This document shows positions 1 through 64,000 of a DNA stretch of 64,000 bases, one piece after another. Source of the stretch: an uncultured Ignavibacteria bacterium (GTDB lineage: Bacteria > Zixibacteria > MSB-5A5 > CAIYYT01); contig CAZIBI010000002.1 of assembly GCA_964537215.1 (NCBI GenBank), forward strand, positions 1-64,000, written 5' to 3'. The notes under the pieces were generated by a model. That model saw nothing but the letters and a program-made list of their open reading frames with translations. It ran no database searches and was not told the origin of the DNA. Position numbers and translations under genes: made by a program. Every line of letters starts with the position of its first letter. The first letter of the stretch is position 1.

Positions 1-247
1 TCAAGTTGACACTCGCCAACTTTGATGCGGCCAAGGGATTCGATACGGCAATGATTAATGCGATTCTGTCGACGTTGCTAATACTTCTCGCGTTGTTCCT
101 AATTCTGACGGCAATATCAAAGAACCGAAGCGAAAGGCAAATTGCAGCCGCCGCACATTAAGTTCTGAAAATCAGTAAAGAGAAAAAGGCGGGTCGATTT
201 CTCAACCCGCCCGTATCAAACGAAGCTACTGCGCCTATGACCGCATG

Positions 248-2716
<2,469 letters not shown>

Positions 2717-2799
2717 AGGTACTTACCTCTCCTCCGTTTCGTTCCGATTGCTAAAACTTTAGTGTCAATTGGGCGGGAATATATGCTAAACCGGAATCT

Positions 2800-3555
2800 T
2801 TAGCCACACAAAACTGCGCCTCCATTGACATTCAGTATCTCACCCGTAATAAATGTGGACAAATTTGATGCGAGAAAGAGAATCGGCCCCGCAATTTCTT
2901 CGGCACTGCCCGGTCGGCCTAGCGGAATCAAGCGCAAATGCCGCTGCGCATCGGGCGCGCTCAACTCCTCGTGGCTCATGTCGGTGTCAACCCAGCCGGG
3001 AGCTACGCAGTTGACGCGAATGTTGTGCGGCGCCAATTCCGGCGCGAGCGATTTCGTCAGGCTGATTACCGCGCCCTTGGTTGCGGCATAGTGCGAATGA
3101 AAAGCCTCGCCCCGTTGACCGGCCGTTGATGCAATATGAATGATATTTCCCATGCGCCGCTGTTTCATATGCGGTACGACTGCGGTAGTAGGGAAGAACA
3201 CGCCATTGATGTTGATGGCGAGCATTTCGTTCAGTTCGCCCTCCGTCATTGTGTCAATCGCGGCCTCTTTCCAGATTCCCGCATTGTTCACCAAAATGTC
3301 GACTGCGCCGAATTCGGCAATCGTACTTCTAATCAATCGCTCGGCTTCCGACTTGATCGACACGTCCGACTTGACAGGAAGTGCTCGACCGCCGGCCTGC
3401 CGGATTTTGTCCACGACTTCCGTTGCTGCCTTTTCGTTGCTCACGAAATTGACTGCGACATTGCACCCGGCCTCGGCAAACATGATGGCCGCCGCCCGGC
3501 CAATGCCGCGCGAAGCGCCCGTGATGACTGCGGTTTTGCCCTCAAGATTGAACAT
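2800..3555 (-). CDS. Short-chain dehydrogenase/reductase, 3-oxoacyl-ACP reductase-like
   Basis: TGASRGIGRAAA Rossmann motif, NNAG, catalytic Y..K (YAATKGAV). 251 aa. AAGGAGA SD. Confidence 0.85.
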   Translation of the reverse strand: MFNLEGKTAVITGASRGIGRAAAIMFAEAGCNVAVNFVSNEKAATEVVDKIRQAGGRALPVKSDVSIKSEAERLIRSTIAEFGAVDILVNNAGIWKEAAIDTMTEGELNEMLAININGVFFPTTAVVPHMKQRRMGNIIHIASTAGQRGEAFHSHYAATKGAVISLTKSLAPELAPHNIRVNCVAPGWVDTDMSHEELSAPDAQRHLRLIPLGRPGSAEEIAGPILFLASNLSTFITGEILNVNGGAVLCG

Positions 3556-3596
3556 ATTACTAATTCTCCTTGCTTACAATTGGCTCCATAATAAAA

Positions 3597-3630
3597 AAAC
3601 GGCCACGCGAACGTGACCGTTTTCTACAGT
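3597..3630 (-). terminator. Rho-independent terminator downstream of ferritin gene (minus strand)
   Basis: GC-rich hairpin (ACGGTCACG..CGTGGCCGT) followed by a T7 run on the minus strand, between the ferritin stop and the SDR gene start. Confidence 0.45.
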
Positions 3631-3649
3631 CCAAGTTTATTGCTGCGAC

Positions 3650-4147
3650 TTAACCTTTGCCGCGCAACTCGAAGATGCGTCCTTCAATCATCAGCAACTG
3701 AATCTTTTCGGTCGCCAGGCTAACCAAATTCAGAAGCTGCAGCGCCGTCGATTCTTCCTCAACTTGCTCGTCAACGAACCAGGCGAGGAAATTTGAGGTT
3801 GCATGGTCGTTTTCCTTGTCCGCCAGATCAACGCACTCGTTGATGAGCTTCGTGATCTTTCTCTCGTGATCAAGCGCGGTCTGCACGATTTCTTTCACCG
3901 AGCCGTAGTCCGACTTCGGCGTTTCCAGTGTTCCCAGCTTAACCGGAGCGCCAACCTCGACGAGGTACTTGGCAATCTTCGTCGCATGGCCCATTTCTTC
4001 GCCGGCCTGAAGCTCATACCACTTGGCATAGCCCTTGAAGCCCATCTCATGAAGTTTGTACGACATTGCCAGATACGTCCAGTATGAGAAGAACTCTTCT
4101 TTGACTTGCGTGTTCAGTTTTGCCGACATGGCTGCTGAAATCATCAT
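3650..4147 (-). CDS. ftn: Ferritin-like iron storage protein (bacterial non-haem ferritin)
   Basis: Ferritin diiron-site residues (E..EEMGH..., FLAWFVDEQVEEE). The ORF track opens on TTG at 4162, but ATG at 4147 has a GGAGATAAGGAA SD, so 4147 is the likelier start. Confidence 0.8.
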   Translation of the reverse strand: MMISAAMSAKLNTQVKEEFFSYWTYLAMSYKLHEMGFKGYAKWYELQAGEEMGHATKIAKYLVEVGAPVKLGTLETPKSDYGSVKEIVQTALDHERKITKLINECVDLADKENDHATSNFLAWFVDEQVEEESTALQLLNLVSLATEKIQLLMIEGRIFELRGKG

Positions 4148-4266
4148 TTCCTTATCTCCCAAAATCTATGCACACAATTCTGTGTGGTTGAAATTCCAAT
4201 CTTAGTTCGTACGCACTCTATAAACTCCGAATTTGTACGAATATCCGCAAGGGAAGAGTGAAGAAT

Positions 4267-5703
4267 CTACAATTTTCCGCCGGCAAATTCCACTAGCGGT
4301 TGCAGCGCCGTAAACTGCGAATAGGACGCCCAGGCCTTTTGCATGCCCCGCGCAACAATTGCATTTCGTTCGTCGGGCGCCTGCAGATAGTGCTCAAACA
4401 TCTGGTGGAATTCCTGCGGATTTCGCGCTGCCACCAGTTCGTCTGCGCCGTACAAAGCATCGATTGCTTTCGGGTAGTCGCAGATTTGAAAAGCCCCGCA
4501 GGCCTGCAAGACGTGCGTCCGTTCGTTGACTTCGCTGAAATTCTCAAGTTGGCTGCGCAGATGATAATTCGGGCAGATTGCCGCAAAATTATAGAGAAAC
4601 CCGGCATCTTCCTGTGAGAAATTTCCGAACCGGCCCGGCCAGCCAGTTCCTGCCAAGATACCTGCGTGCTTCCGCACAACCGGAATCAAATACTCCTCCG
4701 TCTCGGTTGCTTTCACTGGGCTGTTAGTGCCCACAAACGCAAACTCGAACAACGCCCGCGCTGGGCTCATGCGATGCAGAAGCGGATTGAAGGCAAACGG
4801 CACTGAAAGCAGGGGAGAGGTCACGCGCTGCAAGCGCGCATCCTGACTCGGGTCAAGGTGAAAGGTGATATAGAAATCGGCTTCTTTGGGTGTCTGCCGG
4901 AAGTCGGAGCAAAGTCCAATGAGGATCTTATGACGGTTCATCCGTTCATAAATCGTACTCCAGTCCATTACGCCCGAAACGTCCGGCACATCAACAGTGA
5001 TGATGACATTTGGGTCGAACAGCTCAAGCGTCTCTTCCAGCGGAAATCCGGCCAATGTCATTTGCGTATCGATTCCCAAATACCCAAGGCACTGCTGCCA
5101 GCTCTCGAAGATGTAATAAAGGGCTCCCATTATCGGTGTCGGAGCATAGAGAAGCACACGCAGGCCGCGCTCACGATAGGCATCGCGAAAGCGATTCAGC
5201 AGGTCAGTTCGCAGCGAGCGGTTTAGTTGTACTAACTCGTCGCGCGCCGGGTCAGAAGCATTGACTGATATCCACCGCAGGGTCGGGATCAACTGCTCCG
5301 ACTCAAGCGCGTGCTTTGGGTCGGCCATCGTTAGACGCCCAAAGGTCGCACAGAGATTCACGTGCGCATCCAAGTATTCCGGATCCGCGGCTAACGACTT
5401 CTCTAGAAAATGTGCTGACCGTTCATAGTCCCGTGCGTGGAAAGCCAATACTCCGGCGTTATTCAGCGTCCGGGCATCATCGGGATTTGCTTGTAGCGCC
5501 AGTCCTGTGTAGTGCTTTGCGCCGGAAGTATCCCCGAGTCCGAAGCACGCCTCCGCTAGACCGCGCAGAGCTCGTAAATCGGAAGGAGATTCGCGCAGCA
5601 ATTCCTCGAACAAAGCGGCAGCCTCCGTCGCTTGTCCGCTTTCAAGTAACACTTCAGCTTTCGCCGCTAATTCATCGATTTGGACTCGATTTTTGTGCTG
5701 CAT
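4267..5703 (-). CDS. TPR-repeat protein with C-terminal CgeB-like (DUF3880/glycosyltransferase-like) domain
   Basis: N-terminal TPR-like helical repeats (AEACFGLGDTSGAKHY, ALQANPDDARTLNNAGV). C-terminal half resembles CgeB-family glycosyltransferase-like domains. Confidence 0.5.
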   Translation of the reverse strand: MQHKNRVQIDELAAKAEVLLESGQATEAAALFEELLRESPSDLRALRGLAEACFGLGDTSGAKHYTGLALQANPDDARTLNNAGVLAFHARDYERSAHFLEKSLAADPEYLDAHVNLCATFGRLTMADPKHALESEQLIPTLRWISVNASDPARDELVQLNRSLRTDLLNRFRDAYRERGLRVLLYAPTPIMGALYYIFESWQQCLGYLGIDTQMTLAGFPLEETLELFDPNVIITVDVPDVSGVMDWSTIYERMNRHKILIGLCSDFRQTPKEADFYITFHLDPSQDARLQRVTSPLLSVPFAFNPLLHRMSPARALFEFAFVGTNSPVKATETEEYLIPVVRKHAGILAGTGWPGRFGNFSQEDAGFLYNFAAICPNYHLRSQLENFSEVNERTHVLQACGAFQICDYPKAIDALYGADELVAARNPQEFHQMFEHYLQAPDERNAIVARGMQKAWASYSQFTALQPLVEFAGGKL

Positions 5704-5857
5704 AGTGCCAGAAGCATATCAATTTGAAACTTGCCGACAAGGGTTTTTGGGTCGAAAAACGGCTTCCCGTAGCAGCATAGCCCAGTTGCTATCCATTCAA
5801 GATTGTGGCTGAATCTGACGAAAATTGAGGGGTAACCCACGAGAAAAGGAATCAGAT

Positions 5858-6976
5858 ATGTCAATTATGATGGAAATCATTGAGTGGATGGATCCTACCG
5901 GCGAAGAAATGATCTATCGCCTCCCGCAAACCGGATCCGCAGACTTCAAGCTTGGCGCCCAGTTGATCGTTCGCGATAGTCAGATGGCAGTCTTCTTCAA
6001 GGACGGTCACGCTTGCGATTCGTTTACGGTCGGACGCCATACGCTGACGACGCTCAATATCCCGATTCTCACCCGCCTGCTTTCCTTGCCGTGGGGATTC
6101 GAATCGCCGTTTCGTGCCGAAGTCTATTTCACCAATCTCAAGACTTTCACGAATCTTAAGTGGGGAACTCGCCACCCCGTGACTTTCCGCGACAGCAAAT
6201 TGGGATTGATTCGTCTGCGCGGGCACGGCGCCTTCACCATGCGAATTTCGCAGCCGATGTTGTTCTTGAATTCCATCGTGGGACGGCAAGCGCGCTACAC
6301 TACCGACGACATCCAAAGCTACCTCCGCGATGTCATCATCGCGCGTATGAATGACATGCTCGGCGAGAAGCTTGACTCGATTCTCGACCTGCCGCGCGAC
6401 TACAGCGAACTTGCGGCGGAATTCAAGGGCATCGTCGCAAACGAATTCGACAAGTACGGCCTTGAGTTGATCGATTTCTACATTGCCTCGATTACTCCGC
6501 CCGAGGAAGTCTCTAAACTGATCGACCAACGTTCGGGCATGGAAGCAATTGGCGACCTGGACAAGTTCTTGAAATTCGAAATGGCGCGCGGTATGGCGAC
6601 CTCCGGAGTTGCCGGAGCAACCGGAAACACAATCGGCATGGCCGCCGGTGTCGGCGTCATGATGCCGACCATGCTTTCGCGGGCATTTTCACCCGAGCAG
6701 CAGGAATTGCGCAGCCAGCCGATTGCGACAGTCACGTGTCCCAAATGCCACACCGACACTCCGGAACAGTCGCGCTACTGCTACCGCTGCGGGCATGCTA
6801 TGTTCACTCAGAACGTCTGCCCCGGATGCCATTCGGAATTGCCCTCCGAAGCCAAGTTCTGTCTGCATTGCGGAATCAAGCTTGACAGCAAGACTCTCTG
6901 CCCGCATTGCCAGTCGGAACTAATTGCCGGATCCAAATTCTGCGGCTCCTGCGGAAAATCAGTCGATAATGGGTAA
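5858..6976 (+). CDS. SPFH/band-7 domain protein (COG4260 'virion core protein-like') with C-terminal triple zinc ribbon
   Basis: N-terminus IEWMDPTGEEMIYRLPQTGSADFKLGAQLIVRD is typical of COG4260. C-terminus has three CxxC..CxxCG ribbons (CPKCH..CYRCG, CPGCH..CLHCG, CPHCQ..CGSCG). The ORF track opens on TTG at 5825; ATG at 5858 has an AAAAGGAA SD. Confidence 0.7.
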   Translation: MSIMMEIIEWMDPTGEEMIYRLPQTGSADFKLGAQLIVRDSQMAVFFKDGHACDSFTVGRHTLTTLNIPILTRLLSLPWGFESPFRAEVYFTNLKTFTNLKWGTRHPVTFRDSKLGLIRLRGHGAFTMRISQPMLFLNSIVGRQARYTTDDIQSYLRDVIIARMNDMLGEKLDSILDLPRDYSELAAEFKGIVANEFDKYGLELIDFYIASITPPEEVSKLIDQRSGMEAIGDLDKFLKFEMARGMATSGVAGATGNTIGMAAGVGVMMPTMLSRAFSPEQQELRSQPIATVTCPKCHTDTPEQSRYCYRCGHAMFTQNVCPGCHSELPSEAKFCLHCGIKLDSKTLCPHCQSELIAGSKFCGSCGKSVDNG

Positions 6977-8375
6977 CCAGCAATCGCATCGCACCGGCTT
7001 CGCCATCGATGTCGGTTGCCCGGGCTGCGGCGGAGTTCTGACGCTGCAGGAGGACTTCTCCGTCCTGCGCTGCGAGCATTGCTCGTCCGTGCTGCGCGTC
7101 TACATGCCCGACCAGCCGCCGGCGTATCTGGTGAAACCGAAGCTCACGGCCATGCAAGTTCGCTTTCATCTCGACAAACATCTGCGTGAGAACGGCCGTC
7201 CGCTGACTCCGCCGGCGCTTGAGATTTCCGGCGTCTATCAACCGTACTGGAAGATCGATTCCATGATTCTGCGCATGCGCAATCGCATCGACACGCGAGT
7301 CGTTACTAACGAGTATTCCGAAGCGCAGACTTCCGAAGAGGTCGAAGAACTGAAGCAGGATATCACCCTGACACCGCATCCAGTGACAGTTTCCGCAACG
7401 CCAACCAGCGATCTCTTTCCATATTCATTGGGGCTGCGAACCGACTATGTCAAGATGCGCCCCTTTGCTGCCGACTCAACCGGCGAATTCGAGTTAATCA
7501 ATGGCGAGACGACAGTTTCCCAGGCTTACGCGCAAGCTGAGAAGGTCGCGCAGCGGCTGGCGGATTCATCGAATCTCACGACAAAACGCAACTACTCCAA
7601 ACTCTTTGGTCTGCGCGCAGCCCTCGTCTATTTCCCATATTTCAAGTGCATCTTCCGCGAATCGGGAAAAGAGCTTGTCGTTGCGATTGACGCTGTTTCC
7701 GGCCAACTCGTCGGCGAGTGCGAAATGGGGGATTCGACCGAAAGACGCAGTCGGGCTTCAGTACAGGAATTCGGCTCGTTGGGGATCGATTTTCATCGCT
7801 GCGGAAATTGCGGCGAAGATTTGCCGGCCCGCAATTCGTTCATCTATGCCTGCCACAACTGCGGCAGTCTGACGATTCTCGATAAGCACAAGTCATTCGA
7901 CCGTGTTGTTGAACAAACTGCCACTAAAGCCACCGACCGCGATCTACTCTTGCCTTTCTGGTTGATCCGCTGCGACGAAAGCACGATGTCGCTTGCCGGG
8001 CGCGCACTTGGCGCCACTGCACTTTTGGATCTGGTTGCAGTGCCCGCTTTTCGAATCGCGAATTTCGAATCGCTCTATCGTCTGACCAGCCGTCTGACTT
8101 TGGCGTTGCCGAAAATTCCGCATGCGCGCAACGGCGAAATCGAGGGTGATATTGCACCGGCTAACGTGTCGCTTCAGGAAGCGCTGATCATCGGCCAGGC
8201 CGCGCTGTCCCGTGCAGAACTCAAACGTAATCCCTCGGCGCATCCGGAAATCAATATTCAGGCAATGAAAGCCAGCCTTTTGCTCGTGCCGTTTCACGCC
8301 GAAAGCTATTTCCTAGTCGATTCGGTTATCTCGGCAATCACGGTCGAACGCCGCGCGCTCGTCGGCGTCTCATAA
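6969..8375 (+). CDS. Hypothetical protein with N-terminal and internal zinc ribbons, translationally coupled to the SPFH gene
   Basis: CPGCGG..CEHCSS and CGNCGE..CHNCGS motifs. The start overlaps the upstream stop by 8 nt. No recognised catalytic motif. Confidence 0.5.
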   Translation: MGNQQSHRTGFAIDVGCPGCGGVLTLQEDFSVLRCEHCSSVLRVYMPDQPPAYLVKPKLTAMQVRFHLDKHLRENGRPLTPPALEISGVYQPYWKIDSMILRMRNRIDTRVVTNEYSEAQTSEEVEELKQDITLTPHPVTVSATPTSDLFPYSLGLRTDYVKMRPFAADSTGEFELINGETTVSQAYAQAEKVAQRLADSSNLTTKRNYSKLFGLRAALVYFPYFKCIFRESGKELVVAIDAVSGQLVGECEMGDSTERRSRASVQEFGSLGIDFHRCGNCGEDLPARNSFIYACHNCGSLTILDKHKSFDRVVEQTATKATDRDLLLPFWLIRCDESTMSLAGRALGATALLDLVAVPAFRIANFESLYRLTSRLTLALPKIPHARNGEIEGDIAPANVSLQEALIIGQAALSRAELKRNPSAHPEINIQAMKASLLLVPFHAESYFLVDSVISAITVERRALVGVS

Positions 8376-8380
8376 TCCGC

Positions 8381-9574
8381 TTACTTTCCAACAAACTCCG
8401 CAAACGCAGCGCCGAATATTCGACAGTCTTGCAATTCCTGTTCGGAAGGCACCAATCGTGCCCGAACGCCAGGTTTCATCACCTTGAGCTTTAGCTGCTC
8501 AAGATACCCTTCCAATATCTCCGTCGCCTGGCCGCCCCAGCCAAACGATCCGAATGTCGCCGCCTTCTTACCGGTGCTCGATACTGACGGCAGCAGATGC
8601 GCGACGTCCCAGATCGGCTTCACGACATCTCCGGCGAAAGTTGGCGTGCCGAACAGGATTCCGTCCGATGACTCGATCAAGTCTCGCACTTTGTCGTGGC
8701 TGGTTTCCATGGCGTCCGCGATGTGCGTCTCAAACTGTCCATTCGATATGGCACTCGCGATTGTCTCCGCCATGCGCATGGTGTTGCCATAGGACGATGC
8801 AACGAAAATCGAGATGATCTTCTTGTCGGATCGAATCTTCGGCTGCGTCCAGTCGAGATACTTTTTGATGAAGTGTTTCGGCTGCTCCACAAATACCGGC
8901 CCATGCGACGGCGCCAGCACATCGATGTCCCGGGTCAGCACGGCCTCGGAGGCGCGTTTCGAAAACGGCGCGAATGGCCGCATAATATTGTCGTAATAGT
9001 ACCACGCCTCGTATTCGATTATCGGATCGCCGGACTTCGCAAAGATCGAATGGTCCGGGCAGTAATGCGCTGCATAGCCGTCGCAGGAGAATAGCACTTT
9101 CCGCTCCGGGCAATAGCAGAACATCGTGTCCGGCCAGTGCATGAACGGCGCCGAAACAAATTCCAGCGACAAACCGCCCAGTTCAAGCTTCTCGCCGCCT
9201 TTGACGCCCCTTATTGGCTTGGCATCGTCATTGATGATGTTCCGCAAGAACGGCACTGCCGGTGCCGAACAAATCAGCTCGATTCGAGGATTGAGCTGAA
9301 GCAACTTGTTGATCGCCCCGGAATGATCCGGCTCGTTATGGTTGACGATCAAATAATCTATCCGCTCGAGCGGCAGAATCTCGCTAATAGATCCGAAGAG
9401 CTGCTCCTCGAATCCGTCCTTGACCGCATCGATCAATGCGACCTTTTCGCCGACCAAGAGGTACGAATTGTAGGTTGTCCCGTAGGTCGTTTTCACATAT
9501 AGATCGAATATTCGCAAGCCCGGGTCCTTGGCCCCGACCCAATGGATATTGTCAGAAATCTTAATCGCTGTCAT
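8381..9574 (-). CDS. Flavodiiron protein (FprA family; metallo-beta-lactamase-like + flavodoxin domains)
   Basis: MTAIKISDNIHWVGAKDP...TYNSYLL..., HxExDH-type diiron motif (NHNEPDHSG), C-terminal flavodoxin fold (ISIFVASSYGNT). Start at internal ATG with AAGGAGAG SD. Confidence 0.85.
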   Translation of the reverse strand: MTAIKISDNIHWVGAKDPGLRIFDLYVKTTYGTTYNSYLLVGEKVALIDAVKDGFEEQLFGSISEILPLERIDYLIVNHNEPDHSGAINKLLQLNPRIELICSAPAVPFLRNIINDDAKPIRGVKGGEKLELGGLSLEFVSAPFMHWPDTMFCYCPERKVLFSCDGYAAHYCPDHSIFAKSGDPIIEYEAWYYYDNIMRPFAPFSKRASEAVLTRDIDVLAPSHGPVFVEQPKHFIKKYLDWTQPKIRSDKKIISIFVASSYGNTMRMAETIASAISNGQFETHIADAMETSHDKVRDLIESSDGILFGTPTFAGDVVKPIWDVAHLLPSVSSTGKKAATFGSFGWGGQATEILEGYLEQLKLKVMKPGVRARLVPSEQELQDCRIFGAAFAEFVGK

Positions 9575-9732
9575 GTTCTCTCCTTCATGCAGGCAAAGAT
9601 ATGCGAAAAAAGGACAATTGCAACCGCATTCCAGATGACGAATTTTCGAGCCTGGGGTGGCAAAAAAGCCGTTGCACAACTATCTCCCGATTTCGTATTT
9701 GTATTCAGATGACATTTAGATGGAATTCGAAA

Positions 9733-10257
9733 ATGCTGGTGCGAGTAATTGGTATTGCGGCAACAACTCTGTTTGCGCTGCTTGCCGTAAGCTGCGGGGA
9801 TGATGACCCACCGCAACCGCTGGCCGACAAGGTATTTCTCGCTAATTCCGTCGAAGCGACCGGCGGGCATGTGTTTGCCGTACCTATCTACGTCGAAAAT
9901 GACGACCCCATTGCGGCGGTCAGTTTGCCGCTGCGGTTTCCGTCGTCCATCATGCGCTGCGACTCGGTTTCTTTTGTGGGTGGACGCTGCAAGGACTTCT
10001 TCATAGTCCGTAATTTCGTTAGCGAGGACACAATCCAGATCGTCGCAATTGACACGATCGGCGTCGGCGCCGGAAGCGGTCTGTTTGCGACTCTGCATTT
10101 TTGGGCGCACGGTAATGCCCCTGATACGAATATCCTGATCGACCTGTTCGTCAATCCGTTCCTGCCGTTTGGCTATGCCGACACTTCATTGACGGCCGAT
10201 ATCATCATACCGGCATTCGAGGCGGGGCACGTTCACATCACCACGCAATTAGAATAA
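9733..10257 (+). CDS. Hypothetical secreted lipoprotein
   Basis: Signal peptide plus lipobox (LLAVSCGDD). Start adjusted to internal ATG; no known domain recognised. Confidence 0.45.
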   Translation: MLVRVIGIAATTLFALLAVSCGDDDPPQPLADKVFLANSVEATGGHVFAVPIYVENDDPIAAVSLPLRFPSSIMRCDSVSFVGGRCKDFFIVRNFVSEDTIQIVAIDTIGVGAGSGLFATLHFWAHGNAPDTNILIDLFVNPFLPFGYADTSLTADIIIPAFEAGHVHITTQLE

Positions 10258-10264
10258 CTTCCGC

Positions 10265-10573
10265 ATGCTCGAGCTTCGTCCCACTTGCGAACATTGCAAC
10301 AAAGCGCTGCCGCCCGATTCGCTAGAGGCTCGCATCTGCAGCTATGAATGTACTTTCTGTGCCGATTGCGTCGACCGTCTCTTGAGCAACGTTTGTCCTA
10401 ATTGCGGCGGCGGGTTTGTCCCGCGTCCGGTGCGGCCCAATCGAAACTGGAAGGGCGACAACTATCTCGGCAAAGATCCGGCTTCAACCAAGGTCAAGCA
10501 TCGCCCGGTCGATCTTGCCGCCCACGCAGTCTTGGTCGCGCAATTGCGCGGCATAGCGCCAGAACGACGCTGA
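10265..10573 (+). CDS. DUF1272-family small Cys-rich protein
   Basis: MLELRPTCEHCNKALPPDS..A..CSYECTFC..C...L...CPNCGG is the characteristic DUF1272 pattern. Confidence 0.6.
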   Translation: MLELRPTCEHCNKALPPDSLEARICSYECTFCADCVDRLLSNVCPNCGGGFVPRPVRPNRNWKGDNYLGKDPASTKVKHRPVDLAAHAVLVAQLRGIAPERR

Positions 10574-10631
10574 CCGGTTTCTTGATACAGATTATTGCTT
10601 TGCGAGAGTAATTTACTAAATTGGTCTACGT

Positions 10632-11309
10632 ATGTGCGGTCGCTATACTTTAGCTCTTGAGCACGAGCGTTTGCTCTTGCAATATGGTTTCACGGATGTC
10701 GATTTCCTCTATCGTCCGCGCTACAATATTGCGCCGATGCAGGAGAGTCCGATCGTTGCCATTGAAGACGGCAAGCGCGTCATGCAGTTGATGCGCTGGG
10801 GTTTGGTGCCTTCGTGGGCTAAGGACGAAACCATCGCCAGCAAACTTATCAACGCCCGTGGAGAAACCGTCGCCGAAAAGCCAAGCTTCCGGACTTCGTT
10901 CAAGAAACGCCGCTGCCTCGTCCCGGCCACTGGCTACTATGAGTGGAAGGTTCTCCCCGAATCGCTGCCGACTAAGAAGCTCAAACAGCCGATGTACTTT
11001 ACCGTCAAGAAGGGCGAGCCGTTTTCCTTTGCCGGATTGTGGGATTCTTGGGAGCGCTTTGACGGCAAGAGAATCGTAACATATACGATCATTACGACCG
11101 AGCCGAACGAGTTTGCCGCCGAGGTTCACAATCGCATGCCGGTGATTTTGAACAAGAAGGATGAAGAGCTTTGGCTTGAGGGCGATGTTGCAGAGGTTTC
11201 CGGTCTACTGAAAGCCTTTCCCGGCAAAGATATGTCCGTCTACGAGGTGTCCAAGCTCGTCAATTCGCCGAGCAACGACACCCCCGAGTGCATTGCCAAA
11301 GTCGCCTGA
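10632..11309 (+). CDS. yedK: SOS response-associated peptidase (SRAP/YedK, abasic-site processing protein)
   Basis: Starts MCGRYTL with the catalytic Cys2. Conserved RYNIAP, WGLVPSW and ERMP motifs. 225 aa. Confidence 0.85.
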   Translation: MCGRYTLALEHERLLLQYGFTDVDFLYRPRYNIAPMQESPIVAIEDGKRVMQLMRWGLVPSWAKDETIASKLINARGETVAEKPSFRTSFKKRRCLVPATGYYEWKVLPESLPTKKLKQPMYFTVKKGEPFSFAGLWDSWERFDGKRIVTYTIITTEPNEFAAEVHNRMPVILNKKDEELWLEGDVAEVSGLLKAFPGKDMSVYEVSKLVNSPSNDTPECIAKVA

Positions 11310-11311
11310 TA

Positions 11312-14300
11312 CTAGTGAAAATCGCGCGACTTCAGCTTCACGCTTGCACCGTCAATTGCCACTGAACGAAAACGCTCGCCGACGACATTGACGACACCAT
11401 CCTTGCGTTCAATTTTCCCCCACACATAAAGCACATTGGAGAATATCACTTCACGCCGGAATTGCTTGGCGAGATTCGGTTTGACCACAATATTCGCAAA
11501 CCCGGTTTCATCCTCCAGTGTGATGAATACAAATCCCTTTGCCGTCAGCGGTCGTTGCCGGATCACCACCATCCCACAGGCGCATACCGGTCTCCGGTCC
11601 GGAACTTCGCGCAGTTCCGCAGATGACAACACATCTTCCGCTCGCAGTTCCGCCCGCAACAGCGCCATCGGGTGCGGACCGGTAGATAGCGACAACCCCA
11701 TGATATCCGACTGGACAACATCGATTGTTCGCATCAGTGGCAGCAATTCCGATCCGGTGTCAGGGGAGACCAGGTCCAGTTCATATCCCGACTGGCGCAC
11801 CAGCGACAAGACTTGCCAGAGCGCCGCGCGTCGCGATACGCCGAAACAATCAAAAGCTCCCACTTGCGCCAGTTGTTCAAATTGATGCTGCGCCAATCCG
11901 GTTCGTAGAACGACATCGTTCAGTGAAGCAAACGGCATTTTGGCGCGTTCTGACAATACCCGTTCTGCTGCATTTGCGCCGAGGCTAAGCACATGGCTCA
12001 ACCCGAGACGGATCGCCTCGCCTTCGAGTGTGCATTCCCAGTTGCTGCGGGCAATGCAAACGTTCTTCACCTCAATGCCTTTGCGCATCGCTTCATAAAC
12101 GATGCTTGCCGGCGTGTAAAACCCCATTGGCTGGGCATTCAACAGGGCGCAGTAAAACTCCAGCGGATAATACACCTTCAGCCATGCCGAGACATACACG
12201 AGCAACGCAAACGAAGCCGCATGCGACTCGGCAAATCCGAAATCGGCAAACGCTGCAAGCTGATTGTAGATGCGTTCCGCAATGTCGGACGAAATTCCGT
12301 TCCTGCCCATCCCTTTGATCAACGCCTCCTTAAGCGCGGCAATCCGCTCTTTCGATTGTCGATGCCCGATCGAACGCCGCAGTAGATCCGCCTGTGCCGG
12401 CGAAAATCCTGCCGTCGCCATAGCGACACGAATCCCCTGTTCCTGAAACAGGGGAACACCAAGCGTCCGTTTCAGCACCGGCTCAAGCGACGGATGCAAA
12501 TAGCTGACCGGTTCTTCGCCGTTGCGGCGGCGCAAATAGGGATGTACCATCTTTCCCTGAATCGGTCCCGGGCGGATGATTGCCACTTCTACCACCAGAT
12601 CATAAAAGCAGCGCGGTCGCATTCGCGGTAAAGTGTTCATCTGCGCCCGCGACTCCACCTGAAACACACCAAGCGTATCCGCCGTGCAGAGCAAATCATA
12701 AACCTTTGGGTCGGCATAGGAAATCTGGCTGATATCGATATTCACACTGCGATGCTGCTGCACCATTTTCAAGGCAAGATCAATCAAGGTCAGCATTCCC
12801 AGCCCCAAAAGATCGATCTTCACCAAACCCATGTCTGCCGAATCGTCCTTGTCCCACTGAATCACCGTCCGGTTCGGCATTGTCGCGTTTTCGACCGGCA
12901 CAATTTCCGCAAGCGGCGTCTTGGTGATTATCATCCCCCCGCAATGAATTCCCAAATGCCGGGGAAATCCCTGCAGCCGCCGCGAAAGCTCAATCAGCAG
13001 CTTCACCCTTTTGTCATCAAGATCGACCCCTTGCTCAGCGAAACGCGATTCGGTCTCCTGCAAGTCATTGGTAAAATGATCGAGACACTTCGCCAGTTTG
13101 TCAATATCCGCCGCAGCCAGCCCCAAAGTCTTGGCAACCTCGCGCACCGCCAGGCGCCGGCGATAACAAATGACATTGCACACCATCGCCGCATGATCGC
13201 GGCCATACTTTTCGTAAACATACTGGATGGCTTCCTCGCGACGGTCGGAGGCAATATCAATGTCGATGTCGGGCGGCTCCTTACGCTCTTCCGACAAGAA
13301 GCGTTCAAACAGCAGCTCCAGCTTGATCGGATCAACCGCCGTAATCTCGAGGCAATAACACACTGCGGAATTTGCCGCCGATCCGCGGCCCTGGCAGAGA
13401 ATCCCGCGTTCGCGGCAGAAACGACAGATATCCCAGACGATCAAAAAATATCCCGACAAGTGCAGGTGCTCGATGATCGTCAACTCATGTTCAAGCTGCT
13501 TGTTGACAACTTCCGTGATTTCACCGCAGCGCCGCCGGGCGCCGGCAAATACGAGCTCCCGCAAGTATGAGCTGATCGTGTGTCCGTCCGGCACCGGGAA
13601 ATCCGGCAGCACGGTGGTAAGCTCCTTCATGGCAAAAGAACAGCGCTCCGCAATCTCGACTGTTCTTTCAATGACGCCAGGATAGCGCGCAAATTGCTCG
13701 ATCATGACCGGCTTGGGTTTCAGATATCGCTCGCTGTTCGGATACAGCAGCCCGTCTGATGTGTCAAGTGTAACGCCGTGTTTGATGCACGTCAGTACGT
13801 CCTGAACCCGGCGGTCGTCCTGCTCGCAATAGTGAACCATGTTGGCTGCCGTGACGGGAATTTCCAATTTCTGACCAAGTGCAAAGAGTTTTTCGCAGTA
13901 CAACTCATGCTGCGGCAATTTGTGATGGTACAATTCAAGGATGAAATTCCCCTTGGCGAACAAATCCCGAAATTTACCCGCCGTTTCTTCCGCTGCGTCA
14001 ATATCTCCCGACACGAGCTTTTCCAGCAGCGTTGTTCCCGAAAGTGCAATCAGCCCTCTGTTGTTTCTTTTCAGTTGTTCGATTGTTACCCGTGCTTCGC
14101 CTTTCGGCGATGCCTGCAATGCATTTGCCAACAGCAGGCTAAGGTTACGATACCCGGTGCGGTTCGAAACCAGCAGCACAAGACGGGTTTCGTCTTCGAG
14201 AATAACTTCACTGCCGAAAATCGGCCGCACGCCGTTTGACTTTGCGGCCTCGGCAAAACGCACCGTACCATAAAGTCCGTTGGTGTCAGTCAGGGCAAGT

Positions 14301-14404
14301 GCAGCATACCCAAGCTTGGCTGCGTGCTGCGCCAGTTCCTCCGGATGATTTGCGCCTTCCAGAAATGAGAAGTTGGATTTGCAGTGAAGTTCAACGTAGT
14401 CCAT
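11312..14404 (-). CDS. dnaE2: Error-prone DNA polymerase III alpha-type subunit DnaE2 (ImuC)
   Basis: 1030 aa. N-terminal PHP (HCKSNFSFLEGA), PolIIIalpha core, C-terminal OB fold. Sits downstream of imuA-imuB. Confidence 0.9.
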   Translation of the reverse strand: MDYVELHCKSNFSFLEGANHPEELAQHAAKLGYAALALTDTNGLYGTVRFAEAAKSNGVRPIFGSEVILEDETRLVLLVSNRTGYRNLSLLLANALQASPKGEARVTIEQLKRNNRGLIALSGTTLLEKLVSGDIDAAEETAGKFRDLFAKGNFILELYHHKLPQHELYCEKLFALGQKLEIPVTAANMVHYCEQDDRRVQDVLTCIKHGVTLDTSDGLLYPNSERYLKPKPVMIEQFARYPGVIERTVEIAERCSFAMKELTTVLPDFPVPDGHTISSYLRELVFAGARRRCGEITEVVNKQLEHELTIIEHLHLSGYFLIVWDICRFCRERGILCQGRGSAANSAVCYCLEITAVDPIKLELLFERFLSEERKEPPDIDIDIASDRREEAIQYVYEKYGRDHAAMVCNVICYRRRLAVREVAKTLGLAAADIDKLAKCLDHFTNDLQETESRFAEQGVDLDDKRVKLLIELSRRLQGFPRHLGIHCGGMIITKTPLAEIVPVENATMPNRTVIQWDKDDSADMGLVKIDLLGLGMLTLIDLALKMVQQHRSVNIDISQISYADPKVYDLLCTADTLGVFQVESRAQMNTLPRMRPRCFYDLVVEVAIIRPGPIQGKMVHPYLRRRNGEEPVSYLHPSLEPVLKRTLGVPLFQEQGIRVAMATAGFSPAQADLLRRSIGHRQSKERIAALKEALIKGMGRNGISSDIAERIYNQLAAFADFGFAESHAASFALLVYVSAWLKVYYPLEFYCALLNAQPMGFYTPASIVYEAMRKGIEVKNVCIARSNWECTLEGEAIRLGLSHVLSLGANAAERVLSERAKMPFASLNDVVLRTGLAQHQFEQLAQVGAFDCFGVSRRAALWQVLSLVRQSGYELDLVSPDTGSELLPLMRTIDVVQSDIMGLSLSTGPHPMALLRAELRAEDVLSSAELREVPDRRPVCACGMVVIRQRPLTAKGFVFITLEDETGFANIVVKPNLAKQFRREVIFSNVLYVWGKIERKDGVVNVVGERFRSVAIDGASVKLKSRDFH

Positions 14405-14413
14405 GCCCGCCTC

Positions 14414-15910
14414 TTAATCAAAGAAGCCTTGCAGGTACCAGCGCGACTGAAGCTCATCACGGTAGAGCAGATAATTCATCCCGCGCTCGGTTTCGACTTC
14501 ATAATAAGAGCGCTGAAATTCCCGCTCCCACCAACCGCCGGAAACATTGTACGGCGAACAATATTTTGTCACCCGCTCGACTCCCGCAGCGCTTACAATG
14601 CCATAGATATCTCCGTTGTTTGTCGTAACGCGCACACCCTGCGGTCGCTTGAACAATCGCAGTCCCGCCAGTGCCTTGCCGGCATAGTAACATGCGGGCG
14701 TTTTGCCGTTTGATTTGGCACTCGCTTTTTCGTCGTCATCCCAGTCGCTATTGCTGATGGTTTCCTCCGGCAAAACTTTCCGCGACAGCGCGACCCTGGT
14801 GATCGCCAACTTGTCCAGTCCCGGACGATTGGCAATCGCAGAACGATCATCCGAACTCGTCTGCGCAAACAGCGACATTTGGTTGGTTGGAATCGCACCG
14901 ATATTTGCCAGCGCTACCCGGATCAACGTTACGCCGAAACTGCATTGCACGCCTTCCATGGTTTGCTGCACTTGGCGTTTCCATACCGCTATCGCCGCAG
15001 TAGGTTTGGTCAGCTTTACGTCAATCTGCTTTGGATTGAAATAGGCGCCCTCAAGCAAAATCACGATCTCGCGGCAACCTTGCCCGGAAGATTGCAGCGG
15101 TGCCAATAAGCCTTGCAGCAGTTGCGTGATGCTCTCGATTAGTTGTTCAAGATTCTCCAGAGCATCTTCGAACCGTAACTCGGAGGTATGTTCCGGTGCA
15201 AACGACAACGGCGCAACCGGGGATGCGTTGTCTTCGCACAGACATTCTGCCAGACTGCGCATATCCTCGCCAAACCGCCGTGTAACTTCCTGAAGCGGCA
15301 AACGCGCCAGATCGCCAATCGTCCGCAATCCGAGCGTGTAAAGCTGAAAATTTGTCGCGCCGGAAATCCCCAGCGCAGCAATCGGCAACGGCGATAAAAA
15401 ACTGCGTTCGCTGCCGCGCGGGACAATCAAAGTCCCGTTAGCTTGTGCACGCCGTGAAGCTACCCGCGCCACCGGTTTGTTGCTCGCAATGCCAATTTGC
15501 ACCGCGTAACTAAAAGACGCAAACCGGCGCAGAGCGTTTTTGGCGATTCCGTCCTCACCGCCATGGAGGCGTTTCAACCCGCGCAGATCAAGATAGAATT
15601 CTCCCGGTGCTACAAATTCCACCTGCGGCCCGACCTGTTGCAGCAGTTCCCGTACTTTCTCCGATTCGAGTTGTTCCAGCTTGCTGTCCTGCGTAAGCAC
15701 ACGCAAATGCGCACAGCGATTGCGCGCCTGCGCAGCCGTCATGCCAATTTGCACATCACGTTCGGCAACCTGGTTTACTGCCACTAAAAGTGCATGGGGA
15801 TGTTCACTCTCCGCCACCGCATAGGGATTAAGCGCCAACTCGGCGCGGTTTCTGACCAGCACGGCTAACGGAAAGTCAACCGCATAGACACAAGCAACCC
15901 GGCTGTTCAT
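14414..15910 (-). CDS. imuB: ImuB, Y-family polymerase-like protein of the imuA-imuB-dnaE2 mutagenesis cassette
   Basis: Y-family fold similarity. Likely start is ATG at 15910, giving an ATGA overlap with the imuA stop; the ORF track extends further to 16090. 1 nt downstream is dnaE2. Confidence 0.75.
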   Translation of the reverse strand: MNSRVACVYAVDFPLAVLVRNRAELALNPYAVAESEHPHALLVAVNQVAERDVQIGMTAAQARNRCAHLRVLTQDSKLEQLESEKVRELLQQVGPQVEFVAPGEFYLDLRGLKRLHGGEDGIAKNALRRFASFSYAVQIGIASNKPVARVASRRAQANGTLIVPRGSERSFLSPLPIAALGISGATNFQLYTLGLRTIGDLARLPLQEVTRRFGEDMRSLAECLCEDNASPVAPLSFAPEHTSELRFEDALENLEQLIESITQLLQGLLAPLQSSGQGCREIVILLEGAYFNPKQIDVKLTKPTAAIAVWKRQVQQTMEGVQCSFGVTLIRVALANIGAIPTNQMSLFAQTSSDDRSAIANRPGLDKLAITRVALSRKVLPEETISNSDWDDDEKASAKSNGKTPACYYAGKALAGLRLFKRPQGVRVTTNNGDIYGIVSAAGVERVTKYCSPYNVSGGWWEREFQRSYYEVETERGMNYLLYRDELQSRWYLQGFFD

Positions 15911-16491
15911 GGCAACACAATCTCCGCGCTTTGTCCTTCCTGCGAAATTTTGCTGCGTGTCACCGTTATCGCGACCGCTTTGCGGCCTCTTCGTGCCGCA
16001 GTCATTTGCACTGCCATTAAACTTGGTGGAAACATCTGCCCGCCTTTGTCCGTGAGAAAAATCACCAACCCTTGATACTTGACCGCGCAAATCCGCAGCC
16101 TATGCACCTGTTCCATTCGCAGCTTGTCATTGCGTCCCGTAACATCGCAGACAATCACCCGCGCAGGCGTCAGACGAAACAGATTCTCTGCTGCCCGCAC
16201 GGCTTCGCCACTGGAATTGGTCATTATGCATAGCAGCTGTTCGACATTGACTCCGGCTGCGCTTGCCGCTACAGGGAAGAATGTCGTGCTGCAATCGACA
16301 TAAGCGATCTGCTGTGTTTTCTGATAGCCTGCCAGAAGCTGAAACAGCAGCTTGGTCTTGCCGCTGGAAACTGCACCGGTCAGTTCAATCAGTATTCCGG
16401 CCGGAAGTCCGCCTTGAGGAAACAACCCGTCAATACGGCTGTCGCCGGTTTTGAAACTCGCCCGCGCATCCGTCTTGTTCCGGCTGAACAT
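15907..16491 (-). CDS. imuA: ImuA (RecA/SulA-like) protein
   Basis: RecA-like P-loop region (GILIELTGAVSSGKTKLLFQLLAGY). The LexA box lies inside the longer ORF, so the first ATG below it (16491) was taken as start; that start is uncertain. Confidence 0.55.
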   Translation of the reverse strand: MFSRNKTDARASFKTGDSRIDGLFPQGGLPAGILIELTGAVSSGKTKLLFQLLAGYQKTQQIAYVDCSTTFFPVAASAAGVNVEQLLCIMTNSSGEAVRAAENLFRLTPARVIVCDVTGRNDKLRMEQVHRLRICAVKYQGLVIFLTDKGGQMFPPSLMAVQMTAARRGRKAVAITVTRSKISQEGQSAEIVLP

Positions 16492-16595
16492 TTCGGGATA
16501 CTTGTTTCGCAGCCCCTTTAAGGCATCCGCAAAATCTATCTGCCGCGGCTTGCTCCCGGCAGGGGATAGGGGGCCAAGCTTATTTTTTATTACAA

Positions 16596-16615
16596 TACTG
16601 CACACATGTGCAGTA
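16596..16615. promoter_or_regulatory. Putative LexA operator (perfect 20-bp palindrome TACTGCACACATGTGCAGTA) upstream of imuA-imuB-dnaE2
   Basis: Perfect palindrome with TACTG...CAGTA ends as in the E. coli-type SOS box (CTG-N10-CAG). It lies about 105 bp upstream of the imuA start, with AT-rich promoter-like sequence following. Confidence 0.6.
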
Positions 16616-16828
16616 CGCAGAATTTTGGGAAAAAAGCAATCACTTTTGACAATTGCCGGCAAAATGAGCGGGCAAAACTGGTTTAACCGGCGGAAATCCC
16701 GCCTTCCCATCCCTTTTTGTTTCGCGATCGAAACTTTCCGGCAAAAAAGTTGAATCCGGGTATTGACAAATAAGTAAAATCTGCGATACTTACTTTGAAA
16801 TTCAAAGTGCTTTGCCGATAGGAGTAAC

Positions 16829-17452
16829 ATGCAGGAACCAGATCGCCCGTCCGAACAGATTAATCAAATCCACGCCATCATGGCGCGTTCCACAACATTC
16901 GTCTCGTTGTCCGGATTTTCCGGCGTTTGCGCCGGCATTCTTGCCTTCATGGCGTTCTGGCGTGTCGGCCGCATGCTCGACACAATCTGGCTCGACGAAA
17001 AGGCATTTACGGTACTTCTCGATTCGCCGATCCTGCTGCCCGCTATTGCAGTCGTCTTTCTCGTTACCTTGATCCTCGCGCTCGCGGTTGCATTCTTCTT
17101 TACCTGGCGTCGAGCCAAACACAGTAATCTTGAACTGTGGAATATCGCCTCGCGTCGATTCGGCATGCACATGGCGCTTCCGCTTCTGGCTGGCGGAGTT
17201 TTCATTTTGGCGCTCGCCCGCCTTGGAACGTTTGAGCTGATCTGTCCCGCTATGTTAGTATTTTTCGGACTTGCGCTCATCAACGCCGGAAAATACTGCG
17301 TTTCCGGAACCGAACTCTTCGGTGTGGTGGAACTGGTATTGGGTCTGCTCGCTGCGTTCTGGGTGGAAGCTGGACTTATCCTCTGGGTGGTTGGTTTCGG
17401 ACTCGTCACCGCCGGACATGGCGTGCTCATGTATCTGCAATACGAACGATGA
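16829..17452 (+). CDS. Hypothetical integral membrane protein
   Basis: Several hydrophobic helices. AGGAG SD. The stop overlaps the start of the downstream regulator (ATGA). Confidence 0.5.
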   Translation: MQEPDRPSEQINQIHAIMARSTTFVSLSGFSGVCAGILAFMAFWRVGRMLDTIWLDEKAFTVLLDSPILLPAIAVVFLVTLILALAVAFFFTWRRAKHSNLELWNIASRRFGMHMALPLLAGGVFILALARLGTFELICPAMLVFFGLALINAGKYCVSGTELFGVVELVLGLLAAFWVEAGLILWVVGFGLVTAGHGVLMYLQYER

Positions 17453-17763
17453 AACAGATAATCAATCATATTAACAAATGCTTCGAGAATCGCATCCGTC
17501 TGGGCATCATGGCGGCGCTGATGGTCAATGAGAGCATCGACTTCAAGCCGCTCAAGCAGCTTCTCGGCGCCACCGACGGCAACCTCTCCAGCAACATCTC
17601 AACCCTTGAGCAACTTGGGTACGTGAGAGTGAAAAAGCGGTTTATCGCCAAGACTACCAATACATCCTATTCGATTACCAAAGTTGGCCGCAAGGCATTC
17701 CAGGATCATCTCGATGCATTGGAATCAATAATTAGGGGCGTCACGCCCAACGTAGAGAAATAA
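17449..17763 (+). CDS. Winged-helix transcriptional regulator (HTH_34-like)
   Basis: 104 aa. RLGIMAAL..F..L....GATDGNLS.....LE..GYV...K.F pattern typical of small wHTH regulators. Flanked by membrane-protein genes. Confidence 0.5.
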   Translation: MKQIINHINKCFENRIRLGIMAALMVNESIDFKPLKQLLGATDGNLSSNISTLEQLGYVRVKKRFIAKTTNTSYSITKVGRKAFQDHLDALESIIRGVTPNVEK

Positions 17764-17803
17764 CGGTAAGAGCCCACAACTATGAAAGCAACAGGAGACA
17801 AAA

Positions 17804-18358
17804 ATGGTACTCAACAGACAGAAGAGAATAATCGCGATTGCAGTCGCAGTAGCAGTGATTTTGATGGTGCCGCTGGTGGGTATGCAGTTCAGTAATGAAG
17901 TCGATTGGGGATTTTTCGACTTCGTATTTGCCGGTGCAATTCTCTTTGGAACCGGTCTCGCTTACGAATTGATATCAAGCCGCGCCTCGAACAACACTGC
18001 CTACAAAGTTGCATGCGGCATCGGACTTGGGGCTTGCTTGCTTCTCGTTTGGATCAATGCCGCCGTCGGGATCATCGGCGACGGCCCGGCAAATATGATG
18101 TATGGCGGCGTACTCGTCGTTGGATTCATCGGTACCATCATCGCGCGCTTACGCCCGCAGGGGATGGCATTTACGCTTTTCGCCATGGCGATCGCGCAGG
18201 TGCTGGTTCCGGTTATCGCGCTCGTTCTTGGGATAAGCGATTTTGCCCCCGGTGTGCTGCAGGTCTTCGGCCTCAATGCATTCTTCGCAGCGCTCTTCGT
18301 CGGATCTGCGCTGTTGTTTATGCAGGCAAGCGAGACCTCGCGCAGCAGCTCGAGTTAA
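17804..18358 (+). CDS. Hypothetical integral membrane protein
   Basis: Five predicted TM helices. AGGAGA SD. Confidence 0.5.
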   Translation: MVLNRQKRIIAIAVAVAVILMVPLVGMQFSNEVDWGFFDFVFAGAILFGTGLAYELISSRASNNTAYKVACGIGLGACLLLVWINAAVGIIGDGPANMMYGGVLVVGFIGTIIARLRPQGMAFTLFAMAIAQVLVPVIALVLGISDFAPGVLQVFGLNAFFAALFVGSALLFMQASETSRSSSS

Positions 18359-18589
18359 TAATTCGGTTGGTGTCGTCAAGCTGGTCCGTCCATCCGCAGA
18401 TTTAGGGAATTAAAGCCCAGGCTCGGCAACCCTTTTGTCTGCGAACTAATCCTCCCTCCACAAATGTGATTGCAGCCGCTGCCATCTGCCGCTATATTCA
18501 AAGTCTATGACTGCATCAAGGCTGTTCTGTCGCTTGTCAAACTCGAAGGAGTGGAGCGGGAAGCGCCAAGTCCCCGGAGGATTTCCAAC

Positions 18590-21500
18590 ATGACTAAATT
18601 GAGAATGCTTGCGGCCGCATTCGCGGCTTGTGGCGTAGTGTTATTTTCAACAGCGGCGGCCAAAGACGCCGATTCCACAGTCGCAAAGAAGGATTCCACT
18701 GATAACAAGTGGGATGTCAGTGTCGCTCACGTACCGAGCGATACTCTCGAGTTTGATGCCACAGACGGCACCTGGATTACTGTCGATGTTTCGCCTGATG
18801 GAAAAGAGATCGTCTTCGATATTCTCGGCGATATCTACAAGATGCCGATCGCGGGTGGAGATGCCAAGCTCTTGTCGGGCGGAATTCCGTACGAAGTACA
18901 GCCGCGGTTCAGCCCCGATGGCAAGAAGATTCTTTTCACAAGCGACCGCGGCGGCGGCGACAATATCTGGATGATGAATTCAGATGGTCGCGACAAAGTT
19001 CAGCTTACCAAAGAGGACTATCGACTTCTCAATAATCCTTGCTGGCACCCCAGCGGAGATTACTTCGTTGCAAAGAAGCACTTCACCAGCTACCGCAGCA
19101 TGGGCGCCGGCGAAATGTGGATGTTCAAGATTCCGGAGGCGGGTTCGGGCATCCAATTGACCAAGAAGAAAAACGATCAGCAAGACGCCAACGAACCGGT
19201 GTTCTCGCCGGATGGCAAATTTTTGTATTGGTCGGAAGACATGTCCGGCGGCGAAGCCTTCCAATACAATAAGGATCCTAACGGCACAATCTTTGTGATT
19301 CGCCGCTTGGATCTCCAAACCAATGAAATCACAGATGTAATTTCCGTCAACGGCGGCGCCTGCCGACCCCAGATCAGCCCGGATGGCAAGACGATGGCAT
19401 TTGTGCGCAGAGTTCGCGGCAAGTCAGTATTGTCGCTTTGCGATCTTGACTCGAAAGCCATTCGACACCTCTGGAATGAACTGGACGACGACCAGCAGGA
19501 AACATGGTCGCTGTTTGGCGTGTATCCCGGATTCGACTGGATGCCCGACGGCAAGAGTATTGTCATTTGGGCAAAAGGTAAGATTTGGCGCGTTGAAGTT
19601 GCAACCGGTACACCGACAGAAATTCCGTTCAAGGTTCATGTCATTCAAACCGTCGCTCAAGCAGTTCGCTTTCAACCCCAGGTCGGCGGCTCCGATTTTC
19701 CCGTAAAAGTCATGCGCTGGCCGCAAACCGCGCCGGACGGCAAACAAGTGATCTTCCAGGCGCTCGGATATCTTTACAAATTGACGCTGCCGGACGGAAG
19801 GCCCACTCGCTTGACACAACAAACCGACCACTACGAATTTGCCCCGGCGTTTTCGCACGATGGCAAGCAAATCGTCTACGTCACCTGGAACGATACGACT
19901 GGCGGCGCGATTCGGGCAATCGGAGTCGATGGGCGGAATGATCACGTCGTCGTTTCTCGGCCCGGGCATTATGTGTCAGCACATTTCTCCCTCGACGGAA
20001 ACGCTTTAGTCTATCATCGCGGCAGCGGAGATGGTTTCCGCGGCAACCTTTGGAAAGAAGATCCGGGAATATATCTCCTCTCACTTGAAGGCAAATCGGC
20101 TCCGGTATTCCTCACTCGCGAAGGCGAGACTCCCAGATTTTCGCAGGATGGCAAAAGAGTATACCTCAATTCGCGCGAAGGCGACAAATCGGCGCTCGTG
20201 AGCGTCGATCTTCTCGGCTCCGATCGTCGCGTTCATGCAACCTCCGAGCACGCCGGCGATTTTGTACTTTCGCCGGACGAGAAATGGCTGGCATTCGAGG
20301 AGTTGTGGCAGGCGTACATTACTCCGTATCCGCAAATCAGCGCCGCCATACAAGTCGGTCCGGATATGAAAAACTTGCCGGTGCACAAACTCTCCAAAGA
20401 TGCTGGTACCTACCTGAACTGGTCAGCCGATAGCAAATCGGTCTCATGGAATCTTGGCCCCGACTATTTCACTGCTGACGTAAACAGCGTTGCGACCGAC
20501 ACGACAAAAGATTCTACTAAGGCTTACAAATCTTCGGTCGTCGACCTTGGCTGGAAGGAGAAGGCGGACATCCCAAGCACTGACTTGTACTTTGTCGGCG
20601 CAAAGATCCTGCCGATGAACACGCTCGATGTCATTGCTGACGGTGTCGTGCATGTGAAAGGGAATCGCATTGCCGAAGTCGGCCCGCGAGACAAGGTAAG
20701 TGTACCGGCTGGCGCCAAAGTCATCGACGTCACCGGCAAGACGCTGATGCCGGGATTGATTGATGTTCACGCTCACGTTGGCAGCAGTAATCAATCAGTG
20801 TATTCGCAGCAGATTTGGTCAATGCTCGCCAATCTTGCCTTTGGTGTTACGACTTCGCACGATCCCAGCAACAACTCGCAGATGATTTTTGCCGCAGCTG
20901 AACTGCAAAAACAGGGCAAGCTCCTGGCGCCGCGGCTTTTCAGTACCGGAACGATTCTTTACGGTGCTGAAGGCGATTTCAAGACCGTAATCAACAGCTA
21001 TGAGGATGCGGTCAGTGCCGTCAAGAGAACAGCGGCTTGGGGCGCCATTTCGGTAAAGAGCTACAATCAACCTCGGCGAGAACAACGCCAAATGGTCATT
21101 AAGGCTGCTCGCGAACTTGGTATCATGGTTGTGCCAGAAGGCGGCTCAACGCTCAACAATAATATGACCCACTATCTTGACGGTCATACCACAATGGAGC
21201 ACACAATTCCCGTCGCGCCGTTGTACGAGCCGGAGCTGCAATTGATGAGTCGATTTGGTACCGGCTATACGCCGACGTTGATCGTGGCTTACGGCGGCTT
21301 GTGGGGAGAAAACTACTGGTATCAGCACACGAATGTCTGGGAAAACAAGCGGCTGGGTCGTTTCGTCCCACGCGTTGTCATTGATCCGCGTTCGATCCGA
21401 AGAACAATGGCACCCGATTCAGAATATCGCCACTTCGCTTCCTCAAAAGTCGCAACGGAAGTTCTTCATCGTGGCGGCAATGTCGAACTTGGAGCGCACG

Positions 21501-21865
21501 GACAATTGCAGGGCCTTGGAGCCCACTGGGAACTGTGGATGCTCCAGCAAGGCGGCATGACCAATCACGAGGCGCTCCGTTGCGTAACCTGGATGGGCGC
21601 CCGAGTGCTGGGTCTAGATAAAGAGTTGGGTAGTATTCAGCCGGGGTTGCTTGCGGATATCATCGTGATCGACGGCGATCCGCTTGGCGATCTCCGAAAG
21701 TCCGAGAACATTGCTCTTGTGATGATCAATGGTCGGCTTTACGATGCTATGACACTCGAGCAGATCGAACCGGAGCGCAAGCCGCTTGGAACGGGTCCAA
21801 ATCTCGAGGGAGTCATTGGGCCCGATCTCGGAATCGGTTGCTTTTGCACGCAACACAATCACTAA
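18590..21865 (+). CDS. Secreted TolB-like beta-propeller (PD40 repeats) fused to an amidohydrolase domain
   Basis: Signal peptide at internal ATG (GGAGGA SD). Repeated SPDGK PD40-like motifs. C-terminal metal-dependent amidohydrolase motifs (LMPGLIDVHAHVG, ...HGQLQG...DGD). Confidence 0.75.
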   Translation: MTKLRMLAAAFAACGVVLFSTAAAKDADSTVAKKDSTDNKWDVSVAHVPSDTLEFDATDGTWITVDVSPDGKEIVFDILGDIYKMPIAGGDAKLLSGGIPYEVQPRFSPDGKKILFTSDRGGGDNIWMMNSDGRDKVQLTKEDYRLLNNPCWHPSGDYFVAKKHFTSYRSMGAGEMWMFKIPEAGSGIQLTKKKNDQQDANEPVFSPDGKFLYWSEDMSGGEAFQYNKDPNGTIFVIRRLDLQTNEITDVISVNGGACRPQISPDGKTMAFVRRVRGKSVLSLCDLDSKAIRHLWNELDDDQQETWSLFGVYPGFDWMPDGKSIVIWAKGKIWRVEVATGTPTEIPFKVHVIQTVAQAVRFQPQVGGSDFPVKVMRWPQTAPDGKQVIFQALGYLYKLTLPDGRPTRLTQQTDHYEFAPAFSHDGKQIVYVTWNDTTGGAIRAIGVDGRNDHVVVSRPGHYVSAHFSLDGNALVYHRGSGDGFRGNLWKEDPGIYLLSLEGKSAPVFLTREGETPRFSQDGKRVYLNSREGDKSALVSVDLLGSDRRVHATSEHAGDFVLSPDEKWLAFEELWQAYITPYPQISAAIQVGPDMKNLPVHKLSKDAGTYLNWSADSKSVSWNLGPDYFTADVNSVATDTTKDSTKAYKSSVVDLGWKEKADIPSTDLYFVGAKILPMNTLDVIADGVVHVKGNRIAEVGPRDKVSVPAGAKVIDVTGKTLMPGLIDVHAHVGSSNQSVYSQQIWSMLANLAFGVTTSHDPSNNSQMIFAAAELQKQGKLLAPRLFSTGTILYGAEGDFKTVINSYEDAVSAVKRTAAWGAISVKSYNQPRREQRQMVIKAARELGIMVVPEGGSTLNNNMTHYLDGHTTMEHTIPVAPLYEPELQLMSRFGTGYTPTLIVAYGGLWGENYWYQHTNVWENKRLGRFVPRVVIDPRSIRRTMAPDSEYRHFASSKVATEVLHRGGNVELGAHGQLQGLGAHWELWMLQQGGMTNHEALRCVTWMGARVLGLDKELGSIQPGLLADIIVIDGDPLGDLRKSENIALVMINGRLYDAMTLEQIEPERKPLGTGPNLEGVIGPDLGIGCFCTQHNH

Positions 21866-21896
21866 GAGCTATCGGCTAGAGTAGGGAGAACATACT

Positions 21897-23192
21897 TTGA
21901 CGATTGAAGCCAATCGACATCCACGGGGATTCTGGTTCGTATTTTGGGGCGAACTCGCAGAGCGCGCGAGCTTCTACGGCATGAAAGCGCTCCTCGTGCT
22001 CTACATGATTGACGAATTGGGGTATTCCGACGCCAATAGCGCGACAGTGGCTTCGTTCTTCACGGCAGCGTGCTATCTCTTGCCGATCGCCGGCGGATAC
22101 ATCGCCGACCGCTGGTTGGGAAAATTCCGCACCATCATCTACTTCGCGATTCCCTACATCATGGGGCACATCATCCTTGGAACATTCAATTCCGAGATTG
22201 GTCTGTACGTGGCGCTGGCATTGCTTGCCGGCGGATCAGGTTCGATAAAGCCGAACATCAGCACGCTGATGGGCAAGATGTACGAAGAACAGGGGAAGAG
22301 CCATCTGCTTTCCCAGGCGTTTTCCTGGTTCTACATGTCGATCAACATCGGCGCCGCGTCGACAATCACTGTGCTACCGTTTATTCGCGACCACTACGGT
22401 TATGGACCTGCATTCATGGCGCCAACGATTCTGATGGTTGTCGCTCTGGGGATCTTCTATCTCGGCAAGAAGCACTATCCGAAAGAGGATTTGCGGGGGC
22501 GAGCTGCTGAAGTACCAAGCCCGCTTCAGCGCCACGAGCGCAACGCCGTGTTGATTCGCCTATCCGGGCTCTTTCTGCTCATCGTCTTCTTTTGGTCGGT
22601 CTTTGACCAGTCCTATTCTACGTGGACGTTGTTTGCGCGCGACTACATGGTGCTCGATACTTGGTTTGGACGAATTCCCCCTGATGCCATCCAGGGTCTC
22701 AATCCAATATTGATCGTTCTGATGACGCCGCTCTTCGCGTGGATCTGGGCAAAAACGGATCGCGACAAAACCAATCCATTGTCTTCGCCGCGCAAGATGC
22801 TCTTCGGTTTTATCTTGGTTGTTTTGTGTATGGGCCTCATGTCCGTCGCCGGATACTTGGCAATGGATGCGAAGGTCTCGATCCTGTGGGAAGCCGGCGC
22901 CTATATCCTGATGACGGCCGCCGAACTGTGCATTTCGGCAATCGGATTACAGCTGGCGTTCGAAGAAGCGCCTGATAGTATGAAGTCGATGATCACCGGC
23001 GTCTTCTGGTTCACTGTGTTCCTCGGAGATATTCTTGCCGGTTTGTTCGCGCGTTTCTATACGCAGACAACACCGGGAAATTTCTTCGCAGTCATGACCG
23101 TGATGATAATCGTCGTGACTGTCGCATTCTACCATGTGGGTAAGCGATTCGAGCGAAAACGAGACCTTGCGCCGCGACCGGGAACAGTGTGA
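21897..23192 (+). CDS. POT/PTR2-family proton-dependent oligopeptide transporter (MFS)
   Basis: ERASFYGMKALLVLYM signature near the N-terminus, about 12 TM segments. TTG start with GGGAGAA SD. At 431 aa it is somewhat short for the family. Confidence 0.7.
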   Translation: MTIEANRHPRGFWFVFWGELAERASFYGMKALLVLYMIDELGYSDANSATVASFFTAACYLLPIAGGYIADRWLGKFRTIIYFAIPYIMGHIILGTFNSEIGLYVALALLAGGSGSIKPNISTLMGKMYEEQGKSHLLSQAFSWFYMSINIGAASTITVLPFIRDHYGYGPAFMAPTILMVVALGIFYLGKKHYPKEDLRGRAAEVPSPLQRHERNAVLIRLSGLFLLIVFFWSVFDQSYSTWTLFARDYMVLDTWFGRIPPDAIQGLNPILIVLMTPLFAWIWAKTDRDKTNPLSSPRKMLFGFILVVLCMGLMSVAGYLAMDAKVSILWEAGAYILMTAAELCISAIGLQLAFEEAPDSMKSMITGVFWFTVFLGDILAGLFARFYTQTTPGNFFAVMTVMIIVVTVAFYHVGKRFERKRDLAPRPGTV

Positions 23193-23256
23193 GGCAGACA
23201 ATTCCCCCTCGTGTCCGCCGCAACTTAACCCTAAATTGCCAACCGCCTTCCACTCT

Positions 23257-23294
23257 GCGGGAGTGGCGAAATTGGTGGACGCAAGGGACTTAAG
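23257..23294 (+). pseudogene. tRNA-Leu(UAA)-like 5' half (acceptor 5' strand, D-arm, anticodon 5' stem and loop); no 3' half
   Basis: Matches bacterial tRNA-Leu(UAA) through GGACTTAA and then diverges. Slightly mutated relative to copies 2 and 3. Confidence 0.6.
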
Positions 23295-23434
23295 AAGCAA
23301 ACCTGACGAAAACACATGCGAATGACACGCAACGCATTCCCTTCCGCGAAAAAGGGAAGAGGCGCAATTAGTAATGTGCTGCTTTGGATCGACTTCGACA
23401 ACTTTGGATTCTGCGTAGTCACAAATCGGTCACA
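23257..23434 (+). repeat. 178-bp direct repeat, copy 1 (tRNA-Leu 5'-half-like head + GTCACA-N5-GTCACA tail)
   Basis: Conserved head GCGGGAGTGGCGAAATTGGTGGACGCAAGGGACTTAAGAAGCAAACCTGACGAAAAC. Conserved tail TTTGGATCGACTTCGAC...GTAGTCACAAATCGGTCACA. The middle is variable. Confidence 0.8.
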
Positions 23435-23539
23435 GACGCTTCTCTGAGTCTGTATTCATAATTTGAACCAACCTCAAAGAGATCGTGTACAAACTATCGA
23501 CGCCAGGTAAAAACACATCGATCTCTTGTAGGAGCGCGT

Positions 23540-24691
23540 TTGAAGCAGTTCGCGAATGAAAACCATAAATTAATCGTCGAGAAATCACAGGAGCTAAACA
23601 ATCTTACGCTCGGTCGGCGCAGTGTCGCGCAGAGATTGGAGTTGATCAAACTTTACGGCTCCCATTCCTTGGCGTATGCGACACTACAGACCGACTCCTG
23701 TGGAAATCCGCTTCTCGAATATTTCGACACAGATGATGGTTTCCTGGCGTTTTCGACGACGCACTGTTTTGGCACGCGCCAAATCGTACTAGGCGAGCCA
23801 ATTTGTTCGCACGACGACATGGAAGGCATGCTGGCGGCATTTATCAAAAGGTACCCAAGAGCTGTGTTTCTTCAGATTGGCGAGTTTGTCGGTCGTTGTC
23901 TCGAAAAACTCGGCTTCCTCGTCAATAGATTTGGCACAGAGACTATTCTCGACATCGAGAGCTTTTCCCTGAAAGGACTTAGGCGCCAGGACATCCGCAC
24001 GCTACTAAACCGTGCTCACCGAGGCTGTGTCGAAGTCAGGACGTTGCCGAATGTCGACGAATCCCCGCTCGACGTCGAGCAAGTAAGTTTTGAGTGGCTG
24101 CAGAGCCGAGTAGTTCGATCCAGCGAGCTGCGGTTCATGGTAAGGCCGGTACTTCACACAGGGGAGCCTTATGTTCGCAGGTTATATGCATTCGCGAGAG
24201 AGAAATTGGTGGGCTTCGCTTACTATGATCCGATATTTCGAAGTGGGAGAATTGTCGGATATCACGCGATGACGAATCGTTTCTCAGCGAGCGCTCCCGG
24301 GGGCACTTCCTACCTTCTCGATGTCACCATGGCAGCGCTGCTCAAAGACGAAGGAGTCCCACATCTTGCGTTGGGATTTGCTCCATTCTCTCGCGTTGGC
24401 GAACGAGAGTTGTTTCGACACAGTTGGGTTGCGAAGAGATCATTTTCGTTCAACTATTCTTGTTTGAACTCGCTCTATAATTTCAGGGGCCAGGACCTTC
24501 GCAAGCGCAAATTCTGCGGGCGCAGTTTGCCGCTCTACTTCGCGTCAAAGGGGCGTCTCCTGCGCCCATTCGTGGATTTGCTTTCCACTTGCAGAGTAAG
24601 CAACTTCCGCATCGGAGGTCAGATACTGCAGGCTGTCGGGATCCATAACAGAGTATCCGCGGAATTGCCTTCCACTACTGGCGTTTGTTGA
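23540..24691 (+). CDS. DUF2156-like protein (related to the C-terminal aminoacyl-tRNA-dependent domain of MprF/LysX-type phospholipid aminoacyl transferases)
   Basis: 383 aa; overall resemblance to the DUF2156/GNAT-like fold. TTG start with AGGAG SD. Moderate confidence. Confidence 0.45.
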   Translation: MKQFANENHKLIVEKSQELNNLTLGRRSVAQRLELIKLYGSHSLAYATLQTDSCGNPLLEYFDTDDGFLAFSTTHCFGTRQIVLGEPICSHDDMEGMLAAFIKRYPRAVFLQIGEFVGRCLEKLGFLVNRFGTETILDIESFSLKGLRRQDIRTLLNRAHRGCVEVRTLPNVDESPLDVEQVSFEWLQSRVVRSSELRFMVRPVLHTGEPYVRRLYAFAREKLVGFAYYDPIFRSGRIVGYHAMTNRFSASAPGGTSYLLDVTMAALLKDEGVPHLALGFAPFSRVGERELFRHSWVAKRSFSFNYSCLNSLYNFRGQDLRKRKFCGRSLPLYFASKGRLLRPFVDLLSTCRVSNFRIGGQILQAVGIHNRVSAELPSTTGVC

Positions 24692-24867
24692 GTGCGTTCG
24701 TGACAGGACAGCCGGCTATCCATTCGCAACAGACTGCGCGTCGTCCGGCGCATTCAAATGATAGGCAAAGCAACTATTGGAGTGAGTGTCCCTCGATGGC
24801 AACTTCATTACGACATTCTGTTACGTTAAGTTAGAATCAGAGCCATGCGGAAACGAGAGTTCGTCTG

Positions 24868-26205
24868 ATGCATTCTGATCCCATCGCACCAGTGCTTTTG
24901 ATGCTCATGGTCATCCTCGCGGCAGCGAAAATCTGCGGTGAGATCAGCGAGCGCCTCGGTCAGCCGTCGGTCTTGGGCGAGCTACTCGCGGGCATCCTGT
25001 TGGGGAATATCGTCCTTCTGAATCCAGACTGGACGCTTTTTGAATCGTTGCGCGAATCAGCGATTTCTGTAGAACCCGCCGTAATTGTCGACGCTCTCGC
25101 GCGCCTGGGCGTCATTCTGCTTCTGTTTGAAGTTGGACTCGAATCGACCGTGGCTGAGATGAAAAATGTCGGCAAGGCATCGCTTTGGGTGGCTGCTGCA
25201 GGAGTCATCGCTCCCTTCATTCTCGGATTCGGAGCGAGTTGGTTGTTCATATCGGAAGTGCCGAGTGACATTGCAAGGTTGGTTCCGGCTGATTTCGGGG
25301 TTATTAATATTCATATTTTCATAGGCGCCACTCTTTGTGCTACCAGCGTGGGAATAACGGCACGAGTATTCAAAGACTTAGGCAAACTTCAAATTCGCGA
25401 GGCAAAAATCATACTCGGAGCGGCGGTAATCGACGATGTCCTGGGTTTGATCATTCTGGCTGCGGTGTCTGCAATTGTAGCTTCCGCTATGACCGGTGCG
25501 CCGCTTAGCGCATTCGGGCTTGCGCGAATTGCCGTGATTTCGATCGGTTTCCTGGTTCTGTCGATTTTCGTCGGAGTGAAACTCATTCCGCGTATTATGA
25601 CACTTCTTGCCAAGCTCCGATCCGATGGAATCATGGTTATCTCTGCGCTGTTGTTCTGCTTTTTGCTTTCGTGGCTAGCCGACGAAGCCGGACTGGCCGC
25701 GATCGTTGGCGCATTTGCGGCGGGATTGATTCTCGAAGAAGTGCACTTCCGAGACTTCCGCGAACGAATATCGATGCATGAACTCATCCGACCGATAACA
25801 ACATTTTTTGTCCCAATCTTCTTCGTATTGATGGGAATCCGAGTTCGGCTCGAGATGTTTGCATCGCTCCAAGTGCTCGGGCTGGCAGCAGCTTTGACAA
25901 TTGCGGCAATTATCGGAAAGCAGATTTGCGGACTCGCAATCAGAGAAAAGGGCATCGATAAGATTAGTATCGGCGTCGGGATGATACCGCGTGGGGAAGT
26001 GGGACTGATCTTTGCAGGCATTGGTAAGAGCCTGAATGTGGTTGACGACGCCCTATTTTCGGCAATTGTGATTATGGTCACTCTAACGACTTTTGCTGCT
26101 CCACCGATCCTAAGATGGTCGCTCGGTCGCTGGGAAAAAAAGCATGCAAGCGCTGACGGTTCGTCGACACAGGCCTCTCCTCCAGAATCTCCTCCAACGA
26201 AATAA
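24868..26205 (+). CDS. Cation:proton antiporter (CPA2/Kef-type Na+(K+)/H+ exchanger)
   Basis: 445 aa, about 12 TM helices, Na_H_exchanger-type conserved D/E and GxxG patterns. Confidence 0.8.
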   Translation: MHSDPIAPVLLMLMVILAAAKICGEISERLGQPSVLGELLAGILLGNIVLLNPDWTLFESLRESAISVEPAVIVDALARLGVILLLFEVGLESTVAEMKNVGKASLWVAAAGVIAPFILGFGASWLFISEVPSDIARLVPADFGVINIHIFIGATLCATSVGITARVFKDLGKLQIREAKIILGAAVIDDVLGLIILAAVSAIVASAMTGAPLSAFGLARIAVISIGFLVLSIFVGVKLIPRIMTLLAKLRSDGIMVISALLFCFLLSWLADEAGLAAIVGAFAAGLILEEVHFRDFRERISMHELIRPITTFFVPIFFVLMGIRVRLEMFASLQVLGLAAALTIAAIIGKQICGLAIREKGIDKISIGVGMIPRGEVGLIFAGIGKSLNVVDDALFSAIVIMVTLTTFAAPPILRWSLGRWEKKHASADGSSTQASPPESPPTK

Positions 26206-26325
26206 TCTGCACAATTGGGGAGTCGTTTTAGCTTTATCCACTTCCCACCTTTGGCAATTAAACCATTGTTGTACATACTGATAGATAGGCAATCTGCGGC
26301 TTTACGGGTTTCCCCAAAAAATACT

Positions 26326-26378
26326 TGACAAATTGCTTTCTGTACCGATAATTTGTATACGAATGATGTGTATGCAAA
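26326..26378 (+). promoter_or_regulatory. Sigma70-like promoter (TTGACA-18-TAATTT) overlapped by the inverted repeat TTTGTATAC-N9-GTATGCAAA (candidate MarR operator)
   Basis: Read directly from the sequence upstream of the MarR gene. Confidence 0.35.
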
Positions 26379-26439
26379 TTATAGGAGAGGATGATTGCTC
26401 CAGTGAGGCATACGCATGGAGCACGGGAGGAGTTTCAGA

Positions 26440-27069
26440 GTGAGCGATCCCAAGCCCACAGGCATAGAGGGCGGACCGGCTGAGGCAGATGCACAGCTTA
26501 AGAGCGACTCAAGCGGCAGCAATGCAAATTCTAATGATTCGGCGCACGCTTTGCCGGTTGATATGCAGCCGCCTTATGAGCTGCATGTTTTGAAATCTCT
26601 TCGTCGGATCATCAGGGCTCTTGACCTCTATTCGCGGAGACTTAAGGGCAGCTATGGTCTGACAGTGCCGCAGCTGGTGTGTTTGTCAGTGATTGCAAAG
26701 GATGGACCTATTTCATCGATCGCGCTTTCACAACAAGTGCAGCTAAGTCCCAGCACCATTGTGGGCATTTTGGATCGCCTGCAGAAAATGGAACTAGTCA
26801 AGAGAGTGAGAAGCGTCACCGACCGCAGACTGGTCATAATTACAGCTTCCGAACGTGGGGAAGAAGTGGTTAACGGGGCACCTTCACCACTGCAAGACAG
26901 TCTGACTATTGCTTTAAAGAACCTTCCCGCTACGGAGCAGGAGACCATTGCCAGATCGCTGGGAAGAGTCGTTGAGCTTATGCAAGCACAGGATATTAGG
27001 GTGGCACCGATTCTCACGTTGGAGAAGAACGACTTCTCCATGAATGGAGCGCAAGGAAAGCAAAAGTAA
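26440..27069 (+). CDS. MarR-family transcriptional regulator
   Basis: wHTH core LTVPQLVCLSVIAKDGPISSIALSQQVQLSPSTIVGILDRLQKMELVKRVRSVTDRR. GTG start with GGGAGGAG SD; the ORF track extends upstream to 26416. Confidence 0.75.
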   Translation: MSDPKPTGIEGGPAEADAQLKSDSSGSNANSNDSAHALPVDMQPPYELHVLKSLRRIIRALDLYSRRLKGSYGLTVPQLVCLSVIAKDGPISSIALSQQVQLSPSTIVGILDRLQKMELVKRVRSVTDRRLVIITASERGEEVVNGAPSPLQDSLTIALKNLPATEQETIARSLGRVVELMQAQDIRVAPILTLEKNDFSMNGAQGKQK

Positions 27070-27096
27070 TCTTTGACTATTGGTCAGGAGGTGTCA

Positions 27097-27789
27097 ATGT
27101 TAAGGGGAGTCAAGAAAGTATTAGGATACAAAGTCAGTTCGAACGAGGGGCGTTGCGGTGTGGTGCACGATTTTCTTTTTGACGACCGGTTTTGGAAGCT
27201 AAGCCACTTGGTCGTAAGAATCTCGCTGCCGCAGAAATCACTCCGCCTGTTCCAGCTATCTGCCAAAACTCCCGCGACTGCGATTGCTGAAGCGAACACT
27301 CTAATGCTAAAAGCCAATTCCTCTGCAATACTGTCATCGCCGTCGATCGAGGCTAACCCGCCCGTGTGTCGCCAGCGTAAGCAAGAACTATCGAAACTAA
27401 AGACAGGCGTTACTTCGCACAGCAACGATCAGCCGGATTTCCCGTCCTCAGGGCAGTTGACTCCCGTACCGATGAATCCGAGCTCTCCGAATCCCTCGAC
27501 TCCAGAGTCCGCGAAGGAGGAAACCAGATGGAATCCTCACCTTAGGAGTGTCCGGGAGGTTATTGGTTACCGGATACGAGCGCAAGACGGTCGTGCCGGA
27601 GTCTTGGAGGATCTCATTTCCGATGAGTTTGATTTTTCGATTCGCTACCTGGTCGTCCGAACGCAGCGATTCCTGCTCCGCAAGAGAGTGATCGCAACCC
27701 CAATTGAAGTGAAAGGAATTAGCTGGGACACAGCGACGGTCGATGTCTCGGTGGACCGGCGAGCTTTGCGTCAGCGTCATCCAGTATAG
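27097..27789 (+). CDS. Tandem PRC-barrel domain protein
   Basis: Two PRC-barrel-like units (VLGYKVSSNEGRCGVVHDFLFDD..., VIGYRIRAQDGRAGVLEDLISDE...) separated by a Pro/Ser-rich linker. ATG with GGAGG SD. Confidence 0.65.
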   Translation: MLRGVKKVLGYKVSSNEGRCGVVHDFLFDDRFWKLSHLVVRISLPQKSLRLFQLSAKTPATAIAEANTLMLKANSSAILSSPSIEANPPVCRQRKQELSKLKTGVTSHSNDQPDFPSSGQLTPVPMNPSSPNPSTPESAKEETRWNPHLRSVREVIGYRIRAQDGRAGVLEDLISDEFDFSIRYLVVRTQRFLLRKRVIATPIEVKGISWDTATVDVSVDRRALRQRHPV

Positions 27790-28019
27790 GTGGCGCTGGC
27801 TGAAGACATGTTCGCTTGAAGGCGCAGTAATTCGATTTGCCTTGGCAAGAGAAGTCGGGTCGGTCAATTGGAATTCTTCATTACTTCTCGGGGTTGTGAG
27901 TAACCCTGCCAATCGCGCATCGAAGTGCCAAGCGAATAGTCAGTTGTATTGCCGGCGATTGAACTCCTTGTGGAAAAATGTCGGTGCGGTCCGCTTCGAC
28001 GGAGAAAGGAGAAATAGAA

Positions 28020-28400
28020 ATGACACAGGCCATAACAACCAGAAGCGTAGCACTTTCTGCACAGTCCAAGCGCGTTCTTACGAGTGTCACACGGCATTTG
28101 GAAGCGTTTTTTCGCAGGGTGCTTAGAATCGAATGGACGATCGATACCAGTGGCCGCGGCATAGAGGTCCATTTGAAAGTACATGCGCGCTCCGGGCACT
28201 ATCGCGCACATTGTTGCGTGAACGATGTGGACGCGGGAATTCGCTTAGCAGCTGATCGGGTTGAACGCCAAAGGCGCAGAAAGAAGAAAATCGACTTGCG
28301 AGAGAAGCGTCGGTCGATCTTGTCTCCGAAAGCACGTTTGGCGAAGACCAGCAATACAGGCAAGAGCGCCGGAAATGTCCTTCGTGACTGGCAAAGCTGA
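28020..28400 (+). CDS. hpf: Ribosome hibernation-promoting factor / RaiA-family (short HPF)
   Basis: Beta-alpha-beta-beta-beta-alpha pattern with the conserved AIDxxxDxxERQ..K tail (DAGIRLAADRVERQRRRKK). AAAGGAGAAA SD. Confidence 0.6.
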   Translation: MTQAITTRSVALSAQSKRVLTSVTRHLEAFFRRVLRIEWTIDTSGRGIEVHLKVHARSGHYRAHCCVNDVDAGIRLAADRVERQRRRKKKIDLREKRRSILSPKARLAKTSNTGKSAGNVLRDWQS

Positions 28401-28440
28401 TTCGCCGCAAGGACCGCAGCACGGAAGGAAGTGACACGCG

Positions 28441-29541
28441 ATGAATCTCGATACTTCAGTTGCCGCCAATACTCCGATCGACTGGCTGGTTGCACTCTTG
28501 GTGCCGCTGGTAGCGAGCGGAATAGTCTGGTTGATTCGGTTCTATGTCAAGAAGCGACTGGCGGTATTAGCAGCAGCGACTGACAATGTCCTGGATGACA
28601 TCCTGGTAGATCTCATCGGCGGCGTCAATCTGTTCATCGTATTTGTCGTTGTCGCCTTCATGTCTTCGCGAGCCCTCGTGTTGCCGGAATCCCTGGTTCC
28701 GATTATCAAGACTCTAGCTATTATCGCAGCCTTCGCGCAAGTGGCAATCTGGGGAAACGGTCTGATCTCGATGTTTCTGAATCGCGCCCAAATGAATGAG
28801 GGTTCGCAGCGAATCAATCCATCGGCGCGCAGAGCCATGGGATATCTTGGTCGGCTAGTTCTGTGGACACTAGTAGGTGCACTATTGCTGGAAAACCTGG
28901 GAGTCCAACTAAGCGCATTACTTGCCGGTGTCGGAATCGGCGGCATCGCACTCGCTCTGGCCGCGCAAAATGTCTTGGGAGACATCTTCTGCTATGTCGC
29001 CATCATTCTCGATAAGCCGTTCATCGCCGGTGACTTTGTTATCGTGGGCGAGATGATGGGGACGATCGAGCGGATTGGAATCAAAACAACGCGGGTTAGA
29101 TCGCTTTTCGGCGAACAATTGGTTTTCTCAAATCATGATTTAGTCACAAGCAGATTGCGGAATTACAAGACTATGAGTCAGAGGCGAGTAGTTTTCAGCT
29201 TCGGAGTCGCATACGAAACGCCTGTCGAATCAGTCAAGGGAATTCCGGAAATGACGCGCGAAATAATTTCTTCGATTGAGAGTACGAGATTTGATCGAGC
29301 CCACTTCGCCAAATTTGGTGACTTTAGCCTGGATTTTGAGATTGTGTACTACATTCTCGACAGCGACTACAATCGCTACATGGATATTCAACAACGGATC
29401 AATGTTGAATTGATGAAGCGCTTCAGGGACGAGGGAATCGAGTTCGCATATCCGACCCAGTCGCTTTATCTCAAGCGGCCGGAACGAATAGTAAGGGAGG
29501 CGCCGCCGTTGGTCGCGGAGGAAAGTGATGGGTACAATTGA
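28441..29541 (+). CDS. Small-conductance mechanosensitive channel (MscS family)
   Basis: TM3 pore-helix-like LALAAQNVLGDIFCYVAIILDKPFIAGDFV followed by the MscS beta-domain. The stop overlaps the downstream start. Confidence 0.85.
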   Translation: MNLDTSVAANTPIDWLVALLVPLVASGIVWLIRFYVKKRLAVLAAATDNVLDDILVDLIGGVNLFIVFVVVAFMSSRALVLPESLVPIIKTLAIIAAFAQVAIWGNGLISMFLNRAQMNEGSQRINPSARRAMGYLGRLVLWTLVGALLLENLGVQLSALLAGVGIGGIALALAAQNVLGDIFCYVAIILDKPFIAGDFVIVGEMMGTIERIGIKTTRVRSLFGEQLVFSNHDLVTSRLRNYKTMSQRRVVFSFGVAYETPVESVKGIPEMTREIISSIESTRFDRAHFAKFGDFSLDFEIVYYILDSDYNRYMDIQQRINVELMKRFRDEGIEFAYPTQSLYLKRPERIVREAPPLVAEESDGYN

Positions 29542-29711
29542 ATAGGAATAAATCAGATGGTGATATAGGGTTCGACCGCGGGCTAGATGTTGAAGCACCG
29601 CGACTCGAACCGCAAGGTTTATCTTTGGAAAATCCAATCGCAAATTTCGAGAGCAATACTGTGCATACCGCGGCGGGCCTCGCCGCCAGGATCGAGGCGG
29701 TTGCACGCGGT

Positions 29712-31139
29712 ATGAAGCTGATCGTGGTGTCGAACCGAGAGCCATGTATTCATGAGCGAACCGGACAGGGACTGCGAATTGTGAGACCGGCAAGCGGCAT
29801 GGTAACGGCGCTGGAACCGATTGTGCGGGCGGTCGGCGGAACATGGGTTGCCCATGGATCCGGTAGCGGCGATCGCAACGTCGTCGATGCTCGGGATCGC
29901 GTAGTCATTCATGCTAATGAACAGCAATACACGCTTCGGCGAGTCTGGTTGACGCGACAGGAGGAAGAGGGATATTATTATGGGCTATCCAACAGTGCGC
30001 TGTGGCCCCTGTGTCACATTGTGTACCAGATGCCCGAATTTCGCAAGAGCGATTGGGACCAGTACCTCGCAGTAAACGAGAAATTCTGCCAGGCTGTTCT
30101 TGAGGAAGCGGAGGGGGGACCAGCGATTGTCTTTATTCAAGACTATCAGCTCGGACTACTTTCGCGCCTGTTAAGAAATCGTCGAAGCGATCTCGTACTG
30201 GTACAGTTTTGGCACATCCCTTGGCCAAATCGGGAGGCCTTCCGCGTTTTTCCGTGGGGCGAACAACTGCTTGACGGGCTTTTAGGCAACGACATATTGG
30301 GTTTCCACATTCAGTATCACTGCAATAATTTCATGGACACTATCGATCGCGGAATTGAGGCCAAAGTTGATTACGAACATTTTCGCATTTTTCGCGGCGG
30401 TCGTCCAACCTCGATTCGTCCGTTTCCGATTAGTGTTGACTCGGCGCAGATAGAATCAGATTCGCATTTGCCCCGTGTTGATGAAAAGATCCTTGAATTT
30501 AGCGCTGCTATCGGTTACGCCCCCGGCAATCGAAGGTTGTTTGTCGGCGCTGACCGGATCGACTACACGAAGGGAATTCTTGAACGATTAAAGGCTCTTG
30601 ACGTCTTGATGCAACAACATCCGGAACTTCGCGGGAATATTAGTTTCATGCAGTTGGCCGCACCCAGCCGCACCCACATTGATGTATATCGTGACCTTAA
30701 TGATCGGATAGAAGATCTGGTTGACGACATAAACTGGCGCCATCAAACTGACGAATGGCAGCCCATCCATTACCTCAGAGCTCAACACGACTATTATGCG
30801 GTTTTAGCCGCCTACCGGATGGCTGATGTTTTATTGACCACGTCGTTGCATGACGGCATGAATTTGGTCGCCAAGGAATTTATTTCCACCAAGAGTGATA
30901 ACAGCGGAGTTCTCGTGCTTTCTCAATACACCGGGGCTGCCCGGGAAATGCCCGATGCCCTTTTAGTAAATCCGTTCGATGTCGAGGATCTTGCCGCAGC
31001 CATGTATGCGGCCTGCACGATGTCGGAGACCGAAATTAGTCAACGGATGTCGCGCCTTAGAGACCAACTAACTAATAACAATGTCTATTCTTGGGGAGCA
31101 AAAATCTTCGACGAGATTAGAAAGGTGCTTCCGCAATGA
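29712..31139 (+). CDS. otsA: Trehalose-6-phosphate synthase-like GT20 glycosyltransferase (OtsA; could also be a glucosylglycerol-phosphate synthase)
   Basis: GT20 architecture (KLIVVSNREP..., IQDYQL, FWHIPWP, C-terminal GMNLVAKE). An alternative TTG start at 29538 overlaps the MscS stop. Confidence 0.75.
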   Translation: MKLIVVSNREPCIHERTGQGLRIVRPASGMVTALEPIVRAVGGTWVAHGSGSGDRNVVDARDRVVIHANEQQYTLRRVWLTRQEEEGYYYGLSNSALWPLCHIVYQMPEFRKSDWDQYLAVNEKFCQAVLEEAEGGPAIVFIQDYQLGLLSRLLRNRRSDLVLVQFWHIPWPNREAFRVFPWGEQLLDGLLGNDILGFHIQYHCNNFMDTIDRGIEAKVDYEHFRIFRGGRPTSIRPFPISVDSAQIESDSHLPRVDEKILEFSAAIGYAPGNRRLFVGADRIDYTKGILERLKALDVLMQQHPELRGNISFMQLAAPSRTHIDVYRDLNDRIEDLVDDINWRHQTDEWQPIHYLRAQHDYYAVLAAYRMADVLLTTSLHDGMNLVAKEFISTKSDNSGVLVLSQYTGAAREMPDALLVNPFDVEDLAAAMYAACTMSETEISQRMSRLRDQLTNNNVYSWGAKIFDEIRKVLPQ

Positions 31140-31915
31140 GCGAAGCGAGCAAGCGTGCAAACTCAATTTGGGTATTTGACTTTGATGGAACATTATCGGA
31201 AGTCGTCCCGGATCGCAACGAAGCTTCACTTCATCCTGCGTGCCAACAAATGTTGACTGCCTTATTAGGCAGCGAGAGTGAAGAGGTTGCGATCTTGTCA
31301 AGTCGCCGGCTGGAGGACTTGATTCCGCGCATTCCGTTTCGAGGAATTCTGCTGGCAGCTAGTAGCGGACTGGAACTACAATTGTCGAACGGGGAAATTG
31401 TCCTTCCAAACAAGAGAGAATTTCAAGAATTGGAGCCTGTTCGTCTCCAGATCATGCCGCTTGTGAGGTCAATTGAACTAAATATCCCGTTCGTCGAGAT
31501 TGAAGACAAGTTGTGGTCAGTGACAGTTCACTATCGTCGCGTTTCTCCGGATAACCGTCCGTCGCTGCGCTATATGCTTGCAGCGCTTGGTTCGATTCCG
31601 GGGATTCAAGTATTTGAGGGAACGGAGGCGCTCGAATTGATGATGGTGCCACGCTATAGCAAATCTGCGGGTCTACGCAAGATTGCCAGAATCACTGGAT
31701 TTGACCGATGCGTTGCCAAAATTGTCTTCGCAGGAAACGATGAGAACGATGCCCGCGCCATGAGGTGGGTACTGGGCAAGGGGGGACGATCAATAGTTGT
31801 GGGGAATCGCATACACGTCGAGGGCGCGCTCGTTGTTTCGGACCAAGTGGAACTAGCAGCCAAAGTCATGTCGTTGCGGCTATCGCAAAAGACGCCGCAT
31901 TCTGCGGGGCGATGA
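31136..31915 (+). CDS. otsB: Trehalose-6-phosphate phosphatase-like HAD hydrolase (OtsB)
   Basis: HAD motif I (IWVFDFDGTL). ATGA overlap with the otsA stop. Confidence 0.75.
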   Translation: MSEASKRANSIWVFDFDGTLSEVVPDRNEASLHPACQQMLTALLGSESEEVAILSSRRLEDLIPRIPFRGILLAASSGLELQLSNGEIVLPNKREFQELEPVRLQIMPLVRSIELNIPFVEIEDKLWSVTVHYRRVSPDNRPSLRYMLAALGSIPGIQVFEGTEALELMMVPRYSKSAGLRKIARITGFDRCVAKIVFAGNDENDARAMRWVLGKGGRSIVVGNRIHVEGALVVSDQVELAAKVMSLRLSQKTPHSAGR

Positions 31916-32154
31916 TCAGAATTGACCTGTAAAGTCTATTGCTTCCGGAACAAACTCGATATCCTACTCACTACTTGCAACAAATTGTATGCATGAGTTG
32001 CCGCAAATCACCGGATATTCCCGTAAACCAGATTGAAGTTAATTCTCGCACTTGCAATCGGTCTTTCAAATTCTTCCCCCAGAGCCGAAAGAATGTTCTT
32101 GTGGAGAGAAAAGCTGAAGAGTATCTGGTAAGGTAGTTAGTCAGGAAAGAGCTA

Positions 32155-33378
32155 ATGCAAAACGAGTTTATTGAGAGCGTACTCACATTCCTAAAGGCTC
32201 CCGAAGTCGGTTACATACTACTGATTTTCTTTCTTTTCATCGTGCCGAGAATTCTGCAACGATTTCGACTTCCGTCAGCCATCACGAGCTTTGCGCTCGG
32301 AATTGCCGCGGGAATGGGGCTGAACATTTTCCAACACGATGAGACTATCGCGCTGCTTGCGACTTTGGGAATTGTCTCGCTGTTCTTACACGCAGGTCTC
32401 GATGTCAGCGTCTCCGAGCTTCGTCGGAACTCCCGTGTATTGATCTACCATTTGATATTTCTCTTGCTGTTGCTTGTGGTCGGGTCGATTGTGGTTGCTA
32501 AGGTCTTCGAGCTGTCAATGCGAGTCTCGATTCTCATCACTCTGGCACTGGCGACTCCATCGACTGGCTTTATTCTGGACTCGATCAAGGCCTTTGGACT
32601 CAGCGACGATGAGAGAAACTGGATCAAGACCAAGGCGATCTCGGCAGAATTACTTGCGTTGGCAGGCATGTTTCTCACGCTTCAATCCCTGACCGCAGAG
32701 AAGTTCCTGATTTCGATGGGAGTTATGCTGGCTCTAGCTCTCTTGATCCCTTTCTTCTTTCGTTTCTTTGCCTCGAAGATTGTTCCGTACGCCCCCAATT
32801 CGGAGTTTGCGTTCCTAATCATGTTGGCGATTGCATGTGCCTTCGTTACGCGAAAGATTGGCGTCTATTATCTCGTCGGCGCGTTTGTGGTTGGCGTCGC
32901 AGCCACAAGCTTCAAGCAGAAACTCCCTTCGGTGGCGTCCGATCGGCTCTTGCACTCTGTCGAGCTATTCGCTTCATTTTTTGTTCCTTTCTATTTCTTC
33001 AAGAGCGGGACATCGCTAACAGCCTCTGACTTCAGCCTGAACGCGTGGCTTCTTGCCGGCGCCTTCATTGTGATCATGGTTCCGGCCCGACTCGCAGTGG
33101 TTGTTGCACACCGGCGTTTCGCGCTCAAGGAATCGGTCCGGGAAGGACTCCGCGTCGCCTTCCCGATGCTGCCCACACTGATTTTCACTTTGGTTCTGGC
33201 CCAAATTCTGCGCGAGCAATTTGCTCTTAGCAACGAACTCTTCGGAGGTCTGGTGATCTACGCTGTTGCGACGAGCCTGATGACAGGCTTTGTTTTCCGG
33301 ACACCGCAACCAGATTTCGAGAGTGAACTGATTGAGCATTCGGCGTCGTCGGTGACGCCAACAAAAAGCGAGGGGTAA
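32155..33378 (+). CDS. Cation:proton antiporter-family membrane protein
   Basis: 407 aa with 11–12 TM helices and Na_H_exchanger-like N-terminal helices. Confidence 0.55.
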   Translation: MQNEFIESVLTFLKAPEVGYILLIFFLFIVPRILQRFRLPSAITSFALGIAAGMGLNIFQHDETIALLATLGIVSLFLHAGLDVSVSELRRNSRVLIYHLIFLLLLLVVGSIVVAKVFELSMRVSILITLALATPSTGFILDSIKAFGLSDDERNWIKTKAISAELLALAGMFLTLQSLTAEKFLISMGVMLALALLIPFFFRFFASKIVPYAPNSEFAFLIMLAIACAFVTRKIGVYYLVGAFVVGVAATSFKQKLPSVASDRLLHSVELFASFFVPFYFFKSGTSLTASDFSLNAWLLAGAFIVIMVPARLAVVVAHRRFALKESVREGLRVAFPMLPTLIFTLVLAQILREQFALSNELFGGLVIYAVATSLMTGFVFRTPQPDFESELIEHSASSVTPTKSEG

Positions 33379-33391
33379 GGAACGGAATTCA

Positions 33392-35149
33392 CTAGCGTCG
33401 GATTTGGTCAACGAGCCTGCGATTGTAGAATTCAAGAACAGAGTTTCGCAAAAGCAACCCGACCGGCCTGAAAGCTTCAGAATCAAGCACCGGAAGTAAT
33501 TGAGAGCCCGTAAGGTTAAACTTGTTTAGCGCGGTTTCAAGGCTGTCCGTGACGAGCAGCGATGGCGTTTCAACGCTTACGATGTCTCCGGCAACGATCA
33601 CACCACCGGTTTCTCGATACGAAAGAATCGACCTGATATCACCCAGTGATGCGACACCACGGAAAGCTCCATCTTTGTCAACCACCACCACGGCCGGGCA
33701 GTTGGCATCTTCTAGCATCTCAAGGAAATCGTCGACAGGAGTGCTTGTTGAGACTTGCGCCGAGATCGGACTCATCACTTCGGTGACTTTCAGAGAATTG
33801 AGGATATTGGCATCACGGCCGGAGCGCAAGTCGATTCCGCGCTTAATTAGCTTTGCCGTATAGATCGAGTGTGCAAAAATACCCCGGGAAACCAACGATG
33901 ATACGGCTACCGTTACCATCAGCGGCAGTATGATGTGGTAGTCTCCGGTCATCTCGAAGATGATCATCAACGCCGTTATCGGGGCGTGGGTCGTTCCTGC
34001 AACGAGGCCCGCCATTCCGACGAGGGCGTAGGCGCCCGGATCCGCAGTGACGCCGGGGAAGAGCGCTTGGGCTACGAATCCAAAAGCTCCGCCGGCCATT
34101 GCTCCGGTGAAGAGGGATGGGGCAAAGATGCCGCCCGAGCTGCCTGAACCAAGAGTCAGCGACGTGGCGACGATTTTGAGAAATATCAAAGGGATGAGAA
34201 GCGCCAGTGCCATGTTGTTGTGAAGTGTCAGTCTGATTGTTTCATATCCATCGGCAAGCACTTGCGGATAGAGAAATGCAACTATACCAAGCAATAACCC
34301 ACCTAAGGCAGGTTTAACAATCGACGGCAGCTTCATCGATTCGAACGCGTCCTCGAAATAGTCAAGCGTCTTTGTGAAAAGGACGGCTAACGCACCGAGA
34401 ACAGCGCCCATACCCACATACATGAGAATTTCCCAAGCGGAGACGAGCTCGTACGGAGGCACCTCAAAAGCCGGATGATTTCCAAGTATTGACCTTGTGA
34501 GTACGGACGCCAAAACCGAGGAGATGAGGACCGGCGAGAAAGTGCTGATGGCGAAATCTCCCAAGATAACCTCGAGGGAGAAGAATACGCCGGCGATCGG
34601 CGCATTAAAGATAGCCGAGATACCGGCGGCCGCGCCGCATCCCACCAGTAGTCTGACATTGTTGGTCGAGAGGCCGAAGAACTGCGCAACGGTCGATCCG
34701 AGAGCCGAGCCAATCTGTACAATGGGACCTTCGCGGCCGGCAGAGCCACCGGAGCCGATGCAGATTGCTGACGCAACGGACTTAGCCAAAGCCACCCGTG
34801 GCCTGATGATACCGCCAAGTCGGGCAACGGCATTCATAACTTCCGGAACACCGTGTCCTTTGGCTTCTTTGGCGAAGTGGAAAACGATTGGTCCGACCAG
34901 AAGACCGCCCAGCATTGGGATAATCGGCGTCCAATAGTGAAAACCCGCTCCTCCCAGGGCAGTCGAGAGAAGTTGATCCGTCATGCCGAAAAAGAGTCGA
35001 TTGAAGTAACGGATGAGCGCAGTAAATCCGATCGCACCAAGCCCCGTCACGATGCCGACGCTTGCCGCCATTAGCAGAAGGGCATTGATTCCGCGAATCC
35101 GAAAGCGATCCAGAAAACTTAAGATATTCTTGCCAGCTTGCACGATCAT
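33392..35149 (-). CDS. ClC-family chloride channel/antiporter with C-terminal CBS pair
   Basis: GSGGSAGREGP, GxFAPSL(F) and GREGP selectivity motifs, C-terminal CBS domains. Probable ATG at 35149; the ORF track opens on TTG at 35164. Confidence 0.85.
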   Translation of the reverse strand: MIVQAGKNILSFLDRFRIRGINALLLMAASVGIVTGLGAIGFTALIRYFNRLFFGMTDQLLSTALGGAGFHYWTPIIPMLGGLLVGPIVFHFAKEAKGHGVPEVMNAVARLGGIIRPRVALAKSVASAICIGSGGSAGREGPIVQIGSALGSTVAQFFGLSTNNVRLLVGCGAAAGISAIFNAPIAGVFFSLEVILGDFAISTFSPVLISSVLASVLTRSILGNHPAFEVPPYELVSAWEILMYVGMGAVLGALAVLFTKTLDYFEDAFESMKLPSIVKPALGGLLLGIVAFLYPQVLADGYETIRLTLHNNMALALLIPLIFLKIVATSLTLGSGSSGGIFAPSLFTGAMAGGAFGFVAQALFPGVTADPGAYALVGMAGLVAGTTHAPITALMIIFEMTGDYHIILPLMVTVAVSSLVSRGIFAHSIYTAKLIKRGIDLRSGRDANILNSLKVTEVMSPISAQVSTSTPVDDFLEMLEDANCPAVVVVDKDGAFRGVASLGDIRSILSYRETGGVIVAGDIVSVETPSLLVTDSLETALNKFNLTGSQLLPVLDSEAFRPVGLLLRNSVLEFYNRRLVDQIRR

Positions 35150-35395
35150 ATCATAAACAATCAAATTTCTGCGCCAAGCTCATATGGCACCCGAATCCAT
35201 GAAGGTGAGTGCTCAAGAGATCACTGGAGACTTCGAATCTTGTGTTACACGAAGTACCTTTCCGTTATTAGGAACGTCAGTGGCTACCGTGTCCAACGAC
35301 ATGTCTCTGATTGCGTGTAAGACCATTCTGTGACTGTTGCTGTTTTCGGAAGTGGAGACACTGTCCTCGTGTCCCACAAATGCTTTGCGGCACGG

Positions 35396-35424
35396 ATTGG
35401 CAAGGACGCAAGGGACTAAAAATT
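35396..35424 (+). repeat. Degenerate fragment of the tRNA-like repeat head (GACGCAAGGGACTAAAAA), about 55 bp upstream of copy 2
   Basis: 18/19 identity with the D-arm/anticodon portion of the repeat head. Confidence 0.4.
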
Positions 35425-35474
35425 ACTTGTGCGTACTACAGGTCTCTTGTAATGTTGTGCCACTGAGTTATTTT

Positions 35475-35512
35475 GCCGGAGTGGCGAAATTGGTAGACGC
35501 AAGGGACTTAAA
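35475..35512 (+). pseudogene. tRNA-Leu(UAA)-like 5' half, copy 2 (best-preserved)
   Basis: Identical to canonical bacterial tRNA-Leu(UAA) from G1 through the anticodon loop CTTAAAA, then unrelated sequence. Confidence 0.65.
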
Positions 35513-35652
35513 AAGCGAACCCGACGAAAACGTAAATGAATGAGCTTCATTGTATTACATTGTGTAACAATCTGATAGCTCGCACTTCTTGATGTATTAG
35601 TTTGGATCGACTTTGACTATTTGGGACTGAATGTAGTCACAAATTGGTCACA
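35475..35652 (+). repeat. 178-bp direct repeat, copy 2
   Basis: GCCGGAGTGGCGAAATTGGTAGACGCAAGGGACTTAAAAAGCGAACCCGACGAAAAC ... TTTGGATCGACTTTGACTATTTGGGACTGAATGTAGTCACAAATTGGTCACA. Confidence 0.85.
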
Positions 35653-35917
35653 ACGTGGATTTGTTAATCTCCGCACGGTTTGCTGATTCTCCCCATTCGC
35701 GTACGGTTTCTGTTAACGTCAAGCAGTTCTTTGACCTTCGGATCGCGACAGCAGCACGGCTTGATTCAAGCCCTTGCCTGCGGCTATAGTGGATGGAAAC
35801 CCCCTGATATCGTTCAGAGGGAGCTATGGACCTGAGCATGCAGAAGTCCATTGGAGTGGATAAATCCCTCCAGTACGACTCGCACAGGGAGACGCTACTT
35901 TTGTCGTGCGCCTTCAG

Positions 35918-38053
35918 CTAACCCCGCAGTAACCGGAGTGCGTTCGCGATGACCAGAAGCGCAGAAACTTCATTGAAGAGTAGACCAGGCACAAGCCCAA
36001 TCCATCCAAGGAGTGCGGCTGGGATAAGAACCGCGACAATAGCCAAGGACGCAATCGTATTCTGCTGCATATTGTGAACTGCCCGGCGACTGAGATTTAG
36101 TACGAGTGGCAACTTCGCTAAATCATCTGACATCAAGACAACGTCGCCCGTTTCTTTCGCAATATCGGTTCCGCGTGTACCCATGGCAATACCGACATCA
36201 GCTGAGGCCAGGGCCGGCGCATCATTGATCCCGTCACCCACCATGCCGACCGCGCCGAACTGCTGGCGGATTCGTTCAATTGTATCGACCTTCTGCTCAG
36301 GCAAGAGCCCCGCGTAGAACTCGTCGATGCCTGCCTGTGCGGCAATAGCCTGAGCAGTTCCGTGATGGTCACCAGTCAGCATGACAGTATGCAGGCCTTC
36401 GCTCTTAAGCGATGCTACAGTGCTCTGGACATTCGATCGGAGCTGGTCGGCTACGGCCACAATACCAAGCAGTTTTTGTTTATCGGCAAGCAAAACGACG
36501 GTCTTGGCATTTTGTTCCAGACCAGCTATCACCTCTAGTTGCTCGGGCGATATCTTCACTCCGTGTGTGCTTAGCAGACTCTGGTTGCCTACCAGATAGC
36601 TTGTTCCGTTCACTAGGGCGCGGACCCCCTGGCCGGTCACGGAGTCGAACTCCTCCGGTACACTCGCTGTCGGCACTGAGAGGGATCGCGTGTGTCGCAC
36701 GATGGCTTCAGCCAGAGGGTGCTCCGAACGTGATTCAATGCTCGCCGTCACCGATAGGATATCGTTCTGGGTTAGTCCGTTAAAGGGTATCAGATCGGTT
36801 ACCACCGGCAGTCCAATGGTGAGCGTTCCCGTCTTATCAAATGCAAGCGCCTTGATCCTGGCGGCGGCCTCTAAGTACACTCCACCCTTGAAGAGCACAC
36901 CTCGCCGAGCGGCGGTCGCGACAGCAGCAACGACTGAAACCGGCACAGAAAGAGCCAAGCCGCAGGAACAAGACACTACCAGCACTACGAGTCCACGATA
37001 AATGTATTCGCCCCATGCTGTAGCAAAAAGCATCGGTGGAACGACCGCAACTGTCAACGCCAAGGCGAACATGGTTGGGGTATAAATGCGGCCGAATTTC
37101 TCCGCGAATCGCTGGTACGAGGACTTCTTGGCCTGTGCTTCTTCGACGGAGTGAATGATACGAGCCAACGTGGTGTCGCGAGCAAGCTTTGTAACCTCGA
37201 TCTCGAGCGAGCCTTTTTGGTTAATGGTCCCGGCAAACGCCTCATTGCCAACCACCATGTGCACCGGCATCGGCTCGCCAGTGATAGTCGATGTATCAAC
37301 GTACGACGATCCGTCTGTGACCCTCCCGTCAATAGGAATCTTCTCGCCGGGGCGAATGATAACCGTATCACCGATGCGGACTTGCTCTGTGGGAAGAATT
37401 ATTTCTCTACCGTCGCGGCGAACCAGCGCCTCTCTGGGAACAAGATCCATCAGCGCCCGGACCGCTCCGCGAGCCCGATCAACTGCGTATGCTTCGAGGA
37501 CATCTCCCAATGAGTAAATGACCACCAACAGCGCCGCTTCTTCCCAGAGGCCGAGAGCAACTGCGCCTGCAGCGCCGACGACCATGAGCAGGCGAATATT
37601 CAGCGTTAATGTTCGTAATGCAAGCAAGCCCATCCGGGCAGGAAAGTAAGCACCGATGAGAATGGCCGCCCCAAAGAGCACTTGGACCGCGCTGTGTTGT
37701 ACGCCGAATGTTTCCGCGCCGAAGCCGGACAGAACAAGGACACCGCTGGCAAGGAGAGCGATCACTTGCGGTGTGAGCCATCGACGCGTTGGCGTGACAA
37801 CAGGGCTCCGAGAGCGCGGAGTCGCTTTCAATCCGGTGGCATTGGCAGCTTGGACGACTTGATCCAGTGATATCTTCGCAGCATCGTACTCGACTGCGAC
37901 TTCCCGCGTCATGAGGTTAGCCTGCCAGCGACTTACACCGGGCAGACGCTTGAGCGCCTGGTCGATCAACACAACCTCGTCGTTGCAATCCATGTTTGCA
38001 ACAAACAAGGTCGCCGATGCGTGGTTTGTGGCTGTATTTGGCACTTTGTTCAT
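35918..38053 (-). CDS. Heavy-metal-translocating P1B-type ATPase
   Basis: N-terminal HMA-like domain, DKTGTLT phosphorylation motif, GDGINDAP, TGD. The TM6 metal motif reads SCSC rather than the usual CPC. Confidence 0.85.
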   Translation of the reverse strand: MNKVPNTATNHASATLFVANMDCNDEVVLIDQALKRLPGVSRWQANLMTREVAVEYDAAKISLDQVVQAANATGLKATPRSRSPVVTPTRRWLTPQVIALLASGVLVLSGFGAETFGVQHSAVQVLFGAAILIGAYFPARMGLLALRTLTLNIRLLMVVGAAGAVALGLWEEAALLVVIYSLGDVLEAYAVDRARGAVRALMDLVPREALVRRDGREIILPTEQVRIGDTVIIRPGEKIPIDGRVTDGSSYVDTSTITGEPMPVHMVVGNEAFAGTINQKGSLEIEVTKLARDTTLARIIHSVEEAQAKKSSYQRFAEKFGRIYTPTMFALALTVAVVPPMLFATAWGEYIYRGLVVLVVSCSCGLALSVPVSVVAAVATAARRGVLFKGGVYLEAAARIKALAFDKTGTLTIGLPVVTDLIPFNGLTQNDILSVTASIESRSEHPLAEAIVRHTRSLSVPTASVPEEFDSVTGQGVRALVNGTSYLVGNQSLLSTHGVKISPEQLEVIAGLEQNAKTVVLLADKQKLLGIVAVADQLRSNVQSTVASLKSEGLHTVMLTGDHHGTAQAIAAQAGIDEFYAGLLPEQKVDTIERIRQQFGAVGMVGDGINDAPALASADVGIAMGTRGTDIAKETGDVVLMSDDLAKLPLVLNLSRRAVHNMQQNTIASLAIVAVLIPAALLGWIGLVPGLLFNEVSALLVIANALRLLRG

Positions 38054-38396
38054 TCTCCTAAGTGCAGTTTATCATAGATCGTGACGCTGCGGAAGGTGCC
38101 TTGCACACTACCTATTCGGAACTCGCGCGCCCAAATCCCATCGGCCAACTGAGCGTCGAAGATCTGTTCCTCTGGAATGTTATGGCTCGTCTCATTTCCG
38201 GATAGGGAAGCATATTCCTTTCTGGCGTCACAACCGCAAATACAACCATCGATGCTGAGGCAAAGTGTGCATGCTGTTACCACTTGACCAATTCGGAGGT
38301 ACAGCCGCAACCGTTTAGGGAAAGATCGCCCGTTCTTGCTTGACAGTTCTTTTGTCAGAAAGGTAGATTTCCGATGCCCGACTTGAACTTGCAAGG

Positions 38397-38786
38397 TCAT
38401 CGGCAGGCATCCACGATTCGCACAATTTGTCCTTCTACCTGCGCTGCGATCGCCGCCACGTCTTTGCTGGGGAAGAAGTTGGAGATTACTGTCGGTCGCA
38501 TTGCGCAAATGAACGTACGTCCCTTGTCGGCATAGATGCTGATGGGACAAGGAAGCATCAGAGAGATCTCTGGATCGATGCTGAGGACGTCATTCGCGAA
38601 TTTGGCGTTGCAGATTTCCACAATTTTCATCGATTCACGAACAAATCCTTTGGCCGCCAAGGTTGCTTGAACGTCGTGAACGTGCAGCACGCGAAACCCA
38701 GCATCCTGGCTCGTTGCCTCGACTGCAGCAAGCGCGGCGTCCACACTCTTGCCCGTCTCAACCGTATAGTCGAATTCCTTTTGCAT
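38397..38786 (-). CDS. DUF302-family protein
   Basis: Conserved DUF302 core (GFRVLHVHDVQATLAAKGF...MLPCPISIY). Start at internal ATG with GAGGAG SD. Confidence 0.65.
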   Translation of the reverse strand: MQKEFDYTVETGKSVDAALAAVEATSQDAGFRVLHVHDVQATLAAKGFVRESMKIVEICNAKFANDVLSIDPEISLMLPCPISIYADKGRTFICAMRPTVISNFFPSKDVAAIAAQVEGQIVRIVDACR

Positions 38787-38949
38787 TGCTTTGACTCCTC
38801 GGTAAAACGATTTCAATTGATTCTGCTCCACTGTCTGCACACCTGCGTTCGTGATCAACTCGCCTCAACGCACTCGGCACGAAACCGATGCTGCGTTGCA
38901 ATGTTGTTCTCAAACGTTTCGGTTTTATCGATAGCAATTCCACGCACGC

Positions 38950-39489
38950 CTACGGTCGTGTCCGAAAATGAAGCATGAAGCCGCCGTATTGGTAGCTATT
39001 CATGTCCATCATCATGCCATTGCGACCGCGTACGTCACCGTAAACGTACAGCATGCAGTTCGTATTCGGCATCAAGGTTGAGTCGACGTAGAATGTGCAG
39101 CTGTCGAGCATTTGATTCCACTCAAATGAGCCGTGAAAATCGATTGAGTCGAGCCAGTTCATCATGTGGCCCATGTTCATCATGCCGCCGCCCATCATAC
39201 CACGGTGATGCTGGAGCGAGTCCATCCAGCTGGGCAAACCCGGACTTGCAGTGAAGTGGAAGTTGTGTCGGAAGCTGGCTGAGTCCATCGGCATATCAAA
39301 CTTGATGTCGAGAATCGGTTTTAAGGCAACGTCGTTACTTCCTTCTGCCGGCGTGACGCGAACGATTTTCGGTGCGGTCGTAGGAAGACTATTGCCAGTA
39401 GTCTTATTGTCGTCACTGCAACCGGCAATCCACGAAAGCGACACTACCAGAACCAGCCCGAGCAATGCTGTGACAGAGAATTGTCTCAT
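38950..39489 (-). CDS. Lipoprotein with Met/His-rich motif (candidate Cu/Ag-binding periplasmic protein)
   Basis: Signal peptide plus lipobox (WIAGCSDD). HHRGMMGGGMMNMGHMMNW Met-rich stretch. AAGGAGA SD. Adjacent to the czc-type operon. Confidence 0.5.
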   Translation of the reverse strand: MRQFSVTALLGLVLVVSLSWIAGCSDDNKTTGNSLPTTAPKIVRVTPAEGSNDVALKPILDIKFDMPMDSASFRHNFHFTASPGLPSWMDSLQHHRGMMGGGMMNMGHMMNWLDSIDFHGSFEWNQMLDSCTFYVDSTLMPNTNCMLYVYGDVRGRNGMMMDMNSYQYGGFMLHFRTRP

Positions 39490-39683
39490 GCTAAAGTCTC
39501 CTTATTGAAGCAAATCTGAGTAAAAGACACCGTTTCTCAAACGAGACACAGAATACATGTACGAAACAAACCACGCTTGTTGAGTTTCTGACACGCAGTA
39601 CGCTAACATCTATTGACATGTCTTTGCTTGAAACCGTGGAAGGTAGCGTCCAACGCGAAGAACAGTTTCCACATACTCGAATC

Positions 39684-42600
39684 TTAGTTGTTTGTTATTG
39701 CCTCACTTTCCGCCGCTCTATGGAAGATGCGATACAAGGCGGGCAGCACAACCAATGTCAAGAACGTCGATGACAATATTCCGCCAATCACAACGGTCGC
39801 CAGAGGTCGCTGTACCTCAGCACCCGAGCCGGTCGCAATAGCCATTGGCACAAATCCCAGTGAGGCGACCAGCGCTGTCATCAGCACGGGGCGCAGGCGA
39901 GTCAACGCGCCGCGTTTGATCGCATCTTCAAGATGACTACCTTCCTCACGAAGTTTGTTGATAAACGAAACCATCACCAGGCCGTTGAGTACGGCTATAC
40001 CTGAAAGCGCGATAAAACCAACTCCGGCCGAGATTGACAGCGGTATGTCCCTAAACCAAAGCGTCAGAATGCCGCCGGTCAGAGCCAGTGGGATGCCGGT
40101 AAAGACCAGTATCGAATCCTTGATCGAGCCGAAAGTAGCGAAGAGGAGCAAGAAGATCAGCAATAAGGCAATGGGCACCACGACCTGCAGTCGTGCTTTT
40201 GCAGCAATCAAGTTTTCGAACTGACCGCCCCAGGTCATCCAATACCCAGCAGGCAACTTTACGTTTTCGTTTATTTTCTCCTGCGCCTCAGCGACGAACG
40301 AGCCGATATCGCGGCCGCGCACGTTTGATTGCACCACCACACGACGCTTGCCGTTCTCGCGGCTAATTTGGTTCGGTCCTTCAGCAATACTGATCTTCGC
40401 AATTGCCCCAAGAGGCACATAGCCCGGATCGACATCACCGGAAAGAGCATAGGAAGCGAAGGCTATCTCGCGCTCGCGATCTGCACTTGGCTCGGGCAGC
40501 GGAATCGCAAGGAACTCCAGCGCCTCCACGTCACGCCGCACTTCCTCAGGAAGACGGACCACGAGGTCGAAGCGTCGATCTCCCTCGAATACCTGGCCGA
40601 CGCTCGTGCCGCCGACCGCAGCTTCGACAACTTCCTGCACATCTGCAATATTCAATCCATAACGAGCTATGGCAAGGCGGTCTAGGTCAACCGTCAGAAT
40701 CGGTAGGCCAGTGACCTGTTCAACCTTGATGTCCGCTGAGCCGCGGACATCTTGCAGGATTGCGGCTATCTTCTGTCCCTGCTCAAGCATTACCTCCAAA
40801 TCGTCGCCGAATACTTTCACGGCAACGTCGCTGCGCACGCCAGCAATGAGCTCGTTGAAGCGCATCTGAATTGGTTGAGTGAATTCGTAAGCGTTTCCCG
40901 GCAGATGGTCGATAGCTTCTTCAATGTCTTTTACTAAGTCTGCCTTTGGTTTACTTGGATCAGACCACTCGGAACGTGGCTTGATGATGATAAAACCGTC
41001 AGCAATCGAGGGGGGCATGGGGTCGGTGGCAATCTCCTGCGTACCGATTTGGGCAAAGACGCGTTCCACCTCCGGCACCGTCAGCACGGCTCGCTCCCAT
41101 TCTTTCTGCATCTCCGTTGACTGGGCCAGACCCGTCGAGGGAATGCGGAAGGATTGAATGAGGACATCACCTTCATCGAGCTGCGGGATGAATTCACTCC
41201 CCATACGAGAAGCGACGAGTGTGCAGAAGATGATGAAGGCGCTGGCGACAGTTACGGTCATCCACCGCTGCTGAATCACCTTGTCCAAGAGTGGTTCGTA
41301 TACGCGCTTGCAGCCGCGGATAACAATGCTTTCCTGCTCGGAAACCTTGCCGCCAAGAAACAATGCTATGCCTGCTGGAATGAACGTAAACGTTAGAATC
41401 AGCGCTCCGGCAAGGGCGAACAGCACCGTCTCAGCCATTGGAATGAACATTTTGCCTTCGATGCCGCCCAGAGTGAGGATCGGCAGGTAAACTATCATGA
41501 TGATTGCGACGCCAAACAGAGTTGGCTTAGACACTTCGCGAGCACTTTCGAACGCTTCTTCGAGGCGTTCACCTTTTGTCAGGAGTCTCCCCAGATGCTT
41601 TTGGCGCTCTGAGAATCGGCGGATGATGTTCTCGACCATAACTACGGCGCCGTCAACGATGATGCCGAAGTCGATGGCGCCAAGGCTCATGAGGTTGCCA
41701 CTAACCTTGTTCCCTACCATCCCGGTTACTGCAAAGAGCATGGATAGCGGAATGGTCAGCGACACAAGGAGCGCCGCACGGAGATTGCCAAGCAGAGCGA
41801 AGAGGATAGCGATGACCAAGACCGCGCCTTCAAAAAGATTGTTGCGGACTGTTCGCAGAGTAGCGTCCACAAGATGAGTGCGGTCGCGAACAGTGCGGGC
41901 AATAATGCCTTCCGGCAACGTCTCGTTAACTTCTTTCATTCGGGCATCCACGCGCCTGGAGACCGTTCGACTATTCTCACCCATGAGCATGAACACCGAA
42001 CCAAGCACAACCTCTTCGCCGTTCTCCGTAGCTGATCCGGTTCGCAGTTGCTTGCCAAGATCAACATTGGCAACATCGCGGATAAAGACCGGGGTACCGT
42101 CATTTTCGCCGATAATGATGTTGCGAATGTCGTCAACACCGCTCACCAGTCCGGGTACGCGAATGAGGTATTGCTCGCCCTTGTGCTCGATATAGCCAGC
42201 TCCGACTGAGCTGTTGTTTTTGGCAAGCGCTTCCATGACGTCATGAAAGCTCAGGCCGTAGGCAACCAATCGCGCGGGATCGGGGGTCACGTGGAATTGC
42301 TTTTCGTACCCGCCGACGGTGTTGACTTCGGTTACGCCGGGTACGGTTCGGAGTTGTGGTTTGATCACCCAGTCCTGGATTTCTCGCAGGTCAGTGGGCG
42401 TGTACGGCTCACCGTTCGACTTGGTTGCGCCCGGCTCCGCTTCGATGGCCCAACTGTATATCTCACCAAGACCTGTCGATATTGGCCCCATTTCCGGCTC
42501 ACTCGCTGTGGCCGGGAGATTTGCTTTGGCCTCCTGCAATCTCTCATTCACCAACTGACGGGCAAAGTAGATATCGGTTCCGTCTTCGAACACGACCGTC

Positions 42601-42878
42601 ACCTGCGACAGCCCGTAACGTGACAACGAACGGGTATGTTCTACTTTTGGTATGCCGCCCATGGCCGTCTCAATAGAAAAGGTAATCTGTTTTTCAACCT
42701 CGAGCGGTGACATGCCCGGCGCTGCAGTGTTAATCTGCACTTGCACATTGGTAATGTCCGGCACGGCGTCAATCGGCAGACGGTTGAAGTTGTAAATCCC
42801 GAGCACTGCCAAGCCAACGACCGCCAACAAAATGAGCCAGCGGTTGTGTATGGAAAAGTTTATTATTTTTTCAAGCAT
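39684..42878 (-). CDS. czcA: Heavy-metal efflux RND transporter, CzcA/CusA family
   Basis: 1064 aa, 12 TM helices plus large periplasmic loops, HME-RND-type conserved segments. Confidence 0.9.
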   Translation of the reverse strand: MLEKIINFSIHNRWLILLAVVGLAVLGIYNFNRLPIDAVPDITNVQVQINTAAPGMSPLEVEKQITFSIETAMGGIPKVEHTRSLSRYGLSQVTVVFEDGTDIYFARQLVNERLQEAKANLPATASEPEMGPISTGLGEIYSWAIEAEPGATKSNGEPYTPTDLREIQDWVIKPQLRTVPGVTEVNTVGGYEKQFHVTPDPARLVAYGLSFHDVMEALAKNNSSVGAGYIEHKGEQYLIRVPGLVSGVDDIRNIIIGENDGTPVFIRDVANVDLGKQLRTGSATENGEEVVLGSVFMLMGENSRTVSRRVDARMKEVNETLPEGIIARTVRDRTHLVDATLRTVRNNLFEGAVLVIAILFALLGNLRAALLVSLTIPLSMLFAVTGMVGNKVSGNLMSLGAIDFGIIVDGAVVMVENIIRRFSERQKHLGRLLTKGERLEEAFESAREVSKPTLFGVAIIMIVYLPILTLGGIEGKMFIPMAETVLFALAGALILTFTFIPAGIALFLGGKVSEQESIVIRGCKRVYEPLLDKVIQQRWMTVTVASAFIIFCTLVASRMGSEFIPQLDEGDVLIQSFRIPSTGLAQSTEMQKEWERAVLTVPEVERVFAQIGTQEIATDPMPPSIADGFIIIKPRSEWSDPSKPKADLVKDIEEAIDHLPGNAYEFTQPIQMRFNELIAGVRSDVAVKVFGDDLEVMLEQGQKIAAILQDVRGSADIKVEQVTGLPILTVDLDRLAIARYGLNIADVQEVVEAAVGGTSVGQVFEGDRRFDLVVRLPEEVRRDVEALEFLAIPLPEPSADREREIAFASYALSGDVDPGYVPLGAIAKISIAEGPNQISRENGKRRVVVQSNVRGRDIGSFVAEAQEKINENVKLPAGYWMTWGGQFENLIAAKARLQVVVPIALLLIFLLLFATFGSIKDSILVFTGIPLALTGGILTLWFRDIPLSISAGVGFIALSGIAVLNGLVMVSFINKLREEGSHLEDAIKRGALTRLRPVLMTALVASLGFVPMAIATGSGAEVQRPLATVVIGGILSSTFLTLVVLPALYRIFHRAAESEAITNN

Positions 42879-42889
42879 ATGGTAGTCTC

Positions 42890-43231
42890 CTATACCGCTG
42901 CATCGCCGGTTTCACCGGTGCGGATGCGTGCCACGTATGCGATATCGCTGATGGTTATGATTCCGTCGCCGGCGTTGCCCGTATGGGCGTGCCCGGCAAT
43001 AGCCTTCACGATGCTGTCGGCATCTTCATCAGAGCAAATAATCTCAATGCGCTCCTTGTCGTGGAACTGAATCTCGTCTTCGGTTAGAACGAAGGTGCCG
43101 CCCTGGCCGCGGCCGCGGCCCTGGCCCTGACATTTGAGTACCGTCATGCCCGGGAAATGGGGAAGCTCATGCAGCGCTTGCGCCACCTTGCTGAACATAT
43201 GTGGTTGAATGGTTGCTTTGATTTCTTTCAT
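42890..43231 (-). CDS. P-II (GlnB)-like small protein associated with the RND efflux operon
   Basis: 113 aa, ferredoxin-like PII fold pattern (MKEIKATIQP...GMTVL...G.G...). Confidence 0.6.
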   Translation of the reverse strand: MKEIKATIQPHMFSKVAQALHELPHFPGMTVLKCQGQGRGRGQGGTFVLTEDEIQFHDKERIEIICSDEDADSIVKAIAGHAHTGNAGDGIITISDIAYVARIRTGETGDAAV

Positions 43232-43240
43232 GGCTTCCTC

Positions 43241-44233
43241 CTAATGTTCGTGACCGGCTTCGCCCTTGCCGAATTCCGCTTTGAAAATGTAACTGTCGGC
43301 TGCGACGTACTCCTCGCCCGGCTTCAATCCGTTTAGAATTTCCACGTTCTTGCCATCACTGCGGCCAAGGGTCACTGGCCGAATTTCGAAGGCATCACCT
43401 TCTTTTACAAAGACGACCGGTTTATCCTCAATAGTCTGAACTGCATCATCGGGAATGGCCATTTCGACCTGATCTTTAGCAACGGCGATTTTTGCCGTCA
43501 CGAAGAGTCCCGGCTGCCAGACGCCGCGCGGATTGGAGAGCACGACGCGAGCGGAACCAGTACGCGTGCGTTCGCCGATTATCGGGCCGACGTAGTCGAT
43601 TGTTCCTTCGACCGCTTCGTCGATACCACTAGCGGTCAGTCGAACGTGTTGCCCCGGCTTGATCAGCGAAAGGTACTTGGAATAGATGCTGATCTTGACC
43701 CAAACAGTGGAGAGGTCGGCAACGACGTAAACATCAGCATCATCACGCACAAACTCACCGAGCGTGATGTGTTTCTCGATAATGGTTCCGGACACCAGAG
43801 ACTTCACCTCATAGGGGGCAACGCTTTGGTTGCTTTGAACAACGGCGAGTACCTCTCCGGAGTCGACGCGATTTCCAAGATCCTTTCGCACCCGCTGGGC
43901 AATCCCGGCAAAGCGCGGCACAATGTGAGCGACTTTATCGGCATTCAGAACGATTTCGCCCGGCAGTTCTATCTCCTGCACGATCATGCCAGGGCCAGCT
44001 TTGGCGAGTTTGAGCCGTTGGAGTATGGGCGCGTCGTCGTGGAGCGTAATGCGATCCATAGTTGCGTGGCCCTCCTCATGTTCACCATGCTCTCCCGTCT
44101 CCTCAGCAAGTGCCTCTTGTTCCTCGTGTTCTTCCCCGGTCACCTGCGGCTCGCTTTGCAAAACAAAGACGCTTGCGACGGCAAGCACGAGGAGTGCCGC
44201 GATGGTTATTAGTACAGATTTCTTCATTCTCAT
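43241..44233 (-). CDS. czcB: RND efflux periplasmic adaptor (CzcB/CusB family) with His/Glu-rich N-terminus
   Basis: Signal peptide, HEEQEALAEETGEHGEHEEGH metal-binding-like stretch, MFP barrel/hairpin segments. Overlaps the czcC stop. Confidence 0.8.
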   Translation of the reverse strand: MRMKKSVLITIAALLVLAVASVFVLQSEPQVTGEEHEEQEALAEETGEHGEHEEGHATMDRITLHDDAPILQRLKLAKAGPGMIVQEIELPGEIVLNADKVAHIVPRFAGIAQRVRKDLGNRVDSGEVLAVVQSNQSVAPYEVKSLVSGTIIEKHITLGEFVRDDADVYVVADLSTVWVKISIYSKYLSLIKPGQHVRLTASGIDEAVEGTIDYVGPIIGERTRTGSARVVLSNPRGVWQPGLFVTAKIAVAKDQVEMAIPDDAVQTIEDKPVVFVKEGDAFEIRPVTLGRSDGKNVEILNGLKPGEEYVAADSYIFKAEFGKGEAGHEH

Positions 44234-45555
44234 CTCCTCACCGGATTCAAGCGATGACCGGTTAGCTGTTCAATGCCGATGGCGGCGTTGGCGCCCGCCA
44301 CAAGTGCGTCAATAAGTTGCCCCTGTAATTCTGAGAGGGTTCTTTGCGCGTCGAGAACGTTGATGTAGGGCTGGGAGCCGAGTCGGTACGCTAGATCAAT
44401 CTCTTCCATAGCTTGTTGCGCTGGTGGAATGACCTGCTCGCGCAGCATTGCAATCAACTCGCGTTGTGTTTGGAGTCCGACCAGTAGTTGCCGGAGTTCG
44501 CCGTCCAGTCGCTGGCGCGTAGCGGCGAGTTCGGCTTCGGACTGCGTCAAACGCTCTGTGGCTTCGGCGACACCCCCTTTGTTGCGGTTGAACAGGGGTA
44601 ACGGTACGGAGGCCCAGACGAGGAAGGAATTGCTCCCATCATCGTGCAAACGCCGATAACCGGCTCCGAGATTCAGATCAGGTTTGCCGGTAGCCTTTGA
44701 AAGCTTGATATTCGCTTCTCTGGCCCGCATTTGCGCTTGCAGAGCGGCGAGTGCCGGATTTTCGTCTACCGATAGCATTTCATTACCTGTGGGTGCACTC
44801 GCAAGCCACTCATCAAGTGAACCATCGACCCGGAAAGTAGCGTCACTTGACCCCCACAGTGCAGCCAGGGCTAAACGTGCCTGAGTCGCCGTCGCTTCGG
44901 ATGCCGCAAGGTCGATCTGGCCGAGGTTGGTTGCCGATTGAGCCCGGAGTAATTCGGCTTTCGGCACTGCGCCATCATAGACCTTTACTCGTACCGCCTC
45001 TTCTATCTTTCGCGCCAGTTCCAGACGCTGCTTCGCCAACGTGATATTATCCTGAGCTGCAAGTGCAGCAGCGAAGGAAGATGCAACCGATTGATAGAGA
45101 TCCAGTAGCCTGAGTTGTGCCGCGTACTGTTCTGCAGAGAGCTCCGCCTCCGCGACCGCTTTTCGCGCGCCACGCTTGCCGAATAGCTCAAACGGCTGTT
45201 CAACGCCTATGGTTGTTTGAGCTGGTCCGGATTCGTTCTTCCGACCGAAGTCTTCGATCTCTGTGGAAAGTTCAGGGTTGGGTCGATACCGACTCTGTTG
45301 CAGTCTCCCCGTTGCCGCGGCGATCTGCGCTCGCGCCGCTTGCATCTGCGGATTGCGCGCCACGACCAATTGCAGAGCAGAGTTGAAACTGAGAGCGGAA
45401 TCAGTTACCGAAGGAAGATTCTCTTGAACCCCATATTCCTGGTACACCGGCGGCAGGAGCGATGGCGCACTTGGGGGATTCTGGGCTAGTGCCAGTCCCG
45501 GAAGTCGGGTTAAAATAAAGACCAGATATAATGTTGTTCGAAAGTGCATCAACAA
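44230..45555 (-). CDS. czcC: TolC-like outer-membrane efflux protein (CzcC/CusC family)
   Basis: Signal peptide, two OEP repeat units with coiled-coil-rich sequence. Confidence 0.8.
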   Translation of the reverse strand: MLMHFRTTLYLVFILTRLPGLALAQNPPSAPSLLPPVYQEYGVQENLPSVTDSALSFNSALQLVVARNPQMQAARAQIAAATGRLQQSRYRPNPELSTEIEDFGRKNESGPAQTTIGVEQPFELFGKRGARKAVAEAELSAEQYAAQLRLLDLYQSVASSFAAALAAQDNITLAKQRLELARKIEEAVRVKVYDGAVPKAELLRAQSATNLGQIDLAASEATATQARLALAALWGSSDATFRVDGSLDEWLASAPTGNEMLSVDENPALAALQAQMRAREANIKLSKATGKPDLNLGAGYRRLHDDGSNSFLVWASVPLPLFNRNKGGVAEATERLTQSEAELAATRQRLDGELRQLLVGLQTQRELIAMLREQVIPPAQQAMEEIDLAYRLGSQPYINVLDAQRTLSELQGQLIDALVAGANAAIGIEQLTGHRLNPVRR

Positions 45556-45656
45556 TTCTCCAAGCTAAAATAGTGTGGTTAGCCATGTCGCATAAGCGGC
45601 ATGGCAACGCTCCCGAACAGATCGGGAGCCGATCATGTTCTATCTTGCTTGGAGAA

Positions 45657-46067
45657 TCAGCAGCGAATGACGGTAGCTGCAGTGAAGACGCTGAAGTCGG
45701 CGTCCAACGCGAATTCGGGGGGATCTAGCAGCTCTTGTATAAACATGTGAAAGCAGACAGCAGGTGCGTTAGAGCCGTGTCCGAGATTCTGAAGGGAATT
45801 TAATTGTCCCCGATCATTGATAGTTTGAGCCCAGCGGCCGAATTCAGGCAATTGGAAATCTGTACACGAGACGCATTCACTCGGAATCTCCTGACCGGCG
45901 ATGGAGACCTCCGAAACTGCGCTAATAGCAATCGAACAGCACTCTGCGCCAAAACTTTCAAATTCGGAATGTCCCGATTCACCAACACACAGAACTGTTG
46001 TGCCTTGAATCGGAATTACGAGAACTTGGAGTAACAGCAAAGCGCCGCTCAACACTTTTGTTCGCAT
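45657..46067 (-). CDS. Hypothetical secreted Cys-containing protein
   Basis: Internal ATG with a clear signal peptide (MRTKVLSGALLLLQVLVIP). Eight Cys residues. No known domain recognised. Confidence 0.35.
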   Translation of the reverse strand: MRTKVLSGALLLLQVLVIPIQGTTVLCVGESGHSEFESFGAECCSIAISAVSEVSIAGQEIPSECVSCTDFQLPEFGRWAQTINDRGQLNSLQNLGHGSNAPAVCFHMFIQELLDPPEFALDADFSVFTAATVIRC

Positions 46068-46762
46068 ATTGGTAAACATGCCAAAATATACGTAACTATT
46101 CAAATTCATCCAAGACCAAAAATCTCCATGCTTTTCCTTCCAAGAGATAGACTTCAAAATCGTCAACCTGAAGGTAGACATAATGCATTTAACACTCGTT
46201 AGCCTTATTGGTTCCACGGAATCCGTGCTCAACCTGACCTTCGGGTTTTGACCAACTTGCATGCATCCGCAAGTTTAATCGTCGAAAGAACTCGACAATA
46301 TCTGGACACAAGGGGATAGAAGTTGGGAACGGTTTGGTCAATGGCAGGTATGTCAACGGTGTTTTCTTGACGGTTGTTGGGAACCTTGTCCGACCGTCGA
46401 GCGCGTATGATCACACGCCGGGCGCATTAGAGAGAGATTAGCATATTCCTTGGCTCTCAAGTTCGAGGCAAATCTGGAAATAGGTTTTCGTGGCACAGCT
46501 CAGAGAGGAGGCAGCTTCTAGTTCCTCTGGATATTGGATTTGCTTGGCTTTCTTGGTTGCACTTTCGGCGTACCGATTACTTGAAATGAACACCAGCATT
46601 AGTTTGCTACGACTCCATCTGCGACAGTCTGACTCGCCTAAGAGCGGCACTGTACTATCATAGGGATCGCTAGCTGTCTTGAACCAATTATTCAGCAGCT
46701 TAGACAGGTGCTTTACGAAGCCTTGTTCCGAGTTTGTGATACTGATGTACTCGAGCAAAATT

Positions 46763-46782
46763 GTAGTCACAATTTGGTCACA
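46763..46782 (+). repeat. Solo copy of the repeat tail motif GTAGTCACAATTTGGTCACA
   Basis: 19/20 match to the tail of repeats 1–3. Lies 124 bp upstream of copy 3 with no associated tRNA-like head. Confidence 0.6.
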
Positions 46783-46905
46783 ACACCAGACTAATCCTAA
46801 GTCAAGTGACAATTTATCAATCACCTAAGTAACTTGCCGCACGGCTTCAAAAGCCCCTTGCGTCCTCTCGAAGATAAGTTCAAATTGTTGAACAGCTAAC
46901 CAATT

Positions 46906-46943
46906 GCCGGAGTGGCGAAATTGGTAGACGCAAGGGACTCAAA
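46906..46943 (+). pseudogene. tRNA-Leu(UAA)-like 5' half, copy 3 (anticodon loop CTCAAAA)
   Basis: As copy 2 with one substitution in the anticodon loop. Confidence 0.6.
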
Positions 46944-47083
46944 AAGCGAGACTGACGAAAACGCAAACGAATAAACCGCAACGTATTATGTTGTGCGACA
47001 ATCGGGTGGCCAGTCTTATGTTAAGCATTACTTTGTATCACTTTTGACGATTTGGGACTAGTTATAGTCACAAATTGGTCACA
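46906..47083 (+). repeat. 178-bp direct repeat, copy 3
   Basis: GCCGGAGTGGCGAAATTGGTAGACGCAAGGGACTCAAAAAGCGAGACTGACGAAAAC ... TTTTGACGATTTGGGACTAGTTATAGTCACAAATTGGTCACA. Confidence 0.85.
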
Positions 47084-47187
47084 CAAGATTGCTTTTCCCT
47101 GATTCTAGATTTTGGATCGAATACCTGGAGCAATCATCGTGATATACACTCTTAGTGCATGGAAAAACACAATCGAAAGGTGCGCAA

Positions 47188-47607
47188 ATGAAAGTGCCAA
47201 TGGAACTGAGTAATGTGTTTTACGGTGGCGAAAACACGGAGATGCAGCTGTGGATTCAGAGCACATTGACCAAGCTCCCTGAGGAAGTTGCAGTTTTTGC
47301 TATTGATCGATGTCGGTTCATTTCGATCGGATGGGGCGTAGCCGGATTAACTTTTCCGGGAAGGATTGGTGTTGACGACTACGAAAGTCCGCTCAATGTG
47401 TGGATCATAGTCCTGGACGATAACATCAGCTCAGAACATGTGGAGAGCGTCATCGCGCACGAAATAGCCCATGCGTGGCTCGGTCATGATCGGATTGGAG
47501 ATATCCCGGATGACTGCGAGGTCGTTGCCGCGAATCTAACGAAAGAATGGGGATTTACCGGCCACGGAGCAGACGCGGAATTCAGTGATCGACCATATCG
47601 CTCATAG
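47188..47607 (+). CDS. Hypothetical HExxH-motif protein (putative Zn-dependent peptidase-like)
   Basis: VIAHEIAHAWLGHD zincin-like motif. ATG with AAAGGTG SD; the ORF track opens on GTG at 47155. Confidence 0.4.
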   Translation: MKVPMELSNVFYGGENTEMQLWIQSTLTKLPEEVAVFAIDRCRFISIGWGVAGLTFPGRIGVDDYESPLNVWIIVLDDNISSEHVESVIAHEIAHAWLGHDRIGDIPDDCEVVAANLTKEWGFTGHGADAEFSDRPYRS

Positions 47608-47906
47608 CGTTTTTTGCCATTGAGTTGTCTTCAGGAACGGAATAAAACCTAAGGCAATCTAATTCTCTCCAATCGGAGTTAAGCCTATCATCTTTTCTCC
47701 CACCCCGATGGTTCCGCTCGCTGCATTTGGCTGCCTCGCCGCAGGCCTTGGCAGGGTACCATAGAGTCTCAGTGCCGGTGCAAGGTAGAACTACTGTCTC
47801 CACCTTGACCGACACTCCACCCCTCTATGGCCAATTTGGGTGGCATGCGGCGCGCCAGCGGTGCTGCTGCACTTTGCATTCACGGCTGGAGAAAGGCTAC
47901 CGACGT

Positions 47907-48083
47907 ATGGCATACCTCGATGACGTTCGCGAGAGGATCCTCGGCCTCCTCGACGCGCAACTGCCGAAGAGCGAAGTCCGCAAGCGGATTTCGGTCATGT
48001 TCGCCGATGAGGTGCGACGCTCGTTCTGGAGCGGCGCACGGTTCGCGGTGCAGCGAACACGCCAGCAGCAGGTGAAGCAGTAG
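47907..48083 (+). CDS. Possible small hypothetical protein (58 aa)
   Basis: ATG preceded by GGAGAAAGG. Followed by a strong hairpin terminator. Composition-only support. Confidence 0.2.
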   Translation: MAYLDDVRERILGLLDAQLPKSEVRKRISVMFADEVRRSFWSGARFAVQRTRQQQVKQ

Positions 48084-48092
48084 GTGCGGCAA

Positions 48093-48120
48093 CGGGCGGG
48101 TACCCCCCGCCCGTTTCTCT
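48093..48120 (+). terminator. Rho-independent terminator-like hairpin (GGGCGGG-tacccc-CCGCCC + TTTCTCTT)
   Basis: Perfect 7-bp GC stem followed by a T-rich tail. Confidence 0.4.
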
Positions 48121-48177
48121 TGCTCCCGGAACCATCTCCCACCCTCTGAATAGGAAACCATGTTCACAATCTGCAGC

Positions 48178-49458
48178 CTATGCGCTCATCCACCGCTGAA
48201 TGTGGTGCTCGACCTGCGCACGTTCCTGACTGTAGCGGAGACGTGACTGTGCAACGATCTTACGTCGATTTGACGGTTGCAATATGTCGGGTGGTGGCAA
48301 CGTCTCGGCGCTGAACGGTTCAGACGTCTTCCCATTTATGGACAAGCGGAGGTAGACGTTATATTGCGGCAAGCTCTGCAGATCGACAGCGTGAAAAGTT
48401 GGATAGAATTCGCGGGCGAAAATCTCTGCATCTTCCGAACCGCAGTTGAAGGCAATCAAGGTTCCCACGTTCCCAAGAATGGCTGAAGCCAGTTGCTTTG
48501 GTAGCTGGGCAAGAAACTGATTTGCCATGCCGGCGATAACTAGCCGGTACTTCCGCGCCTCAGAGAGTATCGCAGGGAAGTCTTCCGTCGCATACGAATG
48601 TGTCTCGTCGATGTACACAAAATAGTCCGTGCGTAAGTCTTCGGCAACCGCCGCGCGCCGCAGTGCAGCCAAGTACAACTGCGTAATCATCATCGACCCC
48701 AGCAGCGCGGAGTTTTCTTCACCAATCTTCCCTTTGGCAAGATTCAGCAGGAGTATCTTTCCGGCATCCAAGACGTCCGACAGGTCAAACTTCGTCTTTG
48801 TCTGCCCGACAATGTTCCGCACGACCGGGTCAGTGAGGAACTGCCCGACCTTGTTCAGAATCGGTGAGATGGTCTCGGTGCGGAAGACTTTGGGGTACTG
48901 TTCAAATTCCACCGTCCAGAAGTGCCGAAGCATCGGGTCCTGCAAGCCGGACACAATCCGCGCCCGGAAGTGGTCGTCGACGAGGAGCCGGTTCACACCG
49001 AGCAGGGTACTGCCGCGCGCTTCCAGCAGCGCCAGAATCGCGTTGCGTAAGACGTACTCCAGCCTGGGACCCCATGAGTCCGTCCAAATCTTCTTGAAGA
49101 CCTGCACGACACCGGAAGCGACGAGATGCCGCTGTCTCGCGTCGGGATTGGACAGGACATTGAAGGCAATCGGGTACTCGCTGTCGGCGGGGTTGAAGTA
49201 GATGGTTTCGTTAATGCGCCTGGCCGGTATGTGGTCGAGGACGTGTTCGACGAGATCGCCGTGCGGGTCAATAACCGCGACACCGCGTCCAGCTTGAATG
49301 TCCTGTACGATGCAATTGAGCAGCAGCGTACTCTTGCCGGCGCCCGTTTTGCCCAGCAGGAACGTATGCCGCCGCCGGTCTTCCGGCTTGATGCCGAAGC
49401 GTCGCCGGTTACTTCGGTAATTCGTCTGCCCGAGAATCAAAAGCCCATTGTTCTGCAT
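48178..49458 (-). CDS. P-loop ATPase of the TraD/VirD4-coupling-protein or HerA/AAA_10 type
   Basis: Walker A in a typical context (HTFLLGKTGAGKSTLLLN...AVIDPHGDL), Walker B (FVYIDETH). 426 aa, in a phage/ICE-like neighbourhood. Confidence 0.55.
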   Translation of the reverse strand: MQNNGLLILGQTNYRSNRRRFGIKPEDRRRHTFLLGKTGAGKSTLLLNCIVQDIQAGRGVAVIDPHGDLVEHVLDHIPARRINETIYFNPADSEYPIAFNVLSNPDARQRHLVASGVVQVFKKIWTDSWGPRLEYVLRNAILALLEARGSTLLGVNRLLVDDHFRARIVSGLQDPMLRHFWTVEFEQYPKVFRTETISPILNKVGQFLTDPVVRNIVGQTKTKFDLSDVLDAGKILLLNLAKGKIGEENSALLGSMMITQLYLAALRRAAVAEDLRTDYFVYIDETHSYATEDFPAILSEARKYRLVIAGMANQFLAQLPKQLASAILGNVGTLIAFNCGSEDAEIFAREFYPTFHAVDLQSLPQYNVYLRLSINGKTSEPFSAETLPPPDILQPSNRRKIVAQSRLRYSQERAQVEHHIQRWMSA

Positions 49459-49638
49459 AGTTTGCAGTCTACTCCAACAAGTAATCCACAGTCACCGAGG
49501 AATTCATGTTCTTTTCGACAATTGAGCAGTTTGGCAGACCAGGTACGATGCCCTTGAAGGCGATCCGCACGACGCACTCAGCCCTGCACGTTCGTTACCA
49601 ACTACATAACCTGAACCAAACACGAGAAAGGAGGTCTC

Positions 49639-50316
49639 ATGAAGACCCAATCCAACCTGGTCACGACCATCGAGATCAAAGACCGCCAAGGCCGGGTCGT
49701 GGCGACCAAAGAGGTTGTCACGTACGCTGGCTTGCTCAATCGAGCCCACCAGGAAGGCTTGAAACAGATTGAAACGACGCTGCTCCAAGCCCCATCCGCC
49801 GCCAACGAAATGACCGCGATTTCTATGGCAAAAGTGGTGACAGAAAAAGGGGTGTTCACCGAGGTCGGCGATGCCAACCCCGGCAACGTCAATGCGACCA
49901 TCGTTCCCCACATCATTCGCATGGCGTTCACCAGAGCCAAGGCACGCGCCCTACGCGATGCCGTCAACGTCGGCGTCATCGCGCTCGAAGAGCTCACCGA
50001 CGACTACGCCAACGGCGCTGTGGATAGCGGAAACAGCGCGAAGACGAATGGTGCGACAGCGTCAGCAGCGGACGATGCCGGAAACGGCTCGACTGGCAAC
50101 GGCAGTAGTCAAGAGCCGGCCAGCGACCCGATGACGGAAAACCAGCGTCGCTACTTGTTCCGGCTGCTTGCCGAGCGCAGCATTACCGGCGATGAAGCCC
50201 ACGGTTTCTTGAAGCGGGCATTCGGCGTCGAGTCCCTGAAGGACGCGTCCAAAGCAGATGCCAGCACCTTGATCGACCACATCCTCAATGTGGGACTGGA
50301 GGGGGTGCCGTTCTGA
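49639..50316 (+). CDS. Putative Rad52/Sak-family single-strand annealing protein
   Basis: Central TEVGDANPGN...RMAFTRAKARALRDAVNVG resembles the Rad52 N-terminal signature (EDVGYG...[26 protein letters not shown]). Gly/Ser-rich linker plus small C-terminal domain. Strong AAAGGAGGT SD. Coupled to the exonuclease gene. Confidence 0.45.
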   Translation: MKTQSNLVTTIEIKDRQGRVVATKEVVTYAGLLNRAHQEGLKQIETTLLQAPSAANEMTAISMAKVVTEKGVFTEVGDANPGNVNATIVPHIIRMAFTRAKARALRDAVNVGVIALEELTDDYANGAVDSGNSAKTNGATASAADDAGNGSTGNGSSQEPASDPMTENQRRYLFRLLAERSITGDEAHGFLKRAFGVESLKDASKADASTLIDHILNVGLEGVPF

Positions 50317-51077
50317 TGCGCGACCACATTTCCGTCTCGCAGATCAATTTGTATCTGTCCTGCCCGCTCAAGTACAAGTACCGCTACATCGACGAACTTC
50401 CGGTGCCAAGCAAAGCCGCCGAACTTGCATTCGGCAGTGCCGTGCATTCGTCCATTGAGTGGTGGCATAAAGAGCGGCAAGCCGGGTACATGCACGAATG
50501 GGAAGACGTCGCCGTGATCTTCGCCGCCGACATGAACGCGCAGGCGGTTGATGACTTGCGCTTCAAGAATGGCGACGACCTTGACTCGCTGCTTGCGCTG
50601 GGCAGGCAGCTCATCGCCATCTACATTCAAGAGTACAAAGGGGCAGCACCGAAAGCCGTTGAGCAGAATTTCCGGGTACCGCTCGTCGATCTGGAAACCG
50701 GCGAGCGGCTCGATATGCCGCTCGAAGGCTACTTCGATCTGTTGGAAGAAGGTGACACCGTTGTTGAGCTGAAGACGGCAGCAAAAGTGTACGACACGAC
50801 AACCTTAGTCCAGCACTTGCAGCTGACCGCGTATTCGTACGCGTTCAGCTTCCTCAAGAAGCGCGACGCCAATCTCCGGATTGACATTCTCACCAAGACG
50901 AAGAAGCCGCGGCTGCACAGCTTCGAGATTACACGCACGCAGAACGACCACGTCCGCTTCGTCCACCTGGCCAAGCGAGTGATCCAAGGGATCCAAGCGG
51001 GGCACTTCTACCCCAACGCAGGTTGGCAGTGCCAAGGCTGCGAGTACTATGAAACGTGCCAGAAATGGCGTGGATAA
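50316..51077 (+). CDS. PD-(D/E)XK exonuclease, Cas4/RecB-like with C-terminal Cys cluster
   Basis: N-terminal ISVSQINLYLSCPLKYKYRY, D..ExK core (GYFDLLEEGDTVVELKT), C-terminal C-x-QCQGC-x5-C Fe-S-like cluster. Start overlaps the upstream stop. Confidence 0.7.
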   Translation: MRDHISVSQINLYLSCPLKYKYRYIDELPVPSKAAELAFGSAVHSSIEWWHKERQAGYMHEWEDVAVIFAADMNAQAVDDLRFKNGDDLDSLLALGRQLIAIYIQEYKGAAPKAVEQNFRVPLVDLETGERLDMPLEGYFDLLEEGDTVVELKTAAKVYDTTTLVQHLQLTAYSYAFSFLKKRDANLRIDILTKTKKPRLHSFEITRTQNDHVRFVHLAKRVIQGIQAGHFYPNAGWQCQGCEYYETCQKWRG

Positions 51078-51093
51078 GGAAGGAGAGTTCACT

Positions 51094-52158
51094 ATGTCCA
51101 TGATACTTATCGACGCCCACAAACAGTGGGTGAAACGAGCTCCCGATGAACGATTCACATCGTTGGATGCAATTCTGGAATTCACCGGAAACCGGAAACG
51201 CAATGCGCTGGAAGAAACGCACAGCTTGCGCAACCTCCGTCTCCACGCAACACACGGCGGCGGGATGTTCCTAAACGGGCACGTTCCGCACGCGGCGTTC
51301 ACGAACTGGTCTTTCTCGCAATTGTGCCAGTCGGTGAAGGCGCCTGCCGGATATCTTCGGTCGCTGTCTGCCGGCATGGCGGTGCAGTGCCTGGAATACG
51401 GCATGGCGAGAAACGGTGGGGAAGCGAAACTCTTGCTCAGGCGGAACGAGTCGCCGGACTCGGACGAGAGCAACTTTGGCAACGCCGTCTCCGCCTTCAC
51501 AAGTCCGACGTATGGCCGCATATGGGACTACGAGGTCATTTCCGAGCTTCTGGAGGCGATTAGAGGCTCGAACTGGCACCCGCCTGACTCGAAGACCGGA
51601 TCGGCCGGTCTCTACGCCTCAGATCGCGATATGTTCGTCTTTCTGATCAATGATGAACGTCTAATTGAGATCGGCAACGCTCGACTCGGCAAGGGGTTCT
51701 TCCTCTGGAATTCGGAAACCGGTTCGGCGACGTTTGGCCTGACGGTATTTCTATTCAACTTCGTCTGCGCGAATCACATTGTCTGGGGCGCTGAAGAAAT
51801 TCGAGAGCTCAAGATTGTGCACCGGCACCACGCGCTATCGCGATTCTACAGCGAGGCAATTCCGGTATTGAATCGGTTTGTCGAGAACCGCAATCTCGAT
51901 GAACGAATCCGGGAGACGGTGGGTCGAGCAATGGATGATCGTCTCGGAACCACCCTTGAAGAGATTAGTACGTCTTTGAAAGATCTTCCGTTCACGCGCA
52001 ACGAACTTGCAGCGGGCTGGAATACTGGCCTTGCCGAAGGAGAGGATGTTACGAGCCGCTGGGGCTTGACGCAAGGGTTGTCGGCCTACGCCCGTGCATT
52101 GCCATTTATTGACAAGCGAGTGAGCTTAGAGCGCCGAACCGGCGCGTTGCTAATCTGA
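51094..52158 (+). CDS. Hypothetical phage/plasmid-associated protein (DUF932-like)
   Basis: Size and context as for DUF932-type proteins of mobile elements. ATG with AGGAAGGAGAG SD. Low-confidence family call. Confidence 0.35.
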   Translation: MSMILIDAHKQWVKRAPDERFTSLDAILEFTGNRKRNALEETHSLRNLRLHATHGGGMFLNGHVPHAAFTNWSFSQLCQSVKAPAGYLRSLSAGMAVQCLEYGMARNGGEAKLLLRRNESPDSDESNFGNAVSAFTSPTYGRIWDYEVISELLEAIRGSNWHPPDSKTGSAGLYASDRDMFVFLINDERLIEIGNARLGKGFFLWNSETGSATFGLTVFLFNFVCANHIVWGAEEIRELKIVHRHHALSRFYSEAIPVLNRFVENRNLDERIRETVGRAMDDRLGTTLEEISTSLKDLPFTRNELAAGWNTGLAEGEDVTSRWGLTQGLSAYARALPFIDKRVSLERRTGALLI

Positions 52159-52252
52159 TTGAATCATGTTCTTTTCAAAGGGCTTGAACCATACCATTTC
52201 AAGCCCTTACTTAGTACCTGAAAACTGGCGGTCATCTGAGATCAAATCCTAG

Positions 52253-53467
52253 CTAGCTCAGTCTTGGGCCGCAGCAGAGGTTGAACTGCTGAAGGCTTCC
52301 GCACGGGCAGAGTCCGCTCTTAGAGAAGTGACTCACGCAGGCTAGAAACTCTGGTATTTCATCTGTGCGCATATTGAGACAGGTAGGCCAGGCGGAAAAC
52401 TTCTTGCGGTCACCCGGATTAATGCATTTGCGCCAGAGCGACGCTGTTGCGAGATCAGGCAGAGCGGAGAGTATTTCGTTAACGTTGTTCAGCTCCGGAG
52501 ACGACTTCGGAGTTTTGGACTTCAGCATCCAATTCGCAATTCGACTGAGATCGTCCTTGAGGTCCTTACCTGATAGGAATGTTTGATCAGCCGTCATGCA
52601 GCATGGCGCCGTCAAAGCATGGAACTTGTCGTTTGAGCAAAAGACCATACAGAAGGGCAAGTAGAATAAGTATTCTTTATCGACTTGGTTAGTGGCTCGG
52701 GTACCCACCAAGTTGCGAGCTAAGCCGAGGCGGAACGACAATTCGACTTTCGCGCAGTGGTAGGCAAACGGTGCGAATTCCCCAATTGTTCCTAGCCCTG
52801 AGAGTCTGTACCGTTCGACGATTGGTGTCCGATCAGGAGGATCAACTAGCAAGACCGATAGCATGAGAGATAGTGCGTCTGACTGATCATCCAGGTTGAG
52901 AAACAGCTTCTCAACACGCTGGACGAGCTCTTGAAAGCTCTTTGCGTCCGACAGTTGTTCAGCAGCTTGCGAGTAGAGTGTCCTCACATATTCGAGATCA
53001 AAGGTGCGCGAGTGTGCCCGCCACTCATCGGCAAATGCGATGTCGCTGGGGCCGAAATCGCCGCGCTGCCACCGCATTACATCTTGCTCTTGACGCGACT
53101 CCTCAAACACAATCCCAGAGCGACCGTCCTTGAGCGCGTGCCGATGTGCCCGATCGAGGACAATTTGATAGTTCGTCGGAACATACTCACCTGCTAGTTC
53201 GAGCGCGATTAGCTCGTGATGTAGCTGATTGTAGAAGCCTCGGGACTGAATCGCTTTCTTGGCAAGCCGCATGGCTTCACTCGGCTGCACAAGGCCTCCC
53301 GTATTCAACTTGGTGAGATCGCCGATTATTTCGAAGAAGAGAATGGGTGTCAGGTTTACAGTGTACAGCCGTGCGAGAAGTGAAATCTCGTGCTCATCTA
53401 GCGCCTGAAGCACCGACTTGTCGATGATGAGCACTGGCGCACTTAGTCCGTCATGTACTACCTTCAT
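52253..53467 (-). CDS. Hypothetical protein with C-terminal SEC-C metal-binding motif
   Basis: 404 aa. C-terminus CPCGSLQQFNLCCGP matches the SEC-C motif. The N-terminus (VLIIDKSVLQALDE...) is unassigned. Overlaps the upstream gene by 4 nt. Confidence 0.5.
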   Translation of the reverse strand: MKVVHDGLSAPVLIIDKSVLQALDEHEISLLARLYTVNLTPILFFEIIGDLTKLNTGGLVQPSEAMRLAKKAIQSRGFYNQLHHELIALELAGEYVPTNYQIVLDRAHRHALKDGRSGIVFEESRQEQDVMRWQRGDFGPSDIAFADEWRAHSRTFDLEYVRTLYSQAAEQLSDAKSFQELVQRVEKLFLNLDDQSDALSLMLSVLLVDPPDRTPIVERYRLSGLGTIGEFAPFAYHCAKVELSFRLGLARNLVGTRATNQVDKEYLFYLPFCMVFCSNDKFHALTAPCCMTADQTFLSGKDLKDDLSRIANWMLKSKTPKSSPELNNVNEILSALPDLATASLWRKCINPGDRKKFSAWPTCLNMRTDEIPEFLACVSHFSKSGLCPCGSLQQFNLCCGPRLS

Positions 53468-54450
53468 GATTCAGTCGAATCATCTGGCCCACGGAGCAAC
53501 TTTGGATTGCGATAGTCAATGGCATCGTGATCTTCGGCGGGGTGGGGTGCGAACTGACTCGGTACAACGCCTTGATCAAAGAGGTCTAACGAGTGTTTTA
53601 CGATTCTCATTGCAGCTTCGTCAGGAATCTCCTTCGGAATTGTGCCTTCGGCCGCGGCACGTTGTAACTCTCTCAGTGCAGCAACGCCTTCGCTGAGGAC
53701 TTTGTTCACCCGTTCTGCTCGTTCAATGTCGCGGTAGTGCCAGCGGAAGAGCGCGTTCAGTACACACTCTACGGTCTTCGCCAGTCCCTCTCCAAGTTTG
53801 AATTCAATTCGAATCGGCGATCCCGTTTCAATGCGGAGAATTTCCACTGGATGAAGGTTCTCCTGAGGTCTGAGGGAAGCAAGCTCTCCAGCGAGTTCGC
53901 TTACCAATTCCAGAATCTTAGAGAGTTGTTGAGCTTGAGTAAGTCCAATTCGGAATTGCAGAACGTCAATCGAAACTACGGTCGGAATATCTTCAGGATC
54001 GTCATCCTGGAGTCCGAGTAAGCTCTGCAAGCTTTCCTCCACCGCTGTCATTCGTAGCCAGTTCTCGTAAACCTCCCCCCGAAACTCGCTTGCCTGATCT
54101 CGAGTCTGGTGATTGATGTGATGCACCGCCACAGCAGGTACAATTGTACTACTCAATAATGCATTGAAGTTCAACGCTTCAAGAATTTCTCTAGCTGCCG
54201 GATTCTGCGAGATGGCGTCAATGCCACGAACCAGTTCGGCATGCAACAGCATGACCGTCGGATTGGGCAGAACATTTCCGTTGTGGTTTGGATAGTCCCG
54301 GTTTTCAAAAAACAACTCTCGTGCTGTCGGAAATCGCTCTCGAATCCATTTGATGCCAGCAACAATGTCCTTGGGATACAAAACCCCTCCTGCTTTAGAT
54401 GTAGTCAGCTCAACTAATCTCGCGCTTCTAGCGCTTGCGTGAAACGGCAC
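53464..54450 (-). CDS. Hypothetical protein, upstream partner of the SEC-C protein
   Basis: No recognisable motifs. The ORF track start is GTG; a TTG at about 54381 with AGGAGG SD may be the true start. Confidence 0.4.
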   Translation of the reverse strand: MPFHASARSARLVELTTSKAGGVLYPKDIVAGIKWIRERFPTARELFFENRDYPNHNGNVLPNPTVMLLHAELVRGIDAISQNPAAREILEALNFNALLSSTIVPAVAVHHINHQTRDQASEFRGEVYENWLRMTAVEESLQSLLGLQDDDPEDIPTVVSIDVLQFRIGLTQAQQLSKILELVSELAGELASLRPQENLHPVEILRIETGSPIRIEFKLGEGLAKTVECVLNALFRWHYRDIERAERVNKVLSEGVAALRELQRAAAEGTIPKEIPDEAAMRIVKHSLDLFDQGVVPSQFAPHPAEDHDAIDYRNPKLLRGPDDSTES

Positions 54451-54690
54451 CTGCGCAAGACAGTCACCGGACTATTTAAGCGAAATGTTTGCATAAGATC
54501 AAGGGCTTCGAGGTGATCAACATGCCGATTCCGACAAAACAGTGTGTCGGCTCCCGGGAGAGTCGATCAAGAATTATGGACTCTTTTCACTTGCCCATAT
54601 CACTTACTTACTTTACCTTTCGGTTCGAAATAGGTAGCATAAAATGGGTGTTCTAATGACTGCGCGTGCACTACTTAGCACGAAAACATC

Positions 54691-56922
54691 ATGCAACTAA
54701 GCGATAACGAAAAACGGGATATAATCAAGTATATTGAGGCCGGAAAGCCTCTGCCCGACAAGTATCGCTTCCTGCTTTTCGAGGAAAAGCAGGAAGTCGA
54801 GCTCGTTTGGAATGGCAAAACCAGCGAAGTCACAAACGTTGTATTGCCATTTCAGATTATCGAGCAAGTAGACGAACCACGGAGTGAAAAGGACGTAAAG
54901 CTCCAACTTGGCCTGTTTGATCTGGATTCGCGGGGACGGCAGCTCAAAGGGTGGACAAACAAACTCATTTGGGGAGACAACAAACTGATCCTCTCCAGTC
55001 TCAAGAACGGTCCGATGCGCCAAGAGATTGAAGAGCAGGGCGGCATCAAGCTCATCTACATTGACCCACCGTTCGATGTCGGGGCAGACTTCTCGATGGA
55101 CATTGAGATCGGCGAGGACACACTTACCAAGCGTCCGAATGTCCTTGAAGAACTTGCCTATCGGGATACTTGGGGCAAGGGTGCGGATTCATTTATCGCC
55201 ATGATCTATGAGCGCCTCGTGCTGATGCGAGACTTGCTGGCAGAAGATGGAAGCATTTATGTGCATTGTGACTGGAGGCTAATCGCATACATGCGGCTCG
55301 TCCTCGACGAAGTATTTTCGACAGATCGCTTCCAAAACATTATTACGTGGAGACGTGGTCCGCAAAAATCGCACGGCCTTGGATATGGTCACAATGCAGA
55401 CTACATCATCTATTTCACCAAATCGAATCACTTCATTTGGAATAAGCCTGTTGGCGACCTTTCGGAAGAGTATCTCAAGTCATTCAAACAGGACGCAAAG
55501 GGGAAGTATGTCACGACTCCGCTGCATAGCGGACGACCGGCGCTTCACGTACCGGCTTGGAGGGGTGCCAAGCCGCCACAAGGACGCGGCTGGGCTTATA
55601 AGATTGAAACACTTGAACAATTCGAACGCGATGGCCTGATCGAGTGGAGCAAGACAGGGACTCCGAGACTCAAGCGTTACCTCGACGACATTGAGGGTGC
55701 CGCAGTTCAAGAAATCTGGTCCGATATCAAACCCCTGCTCGCAAAGAGTGGTGAGCACTTAGCGTATCCGACTCAAAAACCTGAGGAGTTACTCGACCGC
55801 ATTATTGAAGCCTCATCTAATGAAAACGATGTTATCGCCGATTTCTTCTGTGGTTCCGGTACTACGCTAGCAGTCGCGGAAAGGCTCGGGCGTAAGTGGA
55901 TAGGTACGGATTTAGGAAAATTCGCAATTCATACTTCAAGAAAGCGAATGATCGCGGTTCAGCGGCAGCGAAAGACTGCCGGCGAATCATTCCGTGCATT
56001 CGAAATCCTCAACCTTGGGAAATACGAACGACAGCACTATATCGGGGTCAACCCGAATCTTCGGGATCAAGAGAAACAGAGGCAAATCGCGAAGAAGGAA
56101 AAGGACTTCATCGCGTTGATTCTTTCAGCGTACCGGGCCGAAGCCGTCGATGGATTCAAGACTTTCCATGGCAAAAAATCATCTCGCCTTGTCGCAATCG
56201 GTCCAATCAACTTGCCCGTATCGCGCCTCTTCGCCGAGGCAGTAATTGCCGAGTGCCTGGAGAAGAAAATCACCAAGGTAGATATTCTCGCTTTCGAGTT
56301 TGAAATGGGGTTGTTTCCCAACATTCAAGAAGAGGCTAAGCGAAAGGGCGTCGATCTTGCACTAAAGTACATACCGCGCGAAGTCTTCGACAAGCGCGCC
56401 ATCGAAAAGAACCAAGTTGTATTCCATGACGTTAGCTTCATCGAATTGAAGCCTATCGTAAAGAAGGGTCTCGTCTCCGTCGAACTTACCGATTTTTCGG
56501 TATTCTACAACCAAGACTCGCTAAAGGACGTCGAGGAGAATCTCAAGGCCGGTGGAAAAAAACTGATCGTCCAGAACGGCCAAATCATTAAGGTCGCGAA
56601 AGATAAGAATGAGGTCGTCACTCGTGAAGTGCTCACGAAGAAATGGACTGATTGGATAGACTATTGGGCCGTGGACTTCGCCTTCGAGAGTAAGAAAGAA
56701 ACGATCCGCGTAAAGAGCGAAAAGGCCGAAGGGTACGACGAAGTCTGGACCGGCAGCTATGTCTTTGAGAACGAGTGGCAGTCGTTCCGAACGAAGAAAG
56801 AACGTAGTCTCGAACTGACCAGTGTCGCTCGCGAACTCCCTAAGGGGAAGCACAAGATCGCCGTCAAAGTCGTTGACATCTTCGGCAACGACACGATGAA
56901 GGTCATCGAGGTCACTGTCTAG
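54691..56922 (+). CDS. mod: Type III restriction-modification methyltransferase (Mod), beta-class N6A/N4C amino-MTase
   Basis: Motif IV DPPF (LIYIDPPFDVG) precedes motif I FxGxG (DFFCGSGTT). 743 aa. 12 nt upstream of res. Confidence 0.85.
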   Translation: MQLSDNEKRDIIKYIEAGKPLPDKYRFLLFEEKQEVELVWNGKTSEVTNVVLPFQIIEQVDEPRSEKDVKLQLGLFDLDSRGRQLKGWTNKLIWGDNKLILSSLKNGPMRQEIEEQGGIKLIYIDPPFDVGADFSMDIEIGEDTLTKRPNVLEELAYRDTWGKGADSFIAMIYERLVLMRDLLAEDGSIYVHCDWRLIAYMRLVLDEVFSTDRFQNIITWRRGPQKSHGLGYGHNADYIIYFTKSNHFIWNKPVGDLSEEYLKSFKQDAKGKYVTTPLHSGRPALHVPAWRGAKPPQGRGWAYKIETLEQFERDGLIEWSKTGTPRLKRYLDDIEGAAVQEIWSDIKPLLAKSGEHLAYPTQKPEELLDRIIEASSNENDVIADFFCGSGTTLAVAERLGRKWIGTDLGKFAIHTSRKRMIAVQRQRKTAGESFRAFEILNLGKYERQHYIGVNPNLRDQEKQRQIAKKEKDFIALILSAYRAEAVDGFKTFHGKKSSRLVAIGPINLPVSRLFAEAVIAECLEKKITKVDILAFEFEMGLFPNIQEEAKRKGVDLALKYIPREVFDKRAIEKNQVVFHDVSFIELKPIVKKGLVSVELTDFSVFYNQDSLKDVEENLKAGGKKLIVQNGQIIKVAKDKNEVVTREVLTKKWTDWIDYWAVDFAFESKKETIRVKSEKAEGYDEVWTGSYVFENEWQSFRTKKERSLELTSVARELPKGKHKIAVKVVDIFGNDTMKVIEVTV

Positions 56923-56934
56923 GGGAAAACACGT

Positions 56935-59631
56935 ATGGCGCTACATCCCAATTTCCCGAAATCCCCACACGCAATCCTTGATCCCGCGATCCGCTGGTTC
57001 CCAGCGGACGAGTCCTTGCGCGAACAGGGATACGACAAATTGCTCCCGCCTCTCGTCGCCGAACTGCGCAAGCAGGTGCGAGACTGGCGGCTTTCTGGGT
57101 ATCAAGGCGCAAGTGAAACCAGCCGAACTCTTCTGAACTGGTGGTTCTTGCGGGAACACCCTGTGTCAAGCGCGAAGGGTGAAACCTTTCTGTTCCAATA
57201 CTACTTCGCCCAACGGGAAGCTGTTGAGACGATCATTTGGCTCTATGAAGTAGCGCAGGCACGAGACAAGTACGACCTCATCCGGCATGATAGCTCTGGT
57301 GCTGTTTCGGCGGGCATGTTCGACGAGACTTGGACTCGCTACGTTGTTAAGATGGCGACGGGTTCGGGCAAGACGAAAGTCTTAAGTCTGATCCTGACCT
57401 GGTGCTATTTCCATAAGCTCTACGAAACAGGCTCCGAACTAGCTCGCAATTTCCTCGTCATCGCGCCGAACATCATCGTCTTAGATCGCCTACGTGCGGA
57501 CTTCGACGGCTTGAAGATCTTCTTCGAGGATCCGGTGCTCCCGGACAACGGCGTCGACGGCCACAATTGGCGCGACGACTTCCAACTGACATTGCACATC
57601 CAAGACGAGATCGGCACGATTCGCAAGACCGGCAACATCTTCTTGACGAACATTCACCGCGTCTACCAAGGCGCGATCGAAGCATCCAGCTTCGATGACG
57701 AAGATACTGCCGACTACTTTCTTGGCAAGCGCCCTGTGGGCGCGACCAATCAGTCGAAACTCGACCTTGGCGACATTGTTCGCAACATCGACGAGCTCGT
57801 CATCTTAAATGACGAAGCCCACCACATCCATGACCCGCGTTTAGCATGGTTCAAAGCAATCGAAGACATCCACAACCGTCTGCTCATGAAAGGCGACAAG
57901 CTCAGCCTTCAGGTCGACGTCACAGCGACGCCGAAGCACAACAACGGCTCGATCTTCGTGCAGACGGTGAGCGACTATCCGCTTGTCGAAGCGATCCACC
58001 AGGACGTCGTGAAGCACCCGGTCCTGCCAGATTCAGCGAGCCGGGCGAAGCTGCAGGAGCACAAAAGCTCCAGCTTCACCGAGAAGTATAAGGACTACAT
58101 CCACCTCGGCTACCTGGAGTGGAAGAAAGCATACGATGAGCACTTGAAGCTCCAGAAGAAGGCAGTGCTCTTCCTCATGACCGATGACACCAAGAATTGC
58201 GACGAAGTCGCGAAGTACCTTGAATCTACCTACCAAGAACTCCAGGGCGCCGTCCTGGTCATTCATACGAAGGACAATGGCGAAATCTCGGAAAGCGTCA
58301 CCGGCAAGAAAGAAGAAGAGCTCAAGTTACTCCGCGAGGCGGCGAACTCCATCGACCACTTGGGCAACCCGTACAAGGCCATCGTGTCCGTCCTGATGCT
58401 CAAGGAAGGCTGGGACGTGCGGAACGTCACCACGATCGTCGGCTTACGCGCGTACAGCGCCAAGAGCAATATCCTTCCGGAACAGACGCTCGGCCGCGGC
58501 CTGCGGCGCATGTACCACGATCCCGACCTTCCGGAACTCGTCAGCGTCGTCGGTACGGATGCCTTCATGGATTTCGTGGAATCGATCAAGAGCGAAGGCG
58601 TCGAGCTCGAACGACGGCAAATGGGTGAAGGCTCAGGGCCGAAGACGCCGATCGTTGTTGAAGTCGACAAAGAGAATCGGAAGAAGAATATTGAACAGCT
58701 CGATATCGACATCCCCGTTCTAACTCCGCGCATTTATCGAGAGTACAAGAATCTCTCAGAGCTTGCCGTTGATCGGTTCGGCATCAAGAAGATCCCGCTC
58801 AAAGAATTTACCGAGGAACAGAAGAGGCAGATCGTCTTCCGTGATATCACGAGCGGCGAGGTAACCCATACGACAGAACTCGATACCGACTTTGTCCCAA
58901 ACTACCAGAGCGTCATCGGCTACTTCACGCAAGTCATCATGAAAGACTTGCGCCTCGTCAGCGGGTACGACGTCCTCTACGGCAAAGTGAAGGAATTCAT
59001 TCAGCAACACTTGTTCGTCAAGAGAATTGAGCTGGACAACTTAAATTCGCTCCGGAACCTCTCCGAAATCGAAGCGTCACGCACGGTCGTCGAGACGTTC
59101 AAGAAGGAGATCAACTCTCTCACAGTCTTGGATCGAGGCGAAGCTGAAATCCGTGACTACATCAAAATTAGTAAGAGCCGCCCCTTCGTTGTGAAGGAGC
59201 AGGGGTACATTATTCCCAAGAAGAGTGTGTTCAACAAGATTGTTGGGGACAGCCACTTCGAACTTGAGTTCGCCAATTTCCTCGAGGGTTGCGACGACAT
59301 CATTTCCTACGCAAAGAATTATTTCGCCGTTCACTTTCGGATAGACTACAGGAACGCCGACGGGAGCATTTCCGACTACTACCCGGACTTCATTGTCAAG
59401 GTCGCGCCGAAGCAGTATTTCGTTGTTGAGACAAAGGGCAGAGAAGATTTGGACGATGTATTGAAAATCGAACGTCTTCAACAATGGTGTGACGACGTGA
59501 ATGCGACGCAGCGAGAGATCAAGTACCAGATGCTGTATGTGAAGCAAGAGCAATGGGAGTCTTCTCCTAACCGTCCAAGGTCGTTTAAGAATGCAATTCA
59601 ATTGTTCCAACAAAAGGCACGTTTAGTATGA
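56935..59631 (+). CDS. res: Type III restriction endonuclease Res subunit (SF2 helicase + C-terminal PD-(D/E)XK)
   Basis: Helicase motif I (MATGSGKTKV), motif II DEAH (LNDEAHH), C-terminal nuclease-like D...VETKG. Confidence 0.85.
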   Translation: MALHPNFPKSPHAILDPAIRWFPADESLREQGYDKLLPPLVAELRKQVRDWRLSGYQGASETSRTLLNWWFLREHPVSSAKGETFLFQYYFAQREAVETIIWLYEVAQARDKYDLIRHDSSGAVSAGMFDETWTRYVVKMATGSGKTKVLSLILTWCYFHKLYETGSELARNFLVIAPNIIVLDRLRADFDGLKIFFEDPVLPDNGVDGHNWRDDFQLTLHIQDEIGTIRKTGNIFLTNIHRVYQGAIEASSFDDEDTADYFLGKRPVGATNQSKLDLGDIVRNIDELVILNDEAHHIHDPRLAWFKAIEDIHNRLLMKGDKLSLQVDVTATPKHNNGSIFVQTVSDYPLVEAIHQDVVKHPVLPDSASRAKLQEHKSSSFTEKYKDYIHLGYLEWKKAYDEHLKLQKKAVLFLMTDDTKNCDEVAKYLESTYQELQGAVLVIHTKDNGEISESVTGKKEEELKLLREAANSIDHLGNPYKAIVSVLMLKEGWDVRNVTTIVGLRAYSAKSNILPEQTLGRGLRRMYHDPDLPELVSVVGTDAFMDFVESIKSEGVELERRQMGEGSGPKTPIVVEVDKENRKKNIEQLDIDIPVLTPRIYREYKNLSELAVDRFGIKKIPLKEFTEEQKRQIVFRDITSGEVTHTTELDTDFVPNYQSVIGYFTQVIMKDLRLVSGYDVLYGKVKEFIQQHLFVKRIELDNLNSLRNLSEIEASRTVVETFKKEINSLTVLDRGEAEIRDYIKISKSRPFVVKEQGYIIPKKSVFNKIVGDSHFELEFANFLEGCDDIISYAKNYFAVHFRIDYRNADGSISDYYPDFIVKVAPKQYFVVETKGREDLDDVLKIERLQQWCDDVNATQREIKYQMLYVKQEQWESSPNRPRSFKNAIQLFQQKARLV

Positions 59632-62309
59632 GCACTACTGGACTCAGTTTTAAGAGAGTCGACCTGCATGTGCATTCTACAGCCTCAGCTGACTACAGAA
59701 ATAAGGCAGCCACTCCGAAACAAATTGTAGAAGCTGCACTAGCAAAGGGTTTGAGTGCAATTGCTGTAACTGATCATCAGACGGGCAACGGTATTGACGA
59801 AATTATTGCAGCTGCAGTAGGTACGGAACTAGCTGTTTTCCCAGGCGTAGAGATTACTGCGGCAGGAGGAAAAAACGGCATTCATGTTCTCTGCATTTTT
59901 AACAAAGATAAGAACACTACTCACGTTAATCAGTTCCTAAACACTCTAAAGATCTACGACCGGGAGGGAAAAGTTACCCCGTGTACTGAGTCAACGGTTG
60001 GACAGATTGCGGAACAGCTTGATATATATGATAGCGATGCAATCATGATACTCGCGCACTGTCATTCCTCTAAGGGCGTTTTAGGCGACATTACCGGCGT
60101 CCAGCGATCCGCAATTTTTGAGAAGAAGAGCCGTTGCCTCATCGGGGCCGAAACAAGTGAAGGTAACTTCACTGATCCCAAAAGGATTGAAGAACGAACT
60201 CGAGTTATCGACATCCTCGACGGGTCCGATGCCAACTACCACAACGCAAAGTTAGGAGTGATTCAGAGTTCAGATGCGCATGAGCCAGCCGAGATTGGCT
60301 CAGCGTTTTCTTGGTTTAAAGTTGATGAACCAATCACTATAGAAGACTTACGCCAATGCCTAATTGACCGCGAAACGCGGATACGTCAACCTTATGAATT
60401 CAAGCCAGGTCTATTTCCTTCTATTCGATCGATTCGAATTGAGGGTGGCTTTCTTGACGGGGCGCACCTGAACTTCAATAATGGCTTAAACAGCATACTG
60501 GGAGGCAAGGGCACGGGAAAATCGCTTGTAGTTGAGTTGTTGCGTTTCGGCCTGGATCAAGGCCCCGCGGAGCCGCCTCTCGCGAACGATCACGAACAGA
60601 AACTTCTCAATTGTCTGAAGACATACGGAAAGGTAGGCATCACAATTTCAGATGAAACTGGGAAAGAGTATTTGATCACACGAGAGTACAAACCCAATGA
60701 TGGCAATCCGACCACGGTTACCGACATTCAAGACAAGACACCGAAGACTTTTTCCATTCGGGACGTCTTCCCGTGCATTTTCCTAAGCCAGAATGAAGCA
60801 ATCCAAATTGCTCAAGATGTGACTGGACGTGCGCAACGCCAATTCATTGATCGGTTTTTTGACTTCAACCGAATCCAGCAAGAAATTCTCAGAACAAATC
60901 GAGAACTCCAGCAGGCTGACAAAAATTTTGCTGAGTGTGTGCGAGCTAAATTCGAGTCTGAGCTCGTCGACAAGCAGTTGGCTGGAATTCGCGAAGAGAT
61001 TGAGAAGATTGATCGACAAGTAAAGAACGAAGCGTTTGACGAGTACGCAAAGAAAGAGCGAGTTGGAAGAGCTATTGACACACAGCACAGTTTCATCAAA
61101 CAACTTAGTCGGCACCTGTCGGAATTCAAAGGCACCTTAACTGACTTGCATGTACCTCTAGACGATGACGACACTACAGCCAAGGATCCGATCGTTCGAA
61201 GGTCGAGAGATGTTTCGCAAGAGTCTCTTCGAAAACTGATAGAACAACTGAATGCAAGTAGCGCCGCTCTCGCACAAGCAGAACAAGGTATCAGCAAGGA
61301 GAACATTGAATACCGCAACTCCGTCGCCCCCGTCAAACAACGTTACGAAGAGCTTGTCAAACAAGCCGGTGGAAATCAGGTAACTCTGAACGAGCGAAGA
61401 AAGAAGCTAATCCTTCAGAGGACGCAATTAGACAGTAAGATGAGCGAGCTTCAGAATAAACATGCACAGCTCAGGACGATTGCTGACAACAGAAAAGCCC
61501 ATCTTGCCCAGTTGGACGCATTGCACACGGAATACTCGACTTTGCGACGCCAGCGTTGCGAGCATTTTTCGAGCAACTCCAACAGAGCACTGGATGTGAG
61601 TATTATGGAAGCAAAGGACACCGCCGACTTCCAAGCAAACCTAATGCGATTGAAAAAAGGGTCCTGGCTTCGCGAAGATGAGATTAGTGCAATCACAAAA
61701 GGAATAATTCCAAAGGATTTTGTTCGCGCAATTCTAGGCTATGCATGGAAACATCGTAACGCTCCCGAGGCCGTCAAAGAGGTTGCTGACAAGACTGGAC
61801 TTGCGGTAGATAGAATCGAGAAGCTCTTCAGTCACTTTTTGGACGAGTGCACATACGAGGAGCTGCTTGCGCTGGAGTATACTTCTACTCCTGACGACGT
61901 ACCCCAAATCAAGTATCGCGTCGATGGTCAGTACAAACTCTTGAGTGAACTTTCAGTGGGCCAGAAATCCGTCGCGCTTCTAATCATGGCATTGAGCGAC
62001 GGGCGAAGTCCCATAATCATCGATCAGCCGGAAGACTCTCTCGACCTTCGCTCAATTTGGGACGACGTTTGCACTAAAGTTCGAACCACGAAGGAGCAGA
62101 GGCAGTTCATCTTCTCTACTCACAATTCGTCTGTTGCCATCGCATCCGATTCAGACTGTTTTTCTATTCTCGTAGCAGATGGATCCCACGGCAAAGTAGC
62201 GTATTCAGGCTCGATTAATGCTCCTGATATTCGAAAGGAGGTCCTACTCCATCTAGAAGGCGGAAAGGACACCTACAATCACAAGAGGCGAAAGTACAAT
62301 ATTGCATAG
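59628..62309 (+). CDS. PHP-domain phosphoesterase fused to SMC/RecN-like ABC ATPase with coiled coil (Ppl-like)
   Basis: N-terminal PHP (VDLHVHSTASADY, HxH...H...E...H...D/H). Walker A (GGKGTGKS), long coiled-coil region, ABC signature and Walker B (LSVGQKSVALL...IIIDQPEDSLD), H-loop (STHN). ATGA overlap with the res stop. Confidence 0.7.
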   Translation: MSTTGLSFKRVDLHVHSTASADYRNKAATPKQIVEAALAKGLSAIAVTDHQTGNGIDEIIAAAVGTELAVFPGVEITAAGGKNGIHVLCIFNKDKNTTHVNQFLNTLKIYDREGKVTPCTESTVGQIAEQLDIYDSDAIMILAHCHSSKGVLGDITGVQRSAIFEKKSRCLIGAETSEGNFTDPKRIEERTRVIDILDGSDANYHNAKLGVIQSSDAHEPAEIGSAFSWFKVDEPITIEDLRQCLIDRETRIRQPYEFKPGLFPSIRSIRIEGGFLDGAHLNFNNGLNSILGGKGTGKSLVVELLRFGLDQGPAEPPLANDHEQKLLNCLKTYGKVGITISDETGKEYLITREYKPNDGNPTTVTDIQDKTPKTFSIRDVFPCIFLSQNEAIQIAQDVTGRAQRQFIDRFFDFNRIQQEILRTNRELQQADKNFAECVRAKFESELVDKQLAGIREEIEKIDRQVKNEAFDEYAKKERVGRAIDTQHSFIKQLSRHLSEFKGTLTDLHVPLDDDDTTAKDPIVRRSRDVSQESLRKLIEQLNASSAALAQAEQGISKENIEYRNSVAPVKQRYEELVKQAGGNQVTLNERRKKLILQRTQLDSKMSELQNKHAQLRTIADNRKAHLAQLDALHTEYSTLRRQRCEHFSSNSNRALDVSIMEAKDTADFQANLMRLKKGSWLREDEISAITKGIIPKDFVRAILGYAWKHRNAPEAVKEVADKTGLAVDRIEKLFSHFLDECTYEELLALEYTSTPDDVPQIKYRVDGQYKLLSELSVGQKSVALLIMALSDGRSPIIIDQPEDSLDLRSIWDDVCTKVRTTKEQRQFIFSTHNSSVAIASDSDCFSILVADGSHGKVAYSGSINAPDIRKEVLLHLEGGKDTYNHKRRKYNIA

Positions 62310-62390
62310 TCGATTCGTTGCTCTCAGCTTGGTAAGGGTGGAAAGCAGATGTCAAAGAAAACCTAAGGGCAGGAAAAGAGAACATTCGAG

Positions 62391-63287
62391 TTGGTAGACC
62401 TTACAGATCTAACTTATGTAATCAAAGCGGACTCACTGCGCGTTGGCGGTTCGAACAAACCAATATTTGTCCACAAACGTCATCGTTGGGTGCTCCCAAT
62501 CATTCACTTTACACAGACGTACGGCATTCTTAACGAACCATGCACTATTGTCAACATTGACGGCCATAGAGACTGGGCATTCTACGGTGGGGTTACAAAT
62601 GTCGAAATGTTTGATGATATTCGGCAATACGGAGTGACTCACGAAAGGCTGAAGGCTTATCTAGCCGATGATAGAGACGACGATGCGCAGTGGCTCGTGT
62701 CAGCGGTCGACTTCAATTTAGTCGATAGCGTAATCCTTATTGGCGGGCAGCTTGAAGCAGAAATGCGAACTGTACCATGGGATGAACGGAAAGTGATTGG
62801 AGACATTGAGGACTCAGTTCCATTCGTCGCTCAAGACGTCCGGGGTGTCTTTCACGAAGTGCATCCGCTTCACACTTACACTGTTGCGGAAACAGAGGGG
62901 GGATATGAACATAGCGTACTGCTAAAGTCAATGGCGGGTGTTGAGCAACTCAGATGGTGGAAATGTTACGAAATTGTTTCGGAAATCGCAGCAGACCAAC
63001 TGTTTCTTACAGTCGACCTAGATTTTTTTGCTGCAGATCCGTTCGGAGAGACTCGGCTGTGGGACCTTCGCGACCTGGAGGTGTTTCTCGCTCTTAATAT
63101 TAGCCCGCCGAGCTTTGGAAAGGTCGTTACCACTGGAGATCTGATCAGATTGATTGCCAAGAAGTCTGTAGCCATTTCCGTCGCCACAGAAGTCGATCAT
63201 TGCGGAGGAATTGAGAATGCGAAAATCGCATATCAATGGGCGAGGGAATACTTTGGCATGGACGTCTCGGGCGCACTGTTTATTTAA
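62391..63287 (+). CDS. Hypothetical protein (Asp/His-rich motifs IVNIDGHRD, TVDLDFF)
   Basis: 298 aa. TTG start with AGGAAAAGAG upstream. No confident family assignment. Confidence 0.4.
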   Translation: MVDLTDLTYVIKADSLRVGGSNKPIFVHKRHRWVLPIIHFTQTYGILNEPCTIVNIDGHRDWAFYGGVTNVEMFDDIRQYGVTHERLKAYLADDRDDDAQWLVSAVDFNLVDSVILIGGQLEAEMRTVPWDERKVIGDIEDSVPFVAQDVRGVFHEVHPLHTYTVAETEGGYEHSVLLKSMAGVEQLRWWKCYEIVSEIAADQLFLTVDLDFFAADPFGETRLWDLRDLEVFLALNISPPSFGKVVTTGDLIRLIAKKSVAISVATEVDHCGGIENAKIAYQWAREYFGMDVSGALFI

Positions 63288-63514
63288 AGTCCGATATGAG
63301 GTTAGTTGGTTTCTGTATCGTGTGTCTTGCGTGTCGCATCCAAATGCGACCAGTAACATGGCGGATTCTCACCGACACTCAAACTTATTCCTCAAAGTAA
63401 TCACAAAGACTCCTCGCCGAACACTACCTCCAACATGAGCTGACTTGCATTGTCTTTGTGATTGCTTTGTTAGAGGGCATCTTTAAACGTATAGGTTCAA
63501 GAGAGTTGAATCAT

Positions 63515-64000
63515 ATGACACGATTAGGACGTAACGAGCCATGTCATTGTGGTAGCGGGAAGAAGTACAAGCGGTGTCACCTTGAACAGGATGAAAAAAA
63601 GACTTCCACTGCTGAGAAGGAACATCATCTGAAGATCGATCCTCGTATTTTTATCCATGCACCGTACATCGTATGCCCAAAATGCAGTAGGGCAGAATTT
63701 GGCGTTCTTATGATTGGTAACCGAAGTTTTGTTCGTCGCTGTAAGTCATGTTTCTTCACAAATGATTATCCGTTGCCACCAATCAAAAAACTATTGATCT
63801 ACTTGGATCAACCGGTCATCAGCAATATCACGAAGGTTCTCGATCCGCGGAGCGTTGGGCATGCGAGAGCAATTCAGAATCCTTACTGGCTTGAACTGTA
63901 TAAGCACCTTGATCGACTTCAGAAGCTACAGCTGATTCTTTGTCCTGACTCATTCTATCATCGAGAAGAGTCGTTGGCATCGCCTGATTTTGAAAGCATG
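63515..64000 (+). CDS. SEC-C motif-containing protein, 5' partial (runs off the window)
   Basis: ATG at about 63515. N-terminal NEPCHCGSGKKYKRCH is a canonical SEC-C motif. Further CPKC/CKSC pairs. No stop before the window end. Confidence 0.5.
   Translation, partial: MTRLGRNEPCHCGSGKKYKRCHLEQDEKKTSTAEKEHHLKIDPRIFIHAPYIVCPKCSRAEFGVLMIGNRSFVRRCKSCFFTNDYPLPPIKKLLIYLDQPVISNITKVLDPRSVGHARAIQNPYWLELYKHLDRLQKLQLILCPDSFYHREESLASPDFESM

Follow-up and report, generated by a model that had tools for sequence, protein, structure and literature searches.

The window, the whole 64,000-nt stretch of DNA analysed here, carries a type III restriction-modification (R-M) operon with a third gene attached. The methyltransferase gene mod is followed after a 12-nt gap by res, the product of which is a helicase-like ATPase (SF2) with a C-terminal PD-(D/E)XK endonuclease. 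Adjacent and co-directional mod (N6/N4 methyltransferase) and res (ATPase plus PD-(D/E)XK) genes identify the type III system, and close relatives of Res carry the JGI label 'type III restriction enzyme'. The third gene, an 893-aa ORF with exactly the borders given in an earlier note made from the letters alone, belongs to the trlF family.

54691..56922, + strand: mod, type III DNA methyltransferase, 743 aa, operon gene 1 (Pfam N6_N4_Mtase, 5.1e-41; PADLOC MTase_III, 9.5e-113)
56935..59631, + strand: res, type III restriction subunit, 898 aa (Pfam ResIII, 1.2e-14, and RE_endonuc, 1.6e-5; PADLOC REase_III, 1.6e-18)
59614..59617, + strand: weak Shine-Dalgarno-like AAGG within res, 10 nt 5' of the trlF ATG (putative, from sequence reading)
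59628..59631, + strand: ATGA stop/start overlap of res and trlF, a translational-coupling geometry read from the sequence
59628..62309, + strand: trlF-family gene, Ppl-like, predicted PHP nuclease and ABC ATPase in one chain (NCBIfam, PADLOC, AF2, dN/dS)
62391..63287, + strand: orphan ORF, 298 aa, co-directional, 81 nt 3' of trlF (no Pfam, PADLOC or NCBIfam match)

The res/trlF junction reads gtATGAgc, with the trlF ATG at 59628-59630 and the res TGA at 59629-59631, an overlap of 4 nt; the earlier note had described this overlap and the mod-res-trlF operon geometry correctly. From the geometry only, we infer co-transcription of trlF with res. Promoter and terminator scans of the operon gave nothing better than shuffled sequences. 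The 298-aa ORF is possibly a fourth operon gene. A search for its homologues returned one identical protein only among 5.8 billion. It is also found in locus L003 and is swapped for DUF2321 in L086, and it was rejected as a conserved trlF partner on that account.

A TrwB-like gene, PDDEXK_1 and DUF932 lie to one side of the operon, and a serine recombinase and Replic_Relax genes to the other. By its gene content it is cargo on an integrative mobile element. Related elements carry different cargo, and trlF does not belong to the conserved element backbone. The lower GC remarked on earlier is real but modest, 0.472 in trlF against a window mean of 0.524, with GC3 of 0.48 in trlF and 0.70 in res. 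The low-GC tract extends from the 3' end of res (~58.8-59.1 kb) to the window end. Since the shift starts within res, a clean island boundary at the trlF start was rejected.

The TrlF protein and its relation to Ppl

The description of the 893-aa product as a PHP domain joined to a Rad50/SMC-like ABC ATPase split by a long coiled coil is borne out by Pfam, AF2 and Foldseek alike, and the motifs quoted for it (GGKGTGKS, LSVGQKS and IIIDQPEDSLD) are all present on invariant columns. Pfam PHP (aa 12-93, 37.1 bits, cut-off 26.4), AAA_23 (aa 275-465, 38.3, cut-off 27) and AAA_21 (aa 587-836, 32.3, cut-off 27) score above threshold. PHP_C (20.8 versus 21.3) and SMC_N (30.3 versus 40) fall slightly under their cut-offs.

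59628..60407, + strand: PHP phosphoesterase domain, aa 1-260 (Pfam PHP; PHP_C sub-threshold; invariant ligand columns; PDB relatives 3e0f, 7ug9, 9etk)
60501..60524, + strand: Walker A / P-loop GKGTGKS, G292-S299, within the GGKGTGKS motif at aa 291-299 (invariant G292, K294, G295, G297, K298, S299)
60867..61577, + strand: coiled-coil insert, aa 414-650, ~240 residues, apex near 505-521 (AF2 helices)
61950..62036, + strand: ABC signature LSVGQKS (aa 775-781) and Walker B/D-loop IIIDQPED (aa 796-803), the longer motif IIIDQPEDSLD reaching aa 806 (invariant S776, G778, Q779, K780, D799-D803)
62121-62123, + strand: H-loop H832 (invariant)

All nine PHP metal ligands are present: H14, H16, D49, H50, E75, H86, H144, D216 and H218. 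The last eight occupy invariant columns in a 31-sequence family alignment, and H14 is kept in 56 of 60 sequences. The Walker A, Q-loop, signature, Walker B and H-loop of the ABC ATPase, the head of which is split by the coiled coil, are all invariant (K298 and S299 in 60/60 sequences). The AlphaFold (AF2) model (pLDDT 86.7, pTM 0.70) consists of a PHP barrel, an ABC head, the helical insert at 414-650 (helices 414-465, 468-505, 521-580, 584-613 and 615-650) and a C-lobe. Foldseek matched the ATPase part of the model to Rad50, JetC, SMC, RecF and LmuB, and the PHP part to BAD_1165 and RNase AM. No Ppl or TrlF structure was found in the PDB by sequence, profile or Foldseek. A CxxC zinc hook was sought in aa 414-650, where the sole cysteines are C437 and C644; the coiled coil lacks the motif and the hook was rejected.

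Ppl was reportedly put forward by Gao et al. in 2020 as a single-gene anti-phage system. The resemblance to Ppl that the earlier note suggested holds over the full length, the PADLOC Ppl model (PDLC02208) matching end to end (E 1.4e-42, aa 7-884 versus model 6-886/894), but it does not amount to orthology. The protein scores 190.1 bits on the NCBIfam Ppl equivalog (NF042955, cut-off 1000) and 420.5 on TrlF_fam_ATP (NF045780, cut-off 350; aa 5-891 versus model 2-944/944). A true Ppl, at locus L079, reaches 1152.9 on the Ppl model and also passes the TrlF model with 499, so Ppl is nested within the TrlF family. On the PADLOC Ppl model L079 scores 770 bits versus 144 for the window TrlF, both as plain model scores. 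By these profiles the window protein is a TrlF-family member and not a Ppl orthologue, and the tree places it in an environmental clade apart from Ppl. Identity to true Ppl is 26% in the PHP and Walker A region and 34% in the C-lobe. The two coiled coils, likely the substrate-sensing part, do not align. All nine PHP ligands and all ABC motifs are the same residues in both proteins.

The TrlF family comprises ~2,600 clusters (50% identity, E<=1e-30) among 1.84 billion, and a literature search on 'TrlF' found no publication on it, only unrelated acronyms. Ppl, as summarised in a review (PMC12904381, with the primary reference cited in PMC13434339), is an ssDNA 3'-5' exonuclease that is inhibited by NTPs and senses 3'-OH overhangs. 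The mechanism is credited by citing papers to Xu et al. (Mol Cell 2026, doi 10.1016/j.molcel.2025.11.011). In these secondary accounts, the exonuclease, NTP inhibition, overhang sensing and anti-phage activities are established for E. coli Ppl only. Ppl also protects against T7, and it is countered by gp130 of Bas63 (PMC11482910).

Genomic settings and sibling operons

Homologues of trlF were censused in about 45 independent loci. R-M genes occur no more than two genes upstream in 7 of 45, and a type III system adjoins the gene in L002 alone among the ~45, for which reason an obligate type III partner for TrlF was rejected. The neighbours in the 45 loci belong to 71 Pfam families with no dominant partner, and upstream gaps are mostly >100 nt. 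For example, solo and apparently monocistronic trlF genes are found on Gordonia and Cupriavidus plasmids, and another solo trlF lies in the gpA-gpQ region of a P2-like Yersinia phage, a phage hotspot and defence-cargo position. TrlF can probably act alone, as many solitary members would have to. The neighbourhoods are rich in R-M, BREX, GmrSD, Mrr, AbiE, Schlafen-helicase and integrase genes. Plasmid homologues carry the NCBI GO term 'double-strand break repair'.

Other members are tightly embedded. On IncC plasmids (e.g., pNDM-KN), trlF lies inside type I R-M operons with 4- and 8-nt overlaps, adjoining hsdR on one plasmid and hsdS on another. Over the family the R-M partner may be HsdR, HsdS, Res, Mod or a type IIG/ISP protein. 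The PHP ligands are degenerate, with substitutions, in L088, L089 and L093, and to judge from these residues tightly embedded relatives of this kind may depend on a partner.

Recurrent adjacency to type III res genes, which the earlier note had proposed to look for, fails in the family at large (1/~45 loci) and is found within the window's own type III R-M family. In 3 of 11 lineages of that R-M family a trlF gene is adjacent, drawn from three distant TrlF lineages: the window clade (100% identity), L002 (47%) and L093 (22%, yet 473 bits on the TrlF model). This recurrence is far above chance, because the TrlF family amounts to only ~2,600 clusters among 1.84 billion. The remaining lineages have OLD-like, HerA-like or PIF1-helicase genes, unrelated genes, or nothing in the slot, and in one sibling operon mod and res are separated by the gene for an OLD-type ABC-TOPRIM nuclease. 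The window Mod is 54% identical to the L002 Mod and 75% to the L085 Mod. Relatives of Res number in the hundreds at 77-83% identity, mostly in Patescibacteria.

The ATGA overlap is kept in L003, L085 and L099 despite differing flanking codons. Within the operon, Res proteins sharing 95% aa identity go with PHP domains that share only 75%. Against L085 the PHP segment is the most diverged (~68% nt identity, synonymous sites saturated); recombination breakpoints lie inside the operon, and the PHP and res segments have been swapped independently. Values of dN/dS are 0.02-0.07 for res against L085 and <=0.08 for trlF in every estimable segment, which shows purifying selection and a functional trlF. 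Positive selection on the divergent PHP segment was rejected: with saturated synonymous sites and a low dN, recombinational allele replacement is the better fit.

Function and comparison with known systems

The reading we favour, with a probability of roughly 60%, is that TrlF works autonomously as a nuclease that degrades DNA ends in the manner of Ppl, and that the integrative element expresses it alongside R-M to add a second layer of defence. In this single polypeptide a metal-dependent PHP nuclease would be mounted on a Rad50/SMC-type ABC ATPase, the coiled coil of which probably serves to dimerise the protein and to engage DNA. The most likely activity, on the model of E. coli Ppl, is binding to DNA ends or overhangs with exonucleolytic degradation of the DNA under nucleotide control; for TrlF itself, we infer nuclease activity, polarity, end sensing, NTP regulation and an anti-phage role from that analogy. 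Translation of trlF would need ribosomes finishing res, and because the ATGA overlap ties the two together in this way TrlF would be made along with the restriction enzyme. Such co-expression would give a layered defence with widened protection. Type III enzymes generally leave short 5' overhangs. Ends that restriction leaves in DNA may serve TrlF as well, a synergy that is speculative since these are 5' overhangs and Ppl is reported to sense 3' overhangs.

The R-M-embedded arrangement recurs, though the TrlF family does not require R-M. The recurrent tight coupling to R-M of several types, as read from gene order, hints at more than co-location, and a functional dependence of TrlF on R-M is possible. 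In the stronger form of this idea, which we consider rather doubtful, TrlF is a dedicated third subunit or arm of an obligate composite. It could processively destroy DNA from Res breaks and prevent repair of restricted phage DNA, or it could be a guard in the style of PrrC and RloC, silenced by the R-M complex and released once a phage anti-restriction protein disables R-M. PrrC and RloC, as R-M-linked ABC-ATPase nucleases, are a precedent for such guard logic. A composite would also suit the ATGA coupling conserved while both flanks diverge, the overlapped trlF genes within IncC type I operons, the three TrlF lineages in 3/11 lineages of one type III R-M family, the sibling operon in which an OLD-type nuclease gene parts mod from res, and the degenerate ligands of L088, L089 and L093, which suggest reliance on a partner. 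However, many members are solitary, with R-M genes close upstream in only 7/45 independent loci; the variation in partner subunit and R-M type argues against a single conserved protein interface, and the contrast of 95% identity in Res with 75% in PHP, together with breakpoints inside the operon, against tight co-adaptation. Unrelated genes or none in the sibling slot are what is expected of an insertion hotspot, and the window TrlF has a complete PHP active site. Of the composite restriction plus nuclease system proposed in the earlier note, the coupling stands, recurring with type I on IncC plasmids and in three TrlF lineages, but an obligate link is not established, most members having no R-M neighbour.

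A wider proposal is also unlikely, namely that interchangeable ABC-ATPase nucleases, either TrlF of the PHP type or OLD of the TOPRIM type, have been taken up again and again by R-M operons (type III here and in the Patescibacteria-like relatives, type I on IncC) as a functionally coupled second arm that would finish restriction-made ends or fire once R-M is neutralised. Some embedded TrlF proteins may then be catalytically dead in the PHP domain and dependent on the partner nuclease.

It is quite improbable that TrlF has no role in immunity and serves the mobile element in SbcCD-like DNA-end or hairpin processing (of replication, integration or transfer intermediates) or in inter-element competition, merely adjoining an R-M addiction module. 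Such a role would accord with a fold nearest to Rad50/SbcC-type and JetC-type ABC ATPases, the repair GO term, the relaxase-like and coupling-protein genes of the integrative element, and Wadjet/JetC-like systems, which act on plasmids and not phages. Against it, the nested subfamily Ppl is experimentally anti-phage in the accounts cited (PMC12904381, PMC11482910), neighbours are mainly defence and not repair genes, trlF occupies defence-cargo sites in a P2-like phage and inside R-M operons, and it lies outside an element backbone that carries other cargo in related elements.

The mechanism of Ppl is recent, and the larger TrlF family around it, ~2,600 clusters at 50% identity, is mostly uncharacterised, with members on IncC resistance plasmids that matter clinically. 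The core of this type III R-M family, found with TrlF, OLD-like or other ATPase/nuclease modules, or nothing, is a compact natural test-bed for asking whether R-M-overlapped genes are independent of restriction, synergistic with it, or guarding it. A positive result would extend the idea of 'guilt-by-embedding' to type III systems and, if true, would explain the repeated landing of ABC-ATPase nucleases in R-M operons.

Among known systems, Ppl has the same length as the window TrlF, the same order of N-terminal PHP and ABC ATPase with coiled-coil insert, and a location on mobile elements. It is treated as a stand-alone gene, whereas the window trlF overlaps a type III res in a translational-coupling geometry. 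The IncC-plasmid TrlF (NF045780) shares with the window gene a start that overlaps the stop of an R-M gene. It differs in its low identity (~25%), type I operons and substituted PHP ligands, and it is always followed by an AlbA_2/Schlafen-like 'RNA-binding' protein, of which there is none at the window locus.

SbcCD and Mre11-Rad50 likewise pair a metal-dependent phosphoesterase nuclease with an ABC head of the Rad50 class that is interrupted by an antiparallel coiled coil, and Rad50 and SbcC are the top Foldseek matches for TrlF. Their nuclease is a separate calcineurin-type Mre11/SbcD and they have a CxxC zinc hook; in TrlF the PHP domain is fused in cis, the coiled coil is short (~240 aa) and without a hook, and Pfam found no Metallophos domain.

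OLD and Gabija GajA are likewise defence proteins that unite an ABC ATPase and a nuclease in a single chain. The nuclease of OLD is a C-terminal TOPRIM and that of TrlF an N-terminal PHP. No TOPRIM was matched in TrlF by Pfam, PADLOC or NCBIfam, which sets it apart from OLD, and PADLOC GajA matches were weak and confined to the P-loop.

PrrC and RloC, which have been counted among ABC-ATPase defences (bioRxiv 10.1101/2024.01.29.577857), resemble TrlF in being nucleases headed by an ABC ATPase and encoded within or at the end of an R-M operon. The anticodon-nuclease domain that characterises them was not matched in TrlF by Pfam, PADLOC or NCBIfam. PrrC and RloC target tRNA, whereas the predicted target of TrlF is DNA, and the R-M partners of its family are of several types.

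A PHP nuclease fused to an ABC ATPase behind res

The open reading frame that follows res, here called trlF, is real, and it stands directly behind the two type III restriction-modification (R-M) genes of the window:

54691..56922: mod, whose product matches PADLOC MTase_III (9.5e-113)
56935..59631, + strand: res, whose product has Pfam ResIII plus RE_endonuc
59628..62309, + strand: trlF, ORF of 893 aa

The spacing of mod and res is 12 nt. At the next junction (gtATGAgc) the trlF start codon (ATG, 59628-59630) and the res stop codon (TGA, 59629-59631) overlap by 4 nt, as the earlier note had read from the sequence. The low GC that it had remarked on is correct but modest (0.472 for trlF against 0.524 for the window). 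The fall begins within the 3' end of res, not at the trlF start; GC3 is 0.59 in mod, 0.70 in res and 0.48 in trlF.

The combination of a PHP domain with a Rad50-like ABC ATPase, also proposed in that note, was upheld by Pfam searches: PHP (residues 12-93), AAA_23 (275-465) and AAA_21 (587-836) passed the cut-offs, with PHP_C and SMC_N slightly below them. All the motifs quoted earlier are present and fall on invariant columns of an alignment of 31 full-length homologues. The invariant columns include the PHP ligands H16, D49, H50, E75, H86, H144, D216 and H218 and the ABC motifs (Walker A G292-S299, Q388, signature S776/G778/Q779/K780, Walker B D799-D803, H832); the PHP ligand H14 is kept in 56 of 60 sequences. 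The AlphaFold model (pLDDT 86.7, pTM 0.70) comprises a PHP barrel (1-260), an ABC N-lobe, a helical coiled-coil insert (414-650) lacking a CxxC hook, a helical module (666-752) and a C-lobe. Foldseek related the ATPase part to Rad50, JetC, SMC, RecF and LmuB, and the PHP domain to BAD_1165 and RNase AM.

The suggested resemblance to the anti-phage protein Ppl holds at the level of the wider family. The PADLOC Ppl model aligned with the window protein end to end (E 1.4e-42), but the NCBIfam 'anti-phage protein Ppl' threshold was missed (190 vs 1000 bits), and 'TrlF family AAA-like ATPase' was passed instead over the full length (420.5 vs 350 bits). The NCBIfam 'Spaf_1101 family' was rejected (228 bits, cut-off 475). 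A bona fide Ppl on a viral contig (L079) scores 1153 bits on the Ppl model and 499 on the TrlF model; since it passes the latter too, Ppl is a subfamily nested within the broader TrlF family. In a rough neighbour-joining tree the window protein lies in a large environmental clade, separate from Ppl and from the TrlFs of IncC plasmids. Identity to its nearest relatives is 99%, 86% and 63%, and at most 53% to those that come next. The window gene adds another member to an already known family; at E<=1e-30 the family takes up about 2,631 clusters out of 1.84 billion representatives. A literature search on 'TrlF' found no publication, and sequence, profile and Foldseek searches found no Ppl or TrlF structure in the PDB.

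Linkage of TrlF genes to R-M systems

Recurrence beside type III res genes, raised in the earlier note, stands only in a wider form: linkage to R-M is neither obligate nor type III-specific, yet it is recurrent and tight, far above chance for so rare a family. With a TrlF-family alignment, 68 metagenome and 9 viral loci were gathered (gene calling was crude), and about 45 independent loci with upstream sequence served for the neighbour counts. Relatives of the window Mod and Res were present at only one of these (L002; TrlF 47%, Res 56% and Mod 54% identical, gene order res-mod-trlF). In seed-based searches, co-directional R-M genes lay at most two genes upstream in at least 7 of 45 loci, and R-M genes anywhere in the fetched flanks in at least about 13. 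The upstream neighbour is co-directional in 38 of 45, most gaps exceeding 100 nt. The 78 upstream and 62 downstream neighbours gave about 70 Pfam families each, with no dominant partner family; they include N6_Mtase, TaqI_C, Eco57I, MmeI, Type ISP, BrxB, GmrSD, Mrr, Ymh, Schlafen helicase and integrases, many of them R-M, defence or mobile-element families. Copies standing alone were seen on Gordonia and Cupriavidus plasmids and, between gpA and gpQ, in a P2-like Yersinia phage, the latter position being a known hotspot for defence cargo.

Inside the close clade the res-trlF arrangement is stable: it persists, ATGA overlap included, in L003 (99%), L085 (86%) and L099 despite differing flanking codons. 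On IncC plasmids the gene that NCBI annotates as TrlF is found within type I operons, as hsdR-TrlF (4-nt overlap)-'RNA-binding' protein-hsdS-AAA-hsdM in pNDM-KN and as hsdM-hsdS-TrlF (8-nt overlap)-'RNA-binding' protein-hsdR in pCFR-0b27. The RptR paper (PMC12255303) had already remarked on this pair, an 'RNA-binding protein + AAA-like ATPase' set between hsdS and hsdR. The 'RNA-binding domain' protein always follows the IncC TrlF (L088 10601-11764; L089 10658-11878), and its PADLOC matches are to models for pAgo-associated domains (AlbA_2/Schlafen-like); the window operon lacks this partner.

Hundreds of proteins, mostly from Patescibacteria (CPR), are 77-83% identical to the window Res. Of the eleven independent lineages of the Res family that were inspected, three have a TrlF-family gene adjoining R-M: the window clade, L002 and L093/94. 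The last of these encodes a protein of 931 aa that begins 1 nt past res; its score with the TrlF model is 473 bits, and it aligns full-length with the window protein (22% identity, E 2e-45). Other lineages carry other accessory genes, and L095, L108 and L109 carry none:

L100-105: OLD-like ATPase-TOPRIM, between mod and res
L106: second methylase and HerA-like ATPase, after res
L092: DUF2254, after res
L107: PIF1-like helicase and DUF2779, after res
L110: T5orf172, after res

The mod-res interval holds small genes in about half of the lineages; its contents are small unknown genes, DUF488, KilA-N or the OLD-like ATPase-TOPRIM (L092, L093, L095, L100, L106, L107-L110 set). A PDDEXK_1 gene is often found near relatives of the window res. 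As a whole, this family of type III R-M systems acts like a scaffold with variable, tightly packed accessory genes. More interesting and testable than the gene itself is the pattern around it, a single type III R-M core whose variable slot has taken up ABC-ATPase nucleases time and again.

A mosaic operon on a mobile element

The RND-efflux genes at 39.7-45.6 kb are succeeded, across a dip in GC around 46-47 kb, by a TrwB-like coupling protein and its neighbours. The genes around the operon are:

48178-49458, - strand: TrwB-like coupling protein
50316-51077: PDDEXK_1/Cas4-like nuclease
51049-52158: DUF932
52253-53467 and 53464-54450, - strand: two overlapping genes before mod (404 and 328 aa)
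62391-63287, + strand: orphan ORF (298 aa, TTG start), 81 nt past trlF, same low GC3

The 404-aa and 328-aa proteins gave no family matches; the former ends in a SEC-C-like motif, CPCGSLQQFNLCCGP. Beyond the window end, L003 (5670-13197) holds a second SEC-C protein downstream of the operon, a large serine recombinase, an HTH gene and two Replic_Relax genes. A 53%-identical homologue (P0004) lies in a similar element, where its neighbours are AbiEii, a PLD-SNF2 helicase and a methylase of the Eco57I/MmeI type. Judged by these neighbours in the window (46000-54450), L003 and P0004, an integrative mobilisable element carries the operon as defence cargo; the 64-kb window has no tRNA gene. The 298-aa ORF had no Pfam, PADLOC or NCBIfam match, and a search of 5.8 billion proteins yielded a single identical one. 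It is found in L003, and in the homologue locus L086 a DUF2321 gene takes its place; it therefore counts as an orphan fourth gene rather than a conserved partner.

The operon is a mosaic, apparently produced by allele exchange through recombination with the architecture retained. Between the window and L085, nucleotide identity is ~93% in res, ~68% in the PHP-coding third of trlF (window 59628-60407, L085 4331-5110) and ~88% in the ATPase part. In the comparison with L003, the identity of res shifts from ~89% to ~99% near 59,350, inside the gene. By Nei-Gojobori estimates the PHP segment has saturated synonymous sites (pS 0.87) and low dN (0.15), which fits allele replacement there better than positive selection; dN/dS is 0.03-0.08 in the remaining trlF and 0.02-0.07 in res, and trlF is therefore under purifying selection. 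The Res relatives are mostly Patescibacteria, yet the window host encodes an RND pump and its outer-membrane factor (39684-45555); taken with the GC3 jumps across mod, res and trlF, this suggests recent cross-phylum transfer together with a mosaic operon.

Probable role and comparison with Ppl

The preferred reading (probability about 0.6) is an autonomous, Ppl-like PHP nuclease/ABC ATPase. The predicted nuclease would act at DNA ends under nucleotide control and independently of R-M; its gene would be co-transcribed with the type III R-M genes and translationally coupled to res, and the three genes would together make up a cassette of layered defence.

An obligate composite with R-M, close to the restriction plus nuclease system of the earlier note, or a guard resembling PrrC (an R-M-linked ABC-ATPase nuclease), is unlikely. 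Operon geometry and recurrent tight coupling over several R-M types agree with it, but the linkage is neither obligate nor type III-specific, and solitary copies exist. Res alleles that are 95% identical (aa) sit beside PHP domains only 75% identical, a mild argument against a tightly co-adapted Res-PHP interface. In its favour are substituted PHP ligands in the TrlF copies with the tightest R-M embedding:

L088, 7977-10619 (IncC plasmid): HHNHEHHDK
L089, 7965-10631 (IncC plasmid): QNDHEHHDE
L093, 8684-11479: QHDHEQNDR

The string is HHDHEHHDH in the window protein and in true Ppl. All ABC motifs are intact in the three copies despite the substitutions, and these proteins may be partner-dependent pseudo-nucleases, or the substitutions may be an alignment error at 22-25% identity. 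A non-defence role in element maintenance, the least likely of the three, is improbable.

The autonomous nuclease/ATPase has its model in Ppl. The review PMC12904381 describes Ppl as a 3'-5' exonuclease on ssDNA, inhibited by NTPs bound at the PHP and NTPase domains and switched on by 3'-OH ends that phage homing endonucleases create; the primary mechanism reference, as cited in PMC13434339, is Xu et al., Mol Cell 2026. T7 is restricted by Ppl, which is countered by Bas63 gp130 (PMC11482910). The Ppl of L079 and the window protein are 26% identical in the PHP and Walker A region and 34% in the C-lobe, the coiled coil being unalignable.
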